Assembly (NCBI GenBank): GCA_965262245.1
Contig: OZ253507.1
Location: forward strand, 2,268,690 to 2,332,689
Length of the DNA stretch: 64,000 nucleotides
Origin: Candidatus Marinacidobacterales bacterium
Lineage (GTDB): Bacteria > Acidobacteriota > Vicinamibacteria > Marinacidobacterales > SMYC01
Reading direction: 5' to 3'
Positions 1 through 64,000 of the stretch are shown in pieces; position 1 is the stretch's first letter; each line of letters begins with the position of its first letter. The notes beneath the pieces were generated by a model. It saw only the letters and a program-made list of their open reading frames with translations, did no database searches and was not told where the DNA came from. The translations under genes and the position numbers were made by a program.

Positions 1-475
1 GAACGCTGGTCGCGGGCCGGTCGGCAAAACTGCCGTCGTGGGCGCGAAGGACCGCGCGACCAACCGCGTGAGTGCCGCCGTAGTCACGAGCACGGACGGC
101 GATACGCTCAAGAGATTCGTTACTGAGCGGGCCGAGGTTGGAGCGAAGGTGTACACCGACGACCACGGCGGCTATGTTGGGCTGCCGAACCACGAGACGG
201 TCCGCCACTCCGTTGCAGAGTATGTAAAAGGACAGGCGCACACGAACGGGATCGAGTCCTTCTGGTCGATGCTCAAGCGGGCGCACAAAGGCACGTTTCA
301 CAAGCTTTCTCCGAAGCATTTGCAGAGGTACGTAGACGAGTTCGCCGGCAAACACAACATGCGCGACTCAGGAACGCTTGCGCAAATGCGCGACACTGTC
401 GCTCGGATGGTCGGTCGCAACCTCCTCTATCGGGATCTCATCGCGGACAACGGCCTTAGCTCGATGCGGTCGTAG
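1..475 (+). CDS. IS1595-family (ISXO2-like) transposase, C-terminal part; 5' end cut by window edge
   Basis: The 145-aa translation aligns closely with the C-terminal half of the full IS1595-type transposase at 27064..27987 (VYTDDHGGY...HSV.EYV.GQAHTNGIESFW..LKR...GTFH...KHL.RY..EF). Basis: sequence comparison within the window. Confidence 0.8.
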   Translation, partial: NAGRGPVGKTAVVGAKDRATNRVSAAVVTSTDGDTLKRFVTERAEVGAKVYTDDHGGYVGLPNHETVRHSVAEYVKGQAHTNGIESFWSMLKRAHKGTFHKLSPKHLQRYVDEFAGKHNMRDSGTLAQMRDTVARMVGRNLLYRDLIADNGLSSMRS

Positions 476-581
476 TGGACGGAAAAGGGCGCGGGCCAGA
501 GTCTCGGGCGTCGCGCCTACTAGATCGCGCTTCGGGTCTAACATCGGCTTCATCGTTTCCTCCTAATCGAATTGGATGCCT

Positions 582-680
582 GCGTTTTGAAGTTCTGCGT
601 TTTGAAGTTCTGCGTTTTGAAGTTCTGCGTTTTGAAGTTCTGCGTTTTGAAGTTCTGCGTTTTGAAGTTCTGCGTTTTGG
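582..680. repeat. 15-bp direct tandem repeat GCGTTTTGAAGTTCT x6.5
   Basis: Six perfect copies plus one partial copy are seen directly in the sequence, immediately 3' of the IS1595 transposase fragment. The overlapping ORFs 475..753 and 572..796 (LRFEVLRFEV...) are translation artefacts of the repeat. Confidence 0.95.
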
Positions 681-683
681 GCT

Positions 684-953
684 TCACGACTTTTTCCAAG
701 ACGCCCGTGCCTTCTTTAACTCACGATGCTTTGCGAGTGGTGCAATTTTTTGAAAAAAGACAAACCAGTCTTTCGGCCAGGCTTCAAACTGGCTAGTTGT
801 CATTCTTCCTGCATCGATCAAGGGTGTTGGGATTTTCAATTGATCAAGTTCGTACTGTAAATCTAGGATTAACGCAAACCTTTCTGGCTGGAGGGGATTG
901 CTATTTATTAGTTTTGCCGCTTCGTCTCGACACCTTACAATCTCTGGATGCAA
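684..953 (-). CDS. Hypothetical small protein in a low-GC (~42%) segment; TTG start, no recognisable domain
   Basis: 89-aa ORF in an AT-rich island (about 780..1130) that contrasts with the ~62% GC surroundings. It has a non-ATG start and could be non-coding. Confidence 0.25.
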   Translation of the reverse strand: MHPEIVRCRDEAAKLINSNPLQPERFALILDLQYELDQLKIPTPLIDAGRMTTSQFEAWPKDWFVFFQKIAPLAKHRELKKARASWKKS

Positions 954-1193
954 CCTAGAAAATTGTACCGCAGGGCCTCAGCCCGTTTATCCATTTCAAA
1001 TTTGTCAAGATAAGCATCAATGTGCAAAACGTAAGGATGGCAGCGAATTCTGGCGCACCGAGTTCAAGATTCATCGTTAGTCCGTCTTTGTAAGCCCAAC
1101 GGACCAGGGCAAAGATGTCTCCGGTAAAGAATGCTGAGTTCCAAGCTAATTTCGCCTTCCGCACCGCCCGAGAATGTCATGAATGCGCGCGCG

Positions 1194-2980
1194 TCAAGTA
1201 GTCTTTGTAATTCCCACTTTTTTCCCGTCCAACCATGTTGCAATCGTGCGCGCGTGATTATCGTGGACGATAGAGACGCGTTGCCACTTGTCCTTCACAA
1301 ACGGTCTGTCGTTGGACGGCGCTCTACTGAGCCATCGTTCCCCTCTGATTTCGATTTTTGTCCACAATGTGTAACCAAGGATCCAATCGTATTGTTGAAC
1401 TTGTATTCGAATGGGACCGGCGCGGACAATGTCGTACAGATTGGGGCTTGGACGCGCCTTCATGCGAAAACTGACCGTGAAGGCGTGACCGAGAACAACG
1501 GCCGGCTTACACTCGAAGCGAAGTTCGGTCTTGCCGTTCAGGTGAAGCGCCCTGCCATGTGGCCCGTCGATGTAAACGCCCGTATCTTGCGCAGGAGCTT
1601 TTGAGCAAGGGCCTCGGCCGTCGAGCGCGTCTTCGAATGCGAAGGCGATCAACGGTCCATCGTCGGGTTGCGTGGGGCGCGGGAGGGCGGTCAAGCGAGC
1701 CAGCTCCTTGATTGCTATAGGCCGTTTGTAGTTGCGAGTCTTTGAGTCGCCGAGAAACGCGCGGATCGTCGAAAGATAAACGCCTGCCTGTGGTCCGGTG
1801 GTTGACATCGCGTTGAAAGAAGCAAGCGAGAGATCCGTATCCTTGCTCTCGTTGAAGAAGTGTACGAGCCACGTCCTCAATCTTGGGTCTTTTTGCCCGA
1901 GCGTCACAATCAAGTCGACCGTAGGTTCTGCGACCGAGTTTTCACCGTCATATTGTGCAGCCGTGAAAAGATGGCCTAGTGCCGGATGCGCTGCTTCGCC
2001 CATGGCTGTCAGAGCCTCGAGCGCGTCGTGGCGAGGGTTACCTTTCTCCGGCAGACGGATTCCTGCAACAATTTCACCCAAGCGTTCGGCCGCGGGCGCC
2101 GCTGCCGGCCCAAGACCCTGGAGCGCGTGAATAACAGCCAAAGTGTGCTCGCCAGGCTCCAGCAACGGGAGCAGCAGCGGCATCGCGGCAGCGGCATCGC
2201 GGCAGCGGCTTTGGGACCCACGTGATAAAGGGCGCCGATCGCTCTCTTGGTATGTTTGTTCTGTTCTATCCAACGCATATACATGGGCACAGCCGGTGCT
2301 GCGTGCGCTTTGCAGTCATGCAGCAAATCGACAAGCTTGCGAGTAAAGTCGTAATTTTCGTTGGGATCCCACGACGTTTCATCGCGCTCGAAGAGTGCCA
2401 GCACGTCGTGCACCGTGGCCGCGGGGTCACCACGAACTTCATGAAGCGCGGCGATCGTTCTTGCTGCATGGCTTCTTGACGTGGTCTGGAGGAGGGGCTC
2501 GATGTCTGCGACCAAGGTCCGGCCTTTTTCTTTCAAGTTCGAAGCGACGAGCAAAGCTGCGTCGCGCCGTTCTTGGTGATGCCCGTCGAGGTAAGTGCGG
2601 CATAGGGGGATGGCGATGGCAGGGTCGAGGCTCAACTCGGTCAATACGTTACTGAAGCGCTCGCGATGGTGGTCTTGTTCCGCATCGAGCGCCTCGAACA
2701 AAAGGGGCGCGTATTGGTTCGATCCAGCTGGATAACTTGGTAACGTGCCAGCGGCTGCCCACTTGAGATTGTCGTCTCGTAATCCGGCCAAGATGAGGGG
2801 AATAGCAATTTCGTCCTCAATGCCAGCGGGCTTTGAGATATTCCAAGGCAAAGTATTGTGTCTTCCAGTCGGAATGTTCAGCGGCTCGCTCGAACGAGTG
2901 GCCGAGCTCGTGGCTTGCTGGACCAAAGTTGCCATCTTTGAGATACGCACGTGCTCGTTGTCGTACGAGCTCGTGCTCAT
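1194..2980 (-). pseudogene. HEAT-repeat + LamG/concanavalin-like domain protein, frameshifted by a 14-bp tandem duplication; may extend into ORF 955..1164
   Basis: ORF 2009..2980 (HEAT-like repeats PLILAGLRDD..., ...GPKAAAAMPL) and ORF 1194..2273 (AAAAMPLLLPLLEP... then a LamG-like C-terminus W..DGKKVG) are collinear in different frames. Removing one copy of the duplicated 14-mer CAGCGGCATCGCGG (2176..2189 = 2190..2203) restores a single frame. ORF 955..1164 (FFTGDIFALVRW) may continue the LamG domain after another shift. Confidence 0.6.
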
Positions 2981-3473
2981 CCAATACGAAGGGCATTATC
3001 CGGTGGTCGAATGCTTCTTTGTGCGTGAGCTCGATTGGGGGGAGAATGGTGCCTCGTCTGATCACGCCCAGGCGGTCGATCGCAGCTGCGCGTGCGCTGC
3101 CCTTGTTGGTTTCGGCGTAACGGATCACATAGTCGGCCATCTGTTCAGCGGTGAGATCGTCGGCGACGTGCCATATTTCGGCGGGTGTATAGGCGTCGTA
3201 GCCATTGAGGAGTTTTACCCCGCAAGCCATGACCATCCAGATCCCTGCCGCGCCGTACATGGCTGCTTGCAGGAGGATTTTGCCCAGGCCCGCGCTTACT
3301 GCTTGTCGCGCGCCGCGCTCGTCTGTGTCGGTGAGAAGAAAAACATATTCGAGATCGCGCGCGTTCCGGGGTGCGCTCCCCATCGCCAAACGTTTGACTT
3401 TGTTGCTCGCCGATCGCGGGCGGACCAGTGGTTTGACTACGAGACGCTCGGATCCCACTGCATCGGAGGACAC
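2817..3473 (-). CDS. Putative Zn-dependent peptidase (HExxH motif HELGH; DUF2268-like); start uncertain
   Basis: The 218-aa ORF has an HELGHSFE metalloprotease motif near the C-terminus. It overlaps the annotated start of the downstream HEAT-repeat ORF by ~160 bp, so one of the two starts is wrong or a further frameshift exists. Confidence 0.4.
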   Translation of the reverse strand: MSSDAVGSERLVVKPLVRPRSASNKVKRLAMGSAPRNARDLEYVFLLTDTDERGARQAVSAGLGKILLQAAMYGAAGIWMVMACGVKLLNGYDAYTPAEIWHVADDLTAEQMADYVIRYAETNKGSARAAAIDRLGVIRRGTILPPIELTHKEAFDHRIMPFVLDEHELVRQRARAYLKDGNFGPASHELGHSFERAAEHSDWKTQYFALEYLKARWH

Positions 3474-3483
3474 TCTGTCGCGT

Positions 3484-4560
3484 TCACTGACGCGTCCGAT
3501 CAGGTAAACCGGGTCGCCCGGAAGGAGAACGCGGACTTCCGGGGCGGTCGTCGCCGCCGGCTGTCCCGAGCACGCCCAAAATCAAACTCTCGGCGAGCGA
3601 GCGCTTGAAGAGGTCGCTCGAGCGCGCACCCAGTGCGGCGCGAACCGCGAGCTCCCGACTAGCGGCCGTCGAGCGGGCGACCAAGACGTTGGCGATGTTG
3701 GCGCAGGCGATCAGCAGGACGAGGAACACCGCGCCCGAGAGCACCCACAGGATCGTCGTGAGATCGCCGAGCAGCTCCTCGCGCAACGGTCGGGCGGTCA
3801 GGCCCCAGCCGGCGTTGGAGTCGGGGTATTCGCGCGCCAGTTTCTCGGCGATGGCAGCGAGCTCGGCGCGCGCGCCTTCCACGGTGATACCGTCGGCGAG
3901 ACGGGCCATCGCGTCGAACATGCGGTGATCCCGGTCGAGCAGGACTCTGTCAGGGAGCCCCATCGGGAAGTACATCTCGACTTCGTCACTGCCGGGGGGG
4001 AACTGAAAACCCGGTTCGGTAACCCCGATCACCGTGTAGGGCTGGTTGTCCAACTCGAGCGTGGAGCCGATGATGGATGGGTCGGCCCCGAAGCGCCGCG
4101 TCCACGACGCGTGCGTGATGACCAACTTCTTCCCGCGCCCTGGCGTCTCGTCATCGTCGACGAAGAACTGGCCCACGGCTGGTTTCGTTCCGAGAACACG
4201 GAACATTCGGGCCGTCACCACGAGACTGCCAACCCTGACCGGTTGTTCGAGACCGGTCAGCGTGGACCCCATGGAGCGGTACAAAAGAACTTTCCCGTCG
4301 AAGGCTTCGGCGCCTTCGCGCAGGTCACGATAGGTGGGCGGAGACAAGCGAAAAGTGTCCTGCTGATCGGGCCCGCTGGTCGCCCATAGGACCACGAGCT
4401 TGCTGTCATCGCCATAACCGAGCGGGCGAAAGAGCACGCCGTCGACGACACTGAAAATCGCGGTGTTGGCGCTGATGGCGATCGCCAGAGTTGCGATCAC
4501 CACTAACGTGGGAACGGGTGTTTTGAGCAGCGACCGGGCTGCCGCCTTGAAGTTTTTCAT
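3484..4560 (-). pseudogene. ADOP-type (acidobacterial duplicated orphan permease) FtsX/MacB-like permease, N-terminal fragment only
   Basis: The N-terminus MKNFKAAARSLLKTPVPTLVVIATLAIAISANTAIFSVVDGVLFRPLGY matches the ADOP/MacB permease signature, and a periplasmic MacB-type domain and the first FtsX TM helix are present. The ORF stops after ~358 aa whereas full-length proteins are ~800 aa. The HExxH ORF starts immediately downstream, implying truncation or deletion. Confidence 0.6.
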
Positions 4561-4972
4561 TAAAGAAGACCCACCTTTCGGGGTGAATCATCTGTTGCTG
4601 CAGGTGCTGGGCGCGGCGCCGAATCAGCCACTCGTGGAAGCGCTTGCGCTGGTCCGGATGCAGCAGCTCGCCGATGTCTGCATGCACTTGCCGCATGGCG
4701 TCCTGCACTTCAGGGCGAAGCTGCTCCCACTTGAGTTGCACCATATGCTGGCGCTCGGCCGGGATTCTGTGGATCTGCGCCACTTGATCCTCGTCGAGCT
4801 CGAGAAGCTCTTGCAGCTCGGCCATGGCGGCCTCGTGCTCGTCCGCCGCCGACATCGTTGTCAGCGGACGGGCCACAAAATGGCGTTCATACGCGACGCC
4901 GGCGAGCACGCCGAGCGCAAAGATGAACAGCAGTACACCACCGGCACTAACGCGCGGACCCATCATGCTCAT
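4406..4972 (-). CDS. Periplasmic Spy/CpxP-like (LTXXQ-type) protein with N-terminal TM/signal
   Basis: N-terminal hydrophobic segment followed by a helical, charge-rich region with repeated ELQELLELDEDQ...LHPDQRKRF motifs typical of the CpxP/Spy family. The C-terminal ~50 aa of the ORF overlap the ADOP start and are probably not real. Confidence 0.4.
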   Translation of the reverse strand: MSMMGPRVSAGGVLLFIFALGVLAGVAYERHFVARPLTTMSAADEHEAAMAELQELLELDEDQVAQIHRIPAERQHMVQLKWEQLRPEVQDAMRQVHADIGELLHPDQRKRFHEWLIRRRAQHLQQQMIHPERWVFFNEKLQGGSPVAAQNTRSHVSGDRNSGDRHQRQHRDFQCRRRRALSPARLWR

Positions 4973-5335
4973 CAGGGTTCCCCCTCGTCATCGAGTACGG
5001 CGAGTACGGGCGAAAACTGCACCATGAGCGCATCGACGCTGGGAGGTGCGTGGCCACCGATCAACGTTCCAGCGATCTCTCTCGGTGCCACGGAGTTCTC
5101 GATCCAGCGGAAAGCCACCGAGGAATCCGACGTCGGCAAAGCGAGCCAGAGGATCAGCATCGCTGCCGCCGAAGCCGACACGAGCCACGGCGAGCGCCGG
5201 GCGAGCAGGCCGTACCAGTGGTCATGGGCTGCGGCGTAGGCGGCGAGCGGACCGGAGGCGTCGCCACGAATCCGTTCGGCGATCTTTTCCCAATATTCGG
5301 GATCTCGAGGGAGCTGCGATCTCGGGACATCAGCA
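4972..5335 (-). CDS. Putative membrane anti-sigma factor; start codon unclear
   Basis: The C-terminal ~110 aa of ORF 4972..5808 (DPEYWEKIAERIRGD...WLVSASAAAMLILWLALP...) has a cytoplasmic segment plus a TM helix, lying directly downstream of an ECF sigma gene. No clean ATG start is present. Confidence 0.3.
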
Positions 5336-5808
5336 TTACGAAAGCATACCTTGCTGCGGGTCCAACTCTCCCCGTAGCTGCTTGCGGGCGCGGCGTAGAT
5401 GCGTGCGAATCGTTCCTTCGCCGACCCCGAGCATCCGTGCGGCTTCGACGCTGGTGAAGCCTTCGACGTTGCAGAGTCGAACGCACGATTGCTGCATGGG
5501 TGCGAGTGCCTCGATGGCCCGCTCGATGTCGGCAACCACGAGCGCATCAACGGCGGGCGGCGCCGGCGGCTCGTCTTGAAGCAAAGTGAGTGGAGCAAGA
5601 GCCGCGCGCCGACCATCCTTGCTGATCGCCGTTCGGGCCACGTTGCGAACGATGGTGTAGAACCATGCGCTGAACGGGCGCCGATCGTCGTAGTCCGCGA
5701 GGGCGCGTACCGCTCGATGGAAAGGTCCTGGACGACGTCCTCGGCATCTTCGAGGCGGCGCGTATATTGCCAGGAAAGGGCCATCGCGGGGCGCAGATAG
5801 CGGCGCAC
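5336..5808 (-). pseudogene. ECF sigma factor (sigma-70 regions 2 and 4) with a frameshift between the regions
   Basis: Region 2 (RRYLRPAMALSWQYTRRLEDAEDVVQD) is in the frame of ORF 4972..5808. FHRAVRALADYDDRRPFSAWFYTIVRN and region 4 (SFTSVEAARMLGVGEGTIRTHLRRARKQL) are in the frame of ORF 5336..6001. The frames switch at GGAAAGG (about 5718..5724). Confidence 0.6.
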
Positions 5809-6236
5809 GAGGACGCGCCATCATTTCGCGAAAGGGTTCCTCGAGCGTCTCACGCTGGGCGGCCGTTAATTCGAGCCGTTCGGCGATAGCGGTGAAGTGG
5901 TCCGGTGGGTCGGCAGAGTGGCCGTGCTGCGCCTCCCCGACTCCAACCGCGAAGACGGCGGCTAGCAACACGGTCATCATGGCGCGATGGTGTGTCCTCA
6001 TGGGTCAACTCCTCTTACATTTCGGGTGTGCTCCTCCTTTGGAGCACCCTCTTCCACACTGTACTCGCGAGAGCGCGGATCCGTTGACACCGACCCGCGA
6101 CTTTCTTCGATCTCCCGCTCTGGTTGCTTTCGGTCTCCCAGGCCGCTAGATTTCCCTATTACCAAAGGTTACGAATGGCGCTCACTTCCGGAACACGCCT
6201 CGGCTCCTACGCGATCGTTGCGCCGATCCTCACCGC

Positions 6237-7303
6237 ATGAAGATCTATCGTCTCGAGCCCGGGGTCCAACACTACGCCTGGGGCAGCACGGAGTTCATCC
6301 CGGAGCTACTGGGTGTCGATAACGCCGACGGGCGACCCTACGCGGAGCTCTGGCTCGGTGCGCATCCCGACTTGCCGTCAAAAGTCTTGTTGGGAGACGA
6401 GAAGCGCCCGCTCGGCGAGATGATCTCGGGCGAGCTTCCTTATCTCATGAAGATCCTCTCGGCGGCCAAGCCGCTTTCGATACAAACGCACCCGAGTGAA
6501 TCCCGGGCTCGCGAAGGATTCGCGAGGGAGAATGCGGCCGGGATCCCGATCGACGCGCGCCATCGCAGCTATCGCGACCCTCATCACAAGCCCGAGCTTC
6601 TCTGCGCCCTCACCGATTTCTACGTACTCCGGGGCTTTCGTCCCAACCCGACGTCGTTCGGCGACGAGCCCCTGAACACGCTCTACGCGAAGCTGATGAC
6701 GATGTCTCGAGACGAGGTCGATGCGGAGCTCGGGCCGATCGTGGAGAGCCTTGGCGACGGTCACTACGGGAAGGAGGATCGTGAATATTGGGTCCTCCGC
6801 TGTCACGAAGCATATTCCGAGAAAGGTCACTACGATCGTGGTCTTTTTTCGATCTATCTCTTGAACTTGATCCACCTCGACGCGGGCGAAGCCATTTATC
6901 TCGATGCAGGCACGCTCCACGCCTACCTTGAGGGATCCGGCGTCGAGATCATGGCCAACTCGAACAACGTGTTGCGCGGCGGGCTGACGACCAAGCACGT
7001 CGACATCCCCGAGCTTCTTAACAATGTCACCTTTCGCGGAGAGGCGGCGCAGATCGTGAGGGCGTCGAAGCTCGGCCCGAGCGAGTGGGCCTATCATGCT
7101 CCGGCGAAGGAGTTCGAGCTCCGCCGCATCGAAGGCGGTTACGTCAATACCGGCGACCATGGTCCCGAGATCCTTTTCGTCACCGAAGGCGAAGGGACCG
7201 TGGAGGAGCATCTTGTTTCGAGAGGCCAAGCGCTCTTCGTGCCGGAGGGAGAGACGTATCAAGTGCGAGGCTCGCTGGTGCTATACAAAGCGACGGTGCC
7301 GCG

Positions 7304-7307
<4 letters not shown>
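6237..7307 (+). CDS. manA: Mannose-6-phosphate isomerase, type I
   Basis: 356 aa with the PMI type I cupin core (YLMKILSAAKPLSIQTHP, ...HAYLEGSGVEIMANSNNVLRGG). Its stop overlaps the start of the next gene (ATGA). Confidence 0.9.
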
Positions 7308-8812
<1,505 letters not shown>

Positions 8813-8828
8813 GTTCTTACAGACTTGG

Positions 8829-10040
8829 CTACTGTTCGCGATCGTACGGGTGGCGAAGATAGTCGGCCGCCGTTCCGTGCGTGCCGTCGTAATCCGGAAG
8901 CTCTTGGACACGGCGATAATGCGCCGTGGCCTCTTCGCGGCGCCCCATTGTGTCGAGGATCTCGCCCGCGCGCAGATGTGAGAGGGCCCTCTCACGGTCG
9001 GGGGTCCCGGGGTCTTCCGCGGCGCCGCGAAACTGATCGAGCGCTTCATCTTGGCTTCCGAGCGCAAGCAGTCGTTGTGCGAGCGGATAGCGAATTTTGT
9101 CGAGCGGAAGGTTCTGATAGTTCGGAATCTTGTTGACAGCGCGCCGCGCGACCGTCGCGTAGGTTTTCGCCGCCTCGGCGTGCTTTCCCATCAGCTCCAA
9201 TATCTGGGCTTTATTGATATGCAGCAAGTAGTTTTCTGGATATTTGTGGTGCAGTTGCCCCGCCATCTCCAGGGCGTAGGCGTTCTCGTTCTCGCGGACA
9301 TACATGACCATCAGCAGCAGGCGGGCGTCGTCTTTGACGAAATGGCCCTTCGTCGCGGCGCGGGTGAGATATTCGAAGCCCCGGACTTCACTGCCGTGAT
9401 AGCCCGCAAGGGTGGCGATCCATTTGACGTACCAGGGAAGATTGCCGACGACATATTCGTAGGTCCCGACCGTCATGTACGCGTCATAGAAGTCGGGATT
9501 CTCGTCAACGATCGCGCGCTGGATACGATAGGATTCCTTGCCGTATTTGAGCGCCTTGCGAAAGCTTCTTTCGATGGTGAAGGCGAAAACGCCGAGAGCG
9601 CTCTGGCATGCGCCGAGGTAGTAGCGAGCCTCGAAATCTCTCGGATGTTGCTCGAGATAGCGTGTCGCGTTCTCCTGGCTCCGCCGAATGCCGTCGAAAA
9701 AAGCCTGTTTGTCCTCCACGGATATTTCCACGTCGGCCGGCCGGGTGAAATATCCCGGCGAGATGAAGCGCTCGAGGTCGAGCTCGTCGCGAGCGACGAG
9801 CTCACGAAACCAAATGGCGATCGATCGGGCCAACGGTGGCCCCGGATGGTGGGGATATTTTTTTTCGAGCTCGCTGAAGAAAGCGATGCTCTTGTCGTGC
9901 TCGAGGCTGTAGAGGTGGGTGTTCCCTTGGAGGCTCGCAGCCTTGTATTCGGGACTTCTCAGCTTCTCGGCGCTCGCCGCCACAGGCAAAGACGTTGCCA
10001 AAAAGACTCCCAACATACAGGAGCTAAACCCGAATCGCAT
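8829..10040 (-). CDS. Secreted TPR-repeat protein
   Basis: Signal peptide MRFGFSSCMLGVFLATSLPVAASA, followed by TPR-like helical repeats (YYLGACQ..., AYALEMAGQL...). Confidence 0.55.
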   Translation of the reverse strand: MRFGFSSCMLGVFLATSLPVAASAEKLRSPEYKAASLQGNTHLYSLEHDKSIAFFSELEKKYPHHPGPPLARSIAIWFRELVARDELDLERFISPGYFTRPADVEISVEDKQAFFDGIRRSQENATRYLEQHPRDFEARYYLGACQSALGVFAFTIERSFRKALKYGKESYRIQRAIVDENPDFYDAYMTVGTYEYVVGNLPWYVKWIATLAGYHGSEVRGFEYLTRAATKGHFVKDDARLLLMVMYVRENENAYALEMAGQLHHKYPENYLLHINKAQILELMGKHAEAAKTYATVARRAVNKIPNYQNLPLDKIRYPLAQRLLALGSQDEALDQFRGAAEDPGTPDRERALSHLRAGEILDTMGRREEATAHYRRVQELPDYDGTHGTAADYLRHPYDREQ

Positions 10041-10175
10041 CCGGTAAACGCTCTCCCAAATTATAGGCGCGATAATACAACACTAACATAGAAGAAGGAG
10101 AGGTCCTTCTTGAAATTGGCGTGAGCAATTCCGGGCTCGGTAGAAAGGTATAATCAGCGTCGTTTTGGAATCAAC

Positions 10176-10871
10176 ATGCAGGCGCCACGGCATCCCGATC
10201 TGATTTCCACTCCCGTGGTCCGCGTCCAGGATCTGGCCTTCGGCTATGGCGAAGGGGATTTCGAGTTGCGGATTGGAGAGCTCGAAGTCGGACGGGCATC
10301 CTCGGCGGCGTTCATCGGTCCGAGCGGATCGGGTAAGACGACGCTTTTACATCTCATCGCGGGGATCACGCTGCCGCAGTCGGGTACGATCGAGACGAAC
10401 GGAGTCGATCTAACCGGTCTTTCGGAGAACGCGCGCCGCGGCTTTCGCATCAAGAATATCGGCCTCGTCTTTCAGGAGTTCGAGCTTTTGGAATATTTGA
10501 CGGTGCTCGACAACGTGCTCTTGCCCTATCGCATCAATCCGGCGCTCGAGCTGACGGAGGCGGTTCGCGCGAGGGCGGCTGCCGTGACGGTGGATGTGGG
10601 AATAGGAGACAAGCTCTCGCGCTATCCGAGACAACTGTCGCAGGGCGAGCGGCAACGAGTGGCGGTGTGCCGCGCGGTCGTGACCGAGCCGGCCGTGCTG
10701 ATGGCGGACGAGCCGACCGGCAATCTCGACCCGCACAACAAAGGACGCGTGCTCGACATCCTGTTCGATTATGCCGAGGCGAGCGGCGCGACGCTTCTCA
10801 CGGTGACGCATGATCACGATCTGCTCGACCGTTTCGAGCGCGTCGTCGACTTCAAAGAGCTCTTGTCGTGA
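10176..10871 (+). CDS. ABC transporter ATP-binding protein (LolD/MacB-type)
   Basis: Walker A GPSGSGKTTL, signature LSQGERQRVAVCRAV, Walker B VLMADEPTGNLD. The stop overlaps the permease start (GTGA). Confidence 0.85.
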   Translation: MQAPRHPDLISTPVVRVQDLAFGYGEGDFELRIGELEVGRASSAAFIGPSGSGKTTLLHLIAGITLPQSGTIETNGVDLTGLSENARRGFRIKNIGLVFQEFELLEYLTVLDNVLLPYRINPALELTEAVRARAAAVTVDVGIGDKLSRYPRQLSQGERQRVAVCRAVVTEPAVLMADEPTGNLDPHNKGRVLDILFDYAEASGATLLTVTHDHDLLDRFERVVDFKELLS

Positions 10872-11553
10872 AGCAGACGCTCTATCTGGCTTGGCGCTAT
10901 CTGGCGTTTCACCCTCTGAAGACGATCATCCTGCTCACGTCGATCACGTTGATCCTTTATCTCCCTGTAGGCTTGCGGGTCCTCGTGAACCAAAGCTCGG
11001 AACAGCTGACGCGCCGCGCCGACGCGACGCCGCTCGTCGTCGGCTCGAAAGGGAGCCCACTCGAGCTCGTGCTCAACACCCTCTACTTCCGCTCAGACTT
11101 CCCCGAGCCGATGCGCTATAGCGAGGCGCAGGAAGTCCAGGATTCCGGGCTCGCGTCGATCGTGCCGATGTATGTTCGCTACCACTCTCGAGGCCATCCG
11201 ATCGTGGGGACGAGCGTTGAATATTTCGAACGTCGCGAGCTCGGGGTGCAGGTGGGGCGCCTGTTTACGTTTGTCGGCGAGTGCGTTCTCGGGGCGCGCG
11301 TCGCCGAAGCGTTGGGGGCGCATGTGGGAGACGCGGTCATCTCTTCGCCTGAGAACCTCTTCGACCTAGCGGGCGAATATCCCCTGAAGATGAGGATCGT
11401 GGGCATTTTGGCGCTCGAGGACAGCCCGGATGACGACGCGATCTTCGTGGACATCAAGACGACGTGGATCATTGAAGGGATCGGCCACGGTCACCAGGAT
11501 GTGACGCGCCGTGAGGCGGCGGGTGCCGTGTTGTCGCGCGAAGGCAATCGAGT
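10868..11553 (+). pseudogene. FtsX/MacB-type ABC permease, 3'-truncated by an IS fragment
   Basis: N-terminal TM helix and MacB-like periplasmic domain are present (MKQTLYLAWRYLAFHPLKTIILL..., VGSKGSPLELVLNTLYF). The C-terminal FtsX TM domain is missing; the ORF runs into the IS-end fragment at 11554. Confidence 0.65.
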
Positions 11554-11730
11554 GCACAATGTCGATGTGCATGGTTACTATATACTCTATTAAAGATTAT
11601 ATTACAAGAGTTATATGCGTTATTACATGGCTACAAAATGCAGGCGGAGTTCGTATCTCTATCGTTGTAACTCCTTGCAACTAAGGGTGCTTCACCGAAG
11701 AAAGAGAGGTTTTACCGAGGGGAACTTCAG
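11554..11730. mobile_element. Solo left-end fragment of the IS1634-like element
   Basis: 177 bp ~98% identical (2 differences) to 50475..50650, in the same orientation. It contains the IS terminus, the 5' UTR and the first 6 codons of the transposase (MHIDIV). No transposase body follows. Confidence 0.85.
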
Positions 11731-11745
11731 GCTAGAAGTTTCTTT

Positions 11746-12550
11746 TTGACAACTGATGGGAGGTTTCTCATGACCAGGTCGATGTTGGTGATCGGGATGG
11801 CGTTGGCGCTCGTGTCCCCCGCGCTCGCGCAGGACGGTCCGGCGCAGTTTCAGCAAATGGTTCACTTCACCGTCAAGCCCGGGATGGAGGACCAGTTCGA
11901 AGCGATCGTCAAGCAGTACGTCGAGGCCGCGGACAAGACAGGCGCGCCGAATCGCTGGAACGTGTTTCATCAGGGCCCCGGCGGCTCTCCGAACCATTAC
12001 CACCTCGTGACGAGCTTCAACGAGTTTTCGGAGCGAGATGCGTGGACAGGCCCTGGCGAGATGTTCATCGAGGCGCACGGTGAAGAGGAGTTCGCCGCCG
12101 CCAATCGCCGGTGGGCCGCAGCCGTTACGAACGTCCACATCACGCTCTCCACCCACCAGCCGGATCTGAGCACGAAGAAAGACCGCCGGAGGCATCCGGA
12201 ACCACTACCTCGCCACGAACACCGAGATCAGACCGGACAAACTCCAGGAGTACCGCTGGGCGATCGGGAAAATCCGCGAAGCTCAGGACAAGGCGACGGG
12301 GTCCCCCGCGGTGGTCGGGCGGCGAATCTCAGAGGGCAACCGCTGGGTGTTCCGGTCCATCACGGGGTTCGACAACGGCGCGGACCGCGACGGCTGGACT
12401 CCGTTCGGCGAGTTCATGTCCATCTACACGGACGAAGAGCGCGATCAGATCATGGACACGCTTCGCAGCACCATCGTCAGCAGCCGGTGGTACGAAGTAA
12501 CCCGCCGACCCGACCTCAGCCACACCGGTCCGGCCGGCTCGACGAACTAG
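11746..12550 (+). pseudogene. Secreted protein with two tandem homologous domains; frameshift between the domains
   Basis: RBS GGAGG before ATG 11770 and a signal peptide (MTRSMLVIGMALALVSPALA). Domain 1 is in the frame of ORF 11746..12576 (...NRWNVF..NEFSERDAWTGPGEMFIEAHGEEEF). Domain 2 (NRWVFRSITGFDNGADRDGWTPFGEFMSIYTDEERDQ) is in the frame of ORF 12311..12550. The switch is at AAGAAAGACC (about 12175..12185). The stop TAG 12548..12550 lies in the CTAG target duplication of the adjacent IS. Confidence 0.5.
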
Positions 12551-14241
12551 CTAGTTCCTGTCCAGAAACACCATAACTTGTGGTGTGCGAGAGACCTATC
12601 GAAGATGTGGGTATTATACGTTTTCGGAAGGGGCTTCGTGGGGTTGAGAGCGAATGAAAATCTTGGACGAAACGAGAGGCGAATTGTTAGCAATCCATGG
12701 CTATAAGGGGCGGAAGAGTAATAGTTGTTATCGTAATAGGTGTCTTGCCATCATCAGTAGGTTGCAGGTGATGATGGAACTCCATACGTACGATTTAAAA
12801 GAAGGCAATGAGCGCCATGTGCATCGGTCGAGGCCAAAGACTCGTTTCAAGAACGAAATGACGCCTTCGATTCCGCAGCGAAATCGCCGCAGGCGTTGAT
12901 AGACCCAGGAACTCTTGACCATATCGGTCACCGCGAAATGAGCCTTGGTAAAGGCAACATCTTCAACTCCCTTGCCTTTGATGGCTTCCAAGTTTGCCTT
13001 TGAAGAAAACGCGCCATCGTAGGCAACCTGGCGCGGGGCCCGTTCGTAGAGTTCGACTTGACGGTCGATCATGGTTTCCGCGAGAGTTGAATCGGACGGA
13101 TTTCCATCTAAGATCACGCAATCCAAAATCATCGAGGACGAGCCACCAGTCATACACACCTTGTGGCCGTAGAGAGTCTCGCGCCGGTCTTTGCGAATAA
13201 TGTCGGTGTGTTCTTCGAAGATAGAAACGACCTTCTCCTCCGCAGGCACACGCTCTTCGTCGATCACTCGGCGTTGGGTTTGGTTGATGACTTTCTTGGT
13301 GAGGACGAGAAAGTGCTCAAAATCCGCGGCGATCCTCTCCGCGCTCGCTCGCTTCACCGGCTCGGTCAAGCCCGACTCTTCCAACTGTGCTGCAACGCGT
13401 TGAGCGGAGCGATAGGTTTCTTCCGTCACCTTCAGTAGATCTCGATAGACGCGACGCCTTTGTTGCTTATCCTTCGCGTTCAGAACTCCCAGTCGACGTC
13501 TCTTCGCTCGACGCGTTCGATTGCCGAAGACCACTACTGTACCCAGCAGTTCGCGAGCTCGGCACATCACGCGAGTGAGAACCCGAACACAGTCATAAAG
13601 AAGCTCGGAGTCTGTAGGCGGATGAATGTTTGATTCCACTACCGTGCAGTCCACTCGTACTTTTCTTCCCTTTTCGATCCCAGCATCCTCGGCAACGCTC
13701 ACCAGCTCTCGGTTGATCTGCTCCAGCGTTTCGAACTTCACGGCTTTGATGTTTGCTGCTAGGGTCGACTTCGACGGGGTCGGCTCTATGATGCCGAGCT
13801 GGCAAAACGTCCGATAGCTTCGAGAGTCTGCCAAGTGAAACGCCAGCTCCCGATAGGTGAACTGATTCAGCTGCTTCACCAACAACGCCCGGAGAACCTG
13901 CTCCGCGCTCATTCCCCCACGACCAACATCGCTCCCTGCCGGTGGGGTGACCGACCTTAGGTCTTGCAGTACCAGCTCATTGAGCTTAGGATGGGCATCG
14001 AGTAGCGACGAGATCGTTTCGAGCTCGCGTGCGTGCTCCAGCTCCAGCCAGGGCTCACGTAGATTTGGCTGTGGGTTGATCGTTTTTCGCATTTAGGGCT
14101 GGTCTCCTTTGGAGTTAAGTCATTTAGAATCGGATGTTTTCAACGACACGATCCTAATCGACACCCCCTCAGAAGACTAGCCCTAAATTTGCGATTTCTC
14201 CTTTTTTCTCAATCCCTTACAGGCTTCAGGACGGGTACTAG
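12551..14241. mobile_element. IS5/IS1182-family-like insertion sequence (1,691 bp) with imperfect terminal IRs and a 4-bp CTAG target-site duplication
   Basis: Left IR CTAGTTCCTGTCCAGAAAC... at 12551; right IR (reverse complement) CTAGTACCCGTCCTGAAGC... ending at 14241. CTAG is present at 12547..12550 and again at 14242..14245. AT-rich ends flank a single DDE transposase ORF. Confidence 0.7.
12728..14092 (-). CDS. DDE transposase (IS5/IS1182-like)
   Basis: 454-aa ORF filling the IS. Typical N-terminal HTH region and a DDE-type C-terminal domain (YDGAFSS...). The family assignment is inferred from overall similarity. Confidence 0.75.
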   Translation of the reverse strand: MRKTINPQPNLREPWLELEHARELETISSLLDAHPKLNELVLQDLRSVTPPAGSDVGRGGMSAEQVLRALLVKQLNQFTYRELAFHLADSRSYRTFCQLGIIEPTPSKSTLAANIKAVKFETLEQINRELVSVAEDAGIEKGRKVRVDCTVVESNIHPPTDSELLYDCVRVLTRVMCRARELLGTVVVFGNRTRRAKRRRLGVLNAKDKQQRRRVYRDLLKVTEETYRSAQRVAAQLEESGLTEPVKRASAERIAADFEHFLVLTKKVINQTQRRVIDEERVPAEEKVVSIFEEHTDIIRKDRRETLYGHKVCMTGGSSSMILDCVILDGNPSDSTLAETMIDRQVELYERAPRQVAYDGAFSSKANLEAIKGKGVEDVAFTKAHFAVTDMVKSSWVYQRLRRFRCGIEGVISFLKRVFGLDRCTWRSLPSFKSYVWSSIITCNLLMMARHLLR

Positions 14242-14405
14242 CTAGATCACCTCGGCATGCCGCTTCCCGGTTCGGGCATCGGCTGTCCGTTCTTGTTGAC
14301 GTAGACGCTCTCCCACGGGCCGGTCGCGCGCACTTGGAGCGCGACCGGCTCCGTGGTCCACTCGTATGGCTGACAGCGTCGGGGTTCACGGACAACGTGC
14401 CGGCG

Positions 14406-14990
14406 TCAGCTCGATGCTCTCGCTCGGCCTGACGGCGTTGTCGTAGCCGCTCTGTTGATTGGACAGGTAGCCGTTTCTATCCGGGAAGGCCAACCGTGGG
14501 AGCCAGATTGAGCAAGATTTTGGTATCGAGGTAGGCATTTAGAATTTCCCTTGCGGGCGAGAGCGAACGCCGTATCGCGCTTGAGCGCCCACGAGCTCGA
14601 GCCATCGAAGACTTCACGAAACAGATCGTCGTTCGCGTCTTCGCCGCGGCGGCGCGCGAGAAGCTCGGCGCGCTGTGCGCGTGCACGCTCGACACGTACC
14701 GAATCCGGCCAACGGTCGAGCAGAATGGCATAGGCCTCGAGCGCTTCTTCGACGCGTTCGAGCTCCGCGAGGCAATAGCCGACGTAATACTGAGCGTCGT
14801 CGGCTTCCTCGCTCGCGCGGAAATCGCTCACGACGCGTCGGAACTGTGCGAGCGCCTCTTCGAAGCGTTCGTCGATCAAGTGCTCGCGTCCTTCGAGGTA
14901 GAGCTCCCGAGCCGATTCCTGGGCGTCGCTCGAGCAATAGCTGCCGAGCGTCAAGATGAGCAAGAACGAAAAGACCACGTGCTGCTTCAT
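14406..14990 (-). CDS. Secreted TPR-like protein (YbgF/BamD-like fold); C-terminus probably disrupted
   Basis: Signal peptide MKQHVVFSFLLILTLGSYCSS, then TPR-like pairs (ELYLEGREHLIDERFEEALAQFRRVV..., AQYYVGYCLAELERVEEALEAYAILLDRWPDS). The last ~60 aa of the ORF do not look protein-like. Confidence 0.4.
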   Translation of the reverse strand: MKQHVVFSFLLILTLGSYCSSDAQESARELYLEGREHLIDERFEEALAQFRRVVSDFRASEEADDAQYYVGYCLAELERVEEALEAYAILLDRWPDSVRVERARAQRAELLARRRGEDANDDLFREVFDGSSSWALKRDTAFALARKGNSKCLPRYQNLAQSGSHGWPSRIETATCPINRAATTTPSGRARASS

Positions 14991-14991
14991 T

Positions 14992-15864
14992 TCAGAATAC
15001 CTTTCTCGTTCCGCGCTCTTCGCGGCCGATCCAGCCAGATGCTTCGAGGGCTAGAGATACTTTTCCGTTCAAATCAATGGCGGCGAGCTGAGCCGGGAGC
15101 CGGCTCCCTTCGAGGCTCGCTTGAAACACGCCGACGCCCGTCCCGCTCGTCGAGCTCTCGACGGCAGCGAGCTCTTCGAGAAAGAGCTCGGCGCGCCGAA
15201 TGGTTCGAAGGAGGTCCCGGTCTTTGTCAGCATCGAGTGCGGTCTCGAGGAGTCTTCCGTCTCTCAAGAGCTCGCTTGCGCGCTCGCGGGTGAGGAACAG
15301 ATCTTCGGTGCTCACGACATCGACGGAAAGCTCCATCACGCCGACGAGAAGATCTTGGAGACCGTCGACGTAGCGCACACCGACGTCGGACAGAAGCTCG
15401 GCGCGCTCGAGCGCCAAGAGTGCTTCAGGTGAGATGTCGAGATTTTCGACCGCGGCGATCTCCGTGAGTCCGGCGCTCGGCGGTGTGTCGAGCCGGCCGA
15501 TGCCGATCACGAGAACCGCGGCCATCGCCACGAGCTCGTAAGCGCGGTGGGCTCGCGCCGGACTTTCGGCCGGGGCCGGGGGCTCGAGCCGCCGTTTCAG
15601 AGCGATCCACGCTTTTTCGGAGCGCTCGCCGTCGGCATTTTCAGCGGGCTCGGACCACCGATCTCCGTAGGGAAGCAGTGCCTCGGAAACGTTGCTGAGA
15701 GCGGCAAAGGCGACTTGCGCGTCGTCGAGCGCCTCGCGACAGCCGCGGCAGTGTTCGACATGTTCTCGAAGTGCGGCCTCAGCCGCTCGGTCGAGCTCGC
15801 CGAAAAGTAAGGATTCGAGCTGCGCTTCTCGATCTGTACAGGCTGTACAGGCTGCTGGATTCAT
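14992..15864 (-). CDS. Anti-sigma factor (zinc-finger, HxxxCxxC type)
   Basis: N-terminal LREHVEHCRGCREALDD is a ZAS-like zinc-binding motif. The gene lies immediately downstream of an ECF sigma gene; the C-terminal region is predicted helical. Confidence 0.5.
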   Translation of the reverse strand: MNPAACTACTDREAQLESLLFGELDRAAEAALREHVEHCRGCREALDDAQVAFAALSNVSEALLPYGDRWSEPAENADGERSEKAWIALKRRLEPPAPAESPARAHRAYELVAMAAVLVIGIGRLDTPPSAGLTEIAAVENLDISPEALLALERAELLSDVGVRYVDGLQDLLVGVMELSVDVVSTEDLFLTRERASELLRDGRLLETALDADKDRDLLRTIRRAELFLEELAAVESSTSGTGVGVFQASLEGSRLPAQLAAIDLNGKVSLALEASGWIGREERGTRKVF

Positions 15865-16426
15865 CGTCTGACTCCCTTTCGGGCTTTCAAGAAAACTCCG
15901 AGCTTTCGAATACCGCGAAAGACTTGCGTGCGTGCAGTGACCTCGTTGCAGCCGAGGGTTTCGGCAATGACGCGCATCGGAGCTCGTCGAAAAACCGCAT
16001 CGTCACGGCCGCGCGCTGGCCTTCGGGCAGACGCTCGAGGGCTGCTTTCACTGCTGCGGCGCTCTCCGCGCGCAGCAAGCTCGTTTCCGCTTCGGCAGGC
16101 GCGACGTCGATCGGCCTCTGCTCTTCGTCGATGCGGGCTCGCCGGCTCACTTTGCGCCTGTCCTCGATTGCGCGGTTGACGGCAATGCGGCAGAGCCAAG
16201 GATAGAAGCGCTCGGGCTCCCTCAGCCGAGGTAGCTCCTTCAGCGCGGCTACGTAAGCGTCCTGTACCATGTCTTCTGCCAAAATCCTGTCTCTGACGAC
16301 TCCAAAAACGACGTGCACCACGCGATGGTAATAGCGGCGGTGAAGCTCGCCAAAGCTATCCAAATCTCCGGAAAGCGTTCTTTCGACGAGCTTTACGTCT
16401 GCGTGTGCTTCAGCGAGCTCGGGCAT
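15861..16426 (-). pseudogene. ECF sigma factor with a -1 frameshift before region 4
   Basis: Region 2 (DMVQDAYVAALKELPRLREPERFYPWLCRIAVNRAIE) and LPEGQRAAVTMRFFDEL are in the frame of ORF 15887..16426. The region-4 HTH (MRVIAETLGCNEVTARTQVFRGIRKL) is in the frame of ORF 15861..16199. The shift is near 15975..15982. Confidence 0.6.
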
Positions 16427-16492
16427 GTTCGTAGATAGGGCGGTCCTGGGGCCGCTAACGTTGCACGAAAAAAGCGTGCTACCGAAAAAGAG

Positions 16493-17263
16493 TCAACTAT
16501 TCAAGCGCGCCCAGAGCGCTTCACAGGCCTCGACCGCGCGGAGCGGAAGCCGCACGTCGACTTCTCCCGAAAGCAATGTGACGCCCGGGTTGATTTCCAC
16601 CGTGGGCTTGCCATTGTGCTTCGCTTCGAGGACAGGGCGGGCGATATATGGAAAGGCGCTCGTCGTCCCGATCGAAAACACAACGTCGAAGCCCTTCTCG
16701 AGCTCCGTGTGCATGAGCTCGACTTTATGAAAGGGAAGAAGCTCTCCGAAGAGCACGACGTCGGGACGCAGATGCGTGCTGCATTCCGGGCAGGAGGGAA
16801 GCGGCGAGAGTACACTGTAGTCGTCCACCGTGGTCTGATAATCGCACGCCGTGCAGGAAAGGCTATGGATGTCGCCGTGGATATCAATGACGTTGCGAGA
16901 GCCGGCTTTCCGATGGAAGCCGTCGACGTTTTGCGTCAGGACCCAAGCGCGTTCGTAGCGATGCTCTGCCTCGGCGAGCATCTCGTGGGCTCGATTGAAG
17001 CTGGCGCCGCGACACGCGGCTTCGATCTGATGGATGTGCTTCCACGTGAGCGCGGGCTTCGTCTCCATCATCGTGCCCGAGAGCGCTTCTTCGATGGTGA
17101 TGCCTTCGGGCGTATCGACGTCTTCGTAGAGACCGCCAATGCCGCGATAAGTAGGGAGACCGGAATCGGCCGAGATCCCGGCCCCGGTGATGAAGAGAAC
17201 GCTCTTAGCGTCTCTCAGATAAGAAACGACTCTATCGAGCTCGTGTTCGAGGCTCGCCACCAT
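16493..17263 (-). CDS. cobB: NAD-dependent protein deacylase, Sir2 family (CobB-like)
   Basis: [15 protein letters not shown] Rossmann motif, QNVDGFH, and a Zn ribbon (CxxC...CxxC: SCTACDY...CPECS), across 256 aa. Confidence 0.85.
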
Positions 17264-17290
17264 ACTCGGGATTATCCTACAATCCGCTCT

Positions 17291-17820
17291 GTGGGTGTTC
17301 TGCTACTCGAAGAAGTCGACGAAGCGAAGCTCGGGAAGCTGCTCTTGCGCTACGGCTTGTCGCTGAACCACGTTCCCGCCGGCCGCGCGATACCTGGAAG
17401 TTATTGGGGCGATAGCGAAGCGGGTCTCGTCGAAGATCAGCTCTATGCTCGGCCCGACACGCCGATCCACTCCGTGCTGCATGAAGCGTCGCATTTCGTG
17501 TGCATGAACCCATCCCGCCGCGCCTGTCTCGAGCGCGACGCGGGCGGCGACGACGTTGAAGAGAGCGCGGTTTGTTATCTCCAGGTGCTCTTGTCCGATC
17601 ACATTTCGCAGATGGGCCGCGATCGAATGTTTCGCGACATGGATAGCTGGGCTACAGTTTTCGTTTGGGCTCGACGAAGAGCTGGTTCGACGAGGATGCC
17701 GAGGACGCGCTATCTTGGCTTCGAGCCGAAGGATTGGTGGATGAGAAGGAGGCCGCTCTTTGGGTCGGGGCAAGAATAAACTACCAAGTCTTTGTCGTAA
17801 TTCATCTGCTGCAGGGATAA
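17291..17820 (+). pseudogene. Small hypothetical protein with HExxH motif (HEASH); frameshift near 17645..17670
   Basis: The N-terminal part is in the frame of ORF 16616..17779 (...IHSVLHEASHFVCM...). A clearly protein-like C-terminus (STKSWFDEDAEDALSWLRAEGLVDEKEAALWVGARINYQVFVVIHLLQG) is in a different frame and ends at 17820. GTG start. Confidence 0.3.
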
Positions 17821-17920
17821 CGATCCGAGCCGGCGGGAAGCGGATCGCCTGGCGGGACCGCGTCAAATGGAGCTATTTGCAGCTCTTTGAGAGCTTGCCC
17901 ATGGAGACGTAGGCCATTGT

Positions 17921-18724
17921 GTGTTATGGTTACGAATTATGATTCGTAACTCTGATATTGACCGCCTGCGGGGGTTGTTTGCCAAACGTCTCATCGCCAC
18001 CATGGACATGCTCAAGAAGACAGTGGGGACTGTCGCTGACCTGACGGTGTTCCGGAAACTGAGAGAGCTCGACTACTGCACCAGCTATTCGCACCGTGGA
18101 CGTTTCTACACGCTCCGAGAGCTCGCGGAGTTTGATGAGAACGGCTTGTGGTGGATTCGGTCCGTCGGCTTTTCAAGTCGAGGGACACTCGTCGCCACGG
18201 CCGAAGGACTGGTGAACGCCTCCGAGGCTGGCTACGCGGTGGAGGAGCTTGATGCCATTGTTAGGGTTGGGACCAAAGATGTGCTGCCGAAATTGGCCTG
18301 GGAGAAAAGACTTCGCCGCACTCGGATTAGAAATCGCAATGTCTACTTCTCTCCGAAGAGGAGCATTCGTGAACAGCAAATAGCCAGCCGACGTGTTTGG
18401 GAAGCGCAACCCTCTGTGTCCAAGAGTATTGCTGCTCAAGACGTCCTACCCGATGAGCTCAAAGCAGCCATCATCCTTTTCTTTAGCCTGCTCGATGAGA
18501 GAGAAAGGCGTGTGTATGCGGGGCTTGAATCTCTCAAGTTAGGTTATGGCGGTGACCGCCAGATGGCGGAGATCCTCGGGCTCGACGTTAGCACTGTGGC
18601 TCGGGGCCGTCGCGAGCTACTTGAGCATGATGTGAATGTGGAGCGGGTCCGAAAAGCGGGTGCCGGCCGCAAAGCTGTCGAAAAAAAACGCCAGAAGTCA
18701 TCGCGGCGATCGAAGAACTTATGA
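17921..18724 (+). CDS. ISAzo13-like transposase OrfA (HTH part); GTG 17921 or ATG 17939 start
   Basis: The C-terminal part matches ISAzo13-family N-terminal HTH regions. It ends just after an A8 run (18681..18688) where the frame of OrfB takes over. Confidence 0.65.
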   Translation: MLWLRIMIRNSDIDRLRGLFAKRLIATMDMLKKTVGTVADLTVFRKLRELDYCTSYSHRGRFYTLRELAEFDENGLWWIRSVGFSSRGTLVATAEGLVNASEAGYAVEELDAIVRVGTKDVLPKLAWEKRLRRTRIRNRNVYFSPKRSIREQQIASRRVWEAQPSVSKSIAAQDVLPDELKAAIILFFSLLDERERRVYAGLESLKLGYGGDRQMAEILGLDVSTVARGRRELLEHDVNVERVRKAGAGRKAVEKKRQKSSRRSKNL

Positions 18725-19662
18725 AGTACGAGGTCGCTGGCGATCCCGTCAGCGGTCTGAGATGGACTCGCAAGACCACGAAAAAAATAGCTGCCGAACT
18801 CTCGGCCTTGGGCATTCGCGTCAGTCGCAAAACCGTCGCGAAGCTGCTTAAACAGATGAACTTCTCACTCCGGACCAACAAAAAGAAGATCTCGAATGGC
18901 TCTCCTCCAACTCGCGACGCCCAGTTCGCCAACATCACACAGCTACGGGAGCGCTTTAGCCGACGTGGCAATCCCATATTGAGTGTCGACACCAAGAAGA
19001 AAGAGTTGGTCGGACGCTTCAAGAACCCAGGACGCGTCTGGGCTCAAAAGAGCGATGCCGTCAACGACCACGACTTTCGCTCCATGGCAGATGGGGTCGC
19101 AATCCCATACGGCATCTATGATCTCCAGAGTAATCGAGGCACCGTGTATGTCGGAACGTCTTACGACACGTCGCAATTCGCAGTCGAATGCATCGAGAAG
19201 TGGTGGCGCTCTGAAGGTCAGAAGCGTTTTCCCGGCCGCAAACATTTACTTGTCGTAGCTGACACTGGCGGAAGCAACGGCGCAACCCGCCGTGCATGGA
19301 AACACGGCATCCAGCACAAGCTGTGCAACGAGCACGGTTTGGACGTCACGGTCGCACACTATCCACCAGGTGCGTCCAAGTGGAACCCAATCGAGCACCG
19401 CCTGTTCAGCGAGATTAGCAAGAATTGGGCGGGCTGGCCGCTCGATAGCTACGAAACCATCCTGAACTTCATACGGACCACCAAGACCAAAACGGGGCTC
19501 AAGGTTAACGCCCGTCTCGTCAAGAAGCAGTATCCTAAGGGCATCAAAATCTCGGACCCTGCGATGGCGCTACTCAACATCAAAAAATCCTCTTCCCTGC
19601 CGAAGTGGAACTACACGTTGCGTCCATCTAAGAATGGGAAATTATTTCTGCCACGGTCCTAA
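18721..19662 (+). CDS. ISAzo13-like transposase OrfB (DDE catalytic part)
   Basis: The frame continues upstream of its ATG as ...KKTPEVIAAIEELMKYEVAGDPVSGLRW, which matches the usually contiguous ISAzo13 transposase. This implies an OrfAB fusion by -1 frameshift at A_AAA_AAA. Confidence 0.7.
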   Translation: MKYEVAGDPVSGLRWTRKTTKKIAAELSALGIRVSRKTVAKLLKQMNFSLRTNKKKISNGSPPTRDAQFANITQLRERFSRRGNPILSVDTKKKELVGRFKNPGRVWAQKSDAVNDHDFRSMADGVAIPYGIYDLQSNRGTVYVGTSYDTSQFAVECIEKWWRSEGQKRFPGRKHLLVVADTGGSNGATRRAWKHGIQHKLCNEHGLDVTVAHYPPGASKWNPIEHRLFSEISKNWAGWPLDSYETILNFIRTTKTKTGLKVNARLVKKQYPKGIKISDPAMALLNIKKSSSLPKWNYTLRPSKNGKLFLPRS

Positions 19663-19685
19663 AGGCGACGCCGCGCGATTACGAA

Positions 19686-20651
19686 CTAGCTGACCATCGG
19701 AGCTTTGCTGTGGCGCTTCTCTTCCGGGCCCCTTCGATCGGACAAGAAATTGCTGCCTTCGGATTGCTTCAAGTAGCGTTTGATCTCCGCTGCGCGCTCG
19801 GCGAGGATGCGGTGGCTCTCGAACTTCTTCTCGTCGTTGTTGACCGCGGCGATGGTGATTGTCATGAGCGGATAGCGCTTGGGCTCGCCGGAGTGGGATT
19901 CGAGCGTAATACCTTGGTTCTGGCGGTCTTCCTCGGCGTAGAACTGGGCAATGCTCGCGTCGAAGATCGCCATGATGGCATGGCTGAGCTCGGCTTCTCT
20001 GTCCGGAGTCGTCACGAAGACGAAATCGTCGCCTCCGATATGTCCGACGAAATCCTGCTCTCCGCCCATTTTGTTCACGGTTTGCACGATCAACTGAGAC
20101 GTGTGCAACAGCACGCGATCGCCGGCCGCGTAGCCGTAGCGATCGTTATAGGCCTTGAAGTTGTCCAGATCGCAGTAACACACGGAGAAGGTGACGCCGT
20201 TCTCCAGCCGTTCGCGCACGAGTTGCTCGATCACGAGATTGCCCGGGAGCTTCGTGAGCGGATTCACATTCGCTTGCTCTGACGTCCGTCGGATGAGCGT
20301 CTCGACCCGGGCCTTGAGCTCCTCGGGATCGATGGTCTTCATCACGTAGTCGTCGGCGCCCTTGGCGAGGCCCTCGATCTTCCGGCGCACCTGGTCTTCC
20401 ACCGTCAACATAATGATGGGGATGAAGCGCGTAGCGAAATGCTGACGGAGCTCCTGGCAGACGTCCGGTCCCGTCATGTCTCCGAGATGCACATCCATGA
20501 GGATCAGATCGGGAAGCTCGCGCTTGGCTTTCTCCACGGCCACCGCACCGCTCGCCGCGGTGATCACTCTGTAGTCCCATTCCAGCAACAGCTCCCCGGT
20601 GAGCTGCAGACAATCCACGTCGTCATCAACGATCAAGACTTTATCGGCCAT
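19686..20651 (-). CDS. Response regulator with receiver domain and GGDEF-type output (motif GGDDF)
   Basis: REC domain (LIVDDD...DLILMDVHLGDMTG...), then a diguanylate-cyclase-like domain (CYCDLDNFKAYNDRYGYAAGD...VGHIGGDDFVFV). It is an orphan, flanked by IS elements. Confidence 0.8.
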   Translation of the reverse strand: MADKVLIVDDDVDCLQLTGELLLEWDYRVITAASGAVAVEKAKRELPDLILMDVHLGDMTGPDVCQELRQHFATRFIPIIMLTVEDQVRRKIEGLAKGADDYVMKTIDPEELKARVETLIRRTSEQANVNPLTKLPGNLVIEQLVRERLENGVTFSVCYCDLDNFKAYNDRYGYAAGDRVLLHTSQLIVQTVNKMGGEQDFVGHIGGDDFVFVTTPDREAELSHAIMAIFDASIAQFYAEEDRQNQGITLESHSGEPKRYPLMTITIAAVNNDEKKFESHRILAERAAEIKRYLKQSEGSNFLSDRRGPEEKRHSKAPMVS

Positions 20652-20799
20652 TCAGGATCTCCAATCGAACGCCACTAATTATGCAATGACGATGCCAACG
20701 GCCGGACCGCGTGAGGACCGCTAACTGTAACTCGGGAAAAGACTTGATGCAGCGGTGCGAACGCGGGCAGGGCTTTGCGCCCACGTTCGCACCAAAATG

Positions 20800-22226
20800 A
20801 GGATATCCTGAATCTAGTTGAAATCGGTGAGTGACTCCCTTCAAGATCGTCGGTGTCAAAGCTGGCGATCAAAAAGAAAGGAGCCACCCGGTGAGAGCAG
20901 ATACGAAGAAGAGAAAGAATGCAACACAGATGCTGAGGGCGACGCAGGAGCAAGAGTGGTGGGCGGATCAAGTTGTGCATGTGATGCTGGAGGGCAAGCG
21001 AGCGCTGGACGCCGCGATGCTCGATGTCGGACGCCTGGTAGCTGAGACGCTCATGTACATGGAGCGCGAAGAGAGATCTGGGCCAGACTACCATCCTACG
21101 TCGTCCGGGCTTCGCAAATGGGCGAGTCAACGTGGGTCGATCTATGTCGGTGACCAGAAGCTCCCTGTCGAGCACCCTCGATTGCGGGGCCCGGAGGGTG
21201 AGGTCGGGCTGAGAACCTACGAGCAGCTCAAGAATCGCGGGGGCTTTTCGGAGGAACTCCTGTCGGAGGTGCTTCGGGGAATGTCTGCTCGCAAGTACGA
21301 AGAGACGGTGACGGCGGCAGGCAAGGCTTTCGGTGTGACGCCGAGCTCGGTGTCCCGCCATCTGGTCGAGGCGACGGCGAAGCAGCTGAAGCAGTTCCAG
21401 GAGCGCAGTCTCGAAGAGTTTCCGCTCTTCGCGATGTACCTAGACACGGTCCACCGCGGCGGTCAGGCGTTCGTGGTCGCGCTCGGCGTGGACCGTGAAG
21501 GGAAAAAGCTCCCCCTGGGCTTCTGGGAAGGGGCGACAGAGAACCACGAGATCTGCGAGGAATTGCTGGAAGAGTTGGAGCGACGGGGGTTAAAGCTCTC
21601 CAAACGGATCCTCTGGGTAACCGATGGTGGCGGGGGGATCATCAAGGCGCTCAAAGACCGATACGGTAAGAAGCTCATCCACCAGCGGTGTACTTTGCAC
21701 AAAGACCGCAACATCCAGCGCCACCTGCCCAAACGCTACCGCAAGCAGGCACACCACCTCTTCGCGACTGCCTTGGAGCAGAACAGCTACAAGGACGCGA
21801 AGAAGATGTTGCAGGAGTTCGAGCGCTGGCTTCGCGACATCAACGAGTCGGCGGCAGACTCACTCCTCGAGGCACTCGAGGAGGTGCTGATGCTCCACAA
21901 GTTGAAGGTCCCCGCTCTACTGCGCCAGAGCCTGCACTCGACGAATCCTATAGAGAGTATGTTCTCCATGGTTCGTAGTTGCGAGCGCAACATCAAACGC
22001 TACCGTAACAGCAAAATGCGCCAGCGATGGCTCGCCGCTGTGCTGCTGCACTGCGAACAACAGTTCAGACGAGTCAAGGGGCACGCATCCATCGACGTAG
22101 TGGTTGCGGCCATCGATGCGATCCAACGAGAGGACGAGATGCCTGAGGCCGCGTAAGGTCAGGGGCGTAGAGCTGGAAATGACCACGAGTCGCTTATGAT
22201 GGTTTCAACTAATTCCTTGACATCCT
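20800..22226 (+). mobile_element. IS256-family insertion sequence (~1.43 kb) with imperfect 25-bp IRs and a 9-10-bp target duplication
   Basis: IRL GGATATCCTGAATCTAGTTGAAATC (20801..20825); IRR reverse-complement GGATGTCAAGGAATTAGTTGAAACC (22201..22225). Flanking direct repeat CACCAAAATG at 20790..20799 and 22227..22236. Confidence 0.85.
20930..22156 (+). CDS. IS256-family (mutator-type) transposase
   Basis: Motifs FAMYLDTVHRGG, LWVTDGGGGIIKAL, QRCTLHKDRN, STNPIESMFSMVR. ~409 aa from ATG 20930; the ORF also has an upstream GTG at 20831. Confidence 0.85.
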   Translation: MLRATQEQEWWADQVVHVMLEGKRALDAAMLDVGRLVAETLMYMEREERSGPDYHPTSSGLRKWASQRGSIYVGDQKLPVEHPRLRGPEGEVGLRTYEQLKNRGGFSEELLSEVLRGMSARKYEETVTAAGKAFGVTPSSVSRHLVEATAKQLKQFQERSLEEFPLFAMYLDTVHRGGQAFVVALGVDREGKKLPLGFWEGATENHEICEELLEELERRGLKLSKRILWVTDGGGGIIKALKDRYGKKLIHQRCTLHKDRNIQRHLPKRYRKQAHHLFATALEQNSYKDAKKMLQEFERWLRDINESAADSLLEALEEVLMLHKLKVPALLRQSLHSTNPIESMFSMVRSCERNIKRYRNSKMRQRWLAAVLLHCEQQFRRVKGHASIDVVVAAIDAIQREDEMPEAA

Positions 22227-22280
22227 CACCAAAATGCGTAGGAGTTTTCCTACAACCTGTGGGGTTTTGAAGCGCTCGTG

Positions 22281-23468
22281 CTACGCCCCGGTGGGAGCGG
22301 GCTTGCCGTTCGGGAAGATCTCCTTGAACGCGACCATGAACCGCTCCATCTCGTCGGCGGTACCGACCGAGACCCTCAAGTGCTCTAGCATCGGCGGGAA
22401 GGGACGTCCGACGAGAACGGTGCGCTCACGGAACTCCTCGATGACGGGCCGTACCTGTCGGCCGAGATGCACCATGAAGAAGTTGGTCTCCGACGGGATG
22501 CAGTCGAAGCCGAGCTTTTCGAGCTCCGCGGTCGTCTTCTTGCGCAGCTCGAGTGTTATGGTCCGAACCTTCTCTTGCTCCGCTGTGTCTTTGATGGCGG
22601 TGGCGCCGCCCCATTTTGCGATAGCGCTGATGCTCCCCGTGCCGTTCGGACGCATCTGAGCGATGAGGTTCTTGGGCGCGATGGCATATCCGAGTCGGAT
22701 GGCGGCCATGCCCGAGATCTTCGAGAACGTTCGAGCAACGATGACCTGGCGTCCTTCGAGTACGTGAGGAACCGCGGTCGCGTAGCTAGGGTCTTCGACG
22801 AAGTGATGGTAGGCCTCGTCCACCAGGACGGGCATGTCCTCTGGGATTCCGTCGAGAAGCGAGTCGATCTCCTTCTTCGTGACGATGACGCCCGTCGGGT
22901 TGTTCGGGTTGCACATATATACGAAGCCGACGTCACGATAGTTCTTCTTCGTGCCATCGATAATCGCGGGGATGTCCTGCCGGTAGTCCGGGAGAAGCGG
23001 CAGTTTGATCGCATCGGCCTTGATGCCGCTCGCCTGCCGGTACACCGAGCCGTAAGAGGGCTCGACGCCCACAACCTTCTTGCGAACCCGCAGGAACGTG
23101 CTGCCGACGATATTCAGAATCTCGCCCGAGCCGGCGCCGAGCAGAACGTTCTCCGACTCGACACCGTGATGCTCTGCGATCGCCTGGAGGATATTGCCGT
23201 CGGGGTAGCCGTATCGGTTGGCGTATTTGAAGGCGTGGTTCATCGCCTCCATCACTGCATCCGACGGTCCGTAGGGATTCTCGTTGCTCGAGAGCTTGGC
23301 GAAAGCGTTGTACTCCGCCTCGGTGGGGCGCGGGCGCCGGCGCCTTGTCTGCGCCCAGAGCGCGCTTTTCGGACCGAGGCCGAGATAGCCGATAGCCGCA
23401 GCCAAGCTGCCTACGAAACCGCGACGGGAAAGCGTTCTATTCGTATCCATGATTCGTGACTCCTCCAT
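22281..23468 (-). CDS. PLP-dependent aminotransferase (class II, HisC-like) with twin-arginine signal peptide
   Basis: Tat motif SRRGFVGSLAAAIGYLGLG at the N-terminus; PLP-lysine region ARTFSKISGMAAIRLGY; LSSNENPYGP N-terminal substrate motif typical of HisC-type enzymes. Confidence 0.8.
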   Translation of the reverse strand: MEESRIMDTNRTLSRRGFVGSLAAAIGYLGLGPKSALWAQTRRRRPRPTEAEYNAFAKLSSNENPYGPSDAVMEAMNHAFKYANRYGYPDGNILQAIAEHHGVESENVLLGAGSGEILNIVGSTFLRVRKKVVGVEPSYGSVYRQASGIKADAIKLPLLPDYRQDIPAIIDGTKKNYRDVGFVYMCNPNNPTGVIVTKKEIDSLLDGIPEDMPVLVDEAYHHFVEDPSYATAVPHVLEGRQVIVARTFSKISGMAAIRLGYAIAPKNLIAQMRPNGTGSISAIAKWGGATAIKDTAEQEKVRTITLELRKKTTAELEKLGFDCIPSETNFFMVHLGRQVRPVIEEFRERTVLVGRPFPPMLEHLRVSVGTADEMERFMVAFKEIFPNGKPAPTGA

Positions 23469-23620
23469 GCATTTCGTGACTACACGACGCTTCCACGCCC
23501 CTGGTCGGCGAGCTGATGGAGAAGCATTCTAGTCCCTCGGAGGTGAGAAGTCACACGTGGAAGGGCTGCTACCACCTCGAGCTCGGGAGGAAGGTAGCCG
23601 GTAGCCGATAGCAACCAGCT

Positions 23621-24922
23621 CTATACGGATCCCCCAAACGACCTCTCGAAGAGCGCTGTAATCGCCTGACGTCCTGACTCGGAGAGCTCCCGCGTCCCCG
23701 TTCCGGTGAAGCGAGTCTTTTGGATCGTCGGGGCGTCGACTTTCTCCCAGGTCGTAACACTCTCAGTCCACCGGTACCAGCTGTTCTTGGTCTGGTCGAA
23801 GACGTGAAGCCGCTTGTGGAAGTGGCGCGCAAGCTCGGCGCCCCAGCCGGTGCCGCCTTTGACGGTTTGATCCTCGACGATCTCACCGACGACGAAGACT
23901 TCGCCCGCCGTCGCGACCTGATGCCAGATGGTTTTCAGCAAGCGCTGGAACAGCTCGGTCTTTGGGAACGAACGATGAAGCTGCGCCTTGATGTAGGTTT
24001 CGCTGACGCTTCCCCGCTCGAGCTCGTCTTCGCTGAGCTCGACGATACCGCGTGTGCGCGCCGTGGCCCGGCCCGGATAGGAGTAATGAATCTCGTTCAT
24101 TCCCCATCTCTCCGCGGCCTCTCCGAACGCCGCCTCGCTTCCTTTGGCGCCTCCCGAGAGTAACGTGTACGAGGATGACGGGAGCTTGCCGAGAGCGCTC
24201 GACGCATCATCGCCAGCGATCCGCATCGTGTCCGTGTCGAGATGGAGGTGCGTGTCTTCGAGCTCTGTGCAGTCGTGGTCCTTGAGCAAGCGCACCGAAG
24301 CGTGGGTGCCTTCGGGCTCTAGAAAGATGGCGACGTCGATCACGTCCGCGTAAGCGTCGCAAGGCGGCAAGATGCTCGTCGGCTTTTCAGGCGTGCCCTC
24401 GCGGTGAGTTTGGGCGGTCATCCAAAGCTCGGCATCGAGCCTCTTTGCCGCGAGCTTGAAAGCTCCGAGCTCGGCCGCGCGCTCGACGACCGTGCCGCAT
24501 TCCCAATCGAAGCCGTCGATCAAGATGGCCTTGGGCGCGAAGCCGGCTTTGTCCGCGTAGAGGGAGAGCACGTCGTCGAGGCGCTCATGCGAGAACCCGT
24601 TATTGGCATAGGCCTGGATGATGCGGTTTGCGTTCACGAGCTGGCGCACTTGAGCGAGATTCTCGAACTCGGTGAGCTTTGCCAAGTCGTCGAACAGAGC
24701 GTCGTACCACGACTGTACATGATCGAGGTCTTGTCCGAGTGCTACATGGAGGACGGGACGCTCGCGCATCGCGTCATCGAGTCCAATTTGGACGAGGAAC
24801 GCAGTCTTGCCGACACCGGCGCGTGCCATCACGACGCCGAGCTTCCCCGCGCCCAAACCACCTTTGGTCGAGCTCTCCAGAATCCGGAGAGGGCTCTTTT
24901 CGTTGACTTGCTTTCGAAACAT
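23621..24922 (-). CDS. KaiC/RecA-superfamily ATPase fused to a C-terminal LOG/SLOG-like Rossmann domain
   Basis: N-terminal: Walker A VVMARAGVGKTAFLVQIG, Walker B AILIDGFD. C-terminal: LOG-family hallmarks LLSGGAKGSEAAFGEAAERWG (GGxxGxxxA...G), KGGTGWGAELARHFH (PGGxGTxEE-like) and HVFDQTKNSWYRW. The domain assignment is motif-level only. Confidence 0.5.
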   Translation of the reverse strand: MFRKQVNEKSPLRILESSTKGGLGAGKLGVVMARAGVGKTAFLVQIGLDDAMRERPVLHVALGQDLDHVQSWYDALFDDLAKLTEFENLAQVRQLVNANRIIQAYANNGFSHERLDDVLSLYADKAGFAPKAILIDGFDWECGTVVERAAELGAFKLAAKRLDAELWMTAQTHREGTPEKPTSILPPCDAYADVIDVAIFLEPEGTHASVRLLKDHDCTELEDTHLHLDTDTMRIAGDDASSALGKLPSSSYTLLSGGAKGSEAAFGEAAERWGMNEIHYSYPGRATARTRGIVELSEDELERGSVSETYIKAQLHRSFPKTELFQRLLKTIWHQVATAGEVFVVGEIVEDQTVKGGTGWGAELARHFHKRLHVFDQTKNSWYRWTESVTTWEKVDAPTIQKTRFTGTGTRELSESGRQAITALFERSFGGSV

Positions 24923-25041
24923 TGTTGCGGTCTCCTTTGTGCTTAGTGCTCGCTCTCTCTTCGCTCGCTCAGCGTGCTTCGGCGCGACAAGCGCGCCGGG
25001 CTCGCTCCGCTCGCGCAGGCGACCGTATTTTCATCCGCCTG

Positions 25042-25559
25042 CTAGCGTGCCATCGCTTTTTCTTTTTCTTGCTTTGCCACCAGCTCTTCTTCGATGGCCC
25101 CGGGAACCGGCAAATAGCGTGAGAACTCCATGGTGAAATCGGCTTTGCCTTGCGTTGCGGAACGGAGCGTCGTGGCGTAGCCGAACATCTCGGCCAGCGG
25201 AACCTCGGATTCCGTGATGGTGGTGCCCCCATTCTCCTGCTGCCCGATGATCGCGCCGCGGCGCTGCATGAGCGTCGTCAAGACACCGCTCGCATGATCG
25301 GTGGGGGCTTCGACGACGACCCGCATGATGGGCTCGAGCACTTTTGGCTGGCTCCGGTCATAGGCTTCGCGCCACGCCCCGCGCGCCGCTTGCTGGAACG
25401 CGACGTCGGACGAGTCTACCGTGTGGTGGGCGCCATCGTTGATCACGACACGCGCGTTGACAACCGGTGCTCCGATCTTTCGGCCTTTCTCGAGCATCGA
25501 CTTGAAGCCTTTCTCCACCGCCGAGATGAACTGGCGCGGGATGACGCCGCCTTTGATAT
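25042..25559 (-). pseudogene. fusA: EF-G (fusA-like) C-terminal portion (domains IV-V), separated from the N-terminal portion by the IS1595 R-M element
   Basis: Reading from the TSD: IKGGVIPRQFISAVEKGFKSMLEKG...DGAHHTVDSSDVAFQQAARGAW...AEMFGYATTLRSATQGKADFTMEFSRYLPVP matches EF-G domains IV-V. It continues the frame broken at 28048. Confidence 0.85.
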
Positions 25560-25589
25560 GGGAATTATATATTTGACGCCACCAGCCTA

Positions 25590-26282
25590 CTAGAGACGTT
25601 CCTTCTTGAGGTACAGCCTACAGACCGAGGAAGGTGCCACGCGAAACTTGGTGCCGTGGTTTCTGAGCCCTGGGCTCCCTGGCTTGGCTTCCCTAGCATC
25701 GAAGTCAATCACGATCTCGCCTCGCAGAATCTCATTCACGAAGTCGGCCAGGTGAAAGGTCTCGTAGGCGTCGGCCTGACGGAAGCGCACCTTTTGTCCG
25801 TCCTTCTCCCCCTTGACCATGATGAGCCGTCGTAGTTTGGATCCCGCTACCGCCATCAACTCCTCATGGGACCAATACGGGATGAGCCCATTGCCTCGAA
25901 TCGGTCGGACAACGATCTGGCCTCCACTGTCTTCCACTCGGAAGCGATCGCTCTTGCCCTTGATCGTGTGCCGGAAACTCATTCTCCCCTTTGCGTCTTT
26001 CCAGCCGTGCTTGCGAACCATGTAGCGGAGGATGGTTGGTGGGCCAGTTGGCTCCTTGTGAAATAGCGTCAAGAGATTGGTTCTCCGTGTGAACCACTTC
26101 AACTCCCAGCCTACAGAGTCGGGAATATCCACAGAGCCCGTTGTGACGCCTAGCAAGCTCTCCAGGAACATCCCAGGGGCACCAGTTCCTCCGAACTTCT
26201 CCGGCAGGTCATACCAGCCAGCGGAGATAACCCCACGTAACCGCTCAAATAGTTCGCGCTTTGTGCGCGGCGGGGAAGTCAC
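25590..26282 (-). CDS. MutH/Sau3AI-family Type II restriction endonuclease (predicted GATC-type)
   Basis: Matches to E. coli MutH: GAPGMFLESLLGVTTGSVDIPDSVGWELKW (MutH [32 protein letters not shown]), KLRRLIMVKGE, and C-terminal RLYLKKERL (MutH GFYLKKNF). GTG start overlaps the MTase stop (GTGA). Confidence 0.7.
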   Translation of the reverse strand: MTSPPRTKRELFERLRGVISAGWYDLPEKFGGTGAPGMFLESLLGVTTGSVDIPDSVGWELKWFTRRTNLLTLFHKEPTGPPTILRYMVRKHGWKDAKGRMSFRHTIKGKSDRFRVEDSGGQIVVRPIRGNGLIPYWSHEELMAVAGSKLRRLIMVKGEKDGQKVRFRQADAYETFHLADFVNEILRGEIVIDFDAREAKPGSPGLRNHGTKFRVAPSSVCRLYLKKERL

Positions 26283-27067
26283 TGCACAATCCGACGAACG
26301 GCGGAGAGCCGTTCTCTGGCCAGCTTGCAGTATTCCTCGGAGATATCGAACCCGATCCACTTCCGTTTCTCTGCCTCGGCCGCAATCGCCGTAGATCCGG
26401 AGCCCATGAACGGGTCAAGAACGATCTTGCCTTTCGTCGATGCGATACAGCGTTGGGCCAATTCAATGGGGAAGGGTGCTGGGTGTGGGTTGTTGTTCTC
26501 TTGTGGAATGCTCCAGATGTCTCCGGCGGCGTTCGCCTTTGGCACCAGCTTAAAATCTGGTTTGGCGATTAGGTAGATAACCTCGTAGGTAGGCAGGAAA
26601 TAGCCTGGATTGAAATTGATACCTCCCTTGCGTTGCCAAATGACGATCTGCCGGACGGGGAAGCCTTCCATGATATCAGCCCTGTCTTGGAGTAGCCCGC
26701 CCTGGATGCGCCACTTGTGGTTGTAGAAAATGGCTCCATCTTTGCGCAGCACGCGCATCATCGCCTTCAAGCACTTCTTCTGCCACTCGACATAATCATC
26801 ATGCGGCATGGCGTCACCGTTGGAAGCGTAGCCCTTGATCAACGCGGCTTTTGGCCACTTCCCACCGCTTCCGTTTTTGAGACCGTTCCCCGTGCTGTTC
26901 TTGATGTTGTAGGGCGGACTGGTGACGATCGCATCTACCGATAACGCGGGCAGTTTGGCCATGAGTTTGAGGCAATCGCCAGGATGCACCTTGTCGAGCC
27001 ACGGCTCCATCAAGTGCGGAGCAGTGCGCGTGACGGCCTCAGTTATGAGCTGGCTAAAGGTTGTCAT
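26279..27067 (-). CDS. DNA methyltransferase, N6-adenine/N4-cytosine type (beta class; motif IV SPPY before motif I FxGxG)
   Basis: DAIVTSPPY (motif IV), IVLDPFMGSGSTAIAAE (motif I), N4/N6 methylase fold. ATG 27065..27067 overlaps the transposase TGA (ATGA). Confidence 0.85.
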   Translation of the reverse strand: MTTFSQLITEAVTRTAPHLMEPWLDKVHPGDCLKLMAKLPALSVDAIVTSPPYNIKNSTGNGLKNGSGGKWPKAALIKGYASNGDAMPHDDYVEWQKKCLKAMMRVLRKDGAIFYNHKWRIQGGLLQDRADIMEGFPVRQIVIWQRKGGINFNPGYFLPTYEVIYLIAKPDFKLVPKANAAGDIWSIPQENNNPHPAPFPIELAQRCIASTKGKIVLDPFMGSGSTAIAAEAEKRKWIGFDISEEYCKLARERLSAVRRIVQ

Positions 27068-27987
27068 CGAATCAGATCCGAATAGGTCAGACGAAGGCCG
27101 GACGATGCGCCTAGCAAGGTGTCTACTCTTTCGCCGCCCTTGATCTTCCCAAGGTTGAATCGCGCCGAGAATTCGGCGAGATAACGGTGCAGGTGTTTCC
27201 AAGTGAAGTGGTGAAAGGTGCCGATGTAGCCGCGTTTCAGTAGCGCCCAGAAGGATTCTATCCCGTTAGTATGCGCTTGCCCGCGCACGTACTCGCCCAC
27301 AGAGTGGCGGACGCTCTCATGGGAGTAGAGGCGATCTAGACCGAGATAAGCGCTGTGATCGTCCGTGTAGAGAACGGAACCAGCCGCGACATTGGATTGG
27401 ACAAAACCATGAAGCACCATCTGGCTCGTGTTGGGGATGGCTTTTACCTTCACCTTCCCCGCGCGCGAGCGGGCACCGGCAACTGGCTGTTTACCTACGG
27501 GGCCGCGACCCTTGATCTTCTGGCGACGCTTATCGGCGTGCATGTTCCGCGCCTTGCCGCCAATGAACGTCTCATCGACTTCGACGATCCCATCAAACGG
27601 TCCTCCGTACGAGTCCATTTGATCTAGGACTTCTCGGAGCCGACCCAGCATAAACCACGCCGTCTTTTGCGTTACGCCTATCTCTCGGGCCAATTGAGTA
27701 GACGGGATACCCTTTCTGTTGGAAGTGATCAACCATGCCGCGACAAACCATTTACGGAGCGGGAGACGGCTTTCCTCGAAGATCGTCCCCTTTCGGACTG
27801 AGAACTCCTGGCGACAATCGGCGCACTTGTAACCGCCTCGACGGACGTTGTAGAACTTGCGCGTGGAAACGCACCAAGGGCAAACGATACCTTTGGGCCA
27901 GCGCTGGCGCTCCAAGTGCTCGATGCAGCTTTTCTCGGTTGAGAAGGCTTCGCGTAGTGCGTATAGGCTGTCGTAGGTAAGTTCCAT
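27064..27987 (-). CDS. IS1595-family transposase (ISXO2-like, N-terminal zinc ribbon + DDE)
   Basis: 307 aa: zinc ribbon CPWC...CADC, DDE core EVDETFIGG...VLYTDDHSAYLGL...HSVGEYVRGQAHTNGIESFWALLKR. The start is 60 bp inside the right IR. Confidence 0.9.
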   Translation of the reverse strand: MELTYDSLYALREAFSTEKSCIEHLERQRWPKGIVCPWCVSTRKFYNVRRGGYKCADCRQEFSVRKGTIFEESRLPLRKWFVAAWLITSNRKGIPSTQLAREIGVTQKTAWFMLGRLREVLDQMDSYGGPFDGIVEVDETFIGGKARNMHADKRRQKIKGRGPVGKQPVAGARSRAGKVKVKAIPNTSQMVLHGFVQSNVAAGSVLYTDDHSAYLGLDRLYSHESVRHSVGEYVRGQAHTNGIESFWALLKRGYIGTFHHFTWKHLHRYLAEFSARFNLGKIKGGERVDTLLGASSGLRLTYSDLIR

Positions 27988-28047
27988 GCCCTATCTCCTA
28001 CCACCACTATAGCCTGTTTAGCTGGTGGCGTCAAATATATAATTCCC

Positions 28048-29676
28048 TTTGATATTGTCGACGAACTCGAAGTCACTATCGGTGTTCGGCTCCAGATAGC
28101 CGGCCACGCGACCATATTGGCCCGAACCACCGGTTTGCTTCTTGTGGACGTAGTCGAAAAAGACTTGTTTGCCGAGGGTCTCCCGATACGCGACCTGAGG
28201 CGGCGACACTTCGACTTCGACATTGTATTCGCGCTTCATCCGCTCGATATAGACCTCGAGCTGAAGCTCGCCCATGCCGTGGATGACGGTCTCTCCCGAT
28301 TCGGGATCCGCGCCCGCTTTGAAGCTCGGGTCTCTTTCGTAAACCGCTGCAGAGCCTTCGTCATGTTGACTTGCGATTTGTTGTCGACGGGCTTGACGGA
28401 CAGCGAGATCACCGGCTCAGGAACGTGGATCGACGTCATCGCTAATTTGCGCTTGCCGTCGGTGAAGGTATCGCCGGAGCTGCAATCGAGACCGAAGATC
28501 GCGGCTATATCGCCGGGGCCGGCGTCTTCGATCTCCTCCATCTCGTCAGCGTGCATTCTAACGAGCCGGCCGACTTTTGTCTGCTTCCCCGTGCGCGTAT
28601 TCGTGACGAACAAGTCACGGTCGAGATACCCTTGATAGACGCGCACATAAGTGAGCTGTCCGTAGGCGGCCGTCTTCGAGCTTGAAAGCGAGCGCGACGA
28701 TTCCTTTGTCCGGACTCGGATCGAGCGGGATTCTAGCTTCGTCCTTGCTCGTGAAGTCGATGGCCTCGTTCTTGATGTCGGGAGGGCTCGGGAGGTATTG
28801 GACCACGGCGTCCAGAAGAGGCTGGACGCCTTTGTTCTTGTAGGCCGAGCCGACGAGCACCGGGGTCATTTGGAGTGCGAGGGTCCCTTCGCGCACGGCC
28901 CGATAGATCTGCTCTTCGGTGACTTGCTCTTCGAGGATCGCTTCCATGAGCTCATCGGAGAACATCGACACCGCATCGAGCATCTCTTCGCGAAACGCCG
29001 AGGCTTTCTCCTCGAGCTCGGTGGGGATCGCTTTCTCGACGACCCTCTCCCCGTTCTCGCCCTCGAAGAAGAGAGCTTTCATGCGGATGAGGTCCACGAC
29101 GCCTTTGAAAGCGTCCTCGAGGCCGATGGGGATTTGGAGCAGTACAGGGTTGTGGCCGAGCTTCTCGCGGAGTTGATCGCGCACGCGCACCGGGTCCGTG
29201 CCCACGCGATCGCACTTGTTGACGAAGGCGATGCGCGGCACGTGGTAGCGGTTCATCTGCCGGTCCACCGTATAGGACTGGCTCTGAACGCCCGCGACCG
29301 AGCGCAGGACGAGCACGGCGCCGTCGAGGACGGCGAGGCTCCGCTCCACCTCGATCGTGAAATCGACGTGCCCTGGAGTGTCGATGATGTTCACGTGATG
29401 GCCGAGCCAGCTGCAATGGGTCGCGGCGCTCGCGATGGTGATGCCGCGCTCGCGCTCGCGCTCCATCGAGTCCATCTTCGCACCGACGCCGTCTTTGCCT
29501 TTGACGTCGTGAATGGCGTGAACGCGGTCCGTGTAAAAGAGAATCCGCTCGGTCAGCGTTGTCTTGCCGCTGTCTATGTGAGCGGAAATCCCGATATTTC
29601 GGATGGTGTTCAGATCTTTGATCACCTTCTTACCTCGTTTGAAACGGGTGACAGGCCAGACCTCAACAACACGCAC
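28048..29676 (-). pseudogene. fusA: EF-G (fusA-like) N-terminal portion (G domain, domains II-III, start of IV), with two additional internal frameshifts
   Basis: G-domain motifs [27 protein letters not shown]. Domain [10 protein letters not shown]...AGDIAAIFGL in a second frame (shift at the C-run about 28663..28671). FEFVDNIK in a third frame ends at the TSD. ORFs 28615..29676, 28236..28646 and 28018..28275. Confidence 0.85.
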
Positions 29677-29868
29677 ACGCTCGCTCTCGCTCTTGTTAAT
29701 GTTAATGTGAGGTGTCGTTCGTGCGAAGAATCGGCGACAAACAGACGATCACTTCGCGTTCGAGGGAAGGCCGACTTCTTACTAAGTACCCAGAATAGCG
29801 CGCCAAGGCGCTCTGCGCCAGACTTTGTCCGGCGCCCCTTTTGACAAGACGAGCCGCCCGCCCCTAGG

Positions 29869-31681
29869 ATGCTCCAACCGGTGCTGAGACGATTAGTTTT
29901 TTGGGGGCTCGCCGTCGCTTGGGGGTCGACGGCTTTTGCGCAGATCGAGCTTCCGACCCCCGCGTCCCATTACGAGGATTACGACCCCGAAAAAGCGGCT
30001 CAGACCCTCATGCTGCAGCTCGCCGTGCGGGTCCCAGAAGCCCGCCGCGCGCGGGCCATGGAGCTATTCGAGCGCGCAAAAGCCGGAGACCCGCACGTGC
30101 TCACGGTCGCCGAGGCACGGGAGCTGCTGGAATCGGCGGATTGGACCGATTTTCGTCCCGATCTGTTGCGACTCTTGCTGCATGGCTCGAACGTTCTCGG
30201 CGTAGTGCCGACCGATTATGCGCACTGGACGCCGCTCGTTCACGACGCGCTCTTGTTGTTCCTCGACCAACTGAGCGAAGAGCGGCTCATCGAACGGGTC
30301 GTCGCTCAAGCGAACTTGCCGCGGGATGCGAGCCGCGGCGCGCGAGCGCTCGCGTTCATTGTCAATACGCCGAGCCTCCAGAAACTCGCGCAAATCCTCG
30401 CGAGAAACCAGGGCATCGACGCGGATTTCCGCGCCGCGCTCCAGACGGTGGAGAACGGGCTCGAGACCGCGCAGTATGACGCCGTCTTCGCGCAAATCGA
30501 GAGCGAGCTGAGTGCTTCGGTGTGGAAACAGTACGAGCTCGAGCTCGACGATACTCTGCTGGGGGGAGGCAAGCGTCGGCGCCGTTGTTGCTGCAACGTT
30601 CAAAGATCCCGAAACCGGAGAGACGGAGCGCGCCGCGTGCAAGGTCTTGAAACCCTACGCGGTATCGGCGCTCGCGGAAGATTTGGTGATCATCGATCAC
30701 GTGCTTCTCTTCCTCGAGGAAAATGCGGAGCTCTACGATCTCGGCGCGACACCGCTCGTCGAGATCTTCTTGGAGATTCGCCAGGCGCTGTCGCGGGAGG
30801 TACGGGTCAAGGATGAGCAGCAGAATCTCGCGCGTGCGCACGTCTACTACGCCGACCAGCCGAAAGTCCTCGTCCCCGCGCTCTACCCGTTCTCGACCGA
30901 AAACCTCACGTGCATGGAGCTCGTTCGAGGCGTCAAGATCACCGACGCCTATATCGGCGACGGCGAAAAAAGGGCCAAGCTCGCCCGCCGGCTGAGCGAC
31001 GCCCTGATGTACGACGTCTTGTTCTCGCCCCATGACACCGCGCTCTTTCACGGAGACCCGCACGCGGGCAACGTGTTCCATGTCGAGGAAGGTGGCGAGG
31101 ACCCGTTTCGCATTGCCCTCATCGATTGGGGACTCGCGGCCGAGTTCAATCGTCGGGAGCGGGAAAAGATGGTGCAGCTGATGCTTGGTCTCTCATTGCG
31201 CCATGCGAAGCGCCTCGCGAACAATGTCGACGTTCTCATCGAGTGGGAGCCAGAGGGTCCGGAGGACATCGCCGCGATGAAAGCGCGCATGAAAGAGCTT
31301 CTCGCGGAGGAGAGCGCCGAAGGGATGTTCGCGCTTCTCGACAAGCTCATCGCGCGTCTCGCTCGGGAAGGCTACTCCCTGCGCTTCGACGCGACGATGT
31401 TCATCAAATCGCAGCTGACGGTCTCCGGGATCCTGGCGGAGCTCGATCCTGAATTCGAACAGGACGAATATGTGATGGGGCGTATGGCGAGCCAGGTCAC
31501 GAGCGAGCTCGGGAAGCGGCTTTTGCGCACGGTCTATTTTCCGAAGTGGAACTCTCACGACTATCCGAGCATGATGTCCAACGAGGACGTCAAAGACGTC
31601 CAGTGTCAGAAGATTGGACGCGGCTTCAAAGCGTTCGGAAAAGCGATCTGGAAGGGCGTCACCTTCCAATGGCTGTTCTAG
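29869..31681 (+). CDS. ABC1/UbiB-family atypical kinase with N-terminal signal-like segment; +1 frameshift in a G6 run
   Basis: ORF 29869.. ends its sensible sequence at ...ELELDDTLLG. ORF 30512.. continues as EASVGAVVAATF..., then HGDPHAGNVF, IDWGLAAEF (ABC1 kinase motifs). Deleting one G of GGGGGG (30561..30566) restores the frame. Confidence 0.7.
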
Positions 31682-31697
31682 ATTCACCGAGGAGGTC

Positions 31698-32912
31698 ATG
31701 ATGCGACATCGTTTCTCGCGGCGCGGGTTTCTCTCCGGGCTTGGTCTTGCGTCGCTCTCCGGTGGCCTCGGCCGCCCTGTAGCCGCCTCCGAGGCTGCGG
31801 CGACAGATGTCTACGCCGATCTCGGCGTGCGTCCTTTCATCAATGCCGCGGGAACCTATACCGCGCTCAGCGGCTCGCTTCTGCTGCCGGAGGTGCGTGC
31901 GGCGATGGACGAAGCGTCGCGCGCTTACGTCTCGCTCGGCGAGCTTCAGGAAGCCGCCGGTGCCCGCATCGCCGAGCTCGCGGGTGCTGAGGCAGCGCTC
32001 GTCACGTCGGGCTGCGCGGCTGCTCTGACCCTGGCCACGGCGGCCTGCGTTCTCGGCGAAGACGAAGAGGCCATCCGACGCGCGCCGGATACGGACGGAT
32101 TGAAAAACGAAGTGATCTTTCTCAAAGAGCATCGCTTCGGCTACGACCATGCCATCCGGAACGTCGGCGTCAAGATCGTCGAAGTCGAGTCCAAGGAGGC
32201 TATGCAGAGCGCGATCAACGACCGTACGGCGATGCTGTTCTTTCTCAACTTCGCGAATAACCGCAGCCCCATGACGCGGGAAGAAGTAGCGGCCTTGGGA
32301 AAAGAAAAGCGCGTCCCCACTCTGGTCGACGCAGCGGCCGACCTGCCGCCGGTTGGTAATCTCCGCGCTTACAACGATATGGGCTATGACCTCGTCGCTT
32401 TCAGCGGGGGAAAGGCGCTCCGAGGTCCTCAATGTTCCGGGATCTTGATGGGAAGAGGCGATCTCATCCGTGCGGCCTATCTCAATGGGCCTCCGCATTC
32501 GAACTCGGTCGGGCGCATCGCGAAAGTGGGCAAGGAAGAGATCGTGGGGCTCACGAAAGCCGTGGAGCTCTACACGAAGCGGGACCACGAGGCTGAGTGG
32601 GAAGCTTGGGACGACGCGGTGAGCCATATCCTCGAAAACGTTGCGAGAGTGCCCGGCGTTCGCGGCGAGCGCTTCGTTCCCGAGATCGCGAACGCGGTGC
32701 CGCACGCGGCGATCCTATGGGATCCGAAGCGCATTACGCTGACGCGACAAGACTTCGTCGACGCTCTCAGAGAAGGGGACCCTCGCATCGAAGTGCGGCC
32801 GAGCGATCCGGGAGAGCCTCGGCTCGAGATTGGGGTGTGGATGATGGAGCCCGAGGACCATCTCGTCGTGGCCAAGCGGTGCCGCGAGGTCTTGGAGGAG
32901 GCGCGGGCGTGA
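31698..32912 (+). CDS. SelA/DgaE-family PLP-dependent enzyme with twin-arginine signal
   Basis: RBS GGAGG then ATG; Tat motif SRRGFLSGLGLASLSGG. Fold-type I PLP enzyme similar to L-seryl-tRNA(Sec) selenium transferase-like proteins (FSGGKALRGPQCSGIL). Confidence 0.65.
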   Translation: MMRHRFSRRGFLSGLGLASLSGGLGRPVAASEAAATDVYADLGVRPFINAAGTYTALSGSLLLPEVRAAMDEASRAYVSLGELQEAAGARIAELAGAEAALVTSGCAAALTLATAACVLGEDEEAIRRAPDTDGLKNEVIFLKEHRFGYDHAIRNVGVKIVEVESKEAMQSAINDRTAMLFFLNFANNRSPMTREEVAALGKEKRVPTLVDAAADLPPVGNLRAYNDMGYDLVAFSGGKALRGPQCSGILMGRGDLIRAAYLNGPPHSNSVGRIAKVGKEEIVGLTKAVELYTKRDHEAEWEAWDDAVSHILENVARVPGVRGERFVPEIANAVPHAAILWDPKRITLTRQDFVDALREGDPRIEVRPSDPGEPRLEIGVWMMEPEDHLVVAKRCREVLEEARA

Positions 32913-32962
32913 GGGGCTCGCGTTGACATCGAGCCGCTTTCGACCTATCGTCGCCCTACCCC

Positions 32963-33988
32963 ATGACGGAAAAATCGGATGAGCTCACCTGGCTGAGCAC
33001 CGTATCTCTACTAGTCCTCGCCGGAGTTGCTCTCGCGGTCGCGCTCATCTATACGCGCGCGGTCATGGTTCCTTTCGTTCTAGCCATATTGTTCTCCTAT
33101 CTCGTCGGTCCCATCGTGGACTGGATGCAGGTGAAGCCGAAGATGCCGCGCGGCGTGTCCATTCTCTTCGCACTTCTCGTCGTGCTCGGGCTCATTACCC
33201 TCATCATCATGCTCATCACAGTCTCGGCGCGCGGGATTGCCGCGAGCGCTCCAATTTATCGCGAGCGCCTCGCGAGCATGGCCCAGAGCATCTTTTCGAT
33301 CCTCGACCGGTTCGACATCGACCTCGGCCAGTCCGCCATCCTCGACGCTCTGAAAGACCTTCCCGTATTCAGCTTCGTCCGGTCCACGGCTGGAGGCGTC
33401 GTGAGCTTCATCACGAACGGATTTCTCGTTTTGGTGTTTACTATTTTCCTGCTCGCCGGCAGGGCACCGGGCGAGGTGCGCGTCGGGATCTATCGCGAGA
33501 TCGACGACAAGATCCGGCGCTACCTCGTCACGAAAGTCACCACCTCGGCGGCGACCGGAATCTTGGTCGGCATCATTCTCGGCATCCTTGGGCTCGACCT
33601 CGCCTTCGTCTTCGGGGTGCTCGCTTTCTTTTTGAACTTCATTCCCAATGTCGGCTCGCTCATCGCGATTTTACTCCCGCTGCCGCTCGCGATCGTGCAG
33701 TTCGACAGCTGGGTACATATCGGTCTCATCCTGGCCCTTCCCGGCGCGGTGCAGCTGACGATTGGAAACGTGATCGAGCCCAAGCTCATGGGGGAAGGGC
33801 TGCAACTCCATCCGGTCTCGATCCTGCTCGCTCTCGTTTTTTGGGGTTTGATTTGGGGTGTGGTCGGCATGTTGCTTGCCGCGCCGATCACCGCGGTGCT
33901 GCGGATTGTGCTCGACCGGTTCGAGACGACGCGTCCTTTTGCCGAAATACTCGCGGGCCGCCTGCCCGGCGCCGAAGCGCCCGCGTGA
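32963..33988 (+). CDS. AI-2E family transporter (PerM/YdiK-like, UPF0118)
   Basis: 8-TM profile and the characteristic FIPNVGSLIAILLPLPLAIVQF...PGAVQLTIGNVIEPKLMG signature. Confidence 0.8.
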   Translation: MTEKSDELTWLSTVSLLVLAGVALAVALIYTRAVMVPFVLAILFSYLVGPIVDWMQVKPKMPRGVSILFALLVVLGLITLIIMLITVSARGIAASAPIYRERLASMAQSIFSILDRFDIDLGQSAILDALKDLPVFSFVRSTAGGVVSFITNGFLVLVFTIFLLAGRAPGEVRVGIYREIDDKIRRYLVTKVTTSAATGILVGIILGILGLDLAFVFGVLAFFLNFIPNVGSLIAILLPLPLAIVQFDSWVHIGLILALPGAVQLTIGNVIEPKLMGEGLQLHPVSILLALVFWGLIWGVVGMLLAAPITAVLRIVLDRFETTRPFAEILAGRLPGAEAPA

Positions 33989-34059
33989 ACCCACGTCGCC
34001 GCCCATCGTTTGTACCGGCTTCGTGACTGCTATACCATCGCTTTGGTGCGGGGGATGTA

Positions 34060-34482
34060 GTGAGCGAAGATATCGAAAGCGTATGCCGGGAGATCCAGCA
34101 ATTGCTCGACGCCCTTCGACACGACCTCCTCGAGGGCAGCGTCAGGCTCTTTCGCGAGCATTTTGCGGACGACGCTGTCGTTCCAGCCTTTGACGATCCG
34201 CGCATCTTCGTCGGCAAAGAAAGCTCCATCGAATATATTCGGGGTCTTTCGCAGCTAACCAAATTTCGAACACTCGACGGCGAGATCGAGCACTTCAAGC
34301 TTCATGGCGATGTTGCAATCGTGCTCGAGCGCGGCACGTCGCGCTACGAAGTTCGAGGTCAGATGTATCAGGACACGGGCCGGACAACGTGGGTACTTCT
34401 CCGCCAAGATAACCGGTGGCGGGTCACGCATTTTCACCTGGAGTCGATGGCGATTAATCCAATCGTCGCCCCAGAGAAGTGA
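34060..34482 (+). CDS. SnoaL-like/NTF2-fold protein (DUF4440-like)
   Basis: ~140 aa and small alpha+beta barrel pattern (...WVLLRQDNRWRVTHFHLE). Family-level guess only. Confidence 0.45.
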   Translation: MSEDIESVCREIQQLLDALRHDLLEGSVRLFREHFADDAVVPAFDDPRIFVGKESSIEYIRGLSQLTKFRTLDGEIEHFKLHGDVAIVLERGTSRYEVRGQMYQDTGRTTWVLLRQDNRWRVTHFHLESMAINPIVAPEK

Positions 34483-36970
34483 CCGCCTCCTCGATCGTCT
34501 GCGTCACCTCTCGATAATCCTGACTCTCACGAAACGAAAGCGCCCCGCCGAAACTAACGCGCACCGGGCCTCGCTTCGGCCAGCGGTCGTCGAACGACAG
34601 GATGTCGTAGAGCCCACTCAAGTGGATCGGGATAACGGGGATCTGAAGACGCACCGCTAAGAGTCCGACGCCGGCTTGGAAGGGCTCGATGGATCCGTCC
34701 CGCGTCAGCCGGCCTTCGGGATAGATCAAGATGGAGTAGCCCTTATCGGCCAGGGCGCCGGCGAAGCGGAGGCCGTCGCGGGTTCCCGCGCTCGTGCGCG
34801 CGAGCGGGAAGACGTTGGCGAGCACGATGGCGAGCCAATATTGGATCGCGGTGGAAAGCCGCTCCGAGGCGCTGCCCGTTTTCTTCAAATAGGCGTCGAA
34901 ATATTCTTGTTGCACTGCCGGCGCGACACGCCCGCGCCAAGCTAAAGGTAGCGCGGTGAGAATAGCGAGCGTGTCGAGATTGCTTTGATGGTTCGCGGCG
35001 AAGATGACCGGACCGCTCAGATTCTCGAGCTCCCCCTCGATTGTAAGGGGAAGATAGTGTCGGAAGAGAGGTCGGATGACGCTTTCGCGAAAAGCCGCAC
35101 GGGCGAAGCGCAACGGGGCGACGCGTCCGTAGCGCGCCAAGCCGCTGAGCGGCGCCCGGTCGGGCCCGCGCGCGCGTGCCGGCGCGGCGCTCTCGACAAA
35201 GCGCTCGAGCTCTCCGAGCGTGGTGACACGGGCCATCTCCTCCTCCGAGAGCTCCCGTCCGGTTTGTTCCTCGAGGCGCGTCAAAAGCTCGATACGGTCG
35301 AGCGAGCTCAGGCCAAGCTCTTCGCTCAGTTGGTCGGCGTCGCCCATCTTCTCGCTGGGTCGTCCGCGCTGCTCTGCCAGGAGCGCTCGCACGCCGCGAG
35401 TCGGTGGGGCTGACGCCGGCGCTTTCAGACGCGCGAGCACTTCGCTGCGCCGTATCTTGAACGTCGACTGCGTGCGCGGGAAGTCGTCTTCGGGCCAGAC
35501 GCTCCATGCGCGCACACGCTGGTGTGCTTCGAGCTCGGCATTGGCGTGCTTTATCGCGGCCTCGACCGCGGTGTGACCTTCGGCCATCCGTAGCACCGCG
35601 TGAATGACGTCACCCTTGTCGCTCGGCTGGCCGACAACGATAGCTTCCTTGATTTCCGGCTGTGCGTCGAGAACGGCTTCGACGTCAGCCGGGTAGACGT
35701 TCATGCCGTCCGCGCCGACGATGACGTCCTTCTTGCGTCCTTTGTAGTAGAGCTCGCCGTCGTCGCCCATCTCGCCGAGGTCTCCCGTGTGGAGCCATGC
35801 CTGCTCGGCCCGCCCGCCCGCGCCGAAATATTCGAGCGAGACGTTTTCGCCGCGGACGAGAATCTCTCCGTCCTCGGCGAGCTTTATCTGCTGGCTTCCC
35901 ACCGCTTTGCCAATCGCTCCACGCTTCGGGTGGAAGGGATGATTCGTCGCGACGAGAGAGCTCGTCTCCGTGAGCCCGTAGCCTTGGACGAGCACGAATC
36001 CGAGCCGCCACCACAACGCTTCGTCTTCGGGGGCGAGGTGCGCGCCGCCGGAAAGTATGGCCCAGAACTTCCAACCAAAAGCGGCATGCACGTCGCGGTG
36101 GCGCCACCAGCGCGCGAGCCCCCCGAGGACACCGACGCGTTGGCCGCCCGCATCTTCCTCCGGCTCGAGATCGAATCGGCGCTCGAGCTCGCCGCGCAAG
36201 CCCGACAGGAACCGGGGCACCGTGGTGAGCACCGAGATCCGCTCGCGCCGGATCGTCTCGATGATTGCCGAGGGATGGATCGCGTGCATGAAGGCCACCG
36301 AGCCTCCCATCACAACAGGGACGAAGAGCCCGGTGAACTGTCCGAAGACATGACTCAGCGGCAAGAGGTCGAGAAAGCGGATCGGCTGGAACGGGCGAGC
36401 ATAGAGGGCGTATTTGCGGATCTCGTTTTGGATGGGCGTGAGATTCGCGACGAGATTCTTGTGGCGATGCACGACGCCTCGGGGCTCTCCCGTCGTTCCC
36501 GAGGTATAGATGATTTGCACGATGTCGCTGGTTTTCGCAGCGACCGGCTCCAGGGGCTCCTCCGAATCGAGCCCGCCGACGTCCTGGAGTGAAAGTTGCG
36601 AGAGTGCTATCTCGTCATCGTCAGTGTCAGTGTCGACTTCGGCTCCGTGGACGAGAAGCTTTGCTTCGACGTCGCGCTGGACCCGCGTGACGAAAGCCTT
36701 CGAGGAGCGAAAATCGAGCGGGACCACCGTGACGCCGCGTGCGAGCGCCGCCCAGAAAACCGCGACCCATTCCGGCCGGTTCTCACCCCAGAGGAGAAGG
36801 CGATCGCCTGGCGCGAGACCGCGAGCGTCGAGCTCGCGGGCGGCCCCTCGTATGTGGCGGTAGAGCTCGCGATAGGTCCATTTCCGCGTGCGATAGCTGG
36901 TCGCGAGGACGATGGCCTCGCGGTCGCCGAGCGCCTCCATGTCTGGAAGGAGCTCCAGCAGAGAGTTCAT
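34454..36970 (-). CDS. Tri-domain acyl-AMP ligase - acyl carrier protein - lysophospholipid acyltransferase fusion (Aas-like, reversed domain order)
   Basis: AMP-binding motifs YTSGTTGEPRGVVHRH and GDLGEMGDDGELYYKGRKKD. PP-binding LSEELGLSSLDRIELL. PlsC-type acyltransferase FAANHQSNLD (HxxxxD) and ILIYPEGRLTRDG. Confidence 0.8.
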   Translation of the reverse strand: MNSLLELLPDMEALGDREAIVLATSYRTRKWTYRELYRHIRGAARELDARGLAPGDRLLLWGENRPEWVAVFWAALARGVTVVPLDFRSSKAFVTRVQRDVEAKLLVHGAEVDTDTDDDEIALSQLSLQDVGGLDSEEPLEPVAAKTSDIVQIIYTSGTTGEPRGVVHRHKNLVANLTPIQNEIRKYALYARPFQPIRFLDLLPLSHVFGQFTGLFVPVVMGGSVAFMHAIHPSAIIETIRRERISVLTTVPRFLSGLRGELERRFDLEPEEDAGGQRVGVLGGLARWWRHRDVHAAFGWKFWAILSGGAHLAPEDEALWWRLGFVLVQGYGLTETSSLVATNHPFHPKRGAIGKAVGSQQIKLAEDGEILVRGENVSLEYFGAGGRAEQAWLHTGDLGEMGDDGELYYKGRKKDVIVGADGMNVYPADVEAVLDAQPEIKEAIVVGQPSDKGDVIHAVLRMAEGHTAVEAAIKHANAELEAHQRVRAWSVWPEDDFPRTQSTFKIRRSEVLARLKAPASAPPTRGVRALLAEQRGRPSEKMGDADQLSEELGLSSLDRIELLTRLEEQTGRELSEEEMARVTTLGELERFVESAAPARARGPDRAPLSGLARYGRVAPLRFARAAFRESVIRPLFRHYLPLTIEGELENLSGPVIFAANHQSNLDTLAILTALPLAWRGRVAPAVQQEYFDAYLKKTGSASERLSTAIQYWLAIVLANVFPLARTSAGTRDGLRFAGALADKGYSILIYPEGRLTRDGSIEPFQAGVGLLAVRLQIPVIPIHLSGLYDILSFDDRWPKRGPVRVSFGGALSFRESQDYREVTQTIEEAVTSLGRRLD

Positions 36971-37461
36971 GTCGTCATCTTAGGCTCCATCAGAGTGCGC
37001 AGCCAGTCCTCTGGCATGCGCACGGCGACGACTTCACCTTTCGCGGTTTGGATTGCGTCCGCCGACAGCGTGACCTCCACGGTGACGACGCGCCCTCGGA
37101 TTTCTTTCGCGCGTCCCCGAAGCGTGAGCGTGACGCCGAGAGGAGTGGGCTTCAAATAATTGACATGCAGCGAGCCGGTCACGAATCGAAGCGGCGGCTC
37201 CGTCCCCATCTCGCGGCCTTCCGCCCTATGCGCCGCGGCCGCGGCGGTCCCGGTGCCGTGACAATCGATGAGGGACGCGATGAGCCCCCCATAGACGTAA
37301 CCGGGAAGCGCTATATGGTGCGGCTCGGGATCGAAACGGCAGATCGATACGTCTCCATCCCAGAAGCTCTCGATCCGGTGCCCGTGCTCGTTGAGCACGC
37401 CGCATCCATAGCAATGTTGTGTCTCCTCGGGGTAGAGCTCTTGAAAGCTCTTTGCAGTCAT
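36967..37461 (-). CDS. Hotdog-fold thioesterase (PaaI/4HBT-like)
   Basis: From ATG MTAKSFQELY; HGGLIASLIDCHGTGTAAAAA core. The upstream ORF extension to 37557 is not supported. Confidence 0.7.
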   Translation of the reverse strand: MTAKSFQELYPEETQHCYGCGVLNEHGHRIESFWDGDVSICRFDPEPHHIALPGYVYGGLIASLIDCHGTGTAAAAAHRAEGREMGTEPPLRFVTGSLHVNYLKPTPLGVTLTLRGRAKEIRGRVVTVEVTLSADAIQTAKGEVVAVRMPEDWLRTLMEPKMTT

Positions 37462-37475
37462 AGGCGTAGGTAGGC

Positions 37476-37835
37476 TCAGCGAGCCGCGGCGAGAAAGAGC
37501 AAAACCCAGCCGACGAGCAAAGCGACGCCGCCGAGAGGCGTCACCGCACCAAGCCAACGGATGCCGCTGATACTGAGAATGTAGAGACTTCCGGAAAAGA
37601 CAGCGATCCCGAGGGTGAAGGCCCAGCCCGCGGCGTTCGCGAAGCTTTCCGGGTTCTTGTCGGCGACCCAGGCTACCGCCAGCAGCGCGAGCGCGTGATA
37701 GACGTGGTAGCGGACGCCCGTCTCGAAGATGGCGAGCATGTCAGGGGAGAGCCGTTGGCGCAACCCGTGCGCGCCGAAGGCGCCGAGCGCTACGGCCAAG
37801 AACATGAGTGCGCTTCCTACCCGTATCCAGAACAC
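37476..37835 (-). CDS. DUF423 family membrane protein
   Basis: 119 aa, 4 TM helices, GAFGAHGL...YH motif typical of the YgdD/DUF423 family. Confidence 0.7.
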   Translation of the reverse strand: MFWIRVGSALMFLAVALGAFGAHGLRQRLSPDMLAIFETGVRYHVYHALALLAVAWVADKNPESFANAAGWAFTLGIAVFSGSLYILSISGIRWLGAVTPLGGVALLVGWVLLFLAAAR

Positions 37836-37849
37836 GGGTGGATTCTATC

Positions 37850-38536
37850 TCAAGCGGCCAGTGCGGCGAGCGCTTCCGGGTCTTGAATGATGACGCGGCC
37901 TTCCGCCACGGTGATGACGCCTCGGCGCCTCAGGCCCGAGAACGTGTGATTCACGATCTCGCGGCTCACGCCGAGTAGGTTTCCGAGCGCGGATTGGCTA
38001 AGCTTGATGCGAAGAAGAATGCCGCGGCTGTCAGGCACGCCGTAGTTTTGGCTGAGTTCGAGCAGCAGGTCGGCGAGTCGTTGCGGGGCGTTTTTGTAGA
38101 CGACGTCCATGAGGCGTTTTTCGAGCTTCTTTTGGCGTCGGCCCATCAGCTGTGCGAGCTTCATCAAGAGCTCGGGGCGGCGCTTCAGCATCGAACGGAA
38201 CCGCACTTCCGGCACGACGTACAACGTGGACGGCTCGAGGGCTTCCGCCATCGTTTCACGCGGCTCTTCGTCGAGCACGCCGGTCTCTCCAAAAAACGAG
38301 CCCGGCTCGACGATTTCCAAGATGAACTCCTTGCCGTTATCGGACAGCCGCGAGATCTTGATGCGTCCAGAGGCGAGAAAGTAGACGGCATCGGAACGGT
38401 CGCCCGGGAGATACAAGAGACGACCTTTTTCGGCGATGCGCGTCTGGCTCCGGGATTCGAGCTCTGTGAATTCTTCAAAATCGAGATTCTCGAACAGCGC
38501 GAAATCGCGCAGGTTCAACATTCGTCTCAGCTTCAT
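37850..38536 (-). CDS. Crp/Fnr-family transcriptional regulator
   Basis: cNMP-binding domain (FFGETGVLDEEPRETMAEAL) plus C-terminal HTH (LSQSALGNLLGVSREIVNHTFSGLRRRGVI). Confidence 0.85.
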   Translation of the reverse strand: MKLRRMLNLRDFALFENLDFEEFTELESRSQTRIAEKGRLLYLPGDRSDAVYFLASGRIKISRLSDNGKEFILEIVEPGSFFGETGVLDEEPRETMAEALEPSTLYVVPEVRFRSMLKRRPELLMKLAQLMGRRQKKLEKRLMDVVYKNAPQRLADLLLELSQNYGVPDSRGILLRIKLSQSALGNLLGVSREIVNHTFSGLRRRGVITVAEGRVIIQDPEALAALAA

Positions 38537-38617
38537 ATCTCCTCCGAAGGCCGTTACTCGCCTCTCGTTGAGTAGTTTTGCCGGGAGGACGGCTTTGGTT
38601 ACAGCTAAGACGCTTTT

Positions 38618-39625
38618 TTATCGAGCGGTCTGGCCGGGCTTCAACGGTTTTTGCAGCTCGCGCGGCTCATCCGGGTAGAGCTCGGCGACATAGCTCTCGT
38701 AGCCGTTGTAAATCGGCGTCGGGAAGGGCTCCCGGTTGTCGAGCCAATGCGAGGTCGCCTGGCTCCAGCGCGGGTGCGGGATATAAGAATTCACGTTCGA
38801 GATGAAGCCATATTCGTGCTTCTGGATTTGCCAAAACGTGCGGGGCGCTTTCGACGTGAGCTCGATCGTTACGATGGCTTTCGGGTTCTTGTAGCCGTAT
38901 TTCCACGGGACGGTGATGCGGATAGGGGCGCCATGCTGCTTGAGCAGAGGCTTCCCGTAGACGCCGGTGACCACCATGGCGAGCTCGTTCATCGCTTCTT
39001 CCATCCGGAGCCCCTCCCGATAGGGCCAAGGATAGTAATCCGCTTCGCGAACCCCCGGCATCTGGTTCCGTTTGAGCGCGCTTTCGAAGCTCACATATTT
39101 GGCGGAGTCTTTGGGCTCGACTTTGGCCAGGAGCTTCGAAAGAGGAAACCCCGTCCAGGGAACGTTCATCGCCCAGCGCTCGACGCAGCGGAAGTGGTAA
39201 ATCCGCTCTTCCTGATCGAAAGCGAGAAGGTCGTCGAGGTCGAAGGTCGCGGGCTTCGCGCACTCGCCCTTTACTTCGATCTTCCAAGGCACGACTTCGT
39301 AATCCGCCGTATGCCGCCATACCGGGCCGCCGCGTCCAGGTAGAAACTCGTAGAAATTGTTGTGCGACGCCGCGACTTCGCGAGGCGTGAGCGCCTTGCG
39401 CTCGATCGCCTCGGGCACTTTGAACGAAGCGTCACGAGGCGCCGGGAAGACATCCGTGTTCTCGTAAGGCGGCGTGAGCAGTTCGGCTTCGCCTGCGCCC
39501 GCGAAAAGAGATGGGCCCGTTGCGAGCCCAATTCCGAGGGCTGTCATGAAGCGGCGCCGATCGAAAAAGACGGATTCGGGCGTGACCGTATGAGACGGGA
39601 TTCTTGGGGTGAAGCGTTTCGACAC
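38618..39625 (-). CDS. msrP: Protein-methionine-sulfoxide reductase catalytic subunit MsrP (YedY; molybdopterin oxidoreductase) with Tat signal
   Basis: Tat motif DRRRFMTALGIGLA; sulfite-oxidase-family Moco domain (HNNFYEF, RCVERWAMNVPWTGFPL, YGYKNPK). Confidence 0.85.
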   Translation of the reverse strand: MSKRFTPRIPSHTVTPESVFFDRRRFMTALGIGLATGPSLFAGAGEAELLTPPYENTDVFPAPRDASFKVPEAIERKALTPREVAASHNNFYEFLPGRGGPVWRHTADYEVVPWKIEVKGECAKPATFDLDDLLAFDQEERIYHFRCVERWAMNVPWTGFPLSKLLAKVEPKDSAKYVSFESALKRNQMPGVREADYYPWPYREGLRMEEAMNELAMVVTGVYGKPLLKQHGAPIRITVPWKYGYKNPKAIVTIELTSKAPRTFWQIQKHEYGFISNVNSYIPHPRWSQATSHWLDNREPFPTPIYNGYESYVAELYPDEPRELQKPLKPGQTAR

Positions 39626-39669
39626 GGCGGACCTCCAGTACAGGGGATTCTAGCAAGCCTGGAGAGGTT

Positions 39670-40341
39670 TTACCTCTCCGCCCAGCTCTGGAGGCGCTGG
39701 CGCTCCCACCACATGCCGGCGAGAAGGCCAAGAAGCCCCATCACGAGAACCGCGCCAGTGTGCCACGGCACGATATGGCCGGGATGAGACATGCCGCAGT
39801 GAAGGCGATAGACACCCTCGGAGATGAACCCGCCGCCTAGACCACCGAGCAGTCCAGCGACTTTGGGCCGAAGCGGCAACCCGCGCGACAGGAGCGCGAG
39901 CACGAGGATCACTGGCGGCAAACCGAGAATCGAGATACGCCAGAAGCACATCGCCTCCATTTGCCAGCGCATAGATGGCCCGAAGCCGCTATGCGCGAGC
40001 GTCCAGTAAGCGCTTCCAACCTGGAACACGATGGCGACGAGCGGGAGGGCGACCCACCACGCCCAGCTGACGGTCGACTCGGGCGCTCGCTGGATGAGTG
40101 CGAGCACGAGCACGGCGTAGGCAGAGCCCACCATCAGGCTCGCCGGGATCCAGAGAGGGGCGGCGCCGATTTCGGCCGCGTCGCCGCGCAGCCCGAAAAC
40201 CATGAGCACGAGGCTCAACGAGAAAAGCGCTACCGGAAACGCAATCAAAGCACTCGCCCACGCGGGGCGGAGTGGGCGCACGGGCTTCAGATCCCGCGCG
40301 ACTTCACGGCGGATCCTCTCGAAAGAGCTATCTAGGTTCAC
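39670..40341 (-). CDS. Membrane anti-sigma factor, NrsF-like (DUF1109)
   Basis: Cytoplasmic N-terminus (RIRREVARDLKPVRPL) followed by ~6 TM helices. It overlaps the stop of the upstream ECF sigma gene. The arrangement matches the sigF-nrsF-msrP module known from Caulobacter. Confidence 0.5.
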   Translation of the reverse strand: MNLDSSFERIRREVARDLKPVRPLRPAWASALIAFPVALFSLSLVLMVFGLRGDAAEIGAAPLWIPASLMVGSAYAVLVLALIQRAPESTVSWAWWVALPLVAIVFQVGSAYWTLAHSGFGPSMRWQMEAMCFWRISILGLPPVILVLALLSRGLPLRPKVAGLLGGLGGGFISEGVYRLHCGMSHPGHIVPWHTGAVLVMGLLGLLAGMWWERQRLQSWAER

Positions 40342-40936
40342 GCGCCGCCCCTACGTCGTCGGGAGATGCCAAGATTGTCCGCAACGCTCCGAGCGCGCGA
40401 TGCGCTCTCAGCTTCGCCGTGCCTGCCCGGATGCCGAGCATGGCGCCGATCTCTCCGAAGGTGAACCCCCAGACGTGGTGCAGCAACACCGCCTCGCGCC
40501 GGTCGTCCGAAAGTTCCGCGAGCGCGTTCCACACGTCGCGGTGCGAGCCGAGCTGCTCCATCGCGGGCGGCACGGGCACTTCGGGGAGCTCCTCGAGCGC
40601 GCCTGTTTCCACCTTGTACCGGCGTGCCGAAGCGCGTCGATGCATCAGGTACACGTGACGCGCGATAGCGAAGGCCCACGGCCGAACCGGCCGTGGCGGC
40701 GCATAGGTATGGCGCGAACGATGGATTTGCAGGAACGTTTCTTGTAGAAGGTCTTGCGTCAGGGAAGCGTTGTAGGTGAACGACGACAGAAAGCCGCGCA
40801 GCTTGGGCGCGAGCTTCGCGTAGAGTGCATCGAACGCTTCGAGCTGCCCGGCCTGATAGCGCACCATGAGCTCGCTCAGCTCTGAATCGACGGGTGCGCT
40901 CGCGCTCACTACGGGCGTCATTATGACCCAAGCCAA
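40328..40936 (-). CDS. ECF sigma factor
   Basis: Region 2 (QDLLQETFLQIHRSRHTYAPPRPVRPWAFAIARH) and region 4 (GFTFGEIGAMLGIRAGTAKLRAHRALGALR). Confidence 0.8.
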   Translation of the reverse strand: MAWVIMTPVVSASAPVDSELSELMVRYQAGQLEAFDALYAKLAPKLRGFLSSFTYNASLTQDLLQETFLQIHRSRHTYAPPRPVRPWAFAIARHVYLMHRRASARRYKVETGALEELPEVPVPPAMEQLGSHRDVWNALAELSDDRREAVLLHHVWGFTFGEIGAMLGIRAGTAKLRAHRALGALRTILASPDDVGAAREPR

Positions 40937-41005
40937 TCCTCATCATCACCTATAGATGGTCGGAATAATTGGGGGGTGTCGTCTATGACGGCCTTCACAC
41001 GTTCT

Positions 41006-42391
41006 TCATCCGCCGAGCCGCATGAAGAGATTATTGAGGGATTCCGCGAGCGTGGGATGGGCGAAGACACCGTCCCGGATCGAAGTGTAGGGAACATGAC
41101 CCATCATGGCGACTTGCAAGACCGACATGATCTCGCCGCCGCCAATGCCGAGAATGGCACAGCCGAGAATCTGCTTCGTCTGCGGGTCGACGAGCGCTTT
41201 CATGAAGCCGCGGGTCTCGTCCATCTCGAGTGCGCGGGCGACATGGCTCATCGGTATTTTGGCGACTTCGTAGGAGACGGCGAGCTTGCGGGCTTCACGC
41301 TCGCTCAGACCCACGCGGCCGAGCTCGGGATCCATGAACACGGCGTAAGGGACGAGCCGTCCCGCCGTGCTCGCATCGCCGTCATGGAGAAGGTTGGCTT
41401 CGACGATGCGGTAGTCATCGTAAGAAATGTGGGTGAAGGCGGGGCCTCCGGTCACGTCACCGAGCGCATAGACCCCGTCGACATTCGTTTCGAGCTTGTC
41501 GTTCACCGGGATGAAGCCGCGCGCGTCGAGCTCGACCCCCGCCGCTCGAGGGGATAAAGCACCGGTGTTGGGCGTTCTGCCGGCGGCGACGAGAAGCTCT
41601 GAAGCTTCGAGGACCCGCGTTCCGTTCTTAGTCTCCACCGTAATCGAAGTGGCGCCTTCGCCGTCGCGCGCCACTCCAGTGACGGTCGCCTCGAGCAAAA
41701 TTTCGATGCCGTCCTCGCGAAAGATCTCGAATATCGCCTCCGCGACGTCTTCGTCTTCCCGCGGGAGGAGCTGACGGCCGCGCTGCACGATCGTCACCGC
41801 GCTTCCGAAGCGGCGAAACATCTGGCCGAACTCGACCCCGATATAGCCGCCACCGAGGATGACGAGGTGCTCCGGAACGGTGTCGAGCTCCATCAGGGTT
41901 CCCGACGTGAGAAACCGGATATCCGCGAGGCCATCTATGTCCGGGACCGCGGGCTTCGTACCGGTATTGATAAAGATCCACGGAGCGGTGAGCTCGAGCT
42001 CGTCTCCGATCGCGATGCGGCGCGCGTCGGTAAAGCGCGCTTCGCCGAAGATCAGCTCGATGTTCTCTTCTCGCTCGAGACCTTTGCGGCTCCCGCCGCT
42101 GAAGAGATCCACGATGGCGCGCTTGCGCTCGCGCACGCGGTCGAGCTCAACGTCTATAGCGCCGGTGCGCACGCCGTAATCACTCGCACGCCGGGCCAAG
42201 TGAGCCACCCGCGCGCTCGCGACCATCGTCTTGGTTGGAGTGCAGCCGTAGACGATGCAGGAGCCGCCGACTTTGTCGTCGCGCTCGATGATGGCTGTCT
42301 TCTTTCCGGATTTGGCGAGGGATTTGGCGAGCGGCTTGCCAGCCTGGCCTGTTCCGATGATGATGGCGTCGTAGGCTCTTGAATCCGACAT
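41006..42391 (-). CDS. FAD-dependent pyridine nucleotide-disulfide oxidoreductase (class I; mercuric/glutathione reductase-like)
   Basis: FAD GxGxxG (IIGTGQAG), redox-active [16 protein letters not shown] site [13 protein letters not shown]-terminal dimerisation domain with HPTLAE. Confidence 0.85.
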
Positions 42392-42452
42392 GGTGGTGAA
42401 TTACTTTACCATTCTTGCCAACGAGACGTCGTAAGATGCCCGCAGGATCGAG

Positions 42453-43781
42453 ATGACGATGCGTACCGAAGCCCACCTCGCTACCGTCGAGATTCCGGCC
42501 AATTTGCGCATCAACGATCAGATTCAGCGATTTCGAGAAGCGTGCCGCCGCATGGGCTGCCGAAGGCCCTATCACCACTTCGCCTTCGGGCAGTCGCCTT
42601 TCTCGCCGCCGCCTTCCGTGGTTGAAGCGTTGCGGGCACATGCCGGCGAGCATGGCTATCTTCCGACCGCAGGGCTTCCCACCCTCCGCGAAACAGTAGC
42701 TCGTTACTACGCGCACCATTTTCGAATGACGGTAGCGCCGGAGCAGGTTGTCGTGAGCCCCGGCAGCAAGGAAATGATCGCGATGCTCTTGACCGCTCTC
42801 GAGGGCCGCGTCCTCGTGCCCATCCCGTCCTGGGTGAGCTATATGCCTCAAGCGGCCATATCGCGGAAGGAAGTCGTTCCGTTGCGATTGCACGCGTCGG
42901 AAGGCTTCAAGCTGACGCCTGAGCGCTTACGCCACGGGATAGAGAAAGCGGCGGGCTCGCCATCGATCCTCATTTTGAACCACCCGCACAATCCGACGGG
43001 TGCTGTCTATGATCGCGGCGAGCTCGAAACGCTCGCGGAGGTCTGTCGAACGCATGGCGTTGCGGTGATTTCTGATGAAATCTATGCGCGGACGGCGTTC
43101 GACCCCGAAGCTTTCACGAGCATGGGCGAAGTTTATCCCGAAGGTACGATCGTCACGGGGGGCCTCTCGAAAGATCGCGGCGCGGGAGGCTATCGCGTCG
43201 GTGTCGGCATTTTCCCGCCGCGTGAGAAGCAGTTGTTGATCGACGTCTTGAAGATCGCCGGCTCGACCTATTCTTCGGTCGCTGCGCCCATCCAACATGC
43301 CGCCATCCATGCCTACACGCTCGACGAAGACGTCGAGAGCACTATCCGTGATTGCCGAGCGGTCAACCGCGCGGTCGGGGAAGTGGCGTCCGCGCTCTTC
43401 TCTGCTGCCGGCTTCGAAACGCGCGCGCCCCAAGGAGCTTTTTATCTGTTCGTCGATCTTGGCCGCGACCGCGAAGCTTTCACGAAGATTGGTCTGGACA
43501 CGAGCGCCGCGGTTGCCGAGCACGTGTTGCACGTGGAGCATACGGCCATGCTCCCCGGAAACGCCTTGCTCCTCGATGACGGTGAGCTTGCCTTCCGCTG
43601 TAGTTACGTCGACTATGACGGGGACGCCGCTCTTACGGAGTGGCGTCGATGCTCGCCTTCGACGAAATCCGAACGGGAAGACTTCGTGCGCAGGATGTGT
43701 CCTTTGATTCCCGAGGGCATCCGTTATCTCGAGCGCTATCTTGCCCAAATACGAGCCGGTGAAAGACCCGAGCACGTGTGA
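42453..43781 (+). CDS. PLP-dependent aminotransferase, class I/II
   Basis: NHPHNPTGAV, SDEIYAR, GGLSKDRGAGGYRVG (PLP lysine region) across 442 aa. Confidence 0.8.
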   Translation: MTMRTEAHLATVEIPANLRINDQIQRFREACRRMGCRRPYHHFAFGQSPFSPPPSVVEALRAHAGEHGYLPTAGLPTLRETVARYYAHHFRMTVAPEQVVVSPGSKEMIAMLLTALEGRVLVPIPSWVSYMPQAAISRKEVVPLRLHASEGFKLTPERLRHGIEKAAGSPSILILNHPHNPTGAVYDRGELETLAEVCRTHGVAVISDEIYARTAFDPEAFTSMGEVYPEGTIVTGGLSKDRGAGGYRVGVGIFPPREKQLLIDVLKIAGSTYSSVAAPIQHAAIHAYTLDEDVESTIRDCRAVNRAVGEVASALFSAAGFETRAPQGAFYLFVDLGRDREAFTKIGLDTSAAVAEHVLHVEHTAMLPGNALLLDDGELAFRCSYVDYDGDAALTEWRRCSPSTKSEREDFVRRMCPLIPEGIRYLERYLAQIRAGERPEHV

Positions 43782-43798
43782 AAAGAGAGAAGACAAGT

Positions 43799-44914
43799 AT
43801 GAACCGTGTCGCTGTGGTTGCCGGTATGAGGACCCCGTTCGTCAAGTCGGGAAAAGCGTTCAAGGATCTCGGCCCTTTGCGCCTGGCGCGTGAGTCGGTG
43901 CGCGCTCTCCTGAACGAGCAAGGCCTCGACGCGGAAGCTGTCGAGTCACTCGTTTTCGGCGTTGTTGTTCCGGAACGAGGCAAACCGAATCTCGCACGGG
44001 AAATCGTCTTCGAGGAAGAGCTTCCGAGCCATATCGAAGCCCAAACGATGTCGTCCTACTGCATCACCGGTCTCCGTACGATCGCGAGCGTGGCCGACGC
44101 CATCGCAACCGGCCGGATCGCGTGCGGTATTGCGGGAGGGGTGGACTCTCTATCTTTCTCGGATCCGAGCACGTTCCAAGAGCCGTCGACGGGGCTCAGC
44201 ATGGGAGAGCACACCGAGCTGACCCGCAAGGCGTGGGACATTTCTCGAGCCCGTCAAGACGAGATCGCTCTCGCGAGCCATCGCCACGTGGTCGCCGCGC
44301 GCGACAAGCTCGCTGGGGAAATTTGCCCAGTGTTCGGCATCGACGCCGATTCCGGCCCGCGCGCCGATACTTCGATCGAAGCGCTCGGCGCGCTCCGTCC
44401 CGTTTTCGATCCTGAAGGCATGCTCACCGCGGGTAACTCCTCGCCCGTGACGGACGGCGCGTCCGCGGTTCTGCTGATGAGCGAGGAGAGGGCGCGAAGC
44501 GACAACCTGGAGCCGCTTGCTTTCATACGCACGATGGCCTTCGCGGCGCTCGATCCATCCGAAGGACTGCTCATGGCGCCCGCCATCACCGTGCCGCGCG
44601 CACTGTCCCAGAGCGGATTAAAGCTGTCGGAGATCGACCTGATCGAGATTCACGAAGCGTTCGGCGCTCAAGTTCTCGCGAACGCGGCGGCGTGGGAGAA
44701 GGGGTGGAAAGGGGAGCCGACCGGGGCCGTCGATTGGGATCGCGTGAACGTGAACGGAAGCTCGATTGCGATCGGGCATCCGTGGGCCGCGACCGGCGGG
44801 CGGATCGTGACGACGCTTGCGAACGAAATGGCACGTCGCGACAAGAACCTGGGACTTGTGAGTATTTGTGCCGCCGGTGCAATGGCCGGCGCCGTCGTCC
44901 TCGAGCGGGCCTAG
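43799..44914 (+). CDS. Thiolase (acetyl-CoA C-acyltransferase family)
   Basis: N-terminal RVAVVAGMRTPF, active-site Cys region SSYCITGLRTIASVADAIATG, C-terminal NVNGSSIAIGHPWAATGGR and GLVSICAAGAMAGAVVLE. Confidence 0.8.
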   Translation: MNRVAVVAGMRTPFVKSGKAFKDLGPLRLARESVRALLNEQGLDAEAVESLVFGVVVPERGKPNLAREIVFEEELPSHIEAQTMSSYCITGLRTIASVADAIATGRIACGIAGGVDSLSFSDPSTFQEPSTGLSMGEHTELTRKAWDISRARQDEIALASHRHVVAARDKLAGEICPVFGIDADSGPRADTSIEALGALRPVFDPEGMLTAGNSSPVTDGASAVLLMSEERARSDNLEPLAFIRTMAFAALDPSEGLLMAPAITVPRALSQSGLKLSEIDLIEIHEAFGAQVLANAAAWEKGWKGEPTGAVDWDRVNVNGSSIAIGHPWAATGGRIVTTLANEMARRDKNLGLVSICAAGAMAGAVVLERA

Positions 44915-45154
44915 TGAAGTTGGATGATGTCGTTGAGGCTAACGCTTCCGAGTGTTCCGAAAATTTGGCGATCGGGGTCTTTGGATAATTGGCCACGAGA
45001 ATGTTCCCTTCAGCGGGGGCGAGCGGGCTTCTTATAGATAAAGAGTCGCGAGCGCCGAAAAAGATAGATATAGCGGCGTAAATAGCTCTTTGCCGGGAAT
45101 TTATGCGGATGAGATGAGTGAAGTGGTTGCAATTGGCGGAGGCGGCACGTACAT

Positions 45155-46159
45155 TTGGTCTTCCGCCGACTCTTGACCGTTGGTTTTGTTGCATCCCCTG
45201 TGAGCTTCTGGATCGGTCGTATCGCCCAAGCGCTGTTCGCGCTGTTTGCGGTGTCGATCTTGGCGTTTCTGTTTCTCGAGCTTGCGCCGGGAGACTACTT
45301 GGATCGCATGCGGCTCAGCCCGCAAATCTCCCGGGAAACACTCGAGGCGATGCGCGTTCAATACGGACTCGACCGACCTTTCGTGGAGCGCTACTGGACG
45401 TGGCTTGGCGCGGTCGTCACGGGCACGTGGGGTTTTTCGTTCGCTTACGGCATCGCAGTCGCACCGCTCGTGTGGGGACGCGCCATGAATACGCTCGTGC
45501 TCGGCGCGAGTGCTCTCGCCGTGGCCTGGGCGCTCGCATTGCCCGTCGGCGTTTGGTGGGCTACGCGCCGGAGCACGAACGTGTTTTCCTTGGGGTTTCT
45601 GACCTCCGTCATCCTCGGCTTTCCCGAGCTCATCTTGGCGCTAGCCATGCTCGTGCTCGCCGAGAGGTCGGGGGCCTTCCCTGTTGGAGGGATGCGCTCG
45701 ATCGGCGCCGGCGATCTTTCGACATTGGGACGCGCGCGCGACCTTCTGTGGCATCTCGTGCTTCCGGTTACGACTCTCGCGCTCCCAGCCTTCGCGGTGC
45801 TCGTACGCCACGTGAAAGCGGCGGTCGAAGACGTGATGGAAGAGACGTTCGTCTGCAACGCCCGCGCTCTCGGCGTCACTGGACGAAGGCTCGTGCTCCA
45901 CCACATCTTACGTCCCGCCGCGAATCCTCTCATCTCGATTGCGGGCTTGTCTGTCGCGTCACTTCTCAGCGGTTCCTTCATCGTCGAGGTTGTTATGGGC
46001 TGGCCGGGTCTCGGGCCGTTTCTTCTCGAAGCGATCCGCGCGCGCGACGTCCACGTCGTTATCGGCGGCGTGATGTGCTCGGCGGTGCTCGTCGTCGCCG
46101 GTGGTCTTCTGACAGACGTCTTTCTCTACCTCAACGATCCCAGAATGGAGTCGGGATGA
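45155..46159 (+). CDS. ABC transporter permease (DppB/OppB-like)
   Basis: 334 aa with 6 TM helices and the binding-protein-dependent permease EAA-like region (...ARALGVTGRRLVLHHILRPAANP). Confidence 0.85.
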   Translation: MVFRRLLTVGFVASPVSFWIGRIAQALFALFAVSILAFLFLELAPGDYLDRMRLSPQISRETLEAMRVQYGLDRPFVERYWTWLGAVVTGTWGFSFAYGIAVAPLVWGRAMNTLVLGASALAVAWALALPVGVWWATRRSTNVFSLGFLTSVILGFPELILALAMLVLAERSGAFPVGGMRSIGAGDLSTLGRARDLLWHLVLPVTTLALPAFAVLVRHVKAAVEDVMEETFVCNARALGVTGRRLVLHHILRPAANPLISIAGLSVASLLSGSFIVEVVMGWPGLGPFLLEAIRARDVHVVIGGVMCSAVLVVAGGLLTDVFLYLNDPRMESG

Positions 46160-47173
46160 GGCGCGACACGAAGCTCTCAGCACTCTTGCTGCTCTTGGCG
46201 TCGATTCACGGAGTCGCGATCCTCGCAGGGTTCTTCTCGCCCTATTCGTATCGCGAGCAGAATCGCGACGTGCCGCTTGCGGCGCCGACCAAGCTGCGAT
46301 GGGTCGATGGGAGCGGCGGGTGGCATCTGCGCCCTTTGGTCGAGAGCCCCCTTGCGGGCGGCGCATTGGTGCCGCTTCGCTTCTTCGTTCGGGGTAGCTC
46401 TTATTCGGTTTTGGGTCTGTTCGGATCGGACTTACATCTCTACGGCGTCGATGAGCCTCATCGCGTCTTTCTTCTTGGTACCGACGCTCTCGGGCGCGAT
46501 TATTTTTCGCGGCTCGTCGTCGGCGCACAGGTGTCGCTGACAGCAGGCCTCGTCGCTGCGGCGCTCGCTCTCACCACGGCCTTGAGCCTCGGCGCTCTCG
46601 CCGGCTATTTCGGCGGCTTCATCGACTCTGCGATCATGAGACTCGTGGACGTGTTCTTGAGCTTGCCTTGGATTTACATGCTTCTCGCCGCGCGCGCTTT
46701 TCTCCCCCTCGACATGGCGCCGGGGACGGCGTTTTTCGTGATCGTCGTGCTTCTCGGCCTTTTGGGATGGCCGGCGCCGACGCGCATCGTGCGCGGCATC
46801 GTGATGAGCGCGCGCGCGCGACTACGTCGAAGCCTCCCGGGGCGCCGGCGCCGGGCACCTCCACTTGCTCTAGCGCCACATCCTCCCACAGGCTCAAAGC
46901 GCGATAGCGATCCAAGCCACCCTGCTCGTGTCCGCCTACATGCTTGCCGAAGTCACCCTTTCCTACGTGGGCCTCGGCGTCGGCGAGCCCCTGCCGAGTT
47001 GGGGAAATATGCTTGCCGACCTGCCGCGGGGGAGCCTTCTCGGCGCCGAACCCTGGACCTTCGCACCGGCCTTCTTGCTTGTCGGCGTGACTTGGCTCTA
47101 TCATTCGGTCCTATCGTCTCTCGGGGGCCATCATTCGCGCGGGAGTTGGGGGCGCGACGCGAGGTTGACTTGA
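46156..47173 (+). pseudogene. ABC transporter permease (DppC/OppC-like) with a frameshift in a (GC)6 run and an in-frame TAG
   Basis: The N-terminal part is in the frame of ORF 45118.. up to ...IVRGIVMSARAR. It continues in the next frame from GCGCGCGCGCGCG (46808..46820) as RDYVEASRGAGAGHLHLL*RHILPQAQ. The TAG at 46871..46873 replaces a sense codon. The C-terminus SAYMLAEVTLSYVGLGVGEPLPSWGNMLAD is ORF 46928..47173. Confidence 0.75.
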
Positions 47174-47205
47174 GCCGTACGGGTTCATCTAACGGGTTTC
47201 GCATC

Positions 47206-48627
47206 ATGTACGTGCTAGCGCATTTCATCCTTTTTTCTTGCTTTGCCGTTGTCGGCCACAGCGAGCAGCGCGGTGGCCGGCTCGTCGTGAGCGAAACGTC
47301 CGAGCCGAAACATTTCAACCCGGTTACGGCGGTCGATTGGGCGACGAAGACGGTGGTGGGTCTGCTGATGGCGGACCTCTTGCACATCGACCGTGAGGAC
47401 CAGAAGGTCTATCCGAACCTCGCCTCAGATTGGGACGTCTCCGAGGATGGGCGCAGCTATACGCTGACCCTTCGCGAGGGCGTTCGTTTCTCGGATGGTC
47501 ACCCCGTCGATGTGGACGACGTGCTGTTCTCCTTGCGGGTCAATCTCGACGAGGCGATCAACTCCCCGCAGCGGGGACTTTTTATCGTTGGTGGGGAGCC
47601 GATCCGGGCGCGCAAGCTCGGTGCGCGTCGTATCGCCTTCGAGCTCGCCGGGCCCTATGCCGCGGGCGAAAGGCTGTTCGACTCGTTCTACGTCTTGCCC
47701 CGCCATCGACTCGAAGAGTCCTATGAGAGCGGCGAGCTCGCGAGCGCGTGGGGCCTTCTCTCGGATCCGGAGCGCATCGTCGGCCTGGGTCCGTTCCGAC
47801 TCGAGCAAGTCGTGCCGGGCGAGCGGATCGTCCTTGAGCGCAACCCTTATTACTGGAAAGTCGACGAGGCCGGCGAGGCTCTGCCTCATCTCGATGAAGT
47901 GGTCATTCTCATGACGCCTTCGGAAGACGCGGAATTGTTGCGGTTCAAGGCCGGCGAGATTCACATGATCCAAGATCTAGGCTTCCGGGATTTCGACGCG
48001 CTCGATGCTGAATCGAGTTTCGCGATGCGCGATCTCGGCCCCGGGCTCGAGCACAACTTTCTGTTCTTCAATCTCAACGATCGCGCAGGCGGGGAAGACG
48101 AAGATCTGGACACCCGTCAGAGCTGGTTCCGGAACGACGCGTTTCGGCGCGCTGTGTCGGACGCCATCGATCGCCAGTCCATGGTGCGGCTCGTCTATGG
48201 AGGGCGCGCAGCGCCGCTCGCCTCACACGTCACGCCGGGAAACAAACTTTGGATCAACCGGAGTCTCGTCGTCGCGCCATATTCGGAGGCGCTAGCGAAG
48301 GAGAGTTTTCGAGACGCGGGCTTTCGATGGAACGAAGCGGAGCGCCTCGTAGACGCTGAGGGGCGCCTCGTGGAATTCTCGATCCTCACGAGTGCCGGGA
48401 ACCGTCCACGTTCCATGATGGCGAGCTTGATCCAGGAGGATTTGCAGCGGGTCGGGATCGAGGTCACCATCGCGACGCTCGAGTTCAGGGCCTATGTCGA
48501 TCGAATCTTTCAGGGACGTGATTTCGAGACGGCGCTTCTTGGTTTGGGAGGCTCGGACGCGGATCCGAATCCCGAAATGAGCTTCCTGGGTCGCAGTGGT
48601 GGAGCCAAGGCCTTTTCGGCGACATGA
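47206..48627 (+). pseudogene. ABC transporter substrate-binding protein, family 5 (Dpp/Opp-type), 3'-truncated at the IS insertion
   Basis: Signal peptide MYVLAHFILFSCFAVVG; SBP_bac_5 motifs through GLGGSDADPNPEMSF. The expected last ~70-80 aa are missing, and the ORF ends where the IS1634-like element begins. Confidence 0.7.
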
Positions 48628-50493
48628 GTTTCGTACGATAGAGGCAAGGTGGCGGAGCAGAGTTCTGAAACTGTAAGCGGGGCTTCCGTCCTCCAGCTTT
48701 TTGGAGCGCACTTTTCGAAGAGCGGCCTGCGAACGCTTGGCCGGTGCCACAGGGTCGCGGCTTGCCTTGGCATTCTGATCTTCGTCAGAAAAAAGCACTG
48801 GTCGCCACGCCTCAAGCATGTGCCATTCAACGTAGTAGGCCAGCATACACAAGAAGATGTGTGCCCGGACTCGGTTTTCGAGACGGTGGCGAATAGGCCG
48901 CACCTTGAGGTCCATGGTCTTGAATGAACGAAACGCACGCTCGACTTGGGTGAGCAACTTATAGCTGCGGACGGTATCCTCAGTGTTCATCTGCTGTGCA
49001 CTGAGACTGGTGCGAATCACATAGATGCCGTCCAGTGCGGCTTCTGCCTCGACCTTCTTTTTGTCGATTTCGAAGGAGAAGGCATCGTCACGAATATCTA
49101 GTTTGAAGTGTTTTCCGACTTTGTACTTGTTGAGAACTTTGCCTACCCGCACCCCTATAGTGGCTTTTCCATGGAGCTGACCGTGCTCGATTCGCTGACG
49201 CAGTTGCTCCATTCGCCTGGCGATAGTCTTCATATGCTGTTTCCACCGGGCGAGTTGCTTGTCAGCTAACACACTATTGTCTTTAGCAATGTGCGCAGCA
49301 TCGACAGCCATCGTCGTCTCGTCGACCTTGAAGTCGAAGCCGTCGTCACGGGTCTCGAACTTGTAGTACTTGCCCACCTTGTATTCAGCAAGGAGTTTTT
49401 GCACTCGGGCATTGATGTCTTCCCTACCGTGCAAGCGGCCGCGTTCGACCATCCGGCAAATCCTTTTCAGTTCTTTGCTGGTCGCTTCGAGCAATTCCTG
49501 ACGCTTTAGGGCTCGGCGCTTCGCCAGTTCGTGGTTGCGACAGGCCACGAGACGCTCGTTGGGAAAATCCGAGTGTGTCAACTCAAACAAGTTGCGCTCG
49601 TCAAACAGCCCCATCTGCAGCGCCCCTTCGTTGAGGAGTTTGCGAATCGGCGCGGGTCGCAGGGCTGTAATCCAATCAATGCCCTCGAAGTCCTGTAAAG
49701 CGTCAACCTGTCTTTGGGTGATCATTCCGCGGTCGCCGACCATCACAAACCGCTTGATGCCGAACTGCTCTTGCACCTTTACTACTTGAGGTAGAAACGT
49801 TTTCGGATCGCCGGTGTTGCCCTCGAACACCGATACCGAGACAGGGACGCCCCTTTGGTTGGTCAAAAGGCCGTAGTTGATCTGGAGTTTGTTTTTCTTA
49901 CCGTCGCGGTTGTATCCGAGGCGGGCCAGGGGGCACTTTTCTCCCTCGAAGTAGCTTGAGCTCAAATCGTACAAACCAAGTCCACCGTTTTCGAGGTGAC
50001 GCGCCGCCAGTTTTTTCTCAATAACCCTTTGGCGCTCGAACACCCAGTCCATAGCGGCATATAGGTCGTCCTCGTCGGCATCACTCACACCGAGGATTTC
50101 GGGCAACGTTGTGCTGTGCCACCACTGGCTCGTTGCCAACCTCGACTGGGCTTCGAGTATGCGGGCGGCCACCATAGCCACCACCAGGTCACGTTGGCGT
50201 GAGCGTCGGGATGCGACGAGTTTGTCGAACTCAAGGCGTTTCATCGCGCTCAACACGGCCTCGACGCCACCGTGGAGTCGCGACCCGTCGGGCACAACCT
50301 CGAAGACGTCCTCGACCGCGACGAGTTTTTCTCCCTTGAGAACCCGTCGAATGGAGTCGACCTGCTCGCTTGGCAGTTTGGACAGGTTGGCAATTGTGCG
50401 CTTGCGCGGTTTCTTGCTTTTGGCGTCGCGAAAGGACTCACGGAGCAAAACGGCGGGTTTGGAGTTGCGGTTGGGCACAATGTCGATGTGCAT
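48292..50493 (-). CDS. Large DDE transposase (IS1634/IS4-like), 733-aa ORF; C-terminal ~100 aa probably read-through into flanking DNA
   Basis: Begins MHIDIVPNRNS; long transposase typical of the IS1634 group. Family-level call from length and architecture only. Confidence 0.6.
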   Translation of the reverse strand: MHIDIVPNRNSKPAVLLRESFRDAKSKKPRKRTIANLSKLPSEQVDSIRRVLKGEKLVAVEDVFEVVPDGSRLHGGVEAVLSAMKRLEFDKLVASRRSRQRDLVVAMVAARILEAQSRLATSQWWHSTTLPEILGVSDADEDDLYAAMDWVFERQRVIEKKLAARHLENGGLGLYDLSSSYFEGEKCPLARLGYNRDGKKNKLQINYGLLTNQRGVPVSVSVFEGNTGDPKTFLPQVVKVQEQFGIKRFVMVGDRGMITQRQVDALQDFEGIDWITALRPAPIRKLLNEGALQMGLFDERNLFELTHSDFPNERLVACRNHELAKRRALKRQELLEATSKELKRICRMVERGRLHGREDINARVQKLLAEYKVGKYYKFETRDDGFDFKVDETTMAVDAAHIAKDNSVLADKQLARWKQHMKTIARRMEQLRQRIEHGQLHGKATIGVRVGKVLNKYKVGKHFKLDIRDDAFSFEIDKKKVEAEAALDGIYVIRTSLSAQQMNTEDTVRSYKLLTQVERAFRSFKTMDLKVRPIRHRLENRVRAHIFLCMLAYYVEWHMLEAWRPVLFSDEDQNAKASRDPVAPAKRSQAALRKVRSKKLEDGSPAYSFRTLLRHLASIVRNSCRRKGLGSTTATQEAHFGIRIRVRASQTKKRRLEITSLKDSIDIGPELERRDGDLDPDPLQILLDQARHHGTWTVPGTREDREFHEAPLSVYEALRFVPSKARVSKTLLR

Positions 50494-50650
50494 GGTTACT
50501 ATATACTCTATTAAAGATTATATTACAAGAGCTATATGCGTTATTACATGGCTCAAAATGCAGGCGGAGTTCGTATCTCTATCGTTGTAACTCCTTGCAA
50601 CTAAGGGTGCTTCACCGAAGAAAGAGAGGTTTTACCGAGGGGAACTTCAG
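48292..50650 (-). mobile_element. IS1634-like (IS4 superfamily) insertion sequence; left end at 50650 well defined, right end about 48600..48630
   Basis: The left end is defined by identity to the solo copy at 11554..11730. The right end is inferred from where SBP homology stops and from a subterminal motif similarity (48630..48650 vs 50575..50600). The transposase ORF reads through the presumed right end to 48292. Confidence 0.65.
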
Positions 50651-50739
50651 TTTATCAGTTTGGTCAGCCCTCACATCCTCGTCGGGGCGAAAGCGACGCT
50701 GGGGAATTTTCGTCCCGGGATCCTGCCGCCTTATACGCT

Positions 50740-51372
50740 TTGGAACGCCGAAGAGCTCTTCTGGACGAGATGAGCGCGCGCGAGGCTCGGAATCTGAATC
50801 CGAGCGATGCATGGACCGACCTGCGTCTCGTTCGCGCCTGCCTCGATGGGAGCGAGGATGCGTGGAACGCGATTCTCGACAAATACAAGCGGCTCATCTA
50901 CTCGATCCCGATCAAACACGGCTTCTCGCCCGAGGACGCGTCCGACATTTTCCAATCCGTATGTGTGGAGCTGTTGAAGGAGCTCCCGCGGCTGCGCGAA
51001 CCACGCGCTCTCGCCGGCTGGCTGATCAAAGTCACGGCCCACAAATGTTTTCATTGGCAGCGCACGGAGTCTCGCTACGTAAAGACGGAGAACCCGCCAG
51101 CGCCCGTTTTCGAAGGGCCGGATCTCGACGAGCTTCTCGACGCCGTCGAGCGCGAGCAAATGCTTCGCGACGCTATGGGCTCGCTCACCGCCCGATGCAA
51201 GAAACTCGTCTCGATGTTGTTCTTCGACTTTCCGCTCACACCTTATGACGCGGTGGCCAAGAAGTTGGGGCTTGCCCGCGGCTCCATCGGGTTCATCCGC
51301 CGCCGCTGTCTCGATCGTCTGAAGAGGAATCTCGAGGAGCGAGGCTACAAGGGACGCCTGCCACGTGACTAG
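50740..51372 (+). CDS. ECF sigma factor
   Basis: Region 2 (SDIFQSVCVELLKELPRLREPRALAGWLIKVTAHKC) and region 4 (LTPYDAVAKKLGLARGSIGFIRRRCLDRL). Probable real start at a downstream ATG (about 50770). Confidence 0.8.
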   Translation: MERRRALLDEMSAREARNLNPSDAWTDLRLVRACLDGSEDAWNAILDKYKRLIYSIPIKHGFSPEDASDIFQSVCVELLKELPRLREPRALAGWLIKVTAHKCFHWQRTESRYVKTENPPAPVFEGPDLDELLDAVEREQMLRDAMGSLTARCKKLVSMLFFDFPLTPYDAVAKKLGLARGSIGFIRRRCLDRLKRNLEERGYKGRLPRD

Positions 51373-54241
51373 CGATCGGGACCAGTTGCTGATGAGCGAG
51401 CTGGGGAAGCTGACGGAAGACGACGCCTTGCAAGCGTTCATCAGACGTCACCCGGAGCTTGTTCGGAGTGACTTCGTCGGGGCGCTCTCGGACACTGTTG
51501 TGAAGCAAGTTCGCGTGGACGCCGATGCGGCGCTCGCGCTCGCGCGGGCGAGCTGCGCGATAGCGGACGAGCTCGGGGAGGAGCGAGATCTTGCGCAAGC
51601 GGAGAAAGCGATGGGAAACGCTTTCTACGGACTAGGAGAATATCGTGTTGCGGTCGATCGTTACGAGCAATCGGCGGCGCGTTTCGAGGCATGCGGTGAG
51701 AACGTGGAGCAGGGAAGGGCCCTCAGCACTTCGATTCAGGCGCGTATTCTCCTCGGCGATTATGACTCCGCCGCCGACGCCGCGGAGCGCGCCCGAACGA
51801 TCTTCGAGAAGATCGGCGATCGGAAGCGTCTGGCTATCCTCGACAACAATGTCGGGAACATCATGCATCGCCAGGACCGGTTCCACGAAGCGCTCGCGAT
51901 GTATGAGCGCGCCTATCGAACGCTCGCCGAATTGCAGGATACGAATGGTGTCGCGGCCGCTCTGAGCAACGTGACCCTCTGTTTGATTATGCTGAACGAC
52001 TTCCCGCGCGCGCTCGAAATCCACCGCGAGGCGCGTGAGGTTTGTGAGGAGCTCGGCATGCCGAGGCTCGTCGCTCGCGCGGACTACAACATCGCTTACC
52101 TGTATTACCTCCGCGGGGAATATTCACGTTCGACCGAGATGTTGAACACCGCGCGACAACTGTTCAAACGCAGCAGCGACGATTATCACGTCGCTCTCTG
52201 CGACATGGATCAAGCGGAGATTTATATCGACCTGAATCTTCATGCGGAGGCGTCCCGTCTCGCGAGCCGCGCGCGCAAACAATTTGCCAAGCTCGGCACT
52301 GGATACGAACAAGCCAAATCGATGGCGCTCGAGGCGATAGCACTCAGCAATCAAGGGAAGATCCTTCGCGGGCTCGATCTTTTCGAGAAGGCGCGGGAAA
52401 GCTTCGTGCGGGAGAAGAACCAAGTGTGGCCGTGGATGATCGATCTTTATCGCGCGTTCGTCTATGGCGATGAAGGGCGGTTGATCGAGGCTCGGCAGCT
52501 TGCGCGCCGCGTGCTCCCCATCTTCGAGGAAGCGGGACTAGGGGCCAAAGCGATCGTCTGCCGGCTTCTCCTCGCGCGCCTCGCACTGAGAATCGGTGAT
52601 TGGCGAGCGGCGCGAAAAGACTGCGAGGAGGCTCTCGAGCGTGCGTCGGCCATCGATTCGCCTCTCTATGTCTTCCAGGCGAGGTTCCAGATGGGCGAGA
52701 TCGAGGAGGCCGCGGGCCACACGGCCGAGGCCATCCAGAGCTTCGAGGCGTCGGCCAAAACACTCGAATCCTTGCGCAGCAGTCTTCAGCGCGAAGAGAT
52801 GAAGATCGCTTTTCTTCGTAATCGGTTGGGTGTCTACGAGTCGCTCGTCGATCTGTGCCTGAAGAGCGCCCCGGGCACTGAGCCTAGGACTGAGCTTGAT
52901 CTTGACGCGAAAGAAAAGGCGCTTTACTACATCGAGCAGTCGAAAGCACGAGCGCTCGTAGATCTCATCCTCGGCTCGATCCGCGGCCGGCCACACGCCT
53001 CGGGCGAGAGTGAGTTCGCGCGCACGGTCCAGAAGCTCAGAGAAGAGCTCAATTGGTACTATCGCCGTATCGAGCACGAGCAGCTGAGCCGTGAGTCCTT
53101 CAATCTCTAGCGTTTGGAGGAGCTCACCAAGACCGCCCGGGCGCGAGAGACCGAGCTTCTCGATGCGCTGCGGGAGCTTCCTGCCGGCGACGGCCGTTTC
53201 GGGAGTTTGCGCGATACTGGGGCCGTGTCTCTGGCGCGCATTCAAGAGGCGCTTGGGCCGAATCGCTCTCTCATCGAGTACTACATTGCGCGCGGACGGG
53301 TCTACGCTTGCGTGATCACACAAAGCGATCTCGTCATGCGCCCGCTCGGGGACGCCGAGCACGTCAAGAACACGGTACGGCGGCTTCAGTTCCAGATTTC
53401 GAAGTTCCAGCTGCCGCGAGACTATCTTGCGACGTTCGAAAGCTCGATCCACGAGGCGACCGTCGTTCACTTGAACGAGCTCTATGAAAGTTTGGTCGGA
53501 CCCCTCGTGGATGCGCTGCGGGGAAGCGAGCTCGTCATCGTTCCCCACGCTTTCATGCACTACCTACCGTTTCACGCGTTTTATGACGGCCGTCGCTACG
53601 TCGTCGACGACTATGCGGTGTCCTACGCTCCGAGTGCGACTGTTTTCGTTCACTGTCACGAGCTTCCGGCCGCGGAGGGGAATCGCTCCTTGATCTTGGG
53701 TATTCCGGATCGGACCGCTCCGTTTATTCTGGACGAGGTGCACGCGGTCGCGGATGCGGTTTCCGAGCCCGAGGTTCTGCTCGGCTCGGAGGCCTCGCTC
53801 AAGGCGCTGCGGGAGAAGGCGCCTGGTAGCCGGCTCATGCACATCGCCACCCATGGCCGAAAGGACAACCCGATGTTCTCGGCGATCCGGCTCGGCGACT
53901 CCTACTTGAGCCTCTACGATCTCTACGAGCTGTCATTGCCCGTGGACCTCGTGACGGTGAGCGCTTGCGCGACAGGCTTGAGTGTCGTGGTGGAAGGTGA
54001 CGAGATTCTCGGACTCGTTCGCGGCTTGCTCTTTGCGGGGGCGCGGTCTTTGGTCGCGACGCTTTGGAACGTGCAGGACCGGGCGACGGCCGACTTGATG
54101 GGCTCGTTCTATTCGCATTTGCGAACGGAGAAAAATCGCGCCGTGGCACTTCGCTATGCTATGCTCCAGCAGCGAGAAAGGTCTTCCCAGCCTTTCTTTT
54201 GGGCTTCCCGCGTGTTGGTGGGCAAGGTGGAGCAGGGGTGA
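51365..54241 (+). pseudogene. TPR-repeat + CHAT (caspase-like) peptidase, one reading frame interrupted by an in-frame TAG at 53108..53110
   Basis: ORF 51365..53110 carries TPR repeats. ORF 53114..54241, in the same frame, carries the CHAT domain with the His/Cys dyad (MHIATHGRKD; VTVSACATG). The sequence reads ...SFNL*RLEEL.... Confidence 0.75.
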
Positions 54242-54364
54242 AAGCTAAGTCCTTGTTGGGTAGGTGTTTATGGGTCCCTCTGTATCTTTCGCTGGTTCGG
54301 TGACTCTTTATTGCAAAGCGGCAATACTGGGTTGCACGGTACAGGAATCTTGGAGGGTTCAGGC

Positions 54365-54991
54365 ATGAGTCACTACCCCGATGAGGTGTGGGCGGATTGG
54401 GTGCGCGGGACCACGACCGCTGAGCTAGCAGATGAGATCCGGGCTCATCTGAGCTCCGGCTGCGACCCATGCGAGGATGGGGTCGCCATGTGGGCGTCCG
54501 TTTTGGAGCTCGTGAACCAGGAAGCTTCGTTCGAGCCGCCCGTGGAAGTACTGAAAATCGCGAGTGCGCTCTTCGCGCAACTTCGACCCCAGGAACGAAA
54601 GTTCGGGCCGATTCGAGTCGCGGAGCTCTTGTTCGACAGCTTTAGAAATCCCCTGCCCGCCGGCGTTCGGAGTCTCGAGCGCGCCGCGCGGCATCTCAGC
54701 TACAAGGTGGCGGACTTCTTCGTCGACGTCCGCATCGAAGAGCAACCCAGCGGAGGCCAGGCTTCAGTGGTTGGACAGCTCCTCCATCATCCGGATGCCT
54801 CGGCGTTCTCGCTCGAGGGGCTTCCGGTTGTTTTGACGAGCGGCCGCGCGACACTTGCCGAAACGACAACGAATCAATTTGGTGAGTTCATGTTCGAGAT
54901 GGATTCGGAGCGAGAGAACCATCTAGCTATTGCGATGGGAGACGAGTTCGCCTTGGTAGTGCCGCTCGGGAGGCGGCGAGGTCACGCTTGA
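54365..54991 (+). CDS. Putative zinc-finger (zf-HC2-like) anti-sigma factor with C-terminal beta-sandwich (carboxypeptidase-regulatory-like) domain; no TM helix
   Basis: N-terminus MSHYPDEVWADWVRGTTTAELADEIRAHLSSGCDPCEDG (H...C..C motif). C-terminal GLPVVLTSGRATLAETTTNQFGEFMFEMDSE resembles CarboxypepD_reg-like folds. Confidence 0.45.
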   Translation: MSHYPDEVWADWVRGTTTAELADEIRAHLSSGCDPCEDGVAMWASVLELVNQEASFEPPVEVLKIASALFAQLRPQERKFGPIRVAELLFDSFRNPLPAGVRSLERAARHLSYKVADFFVDVRIEEQPSGGQASVVGQLLHHPDASAFSLEGLPVVLTSGRATLAETTTNQFGEFMFEMDSERENHLAIAMGDEFALVVPLGRRRGHA

Positions 54992-55074
54992 AGAGGTGGC
55001 AGGAGGAAAGACATCTGGAAGGGAGATTTAGCCCAAGTTTCTTTTGAGGGGACCACGGGGGTTAATCCGACATC

Positions 55075-56472
55075 ATGCAACGCGTTCTAATTCGGTCTAT
55101 TTGTTTATTACTCTCCGTATTCCTGTCCGCGTTCCCGGCGGCCTCTGAAGAATACTTTCTTGTCCGGGTCGACGACGAGCGCAAGAGCGACGAGACCGAA
55201 GTACAGCTCCTCGAGCGTTTGGGCTTTATCTATATGCGGTCCGTCGATTCCGGCCGCCGTGAGGTACACCTCGTCTCGGCGCCGTACGAGCTCTCGAAAT
55301 CCTTTATCAGAGAGTTGAAAAGGTCCGAGCGCCGGCTTCGCAACATCGAGCTCGTCGAAGATCTATATCTCACCGATATGGTCGAGAATGAGGCGCGCGC
55401 AAGTGCTTTTAAGGGTGCGCTCGACTACGCGGAAGCGATCGCTTCACAAGGCAGCAAAAAGGAGAACTTCCACGGCGCGAAGGTGCTCAGAGGCTATGCC
55501 AAGCAACGCCTCGTGGACATCCTGGATTTCGATTCGGTCCATCGTCACTACGGAACCGGTGACGGCGTTATCGCGGTCATCGATACGGGCGTCGACCCCT
55601 TTCACCCCGGCCTCGTGGGCAGTCTCGTCCCAGGCTACGATTTCATTTTCGACGAGCCTGGCTACGCGTCGGAGTGGAGAGAGCTCGATCCCGAGCTGTC
55701 CCAACAGCTCATGGAGTCCGGATCAGGAAGCGTCGATCAATCCTCGGTGGCTATCCTCAGCCAATCTTCCGTCGCGATTCTGAACCAATCCTCGGTTGCC
55801 ATCCTGAGCCAATCCTCGGTCGCCATCTTGAGTCAGCCCGAATATCAATCATTCGGCCACGGCACGATGGTGGCGGGCGCGATTCGCCTCGCGGCTCCCA
55901 CCGCGAAAATCATGCCGCTCAAGGCCTTTGGCCCAGATGGCACAGCGAGCACGGCGGATATCGTCGACGCGATTTACTTTGCTGTCGCGAACGGGGCCGA
56001 CGTGATCAACATGAGCTTTAGCTTAAGGACTTTCTCCGAAGAGACCATGCGGGCGATCAATCATGCGACGCGCCAAGGTGTCATCTGCATCTCGGCGGCG
56101 GGCAATCTCGGTACGGAAACGCTCGTCTATCCTGCCGCCCTGGCCAACGTGACCGGCGTTGCCGCTGTTACGGAGGATCAAGAGCTGAGCTCCGTCTCGA
56201 ATTACGGTGAAGATCTGGTCAGCCTGGCAACGTTTGGTGAAGCGTTGGTGACGACCTATCCCGGCGGTCTCTATGCTAGCGTCTTCGGAACGTCTTTTAG
56301 CACGGACATCGTCTCCGGAGCCGTCGCCATTTTCCGCGAAATCGATGAGAACTTGGACCAACACGGGGCAGAGACGGCCTTGGCCATGAAACGGCCTCGA
56401 TCCGGCGATCTCGGCCACGGCGTGCTCGAGCTCGAAGCCGCGCTGAAGATGTTCAAGAAGAAAAAGCGTTAG
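55075..56472 (+). CDS. Secreted subtilisin-like serine protease (peptidase S8) with an internal octapeptide repeat insert
   Basis: Signal peptide; catalytic Asp (VIAVIDTGVD), His (HGTMVAG), Ser (GTSFSTDIVSGAVA). Between Asp and His there is a 4x (QSSVAIL[SN]) insert. Confidence 0.85.
   Translation: MQRVLIRSICLLLSVFLSAFPAASEEYFLVRVDDERKSDETEVQLLERLGFIYMRSVDSGRREVHLVSAPYELSKSFIRELKRSERRLRNIELVEDLYLTDMVENEARASAFKGALDYAEAIASQGSKKENFHGAKVLRGYAKQRLVDILDFDSVHRHYGTGDGVIAVIDTGVDPFHPGLVGSLVPGYDFIFDEPGYASEWRELDPELSQQLMESGSGSVDQSSVAILSQSSVAILNQSSVAILSQSSVAILSQPEYQSFGHGTMVAGAIRLAAPTAKIMPLKAFGPDGTASTADIVDAIYFAVANGADVINMSFSLRTFSEETMRAINHATRQGVICISAAGNLGTETLVYPAALANVTGVAAVTEDQELSSVSNYGEDLVSLATFGEALVTTYPGGLYASVFGTSFSTDIVSGAVAIFREIDENLDQHGAETALAMKRPRSGDLGHGVLELEAALKMFKKKKR
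55738..55833 (+). repeat. 4 x 24-bp in-frame tandem repeat encoding QSSVAILS/N within the S8 protease
   Basis: The copies differ at synonymous third positions (tcg/tcc, gtg/gtc/gtt, gct/gcg/gcc) while the peptide is conserved. Confidence 0.9.
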
Positions 56473-56475
56473 CGG

Positions 56476-56625
56476 CTTTCAAAAAGCGTAACGCGAGCCG
56501 AAGCCGCAACCAGCGAAGACCAATCTCCGTCTTCATCCCACTTCCCCGTTTTTATCCCCACCTCTCCCTGCTTTTAACACCGCTCAAAGCCAAGGAGAGG
56601 TGGGGATAGAAGGAGAGGTGGGGAC
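56476..56625. terminator. Inverted-repeat/hairpin region between convergent genes (S8 protease and PPIase)
   Basis: GCGGCTT...AAGCCGC hairpin directly after the protease stop. CCCCACCTCTCC ... GGAGAGGTGGGG (x2) inverted repeats further downstream. Confidence 0.4.
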
Positions 56626-56636
56626 AAGAAAGCGGG

Positions 56637-57788
56637 TTAGGGATCCTCGGGCGGGGGGCCAATCACGACCGGGACCACTTGATAGTCGACGGCATTTGCG
56701 TTCACCGCGGTGGCGATGGAGATCTGGTGCCTTCCGCTCAGGCCGTTGGTCGGTGTTACTGTCATGAGCCCGGTCTCGAACTCGACGACATATTGAAGGT
56801 TCTCGTTGGCGACCACCGGAACTTGTAGCCCGTTCGCCGTCATGCTGGTCTGGTCTAGAAACAGCGCGGGATCTCCCTCGGCGTCGCGGGCTATGAGCTG
56901 ATAGGTTACGGCAGTATTCACCGGTGTTTCGATGTCTTCAACGTCTGCGAGAAAAGGCGCACTGTTGACGAGATCCGGCGTCACATTCACACGGAAAGTC
57001 TGCTGCGTCTCGGCGCCGGATGCGTTTCGAACCGTGACGGTGATGTCAACGGCCCCAGTGGCTCCTTCGGGAGCTTTCAGCATGAGCACGGCGTTTTGCG
57101 TATCGGTGAAGGATTCGACGGACTCCATCACGACATCCGTAATCGGGCGGTCGTCTGGACCGGTCGCTACATTGCTAATCCGCTCACGGACGGCCTCTCC
57201 CTCCACGAGGATTCCGAAAATGGAATGGTTGAAGTCGAGGTGACGCCGGGGCCCTTCAGTGATGAAGAACTGCGAATTGTTGGTATCGTCGCCCGATTTG
57301 GCCATCGAGAGCAGACCGGTCCGATTGTGCTGCAAGTCGACGTGGAATTTGTCGTCGAACCTCCCAAGGGTGGAGCCGCCCGTTCCGGTTCCGGTCGGGT
57401 CTCCGCCTTGCAGGACGAAATCGTTGATGATGCGATGGAAAATAACCCCGTCGTAGAAACCGCTAGTCGCGAGCGCTGCGATGCGATTCGTTGCGCGGCG
57501 AGCGCGCCCGTCGAAAAGCTCGAAGACCATCACGCCGAAATTGGTGACGTGAATGCGCAGACTGCGATTGCCGGTCAGCACGGTCGGCGTGACGAGCGGA
57601 TCGCTCGAGACCGCGGTAAAGCTCAAGGCTTGACCGCTCGGACTCCGTCCGTCGAGAGGGATGTGGATTGGGGAGCCGCCGAGAAGCGCTGTTTGCGGGA
57701 TGGTTTGAAACGTAGGCTGCGCGCCGAGCGTGGAAGCGAAGGTCATCGCACCCAACAGAAGACGAGTCGTCTTGGAAGCTCTGTGCAT
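56637..57788 (-). CDS. Secreted cyclophilin-type peptidyl-prolyl cis-trans isomerase with C-terminal Ig/cadherin-like domains
   Basis: From ATG 57786..57788 (MHRASKTTRLLLGAMTFASTLGA signal). Cyclophilin motifs FHRIINDFVLQGGDPTGTGTGG and SMAKSGDDTNNSQFFIT. Confidence 0.8.
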   Translation of the reverse strand: MHRASKTTRLLLGAMTFASTLGAQPTFQTIPQTALLGGSPIHIPLDGRSPSGQALSFTAVSSDPLVTPTVLTGNRSLRIHVTNFGVMVFELFDGRARRATNRIAALATSGFYDGVIFHRIINDFVLQGGDPTGTGTGGSTLGRFDDKFHVDLQHNRTGLLSMAKSGDDTNNSQFFITEGPRRHLDFNHSIFGILVEGEAVRERISNVATGPDDRPITDVVMESVESFTDTQNAVLMLKAPEGATGAVDITVTVRNASGAETQQTFRVNVTPDLVNSAPFLADVEDIETPVNTAVTYQLIARDAEGDPALFLDQTSMTANGLQVPVVANENLQYVVEFETGLMTVTPTNGLSGRHQISIATAVNANAVDYQVVPVVIGPPPEDP

Positions 57789-57863
57789 GGTGCAGTCCTC
57801 GAAGGCACGCCAGCCTAGCACAACGGGCGCTCGATCGGGAATCGGGAGTAAACTAGCCTCGCT

Positions 57864-59462
57864 GTGACCGAAGCACGACCGAATCCGCAATCCATCGATC
57901 TCGGTCCCTACGATGCGGCCCTGCGGCTCCAGCTCGAAGACTGGCGGGCGACGAACAAAGTGTCCAGGCTCTGGGAGCGGGATGCGACCCTTTGGACGGG
58001 AGGCAATGAAGGGCGCTGGCTTGGCTGGATCGATGTCATCGATCGCCAGCTTGCCGCAGGGGCGACTTTGGCGGCGCTGCAACAGGACATTGTGGAGGCT
58101 GGTTTTCGTCATGCGGTCGTGCTCGGTATGGGAGGCTCGAGCCTTTGTCCCGAAGTTCTGAGCCGGACTTTTCCAACCCGGCCAGGATTTCCCGAGCTCC
58201 ACATCTTGGACTCGACGGTGCCGGCACAGATTCTGAGTCTCGAGCGTCGGCTCGCTCTCGACGAAACGCTCTTCATCGTCGCCTCGAAGTCGGGGTCGAC
58301 GTCGGAGCCTAACGCTTTCGAGAGATATTTCTTTGCGAGATCGGGGCAGGGCAAACGCTTCATCGCCGTGACCGATCCAGGCTCGGCGCTCGAAGAGCTC
58401 GCGCGCGCACAGGACTATCGCGCCATCTTTCCGGGAGAGCCCGAGATCGGCGGGCGATTCTCGGCGCTCTCGAACTTTGGGATGGTGCCTGCGGCGGTGA
58501 TGGGGCTCGATCCGATAGCCTTCTTGACGCGAGCGCGGACGATGGTCGAAGCTTGTGGGCCCGGCGTCGCGCCGGAAAAGAACCCTGCGGTCGCGCTCGG
58601 GATCGCTCTCGGTGTAGCCGCGCTCGAAGGGCGCGACAAAGTTACCATCGTGACGTCAGAGGCTTTTTGTTCCTTTGGGGCTTGGCTCGAGCAGCTCATC
58701 GCGGAGTCGACCGGCAAGCACGGGAAGGGCGTTCTCCCGGTCGCTCTCGAAACGCTCGGGGCTCCGCCGGTCTATGGGGACGATCGAATCTTCGTGCATC
58801 TGGCATTGTCCTCCGATCCGTCGAAGCTTCCCGCGGGTTACCCTTCCGTCAAGATAGTGCTCGACTCCGCCGATGACTTGGGCCAGGAATTCTTTCGCTG
58901 GGAGCTCGCGACCGCCGTGCTCGGTGCTGTGCTCGAGCTCGATGCTTTCGATCAGCCCGACGTCGAAGCGGCCAAAGTCAAGACACGCGTGTTGTCGGAC
59001 CGGTACCAGGAGACCGGTGAACTGCCCGCCGAGAACGGCGCTTTCCCTTCGGCGGAGGAGCTCCGCGCCTTGCTCGACCAGCTCGAGCGCGGCGACTATT
59101 TTGCGATCCAGGCCTATGTCGAGAGGAGTCCGGAGAACGATGCCGTTCTTCAGTCCATCCGGATGCGCGTGCGAGACACGCGTCGCGTCGCAACGACCCT
59201 GGGATACGGCCCGCGGTTCTTGCATTCGACGGGACAGTTCCATAAAGGCGGTCCCAATCGGGGCGTGTTTCTCCAGATCACTGCGGACGATGCGCAGGAT
59301 ATCGAGATTCCAGGCAGGCGATACACGTTTGGCCACTTGAAGCGATTTCAGGCCCAGGGTGATCTCGAAGTGCTTCGCGAGCGCGGTCGACGCGTGCTCA
59401 GGGCTCATCTTGGCCGTGACGTCACCTCCGATTTGGAGCGTTTGGCTGAACGCCTTTCCTGA
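57864..59462 (+). CDS. pgi: Glucose-6-phosphate isomerase
   Basis: SIS domains with GRFSALSNFGM and YGPRFLHSTGQFHKGG across 532 aa. Confidence 0.85.
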   Translation: MTEARPNPQSIDLGPYDAALRLQLEDWRATNKVSRLWERDATLWTGGNEGRWLGWIDVIDRQLAAGATLAALQQDIVEAGFRHAVVLGMGGSSLCPEVLSRTFPTRPGFPELHILDSTVPAQILSLERRLALDETLFIVASKSGSTSEPNAFERYFFARSGQGKRFIAVTDPGSALEELARAQDYRAIFPGEPEIGGRFSALSNFGMVPAAVMGLDPIAFLTRARTMVEACGPGVAPEKNPAVALGIALGVAALEGRDKVTIVTSEAFCSFGAWLEQLIAESTGKHGKGVLPVALETLGAPPVYGDDRIFVHLALSSDPSKLPAGYPSVKIVLDSADDLGQEFFRWELATAVLGAVLELDAFDQPDVEAAKVKTRVLSDRYQETGELPAENGAFPSAEELRALLDQLERGDYFAIQAYVERSPENDAVLQSIRMRVRDTRRVATTLGYGPRFLHSTGQFHKGGPNRGVFLQITADDAQDIEIPGRRYTFGHLKRFQAQGDLEVLRERGRRVLRAHLGRDVTSDLERLAERLS

Positions 59463-59504
59463 AGCCTCATTTACTTGACCGCCGCCGCCCCGCGTGTGTA
59501 GACT

Positions 59505-59529
59505 ATATCGGACCCTGCGGGTCCTATAT
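59505..59529. promoter_or_regulatory. Candidate Rrf2-regulator operator (near-palindrome ATATCGGACCC-TGC-GGGTCCTATAT) upstream of rrf2-sufBCDS
   Basis: 11-bp arms with one mismatch, in the AT-rich promoter region. A second small palindrome GTCCT-AATTA-AGGAC lies at 59608..59622. Confidence 0.3.
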
Positions 59530-59630
59530 TGTATGTCCCTATTCTGGTGACATTTAGTGCTTTGACAACCAGTTCTCTGAGTATTATTATATGTCCGACC
59601 AGATTAGTCCTAATTAAGGACATTGAAACC

Positions 59631-60107
59631 ATGCTCAAGCTTTCCAAGAGAGTCGACTATGCCCTGATCGCGCTGATGCATCTCGCGCAACAGGACGAAG
59701 GTGCGTCTTCGGCCCGCGAGGTGGCGACCATATACGGCATGCCGCAAGACCTCCTCGCCAAGGTGCTTCAGAAGCTGACACGTTCCGGGCTCGTTGTGTC
59801 CCGCCAGGGAGTGAAGGGCGGCTACAGCTTGGCTCGGCCCCCCGAGGCGATCACGGTCGCGCGCGTGATCGAGGTCGTCGAAGGGCAGCCGTCTTTGACC
59901 CAATGCCTCACCGATCTGGGGGCATGCGAGCAGTTCGATACTTGCAACATCAAGAGCCCGCTGCAACGGCTCAACGACGAAGTGCTGTTGATGTTGTCCC
60001 GCACGACCATCGCCAGAATGTGCGATGAAGACCATGCCTCTTTTGCCGGGGAACGAACAAACGTCGCCGCCGCGGACGACGTCCAGCTCCCTGTGATCCA
60101 GGACTAG
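59631..60107 (+). CDS. Rrf2-family transcriptional regulator (IscR/SufR-like)
   Basis: MLKLSKRVDYALIALMHLA...HTH; C-terminal Cys cluster CLTDLGACEQFDTC, consistent with an Fe-S-sensing Rrf2 regulator. Confidence 0.85.
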   Translation: MLKLSKRVDYALIALMHLAQQDEGASSAREVATIYGMPQDLLAKVLQKLTRSGLVVSRQGVKGGYSLARPPEAITVARVIEVVEGQPSLTQCLTDLGACEQFDTCNIKSPLQRLNDEVLLMLSRTTIARMCDEDHASFAGERTNVAAADDVQLPVIQD

Positions 60108-60128
60108 AACTCAGAGGGAACGACCAGG

Positions 60129-61577
60129 ATGAGCACCACAACCGACAAGCTCAAAGAATTCGTCGACAAGGACTATGCCTACGGCTTCGTCACTGAGATC
60201 GAGCAGGACACTATCCCGAAAGGGCTCGACGAGAAGACCGTCCGCATCATTTCGGAGAAGAAAGAAGAGCCCGAATGGCTCCTCGAGTGGCGCCTGAAAG
60301 CTTTCCGGCATTGGCTCACAATGACGGAGCCGACATGGCCGAACGTCCACTATCCGCCGATCGACTACCAAGACGTGCGCTACTATTCCGCGCCGAAGCA
60401 GGATAAGGACAAACCGAAGAGCCTCGATGAAGTCGACCCGGAGCTCCTGCGAACTTACGAAAAACTCGGTATCTCCCTCGAAGAGCAGGGGCGTCTCGCG
60501 GGGGTCGCGGTCGATGCTGTTTTCGACTCTGTTTCCGTGGCCACGACCTTCAAGGACAAGCTGTCCGAGCTCGGCATCATTTTTTGTAGCTTCTCCGAAG
60601 CGGTCAAAGAACATCCGGATCTCGTGCGGAAATATCTGGGCACCGTCGTTCCCTATAGCGACAACTTCTTCGCCACGTTGAACTCGGCGGTCTTCAGTGA
60701 CGGGTCTTTCGTCTACATACCGAAAGGCGTTCGCTGTCCGATGGAGCTTTCGACTTATTTCCGGATCAACGCGGCCGAGACGGGGCAGTTCGAGCGGACC
60801 CTCATCATCGCCGACGAGGGAGCCTATGTGAGCTATCTCGAAGGATGCACCGCTCCGATGCGGGACGAGAACCAGCTTCACGCTGCCGTCGTCGAGCTCG
60901 TCACCCTCGACAACGCGGAAATCAAATATGCCACCGTGCAGAACTGGTACCCGGGCGACAAAGACGGCAAAGGCGGCATCTATAATTTCGTCACGAAGCG
61001 CGGCAAGTGCGCGGGCGTCAAGTCGAAGATCTCGTGGACGCAAGTCGAGACCGGCTCGGCCATCACTTGGAAATATCCGAGCTGCTTGCTGCTCGGCGAC
61101 GATTCGATCGGCGAGTTCTACTCGGTCGCTCTGACGAACAATTACCAGCAAGCCGATACCGGCACCAAAATGATCCACGTGGGGAAGAACACGAGAAGCA
61201 CCATCATCTCGAAAGGGATCTCTGCGGGCCACGGCCAGAATACCTATCGCGGCCAAGTGAAGATCCTGAAAAGTGCCGAAGGGGCGCGCAACTACTCACA
61301 ATGCGACTCGCTACTCATCGGTGACAAATGCGGTGCGCATACTTTCCCCTATATCGAAGTCAAGAATCCCACCGCGCAAATGGAGCACGAAGCGACGACC
61401 TCGAAGATTGGGGAAGACCAGCTTTTTTATTGCAACCAGAGGGGTATCGACACGGAGAACGCCGTTTCCATGATCGTGAACGGCTTTGCCAAGCAAGTCT
61501 TGCGCAATCTCCCGATGGAGTTCGCCGTCGAAGCCCAGAAATTGTTAGGCGTCAGTTTGGAAGGAAGCGTTGGCTAA
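60129..61577 (+). CDS. sufB: Fe-S cluster assembly protein SufB
   Basis: 482 aa, strong SufB/SufD-family similarity ([16 protein letters not shown]..., [26 protein letters not shown]). Confidence 0.9.
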
Positions 61578-62343
61578 ACACAATATGACTGCATTGATCG
61601 AGATCAAGAACCTGCACGCGAAGGCCGAAGGGCGCGAGATCCTTCACGGCATCGATTTGACGATTCAACCCGGCGAAGTGCACGCCATCATGGGACCGAA
61701 CGGCTCGGGAAAGAGCACGTTGTCACAAGTGCTGGCGGGACGTGACAGCTTCGAGGTCACCGAAGGGGAAGTGCTCTACAATGGAAAGGACTTGCTCTCG
61801 CTGACGCCCGAAAAGCGCGCCTGCGAAGGTGTCTTCCTTGCTTTTCAATATCCTGTCGAGATCCCCGGCGTGAACAACACTTACTTTTTGAAGGCGGCCC
61901 TCAACTCCGTCCGCAAATACCGGGGCGAAGACGAGCTGGACGCGATGGATTTTCTGAAGCTCGTGCGCGAGAAAGTCAAGCTCATCGAGCTCGCCGAAGA
62001 GCTCATAAACCGTCCGGTCAATGAAGGATTCTCGGGCGGCGAGAAAAAGCGCAACGAGATTTTCCAGATGGCGGTGCTCGAGCCGACCTTCGCAATCCTC
62101 GACGAGACCGATTCGGGGCTCGACATCGACGCTCTCCAAGTCGTGGCTGCGGGCGTGAACGCGCTTCGAAGCAAAGAGCGGTCGATGCTCGTCATCACCC
62201 ACTATCAGCGCCTCTTGAACCACATCGTTCCGGACTTCGTCCACGTTCTCTTCGACGGCCGTATTGTTCGCTCGGGCGGCAAGGAGTTGGCGGAGAAGCT
62301 CGAAGAAGAGGGCTATGGCTGGCTCGAGACGAAGGTAAGCTGA
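61570..62343 (+). CDS. sufC: Fe-S cluster assembly ATPase SufC
   Basis: Walker [11 protein letters not shown], signature [11 protein letters not shown], Walker [12 protein letters not shown]-loop. Overlaps the sufB stop. Confidence 0.9.
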
Positions 62344-62346
62344 GTC

Positions 62347-63669
62347 GTGGCTGTGATCGAGTCCGCTGAAGACGAGCTCCGCTCGTTATTTCTCTCGCGC
62401 TCAACGGAGCGCAGCAGCGAAAGCGAGCCCGGCTGGCTCGCTCTCGTGCGTAAAAACGCCTTCGAACGTTTTCTCGACAAGGGTTTTCCGACCACACGCG
62501 ACGAAGACTGGCGTTTCACGAATGTGGGCGCCATTGCGAGGCGGGCTTTCGAGTTCGCGAGCGATGGGGCTGAAGCCGAAGACGAAGCGCGCACGCTTCT
62601 TGCGAGCCTCGGTCTCGAGGCCCTCTCTCGGCACGAGCTCGTTTTCGTGAACGGGCAGTTCTCGCAAAACCTGTCCTCGCTCTCCGATCTTCCTGACGGC
62701 GTCGTCGTTTCGAGCCTCGAGAACGCGTGGTCGCACTCGATCGAAGAGCTCCAACCTGTGCTCAGTCGCAGCCCTTCGGACGAGACCGCATTTTTCGACC
62801 TCAATGAAGCCTTCGTCGCTGATGGCGCTTTCGTGCACATAGGAAAAGGCGTCGTCGTCGACGCGCCCATCCATTGCGTGTTCCTGGCCGTGCCCACGGG
62901 CGAGCCCTTCGTTCATCACCCGCGGAACGTGATCGTGGCCGGGGAGCAGAGCGAGGCTCGCATCGTCGAGACCTATGCCGGCATAGAGGGCTCGACTTAC
63001 TTTACGAATGCGGTAACCCAGCTCGTCGCGCGGCCGGGCTCGGTCGTCGATCACTACAAAGTCCAGCGCGAGAGCGTGAAAGCGTTCCACGTGGCCAGCC
63101 TGGATTTCGCTCAGGAGCGGAGTGCTTCGGTCTCGAACCATTCGCTCTCGATCGGCGCCGCGCTGGCCAGAAACGACATCCGTGCCGAGCTCGGCGGGGA
63201 AGGGGCCAACGTGACGCTCAACGGCCTTTACGTCGTCAAGGGCAGCCAGCATGTGGATCATCACACGGTGATCGACCATCAAGTCGCGCATTGCACCAGT
63301 CGTGAGCTGTATAAAGGCGTTCTCGACGACGAGGCCACTGGCGTGTTCAACGGCCGGGTGATCGTTCGAGCGGATGCGCAGAAGACCGACGCGAAGCAAT
63401 CGAACAAGAACCTTCTTCTTTCGAAGGAGACGCTCGTGAACAGCAATCCCCAGCTCGAGATCCACGCCGACGACGTGAAGTGCGCGCATGGCGCCACCAT
63501 CGGCCAACTCGATGCGGAGGCGTTGTTCTACATGAGGACTCGGGGAATCGAGCTCGACGAAGCCCGCAAGATTCTCACCGAAGGCTTCATGTCCGATGTG
63601 AGCGACCGGATTCGAGTTGACGCTGTTCGAAAAGCAGTACGTAGGCTCTTGTTCAAGGACGCGGCCTAA
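62347..63669 (+). CDS. sufD: Fe-S cluster assembly protein SufD
   Basis: SufB/D-family beta-helix protein following sufC (...HTVIDHQVAHCTSRELYKGVLDDEATGVFNGRV). Confidence 0.85.
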   Translation: MAVIESAEDELRSLFLSRSTERSSESEPGWLALVRKNAFERFLDKGFPTTRDEDWRFTNVGAIARRAFEFASDGAEAEDEARTLLASLGLEALSRHELVFVNGQFSQNLSSLSDLPDGVVVSSLENAWSHSIEELQPVLSRSPSDETAFFDLNEAFVADGAFVHIGKGVVVDAPIHCVFLAVPTGEPFVHHPRNVIVAGEQSEARIVETYAGIEGSTYFTNAVTQLVARPGSVVDHYKVQRESVKAFHVASLDFAQERSASVSNHSLSIGAALARNDIRAELGGEGANVTLNGLYVVKGSQHVDHHTVIDHQVAHCTSRELYKGVLDDEATGVFNGRVIVRADAQKTDAKQSNKNLLLSKETLVNSNPQLEIHADDVKCAHGATIGQLDAEALFYMRTRGIELDEARKILTEGFMSDVSDRIRVDAVRKAVRRLLFKDAA

Positions 63670-63687
63670 TTCTCGAGGTACCAGCCA

Positions 63688-64000
63688 ATGACCGTGAGCA
63701 GCAATGCAGAAATCTCGACGAGCAGCGCGTCGAACCGTGATTTCGACGTCGATCGTGTCCGCGGCGATTTTCCGGGCTTGCATCAAACGGTCCACGAGAA
63801 GCCGCTCGTCTTTCTCGATAGCGCCGCAAGCGCTCAGAAGCCGCAGCAAGTCATTGACGCGATCTCGAACTTCTACGCCCATGACTACGCGAACATTCAT
63901 CGCGGCGTCCACGAGCTCAGCCAGCGCGCGACGAAAGCCTACGAGAACGCTCGCCTGAAGATCCAGCGATTCCTTGGCGCGCCGTCCGAGCGCGAAATCA
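63688..64000 (+). CDS. sufS: Cysteine desulfurase SufS/CsdA, N-terminal part (runs off window)
   Basis: MTVSSNAEI...DFDVDRVRGDFPGLHQTVHEKPLVFLDSAASAQKPQQVIDAISNFYAHDYANIHRGVHELSQRAT matches class V aminotransferase/SufS N-termini. Confidence 0.85.
   Translation, partial: MTVSSNAEISTSSASNRDFDVDRVRGDFPGLHQTVHEKPLVFLDSAASAQKPQQVIDAISNFYAHDYANIHRGVHELSQRATKAYENARLKIQRFLGAPSEREI

Follow-up and report, generated by a model that had tools for sequence, protein, structure and literature searches.

An MvaI/BcnI-family restriction-modification pair as the probable sole cargo of a small IS1595-type transposon

Some members of the IS1595 family of insertion sequences reportedly carry passenger genes, a point credited to Siguier et al. 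2009. A passage in Furuta et al. (2010) cites that work on the association of insertion sequences with restriction-modification (R-M) or methylase genes (PMC2853133), and beyond this citation the searchable literature holds no description of an IS1595 lineage with R-M cargo. How Type II R-M systems pass from one genome to another is still mostly deduced from context (PMC2853133). On the enzyme side, the closest described systems are R.MvaI (CC^WGG; PDB 2OA9, 2OAA), of which the partner M.MvaI makes Cm4CWGG (PMC3001055), and R.BcnI (CC^SGG; PDB 2ODH, 2ODI). Enzymes of the MvaI/BcnI family are monomers that nick the two strands in sequence (PMC3089477, PMC3203586), and they have already been used for engineering strand-specific nicking enzymes (PMC3089477).

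Here we describe a locus in a 64-kb window (the whole stretch of DNA that was analysed) that is probably a 2488-bp IS1595-family transposon (25560-28047) whose only cargo is a Type IIP R-M system. Three co-oriented genes on the minus strand are joined by successive stop/start overlaps (ATGA, then GTGA): a transposase (27064..27987, 307 aa), a beta-class DNA amino-methyltransferase (M; 26279..27067, 262 aa), probably N4-cytosine specific, and a restriction endonuclease of the MvaI/BcnI family (R; 25590..26282, 230 aa). The first-pass annotation had placed the reading frames of R and M at these positions, and both are indeed read there. The pair itself is ordinary-looking; what is unusual is that a small IS1595-type transposon, present in many bacterial genomes, has it as its only cargo.

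The transposase is of the IS1595 DDE type with an N-terminal zinc ribbon (Pfam DDE_Tnp_IS1595, 1.9e-42, and Zn_ribbon_IS1595, 1.6e-10; NCBIfam transpos_IS1595, 1.1e-57, 195 bits with the cut-off at 75). Beyond its start we read directly a 27-bp terminal inverted repeat (GGGAATTATATATTTGACGCCACCAGC; 28021..28047, minus strand), the core of which is conserved in 25 related elements, and all 27 bases are found identically at the endonuclease end (25560..25586, plus strand). An 8-bp target-site duplication (ATATCAAA on the minus strand), also read directly, follows on either side (28048..28055 and 25552..25559). The element sits inside an EF-G-like gene on the minus strand: the 5' part (28056..29676; GTPase domain through domain IV, GTP_EFTU 3.4e-61) lies on one side and the 3' part (25042..25551; end of domain IV and C-terminal domain, EFG_C 4e-26, EFG_IV 1e-12) on the other. 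The 5' part is also broken into three reading frames, a split seen likewise in locus L002. The proposal that the R-M pair is insertion-sequence cargo was thus borne out, as repeats and duplication bound the whole unit here and do so likewise in related loci.

A promoter-like match (28034-28006, minus strand) lies partly within the transposase-end repeat, which contains the -35-like hexamer TTGAC; matches to the promoter consensus are not enriched over shuffled sequence (2 found, 1.4 expected). This site would probably drive transposase, M and R together, and with one promoter for all three genes M would therefore be translated before R. The transposase would supply mobility to the R-M system, which in return may benefit the host through defence or make the element hard to lose.

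For M, the ATG that overlaps the TGA stop of the transposase is the favoured start, given the homologue lengths and the N-terminal conservation; a longer reading from a TTG at 27202 was rejected. The start of R is likewise a GTG overlapping the TGA stop of M, and on the same two grounds an alternative GTG at 26360 is less likely. A database entry (P0001) annotates R with 193 aa. We prefer the 230-aa reading, because its first 37 residues are conserved among homologues and form a confidently predicted helix in the structural model. Compared with the 95%-identical copy in locus L003, R shows 40 synonymous against 10 non-synonymous codon differences and M shows 31 against 6, hence both genes are under purifying selection. 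Together with the Pfam E-values and the number of database homologues (490 for R, at least 7998 for M), this establishes R and M as genuine intact genes and not chance reading frames. The homologues are named 'hypothetical protein', 'MvaI/BcnI family restriction endonuclease', 'site-specific DNA-methyltransferase' or 'modification methylase', with '(adenine-specific)' added in a single case (JGI entry P0219), and none of these names for R or M gives a recognition sequence. A search of a plasmid database returned relatives at 24-31% identity only, all generically annotated.

R belongs to the MvaI/BcnI family as a one-domain enzyme and retains all four catalytic residues. Its match to Pfam PF15515 runs from position 3 to position 227 of the 227-position profile (85.6 bits with the cut-off at 25; E 6.7e-24), and searches of the PDB return R.MvaI and R.BcnI and nothing else, both by sequence (8e-11 and 1e-7) and by profile (2.9e-21 and 2.3e-10). 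The AlphaFold2 model (pLDDT 92) has the two-lobed single-domain fold of the solved structures, with Foldseek matches to DNA-bound MvaI (E 3e-16, TM 0.81) and DNA-bound BcnI (E 5e-13, TM 0.78). Residues E41, D55, E60 and K62, the predicted catalytic set, align to E36, D50, E55 and K57 of MvaI and to the catalytic residues of BcnI, and the set is invariant in 54 clade members.

In the first-pass annotation R had been taken for a MutH/Sau3AI-like enzyme that cuts GATC, with an amino-methyltransferase modifying the same site (m6A or m4C). The motif behind this proposal is real: both the block GAPGMFLESLLGVTTGSVDIPDSVGWELK and the C-terminal RLYLKKERL with its YLKK core are present, and hhalign pairs an N-terminal stretch of R with residues 8-81 of Escherichia coli MutH (34% identity over 62 columns, E 1.2e-3, probability 19%; the MutH sequence used is 100% identical to PDB 2AZO). 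Nonetheless, the likeness covers the catalytic block only, the DNA-reading lobe of R does not align, and the spacing D55-x4-E60-x-K62 is that of MvaI and not that of MutH (D70-x6-E77-x-K79). R has no match to Pfam MutH (PF02976), MutH and Sau3AI are absent from the PDB sequence and profile searches with E up to 10, and Foldseek scores the R model against MutH at E 0.29 and TM 0.27: a MutH-like fold is shared, membership of the MutH sequence family is not. Moreover, R is a single domain of 230 aa against the two-domain Sau3AI (PMC5766183), and according to the published structure papers MvaI and BcnI have the fold of MutH and nevertheless read unrelated sequences (PMC1874612). Since R combines the catalytic spacing of MvaI with its readers of the outer CC/GG pairs, GATC specificity is unsupported and we regard it as scarcely credible. 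The 434 GATC sites in the whole 64-kb window are near the Markov expectation and say nothing either way.

M matches the PF01555 profile (N6_N4_Mtase, E 6.3e-41) and has SPPY at residue 50, followed by FMGSG at residue 220; as motif IV precedes motif I, the order is beta. The best solved relative is N4CMT (8S9N; E 1.4e-35, residues 29-257). In agreement with the earlier proposal, M is therefore a beta-class amino-methyltransferase and not an m5C methylase, the type that partners Sau3AI. Its product is probably N4-methylcytosine, judging from these matches, although SPPY predicts m4C by statistics only. By analogy with the family, M would protect host DNA through N4-methylcytosine within the target site of R.

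The target of R was predicted by mapping its residues onto the published contact lists of MvaI (PMC1874612) and BcnI (PMC3089477). The MvaI readers of the outer C:G pairs are kept (T72, T106, D193, H209 and R214), whereas R207 takes the place of MvaI His223. At the positions that read the centre, R has His75, Asp195 and Lys212, where MvaI has T, R and A and BcnI has H, C and H; Lys212 is invariant in the clade, and the two-residue insertion that carries the minor-groove Asp32 of BcnI is absent from R. A CC(N)GG-type pentanucleotide is consequently the best prediction from the residue map, with N not narrowed to one base pair. By simple hydrogen-bond logic a W (A/T) centre would fit both binding orientations and an S (C/G) centre one only. 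In a rough split we would place CCWGG first, though short of an even chance, followed by sites of another kind, then CCNGG and last CCSGG. Since neither solved enzyme has this combination of residues at the centre-reading positions, the specificity could depart further from CC(N)GG than assumed. The loss of Arg209 (which in MvaI also contacts G+1) and the change of His223 to Arg leave room for an altered outer base pair as well.

It might be argued, then, that family membership is not predictive here, and that M is an N6-adenine enzyme or the pair reads a site unrelated to CCNGG. PF01555 includes N6-adenine and N4-cytosine enzymes alike, M has NCBIfam matches that are sub-threshold only and go to adenine methylase models such as CcrM, and the centre readers of R, together with one outer-pair reader, are unlike those of both solved enzymes. 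We nevertheless consider this rather unlikely: M has SPPY and not DPPY, its best full-length match is a biochemically proven N4-cytosine enzyme, and N6-adenine beta enzymes score far lower, the best match of most of them being confined to the C-terminal motif I region (for M.RsrI there is an N-terminal match, but a marginal one). On the side of R, five outer-pair readers of MvaI are retained, and CCNGG-type sites are read by both solved enzymes.

Site avoidance was tried as a further clue to specificity and dropped. The element in the window contains 0 CCSGG (about 6.6 expected at the rate of the flanks), 9 CCWGG and 20 GATC sites, but neither pentanucleotide is depleted in 58 related units (observed/expected 0.94 for CCSGG and 0.81 for CCWGG, counts that are not independent as the units are homologous) or in the host flanks (0.98 and 0.94). 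The searchable literature on a characterised close relative or a methylome gave generic mentions only, the one promising lead being a marine metagenome-assembled genome with a CCSGG motif (PMC8919816). A close characterised relative with a different site may exist.

Given its family (PMC1874612, PMC3089477, PMC3203586), R would work in monomeric form, through a single active site. It would bind the pseudo-palindromic 5-bp site asymmetrically and nick one strand after the second C, then bind again the other way round and nick the remaining strand, which leaves 1-nt 5' overhangs. The same stepwise mode lends some plausibility to R being a strand-specific or methylation-directed nickase and not a double-strand cutter: in BcnI a single substitution of His219 by Gln or Asn gives a strand-specific nickase (PMC3089477), the clade of R has an invariant Lys at that position, and MvaI shows methyl-dependent nicking as a side activity (PMC3001055). 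One such case would be an enzyme that nicks at CC^CGG only, since Lys212 can do no more than donate a hydrogen bond. With a W centre, however, Lys212 and His75 could satisfy both orientations. The methyl-directed variant, which the first-pass annotation had offered as an equal alternative, is unlikely because translation of R is coupled to that of its own methylase and M lies directly upstream of R in most related loci (60 of 82 under strict criteria). So close a link to a cognate methylase, conserved this widely, suits classical restriction, a nuclease for methylated sites would be lethal beside its own methylase, both genes are under purifying selection, and there is no sign of a MutL-type activator. 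Overall, we hold a nickase to be distinctly unlikely and retain the double-strand cutter as the working reading.

The three-gene unit recurs, with its own repeats, at 25 loci from many phyla. Conserved inverted repeats are found in 25 of the 27 transposase-linked loci, and 20 of these 25 have perfect 8-bp duplications, against none of the 33 transposase-less loci with such repeats. In locus L001 the same unit occupies a second insertion site with a duplication of its own (CAAAGAAG). Divergence among the units is considerable (about 30% protein distance for M, about 40% for R and for the transposase), and across 24 elements the pairwise distances of the three genes co-vary (Mantel r 0.53-0.60). 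Several of the host metagenome-assembled genomes look like long-read assemblies.

Tentatively, and with somewhat less than even confidence, we propose that transposase, M and R make up an autonomous transposon of an IS1595 lineage, which carries a complete m4C R-M system as sole cargo, has kept it through long divergence and has inserted independently in many phyla; R would here stand for a His/Asp/Lys subfamily of MvaI/BcnI that may recognise the centre base by a novel mode. On this reading, insertions are found notably in sponge and marine symbionts, and the insertion sequence may stabilise itself by post-segregational killing. Most environmental relatives depart from both solved enzymes in having His/Asp/Lys where the centre base is read. 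The subfamily may be the dominant one and yet structurally uncharacterised, with CC^NGG or strand-biased activity conceivable, and it could yield a new specificity or natural nickases.

For annotation the consequences are practical: likeness to the MutH fold is no predictor of GATC, and the pair is better labelled as MvaI/BcnI-family, probably CC(N)GG with m4C. The mobile unit is explicit here, consisting of one transposase, one methylase and one nuclease within conserved inverted repeats. With more than 20 independent insertions that have intact 8-bp duplications, transposition of an R-M system becomes directly testable. If the transposon is truly autonomous, it would offer a clear natural case of Type II R-M mobility.

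Among known systems, MutH and Sau3AI share with R the monomeric PD-(D/E)XK 'MutH-like' catalytic lobe, the pattern G..G..LE..LG...GS....D..G.ELK and the C-terminal YLKK, but there is no family-level likeness, the Asp-to-Glu spacing is another one and the recognition lobe is unrelated; MutH, moreover, is a MutL-activated nickase with the orphan Dam as partner, whereas R has a coupled methylase. BcnI has the same fold and catalytic residues as R, the C-terminal LY...ERL motif is common to both, and His77 is conserved as His75. Its two-histidine centre-base switch is not reproduced, because His219 is Lys212 and the insertion bearing Asp32 is absent from R.

MvaI shares with R the Pfam family, the two-lobed one-domain fold, the E..D-x4-E-x-K arrangement, a Thr in the minor-groove loop and the readers of the outer C:G pairs (MvaI/R: T68/T72, T102/T106, D207/D193, H225/H209 and R230/R214), and the partner methylase is in both cases an m4C enzyme, probably so for M. 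The differences are an overall identity of only about 20%, the replacement of Arg209 (in MvaI the reader of the centre T and of G+1) by Asp195 and of His223 by Arg207, and His75 and Lys212 in place of Thr71 and Ala228. N4CMT of Adineta vaga (PDB 8S9N) resembles M over the whole length, with SPPY as motif IV and the beta order (PMC10406627). Unlike M, it is a eukaryotic acquisition with additional domains that prefers CpG contexts, and its target says nothing on that of M.

As for the vehicle, the DDE transposase with N-terminal zinc ribbon, the short inverted repeats and the 8-bp duplications are those of IS1595-family insertion sequences. What sets this element apart from other IS1595 elements with passenger genes is that its cargo is a complete, translationally coupled R-M pair, in a three-gene architecture that is conserved in at least 25 elements from many phyla.

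The transposase, methylase (M) and endonuclease (R) genes lie co-oriented on the minus strand within 25560-28047, bounded by 27-bp terminal inverted repeats (GGGAATTATATATTTGACGCCACCAGC; 25560-25586 and 28021-28047) and flanked by an 8-bp duplication (ATATCAAA). The IS1595-family transposase (307 aa, 27987-27064) matches Pfam DDE_Tnp_IS1595 (1.9e-42), the IS1595 zinc ribbon and NCBIfam transpos_IS1595 (1.1e-57); M is a DNA methyltransferase of 262 aa (27067-26279; Pfam N6_N4_Mtase, 6.3e-41) and R comprises 230 aa (26282-25590). M and R together occupy exactly the interval 25590-27067 that the first-pass annotation had assigned to a restriction-modification (R-M) system. M begins at an ATG overlapping the stop codon of the transposase (ATGA) and R at a GTG overlapping that of M (GTGA), the latter start giving a protein of the same 230-aa form as in homologues. 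The public database annotation of R (P0001) starts at Met38 (193 aa), with the loss of a conserved and confidently folded N-terminal helix. An EF-G-like gene is interrupted in domain IV, and rejoining the flanks gives ...VDNIKGGVIPRQFISAVEKG... In summary, the nuclease (MvaI/BcnI type) and the methylase (beta class, SPPY) are both intact, and translational links join them to each other and to the IS1595 transposase, in a unit that has demonstrably transposed.

Upstream of the insertion, the EF-G-like gene (28056-29676 and 25042-25551, minus strand) is spread over three overlapping frames (28615-29676, 28236-28646 and 28018-28275). The same split is seen in a related locus (L002). Either the gene is a pseudogene in decay (perhaps an EF-G paralogue that is dispensable), or an indel error is common to the assemblies. 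Mobile DNA is abundant in this neighbourhood, and a second, unrelated transposase of the IS256/Mutator family (441 aa, 20831-22156, plus strand; Pfam 4e-33) is located about 3.4 kb past the end of the element that carries the endonuclease. A 433-aa ORF (23621-24922, minus strand) has weak N-terminal similarity to KaiC/AAA_25 ATPases, with no domain assigned to its C-terminal half.

The closest characterised relatives of R are MvaI and BcnI, not MutH or Sau3AI as had been proposed. Its sole Pfam match is PF15515, the MvaI/BcnI restriction endonuclease family (E 6.7e-24 over the whole profile length), and no MutH-family Pfam entry was matched. A single-sequence search of the PDB returned R.MvaI (8e-11), R.BcnI (1e-7) and thereafter noise; with a 54-sequence profile, MvaI (2.9e-21) and BcnI (2.3e-10) were the only hits up to an E-value of 10. 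The AlphaFold2 model (pLDDT 92, pTM 0.87) was matched by Foldseek to MvaI-DNA (3e-16, TM 0.81) and BcnI-DNA (5e-13, TM 0.78), against an E-value of 0.29 for MutH. MvaI and BcnI have the MutH catalytic lobe yet read unrelated sites, CC^WGG and CC^SGG versus GATC (PMC1874612, PMC5766183). A structural hit to the MutH fold, whose absence would have counted against the first-pass annotation, was thus obtained.

The motifs on which the MutH comparison had been based, GAPGMFLESLLGVTTGSVDIPDSVGWELK and the C-terminal RLYLKKERL, are indeed present in R. Aligning the 54-homologue profile with E. coli MutH (identical to PDB 2AZO) gave 34% identity over 62 columns, at MutH residues 8-81 (hhalign E 1.2e-3, probability 19%), so that the resemblance is real but limited to the N-terminal catalytic block. 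Even there the acidic spacing of R (D55-x4-E60-x-K62) is like that of MvaI (D50, E55, K57; PMC1874612) and differs from that of MutH (D70-x6-E77-x-K79). GATC specificity, the headline prediction of the first-pass annotation, is contradicted by every family-level test, with MvaI and BcnI as nearest relatives; we regard it as very improbable and the prediction as wrong.

Published DNA contacts of MvaI and BcnI were transferred to R by alignment. The MvaI readers of the outer C:G pairs are kept (Thr68, Thr102, Asp207, His225 and Arg230 as T72, T106, D193, H209 and R214), except that His223 is replaced by Arg207, which is also able to donate a hydrogen bond to guanine. At the centre base pair R matches neither enzyme: MvaI Arg209 becomes Asp195, BcnI His77 is retained as His75, BcnI His219 becomes an invariant Lys212, and the two-residue insertion holding the minor-groove Asp32 of BcnI is absent, Thr remaining as in MvaI. 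The query, MvaI and BcnI were aligned with 88 full-length sequences representing the wider family, and the His/Asp/Lys combination occurs in 69 of these 91, against T/R/A in MvaI and H/C/H in BcnI, so that it marks a large third subfamily. From these contacts, the predicted target would be a CC(N)GG-type site cleaved after the second C. Given that an obligate donor (Lys212) and a switchable His fit A:T in both binding orientations and C:G in one only, we lean towards CCWGG. CCSGG sites are absent from the window's element and present in related ones, and site frequencies gave no usable signal.

Substitutions of His219 in BcnI yield nickases, and the R clade carries Lys at that position; nonetheless, the consistent linkage of R to a methylase of its own speaks for conventional restriction, and a natural strand-specific nickase, or the methyl-directed one earlier offered as an equal option, seems quite unlikely.

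M has the expected beta arrangement, with motif IV (SPPY, residue 50) preceding motif I (FMGSG, residue 220). Its best solved relative is the rotifer N4-cytosine methyltransferase N4CMT (E 1.4e-35, residues 29-257), which shares the SPPY motif and whose 4mC product has been shown biochemically (PMC10406627). Solved N6-adenine beta-class enzymes (CcrM, DpnA, MboIIA, RsrI) score far lower, most of them matching M best in the C-terminal motif I region only (M.RsrI has a marginal N-terminal match). The predicted m4C product fits the MvaI/BcnI family, as the methylase of the MvaI system produces Cm4CWGG (PMC3001055). The solved enzymes have other residues than R at the centre-reading positions and at one outer position, which leaves a small but appreciable probability of an N6-adenine product or of a site not related to CCNGG.

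With N4-methylation as the favoured activity, M would shield host CC(N)GG sites, while an R monomer would nick one strand of an unmethylated site, turn, and nick the other (PMC3089477, PMC3203586). The transposase would provide mobility, and the R-M pair may give the host a benefit or cause addiction. All three genes may be driven from a sigma-70-like site at 28034-28006 (minus strand), where TTGAC, conserved in the left repeat, is followed 17 nt downstream by TATAGT just before the transposase ATG, although this is a consensus match of a kind no commoner here than in shuffled sequence. Neither M nor R has a comparable match ahead of it.

When a single genome from each species was scanned, 176 nuclease relatives emerged, of which 80 loci were retained and compared together with L002 and L001, a 96%-identical copy from another assembly. 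M lies directly upstream of R in most of these 82 loci, and in 60 by strict criteria (near-full-length M at most 400 bp upstream of near-full-length R); most of the others carry truncations or frameshifts or lie where a contig ends. An IS1595 transposase directly precedes M in 27 of the 60, and 25 of these 27 carry the repeat core GGGAMTTATATACTTGACRCCAC at both ends (2.45-2.85 kb enclosed), with perfect AT-rich 8-bp duplications in 20. Transposase and repeats are missing from about half of the M-R loci (conserved repeats in 0 of 33 transposase-less loci), and several others retain transposase fragments only (L030, L031, L044, L052, L057, L064, L080). In a comparison of 24 elements, the pairwise protein distances of the transposase, M and R vary together (Mantel r 0.53-0.60, values not reached in any of 2000 permutations), and both M and R are under purifying selection.

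L001 lies in a different context with its own duplication (CAAAGAAG). Between the window's element and L001:4122-6612, R differs at 1 of 693 nt and M at 17 of 789, most of the 4% divergence falling in the transposase part; such mosaic copies suggest recombination between related elements. The nearest relative in the scan (95%) belongs to a Candidatus Marinacidobacterales MAG, and the hosts cover Chloroflexota, Acidobacteriota, Poribacteria, Nitrospirota, Latescibacterota, Verrucomicrobiota, Omnitrophota, Bacteroidota and Proteobacteria. The relatives are concentrated in MAGs of sponge or marine symbionts (Poribacteria, Entotheonella, Caldilineaceae, Dehalococcoidia, Candidatus Marinacidobacterales, Porisulfidus), which make up many of the hosts, and multiple copies occur in OY282375.1 (three), OY762063.1 (two) and a Candidatus Moanabacter MAG (CBDDCD01; two). 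Several 6-bp palindromes seem strongly under-represented inside 58 M-R or transposase-M-R units from the compared loci and not in their flanks (observed/expected 0.11 for TCCGGA, 0.16 for GCATGC, 0.20 for CCATGG and 0.29 for CGATCG; homology among the units makes the statistic non-independent), which could reflect a mobile element avoiding other restriction systems.

No published account of this IS1595-lineage transposon with R-M cargo was found in the searchable literature. Passenger genes in IS1595 members were reportedly described by Siguier et al. in 2009. That work is cited in PMC2853133. The R-M pair adds further members to known families and is in itself a modest finding; the greater interest lies in its surroundings, a conserved and widely dispersed IS1595-lineage transposon with a complete R-M system as its only cargo.

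Follow-up and report, generated by a model that had tools for sequence, protein, structure and literature searches.

A putative TPR-CHAT switch on an ECF sigma factor in a conserved operon of Acidobacteriota that is decaying in one genome

Gene content of the locus

The window analysed here, i.e. the whole stretch of 64,000 nucleotides from a Candidatus Marinacidobacterales bacterium, encodes an ECF sigma factor, a TPR-CHAT protease, an anti-sigma-like protein (ORF4) and an S8 subtilase, all on the plus strand. The sequence-only reading had described a cluster of four same-strand genes. The shared strand was borne out, but these genes form only the 3' end of a longer unit, which begins at about position 45155 and comprises at least seven genes. 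The Opp-type importer genes upstream and an IS1634-type insertion were absent from the earlier account.

The unit starts with an intact permease gene of an Opp/Dpp-type ABC importer (permease 1, 45155..46159, plus strand), the product of which matches Pfam BPD_transp_1 and BPD_transp_1_N and is 73% identical to permease 1 of locus L001 (tblastn). The gene for permease 2 (46156..47173, plus strand) is a pseudogene: the tblastn alignment runs in frame 1 (46159-46815) and then in frame 2 (46820-47140), the reading frame shifting within a (GC)6 run (46808-46819), and the aligned stretch also includes an in-frame TAG (46871-46873). It is followed by the 5' part of a gene for a family-5 (peptide-type) binding protein (SBP; 47206..48588, plus strand), which aligns by tblastn to residues 43-492 of the L001 SBP and ends at the IS insertion, the exact junction being defined by comparison with the near-identical strain L078. 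The IS1634-type element (48589..50650, minus strand, 2,062 bp; NCBIfam transpos_IS1634, 317 bits against a cut-off of 100, and a match to Pfam DDE_Tnp_1) stands in place of 165 bp (55 codons) of the SBP gene; L078 and L079 do not have the IS segment and carry the 165 bp instead. The transposase ORF (minus strand, start at 50493) is not closed by a stop codon within the element, so that the left end is probably truncated; a solo copy at 11554-11741 corresponds to the right terminus. Beyond the element lies the 3' remnant of the SBP gene (50651..50773, plus strand), and its translation, ending in SLVSPHILVGAKATLGNFRPGILPPYTLWNAEELFWTR and a stop, matches the SBP C-termini of L001 and L078. Opp-type ATPases with an oligo_HPY domain are encoded upstream of the permeases in L012, L067 and L077, and among intact relatives they belong to the operon in many lineages; no ATPase genes adjoin the permeases in the lineage of the window.

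The sigma gene (50770..51372, plus strand) is intact and encodes 200 aa, which are 67% identical to the L001 sigma factor over residues 1-200. The ORF (50740..51372) scores 35.5 bits with Sigma70_r2 and 68.2 bits with TIGR02937 (sigma70-ECF, cut-off 42.9). Instead of the start at 50740 that had been assumed earlier, the ATG at 50770 is most likely the actual one, and it overlaps the TGA stop of the SBP remnant as ATGA; in intact relatives, sigma is translationally coupled to the binding-protein gene. The overlap of the sigma stop with the TPR-CHAT start, which had already been noticed, comprises 8 nt with a GTG start codon and recurs in relatives.

The TPR-CHAT gene (51365..54241, plus strand) has 958 codons and is interrupted by a TAG, with TPR_12 in 51365..53110 (E = 4e-32) and CHAT (PF12770) in 53114..54241 (E = 6e-60, 203 bits). 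Intact orthologues have 945-979 aa. The window has kept both catalytic residues, His (in ATHG) and Cys (in SAC), and the dyad motifs were found in 52 of 60 orthologues. The only sequence relatives of the CHAT domain in the PDB are the Csx29 chains of Craspase, and both His and Cys are aligned with them. The TPR-CHAT protein is presumably cytoplasmic.

ORF4 and the conserved unit

ORF4 (54365..54991, plus strand, 208 aa) was studied with a family alignment, a profile and a structural model. Its N-terminal part forms a four-helix anti-sigma domain with H3 and the motif H28-x4-C33-x2-C36; across the family, H28, C33 and C36 never vary, and H3 hardly does. The earlier assignment to the ZAS-type anti-sigma factors stands for this anti-sigma-like domain but not for the motif, which is H-x4-C-x2-C rather than the canonical H-x3-C-x2-C. 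Pfam zf-HC2 reaches 12 bits with ORF4 (threshold 22.2) and matches just 6 of the 66 family members, every one below the threshold. The family profile matches RsiW (E = 0.025), and the best structural match of the ORF4 model is RslA, a zinc-binding anti-sigma factor. As had been proposed, ORF4 lacks a transmembrane helix (no hydrophobic helix was seen) and ends in a beta-sandwich domain, which is CarboxypepD_reg-like and contains a conserved exposed loop, FRNPLPAGVRS, at about residues 92-107. These features suggest a cytoplasmic protein, which would bind the sigma factor encoded in the same unit.

A promoter-like motif with the consensus CCTATATTTTT-N11-ACCCTTAT precedes ORF4, in the window as CCTCTGTATCTTTCGCTGGTTCGGTGACTCTTTATT (54277..54312, plus strand); it had been missed in the sequence-only reading. 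In 1.19 Mb of related loci, 36 of the 39 matches to the strict pattern are located 60-105 nt upstream of ORF4, and a scan with a position-weight matrix gave further, weaker sites. The window site is the sole plus-strand match in the 64 kb. The motif is present upstream of ORF4 in most loci, in L042, L066 and L067 at the start of the operon as well, and it is missing in some lineages, e.g. L002. It is unlike typical ECF promoters (AAC / CGT), and we infer that it is the promoter recognised by this sigma factor.

Conservation of the unit was assessed in 68 loci from genomes of distinct species, nearly all of them Acidobacteriota. Synteny in relatives, suggested earlier as a check, was indeed found: of the 56 evaluable loci, 49 have ORF4 together with sigma, TPR-CHAT and S8. 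Of 53 evaluable Acidobacteriota loci, 43 show the complete order of two Opp-type permeases, peptide-binding protein, sigma, TPR-CHAT, ORF4 and S8, and the linkage is kept despite rearranged gene orders in L036, L069 and L072. The papers searched contain no description of this module, which many soil Acidobacteria carry. In L077, an AraC-type gene together with a receiver-like N-terminal domain takes the place of the sigma/anti-sigma-domain pair, and TPR-CHAT, the ORF4 beta-sandwich with its FDSFRYPLPAGVRS loop, S8 and the Opp ATPases are retained. L057 follows the same pattern: it has no sigma gene, and of ORF4 the beta-sandwich part alone is kept. Because of these swaps, the C-terminal domain of ORF4 can be regarded as the constant partner of TPR-CHAT.

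The swaps also bear on the idea that sigma is released upon oxidation by ORF4, acting as an ordinary zinc anti-sigma factor of the thiol- or redox-sensing kind, such as RsrA or RslA. TPR-CHAT would then process imported peptides, act in the maturation or turnover of another protein or serve as a scaffold rather than cleave ORF4. This reading would fit the conserved His/Cys ligands, the structural match to RslA and the five loci in which ORF4 and S8 occur without adjacent sigma or TPR-CHAT genes. We nevertheless consider it unlikely: TPR-CHAT is located between sigma and ORF4, or linked to them, in the 49 of 56 loci and through the rearrangements, and it stays together with the ORF4 C-terminal domain when the sigma/anti-sigma-domain pair is swapped, which points to a relationship between CHAT and that domain. 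Moreover, Craspase provides a direct precedent for cleavage by CHAT.

Decay of the operon in this genome

This genome is losing the module. That it may be dead had been proposed from the in-frame TAG in the TPR-CHAT gene (53108..53110), and our data support this beyond the original proposal, since the TAG is one of at least four lesions. It is real in the window sequence and corresponds to a recent GAG>TAG nonsense mutation: the codon is GAG (Glu) in L007, L008 and L078, which include an 89% identical MAG and a 97-99% identical strain. Moreover, the IS1634-type element severs the sigma gene from the operon promoter. The near-identical strains L078 and L079 carry CHAT lesions other than that of the window, and yet another lesion is found in L007, the 89% relative. 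With respect to this relative, dN/dS is 0.11 for CHAT and 0.16 for ORF4, and thus the loss is recent.

Alternatively, the stops and frameshifts could have been introduced by errors of assembly or sequencing in a long-read metagenome of low coverage, with a working module in the real organism. The low dN/dS values, the position of the permease 2 frameshift in a (GC)6 run, the sister contigs labelled with 9x and 11x coverage, and the occurrence of both in-frame TAGs within the identical octamer CTCTAGCG are in line with such artefacts. However, CTCGAG stands unchanged 85 times in the window, which argues against a systematic miscall, and a base-calling error cannot yield a 2 kb IS in place of 165 bp. 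In addition, the frameshifting indels among the three strains are confined to the module: all four of those in L078 fall in the 1.1 kb CHAT part, and the flanking alignments of 2.4 kb and 3.5 kb show 0 and 1 gaps, respectively. Finally, the lesion differs in every strain and in L007. We give the artefact explanation little credence.

A proposed switch and its relation to known systems

The intact operon encodes an Opp/Dpp-type importer (two permeases and the family-5 SBP), the ECF sigma factor and a presumably cytoplasmic TPR-CHAT protein of about 950 aa, with a separate promoter-like motif in front of the genes for soluble ORF4 and the exported S8 subtilase. We propose that ORF4 sequesters sigma via its N-terminal zinc-type anti-sigma domain, and that the TPR array may sense a cytoplasmic signal and activate the CHAT dyad. 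Judging from gene content alone, this signal would most plausibly be peptides that are generated outside by S8 and taken up by the co-encoded importer. By analogy with Craspase, CHAT probably cleaves ORF4, perhaps most likely at the conserved exposed loop of the beta-sandwich domain, and sigma, once released, would drive transcription of the ORF4-S8 unit and in some lineages also of the operon itself. The module is best read as a TPR-CHAT switch that acts on an ECF sigma factor independently of CRISPR and is possibly fed by imported peptides; we lean, if only slightly, towards the view that the window holds a decaying version of a conserved Acidobacteriota signalling operon that works in this way.

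The logic of this mechanism would match that of the type III-E CRISPR Craspase, without CRISPR and apparently tied to peptide uptake. In Craspase, Csx30 uses its N-terminal domain to bind the ECF-type CASP-sigma, and Csx29 recognises the C-terminal domain and cuts it in a flexible loop, which frees CASP-sigma (PMC10028731). In both systems, the gene for a TPR-CHAT protease lies beside those for a sigma factor of the ECF type and its inhibitor (putative for ORF4), a soluble protein with two domains. In contrast to Craspase, the window module has no Cas7-11/gRAMP, crRNA, Csx31 or CRISPR array, its activating signal cannot be target RNA, and it shares an operon with a peptide importer and a subtilase. 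Moreover, ORF4 combines a zinc-type anti-sigma domain with a CarboxypepD_reg-like beta-sandwich, and Csx30 was not among the matches of the ORF4 profile in the search of solved structures.

Craspase Csx29 is the closest solved relative of CHAT, and it is tempting to ask whether the module serves on its own in anti-phage defence or abortive infection, with TPR-CHAT sensing an infection cue and sigma driving a defence regulon. DdvA/DdvS indeed connects a TPR-CHAT anti-sigma factor with phage defence (PMC11506125), and it is typical for defence genes to be lost independently in sister strains, as seen here. The NCBIfam Csx29 model matches the window protein with E = 1.5e-15, but its score of 57 bits is far under the cut-off of 300. 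The neighbourhoods examined contain neither cas genes nor other defence genes, and PADLOC matches generic TPR and subtilase only. The module shares one operon with a nutrient-type peptide importer and occupies a stable chromosomal site between housekeeping genes, and its inheritance looks vertical across orders. A defence function is therefore very improbable.

Returning to the proposed switch, DdvA/DdvS resembles it in uniting an ECF sigma factor, a zinc-type N-terminal anti-sigma domain and TPR-CHAT in one regulatory unit, and CHAT proteolysis is the proposed trigger in both. DdvA is a single polypeptide that joins the anti-sigma domain, a transmembrane helix and TPR-CHAT; its CHAT domain is periplasmic, and release needs RseP (PMC11506125), whereas TPR-CHAT and the anti-sigma protein are separate in the window module. 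In the same study, DdvA-type fusions were detected only in Myxococcota and one Comamonas (PMC11506125).

The classical ZAS/ECF pairs (RslA-SigL, RsiW-SigW, ChrR-SigE and RsrA-SigR) share with the module a helical N-terminal anti-sigma domain with His/Cys ligands and the proximity of its gene to an ECF sigma gene. The ligands of ChrR are H6, H31, C35 and C38, and those of ORF4 are at similar positions. The ORF4 family differs from these pairs in its H-x4(5)-C-x2-C spacing (vs H-x3-C-x2-C), the sub-threshold zf-HC2 match, the lack of a transmembrane helix, the protease gene between the sigma and ORF4 genes, and the C-terminal beta-sandwich with its conserved loop.

The S8 subtilase (55075..56472, plus strand; Pfam Peptidase_S8, 117.8 bits, E = 7e-34) carries a hydrophobic, signal-like segment at its N-terminus, and its Asp170/His262/Ser407 triad is intact, in the motifs DTGVD, HGT and GTSFS. 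The RRNPP systems of Firmicutes (Rap, NprR, PlcR and PrgX; PMC3601965) likewise combine Opp-type import with a protease or peptide source that is exported and with a TPR receptor in the cytoplasm. In the mechanism proposed here, the output would be a protease directed against an anti-sigma factor instead of an HTH or phosphatase domain, the phylum is a different one, and no small pro-peptide gene was identified for the module, unlike in RRNPP; the resemblance, including peptide binding by the TPR array, is a functional speculation. The sequence-only reading had overlooked four tandem QSSVAIL(S/N) copies (55738..55832, plus strand; TRF period 24, 4 copies) in the S8 loop between the catalytic Asp and His. 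Equivalent repeats are present in orthologues and in a much wider S8 clade, and they are thus not specific to the operon.

A seven-gene array conserved in Acidobacteriota

The sequence-only reading had proposed a four-gene cluster consisting of an ECF sigma factor, a TPR-CHAT protease, a soluble anti-sigma-like protein (here ORF4) and an S8 subtilase. All of these open reading frames are present on the + strand between 50.7 and 56.5 kb, but the unit is larger: in relatives, it is an array of seven genes. A search for homologues of ORF4 (54365..54991, +; 208 aa, no match above threshold in Pfam or NCBIfam) returned 74 proteins, none of them with a functional name; most are encoded on metagenome contigs, and one has been attributed to Vicinamibacterales. 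Three long contigs with ORF4 homologues carry an identical gene array: two BPD_transp_1 permeases, a family-5 solute-binding protein, the ECF sigma factor, TPR-CHAT, ORF4 and Peptidase_S8. On these contigs, the start of the sigma gene overlaps the stop of the binding-protein gene, and TPR-CHAT is uninterrupted (949-979 aa). The overlap of the sigma stop with the TPR-CHAT start noted for the window is real; it spans 8 nt and is found in the relatives likewise.

Our scan of one genome per GTDB species yielded 68 loci, nearly all of them from Acidobacteriota, including Candidatus Acidiferrales, Terriglobales and Bryobacterales; one locus each was found in Verrucomicrobiia and Candidatus Cybelea. 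As determined by tblastn, the synteny is conserved: sigma, TPR-CHAT and S8 accompany ORF4 in 49 of the 56 loci with enough flanking DNA, and the complete seven-gene set was found in 43 of 53 loci. Even where the gene order is shuffled (loci L036, L069 and L072), the module genes are still together. An HD_5 (HD-GYP-like) gene lies 3' of S8 in the related loci L001 (10115-10849) and L012 (12247-13014); the window has no HD_5 gene, and a convergent cyclophilin gene directly follows S8.

The sigma gene (50740..51372 as an open reading frame, +) encodes an ECF (group IV) sigma-70 protein of 200 aa without extension: Sigma70_r2 scores 35.5 bits (cut-off 24) and TIGR02937 68.2 bits (cut-off 42.9), with Sigma70_r4 below threshold (17.5 versus 24.1). 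Its true start is likely the ATG at 50770, which overlaps the binding-protein stop as ATGA. Elsewhere in the window, a weak tblastn match to this sigma factor (16142-16411, -; 32% identity over 90 residues) probably marks another ECF sigma gene.

The importer genes were placed in the window by tblastn with the L001 proteins: permease 1 at ~45155-46159, permease 2 at 46156-47173 and the binding protein from 47206. Opp-type ATPases (ABC_tran) are part of the same array as the module in L012, L067 and L077; they lie upstream of the permeases in L012 and L067 and carry the oligo_HPY domain in L012 and L077. These three loci hold a full Opp/Dpp importer set, i. e. a family-5 binding protein, two BPD_transp_1 permeases and two ATPases. 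In the window, ATPase genes are not adjacent to the permeases, and permease 2 and the binding protein are disrupted.

ORF4 and TPR-CHAT compared with Craspase and DdvA

ORF4 had been described as a soluble ZAS-type anti-sigma factor. The four-helix fold, the lack of a long hydrophobic helix and the C-terminal beta-sandwich support this description, whereas the canonical ZAS motif H-x3-C-x2-C is not present. Instead, the family alignment shows a motif H3...H28-x4-C33-x2-C36 (x5 in some members), in which H28, C33 and C36 are invariant and H3 is nearly so. The segment LLFDSFRxPLPAGVRS is strongly conserved as well, as is a TTNQFGEF motif. The AlphaFold model (pLDDT 83.8) predicts four helices in residues 6-73, with the fold of a class I ZAS anti-sigma domain, and a beta-sandwich in residues 83-200; the confidence is lower around residues 91-110, which form a conserved loop. 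Profile matches are weak: zf-HC2 scores 12 bits on the window protein (cut-off 22.2) and matches 6 of 66 family members, all below threshold, CarboxypepD_reg weakly matches 29 of the 66, and a profile search of PDB sequences with the family found RsiW (E = 0.025). We regard ORF4 as a soluble, putative sigma-binding protein whose predicted class I anti-sigma domain carries a zinc-type motif of non-canonical spacing.

In the window, the TPR array (51365..53110, +; 581 aa, ending with an in-frame TAG at 53108..53110) and the CHAT domain (53114..54241, +; PF12770, 203.5 bits, E = 6e-60) are in the same frame but separated by this stop, and their orthologues are single open reading frames of 945-979 aa. 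The ATHG and SAC motifs of the CHAT domain align with the catalytic His and Cys of Csx29, and this His-Cys dyad is found in 52 of 60 orthologues. The sole solved sequence relatives of the CHAT part are the Csx29 chains of Craspase (8d9f, 7x8a, 7zoq; E about 4e-5). In Craspase, Csx29 cleaves Csx30 within a flexible loop of its C-terminal domain; with its N-terminal domain, Csx30 binds an ECF-type sigma factor and inhibits it (PMC10028731). In Myxococcus, DdvA is a zinc anti-sigma domain fused to a periplasmic TPR-CHAT part (PMC11506125).

The module described here differs from both systems. With the Csx29 family model NF041237, the score is 57 bits and thus far below the cut-off of 300, there are no cas genes among the called genes of the relatives' neighbourhoods, and no association with Cas7-11, Csx30, Csx31 and a CRISPR array was found; PADLOC reported nothing specific for the module. 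In DdvA, a single polypeptide contains the anti-sigma domain, a transmembrane helix and the periplasmic TPR-CHAT part, whereas TPR-CHAT and ORF4 are encoded by separate genes and ORF4, with four amphipathic helices and a beta-sandwich in the model, has no long hydrophobic helix. Thus, the module falls outside Csx29 by score and cas context, outside DdvA by fusion and membrane topology, and outside the strict ZAS motif. By analogy, it may work like the sigma branch of Craspase and protease-controlled anti-sigma systems generally.

Two natural variants bear on this analogy. In L077 (JGI Ga0643741_0017844, 2-7953), a gene for an AraC-type HTH protein precedes TPR-CHAT in place of the sigma factor. 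The ORF4 homologue of this locus keeps the beta-sandwich and the conserved loop, but its N-terminal part is a receiver-like domain rather than an anti-sigma domain; TPR-CHAT, S8 and the Opp ATPases are retained. In the Verrucomicrobiia locus L057 (6406-11691), the sigma gene is absent, and ORF4 is reduced to its beta-sandwich part. Taken together, the variants indicate that the part of ORF4 that always accompanies TPR-CHAT is the C-terminal domain. The N-terminal domain matches whichever transcription factor is present, and the L077 variant supports the same domain logic as in Craspase.

In the literature, our search turned up the papers on Craspase and DdvA but none that describes the module, and CHAT is absent from the main text of the ECF reclassification paper. 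The control of ECF sigma factors by a TPR-CHAT protease has so far been represented by two cases, Craspase and DdvA, the latter only as a proposal. The locus studied here leads to a stand-alone, CRISPR-free version that is conserved in dozens of species of the Acidobacteriota, which rank among the most abundant and the least understood bacteria in soil. If confirmed, the module would be a housekeeping-type counterpart to the Csx29/Csx30/sigma branch of type III-E systems, and the ECF repertoire would gain a new class of regulation by soluble anti-sigma proteins.

Proposed regulation and candidate signals

We propose that ORF4 sequesters the sigma factor and that a cytoplasmic cue sensed by the TPR array would activate CHAT, which would then cut ORF4, most likely in the exposed conserved loop. 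The freed sigma factor would drive expression of ORF4-S8 as a feedback and, in some lineages, of the importer operon as well. A possible site of action is a conserved sequence: the intergenic region upstream of ORF4 carries CCTATATTTTT-N11-(A)CCCTTAT, and the consensus CCTATATTTTT-N11-ACCCTTAT precedes ORF4 in most loci, while some loci have it at the start of the operon. A strict pattern gave 39 matches in the 1.19 Mb of loci, 36 of which sit 60-105 nt upstream of ORF4. A weight-matrix scan placed the motif at the operon start in L042 (18), L066 (1395) and L067 (1437), in L067 ~340 nt upstream of a gene that encodes a fused double ATPase, and just downstream of S8 in L063 (11984) and in L065-L067. 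In the window, the sole + strand match (54277-54312) lies directly upstream of ORF4. We infer that the motif is the target promoter of the module's own sigma factor. A scan of the cluster for sigma-70 promoters and terminators gave nothing above shuffled sequences, and an apparent conserved promoter upstream of permease 1 was discarded: it is in fact the Walker-B coding sequence of ABC ATPase genes. A second window match to the motif (45037-45070, -) lies in the intergenic region between a thiolase gene and permease 1 and points away from the operon. In L007, the closest metagenome-assembled genome (89% nucleotide identity), the copy upstream of ORF4 is more degraded than in the window.

What might the TPR array sense? 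Given the co-transcribed peptide importer and the exported subtilase, imported peptides are, on gene content only, the most economical candidate signal. The S8 protein (55075..56472, +; PF00082, 117.8 bits) has a hydrophobic N-terminus and the intact triad of an S8 subtilase: D170 (DTGVD), H262 (HGT) and S407 (GTSFS). The loop between the catalytic Asp and His (residues ~222-254, window 55738-55832) contains octapeptide-like tandem units in 2-6 copies, QSSVAILS in the window and QSTAAILD, QHTAAMLD or QSTVEILD elsewhere. The copies are near-identical within one S8 protein and different between proteins. Such repeats are present in all S8 orthologues of the loci L008-L074 and in most of the best 150 (P0075-P0224) of 352 representatives (E < 1e-30) of a wide S8 clade; two distant members of this clade, P0092 and P0094, lie on short contigs. 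With a hydrophobic P4 and Leu/Met at P1, the unit resembles a good cleavage site for subtilisin. The repeats as a source of peptides are speculative.

It is tempting to extend these features to a circuit by which members of a Gram-negative soil phylum would sense each other or themselves through peptides, with the S8 octapeptides as the signal, a reading that we regard as unlikely. The exported S8 would cut its own tandem repeats (QSTAAILD-like), the Opp-type importer would take up the freed octapeptides, and the TPR array would bind them, so that the activated, caspase-like CHAT protease would destroy the anti-sigma factor. The repeats have stayed identical inside each protein, while species differ in their repeats. 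In RRNPP quorum sensing, a gene for a small exported pro-peptide adjoins that of a TPR receptor, to which the mature peptide binds after import. If true, the circuit would follow the logic of RRNPP-like quorum sensing, with a protease switch as its building block; it would also be a free-living relative of the sigma branch of Craspase that resembles an ancestor. For the module as proposed here, confirmation would connect extracellular proteolysis with peptide uptake and transcription in oligotrophic soil bacteria, in a way that can be tested.

Loss of the module in the window and its sister strains

The interest of the locus lies in the module family; the window copy is a pseudogenised example. 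The suspicion that the module may be dead in this strain was based on the in-frame TAG in the CHAT gene, and this codon is indeed present at 53108..53110, with GAG at this site in L007 (SMYC01000195.1) and in the sister-strain contig L078. Altogether, the window copy has at least four lesions. Permease 2 carries a frameshift within a (GC)6 run (46808-46819, +) and an in-frame TAG (46871-46873, +). Moreover, an IS1634-type element (48589-50650, 2,062 bp; transposase model NF033559, 317 bits versus a cut-off of 100) stands in for 165 bp (55 codons) of the binding-protein gene and parts the sigma gene from the upstream promoter region of the operon. No matching pair of terminal inverted repeats was found for this element, and its left end is probably truncated since the 165 bp of target are missing rather than duplicated. 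At 11554-11741, the window also contains a solo 188-nt copy of the right end (96.8% identical), which includes the terminus ...GGGGAACTTCAG and a few codons from the start of the transposase gene and was probably left behind by another deletion associated with an IS.

We compared window positions 40001-64000 with L078 and L079 (ENA ERZ25074053 and ERZ25069191), contigs from strains that are 97-99.5% identical and that act as independent resequencing. In L078, the IS is absent and the 165 bp are intact, and four frameshifting indels all lie inside the 1.1-kb CHAT part. L079 lacks the IS too; window positions 51838-53484 (1.6 kb of TPR-CHAT) are lost or inverted, there are further indels in CHAT and in S8, including an S8 frameshift, and the permease genes are rearranged and adjoin an IS66-type transposase. 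The housekeeping genes that flank the module align almost without gaps. It is unlikely that the lesions are an artefact. Systematic miscalling of CTCGAG as CTCTAG can be rejected, as CTCGAG is intact 85 times in the window; stop-codon reassignment was rejected likewise, as TAG ends normal genes (sigma, S8) and the window has no tRNA.

In L007, 957 bp comprising the catalytic part of S8 are missing (L007 3054-3056 versus window 55548-56504). The dN/dS values between the window and L007 are low (0.05 for the end of the TPR region, 0.11 for CHAT and 0.16 for ORF4), indicating that the module genes were under purifying selection until recently. The sister strains are losing the module independently, and three near-identical strains with different lesions provide a natural record of this loss.

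In the first 450 nt of S8, i. e. the propeptide region (window 55075-55525 versus L078 5046-5500), the strains diverge by ~14%, against an identity of about 99% elsewhere; this local divergence hotspot results from recombination or relaxed selection. Finally, both in-frame TAG codons of the operon lie within an identical octamer, CTCTAGCG (46868-46875 and 53105-53112), which has only these two copies in the 64 kb; the ancestral sequence at the second site is CTCGAGCG, and the shared octamer could be due to chance or to a context-specific G>T process.
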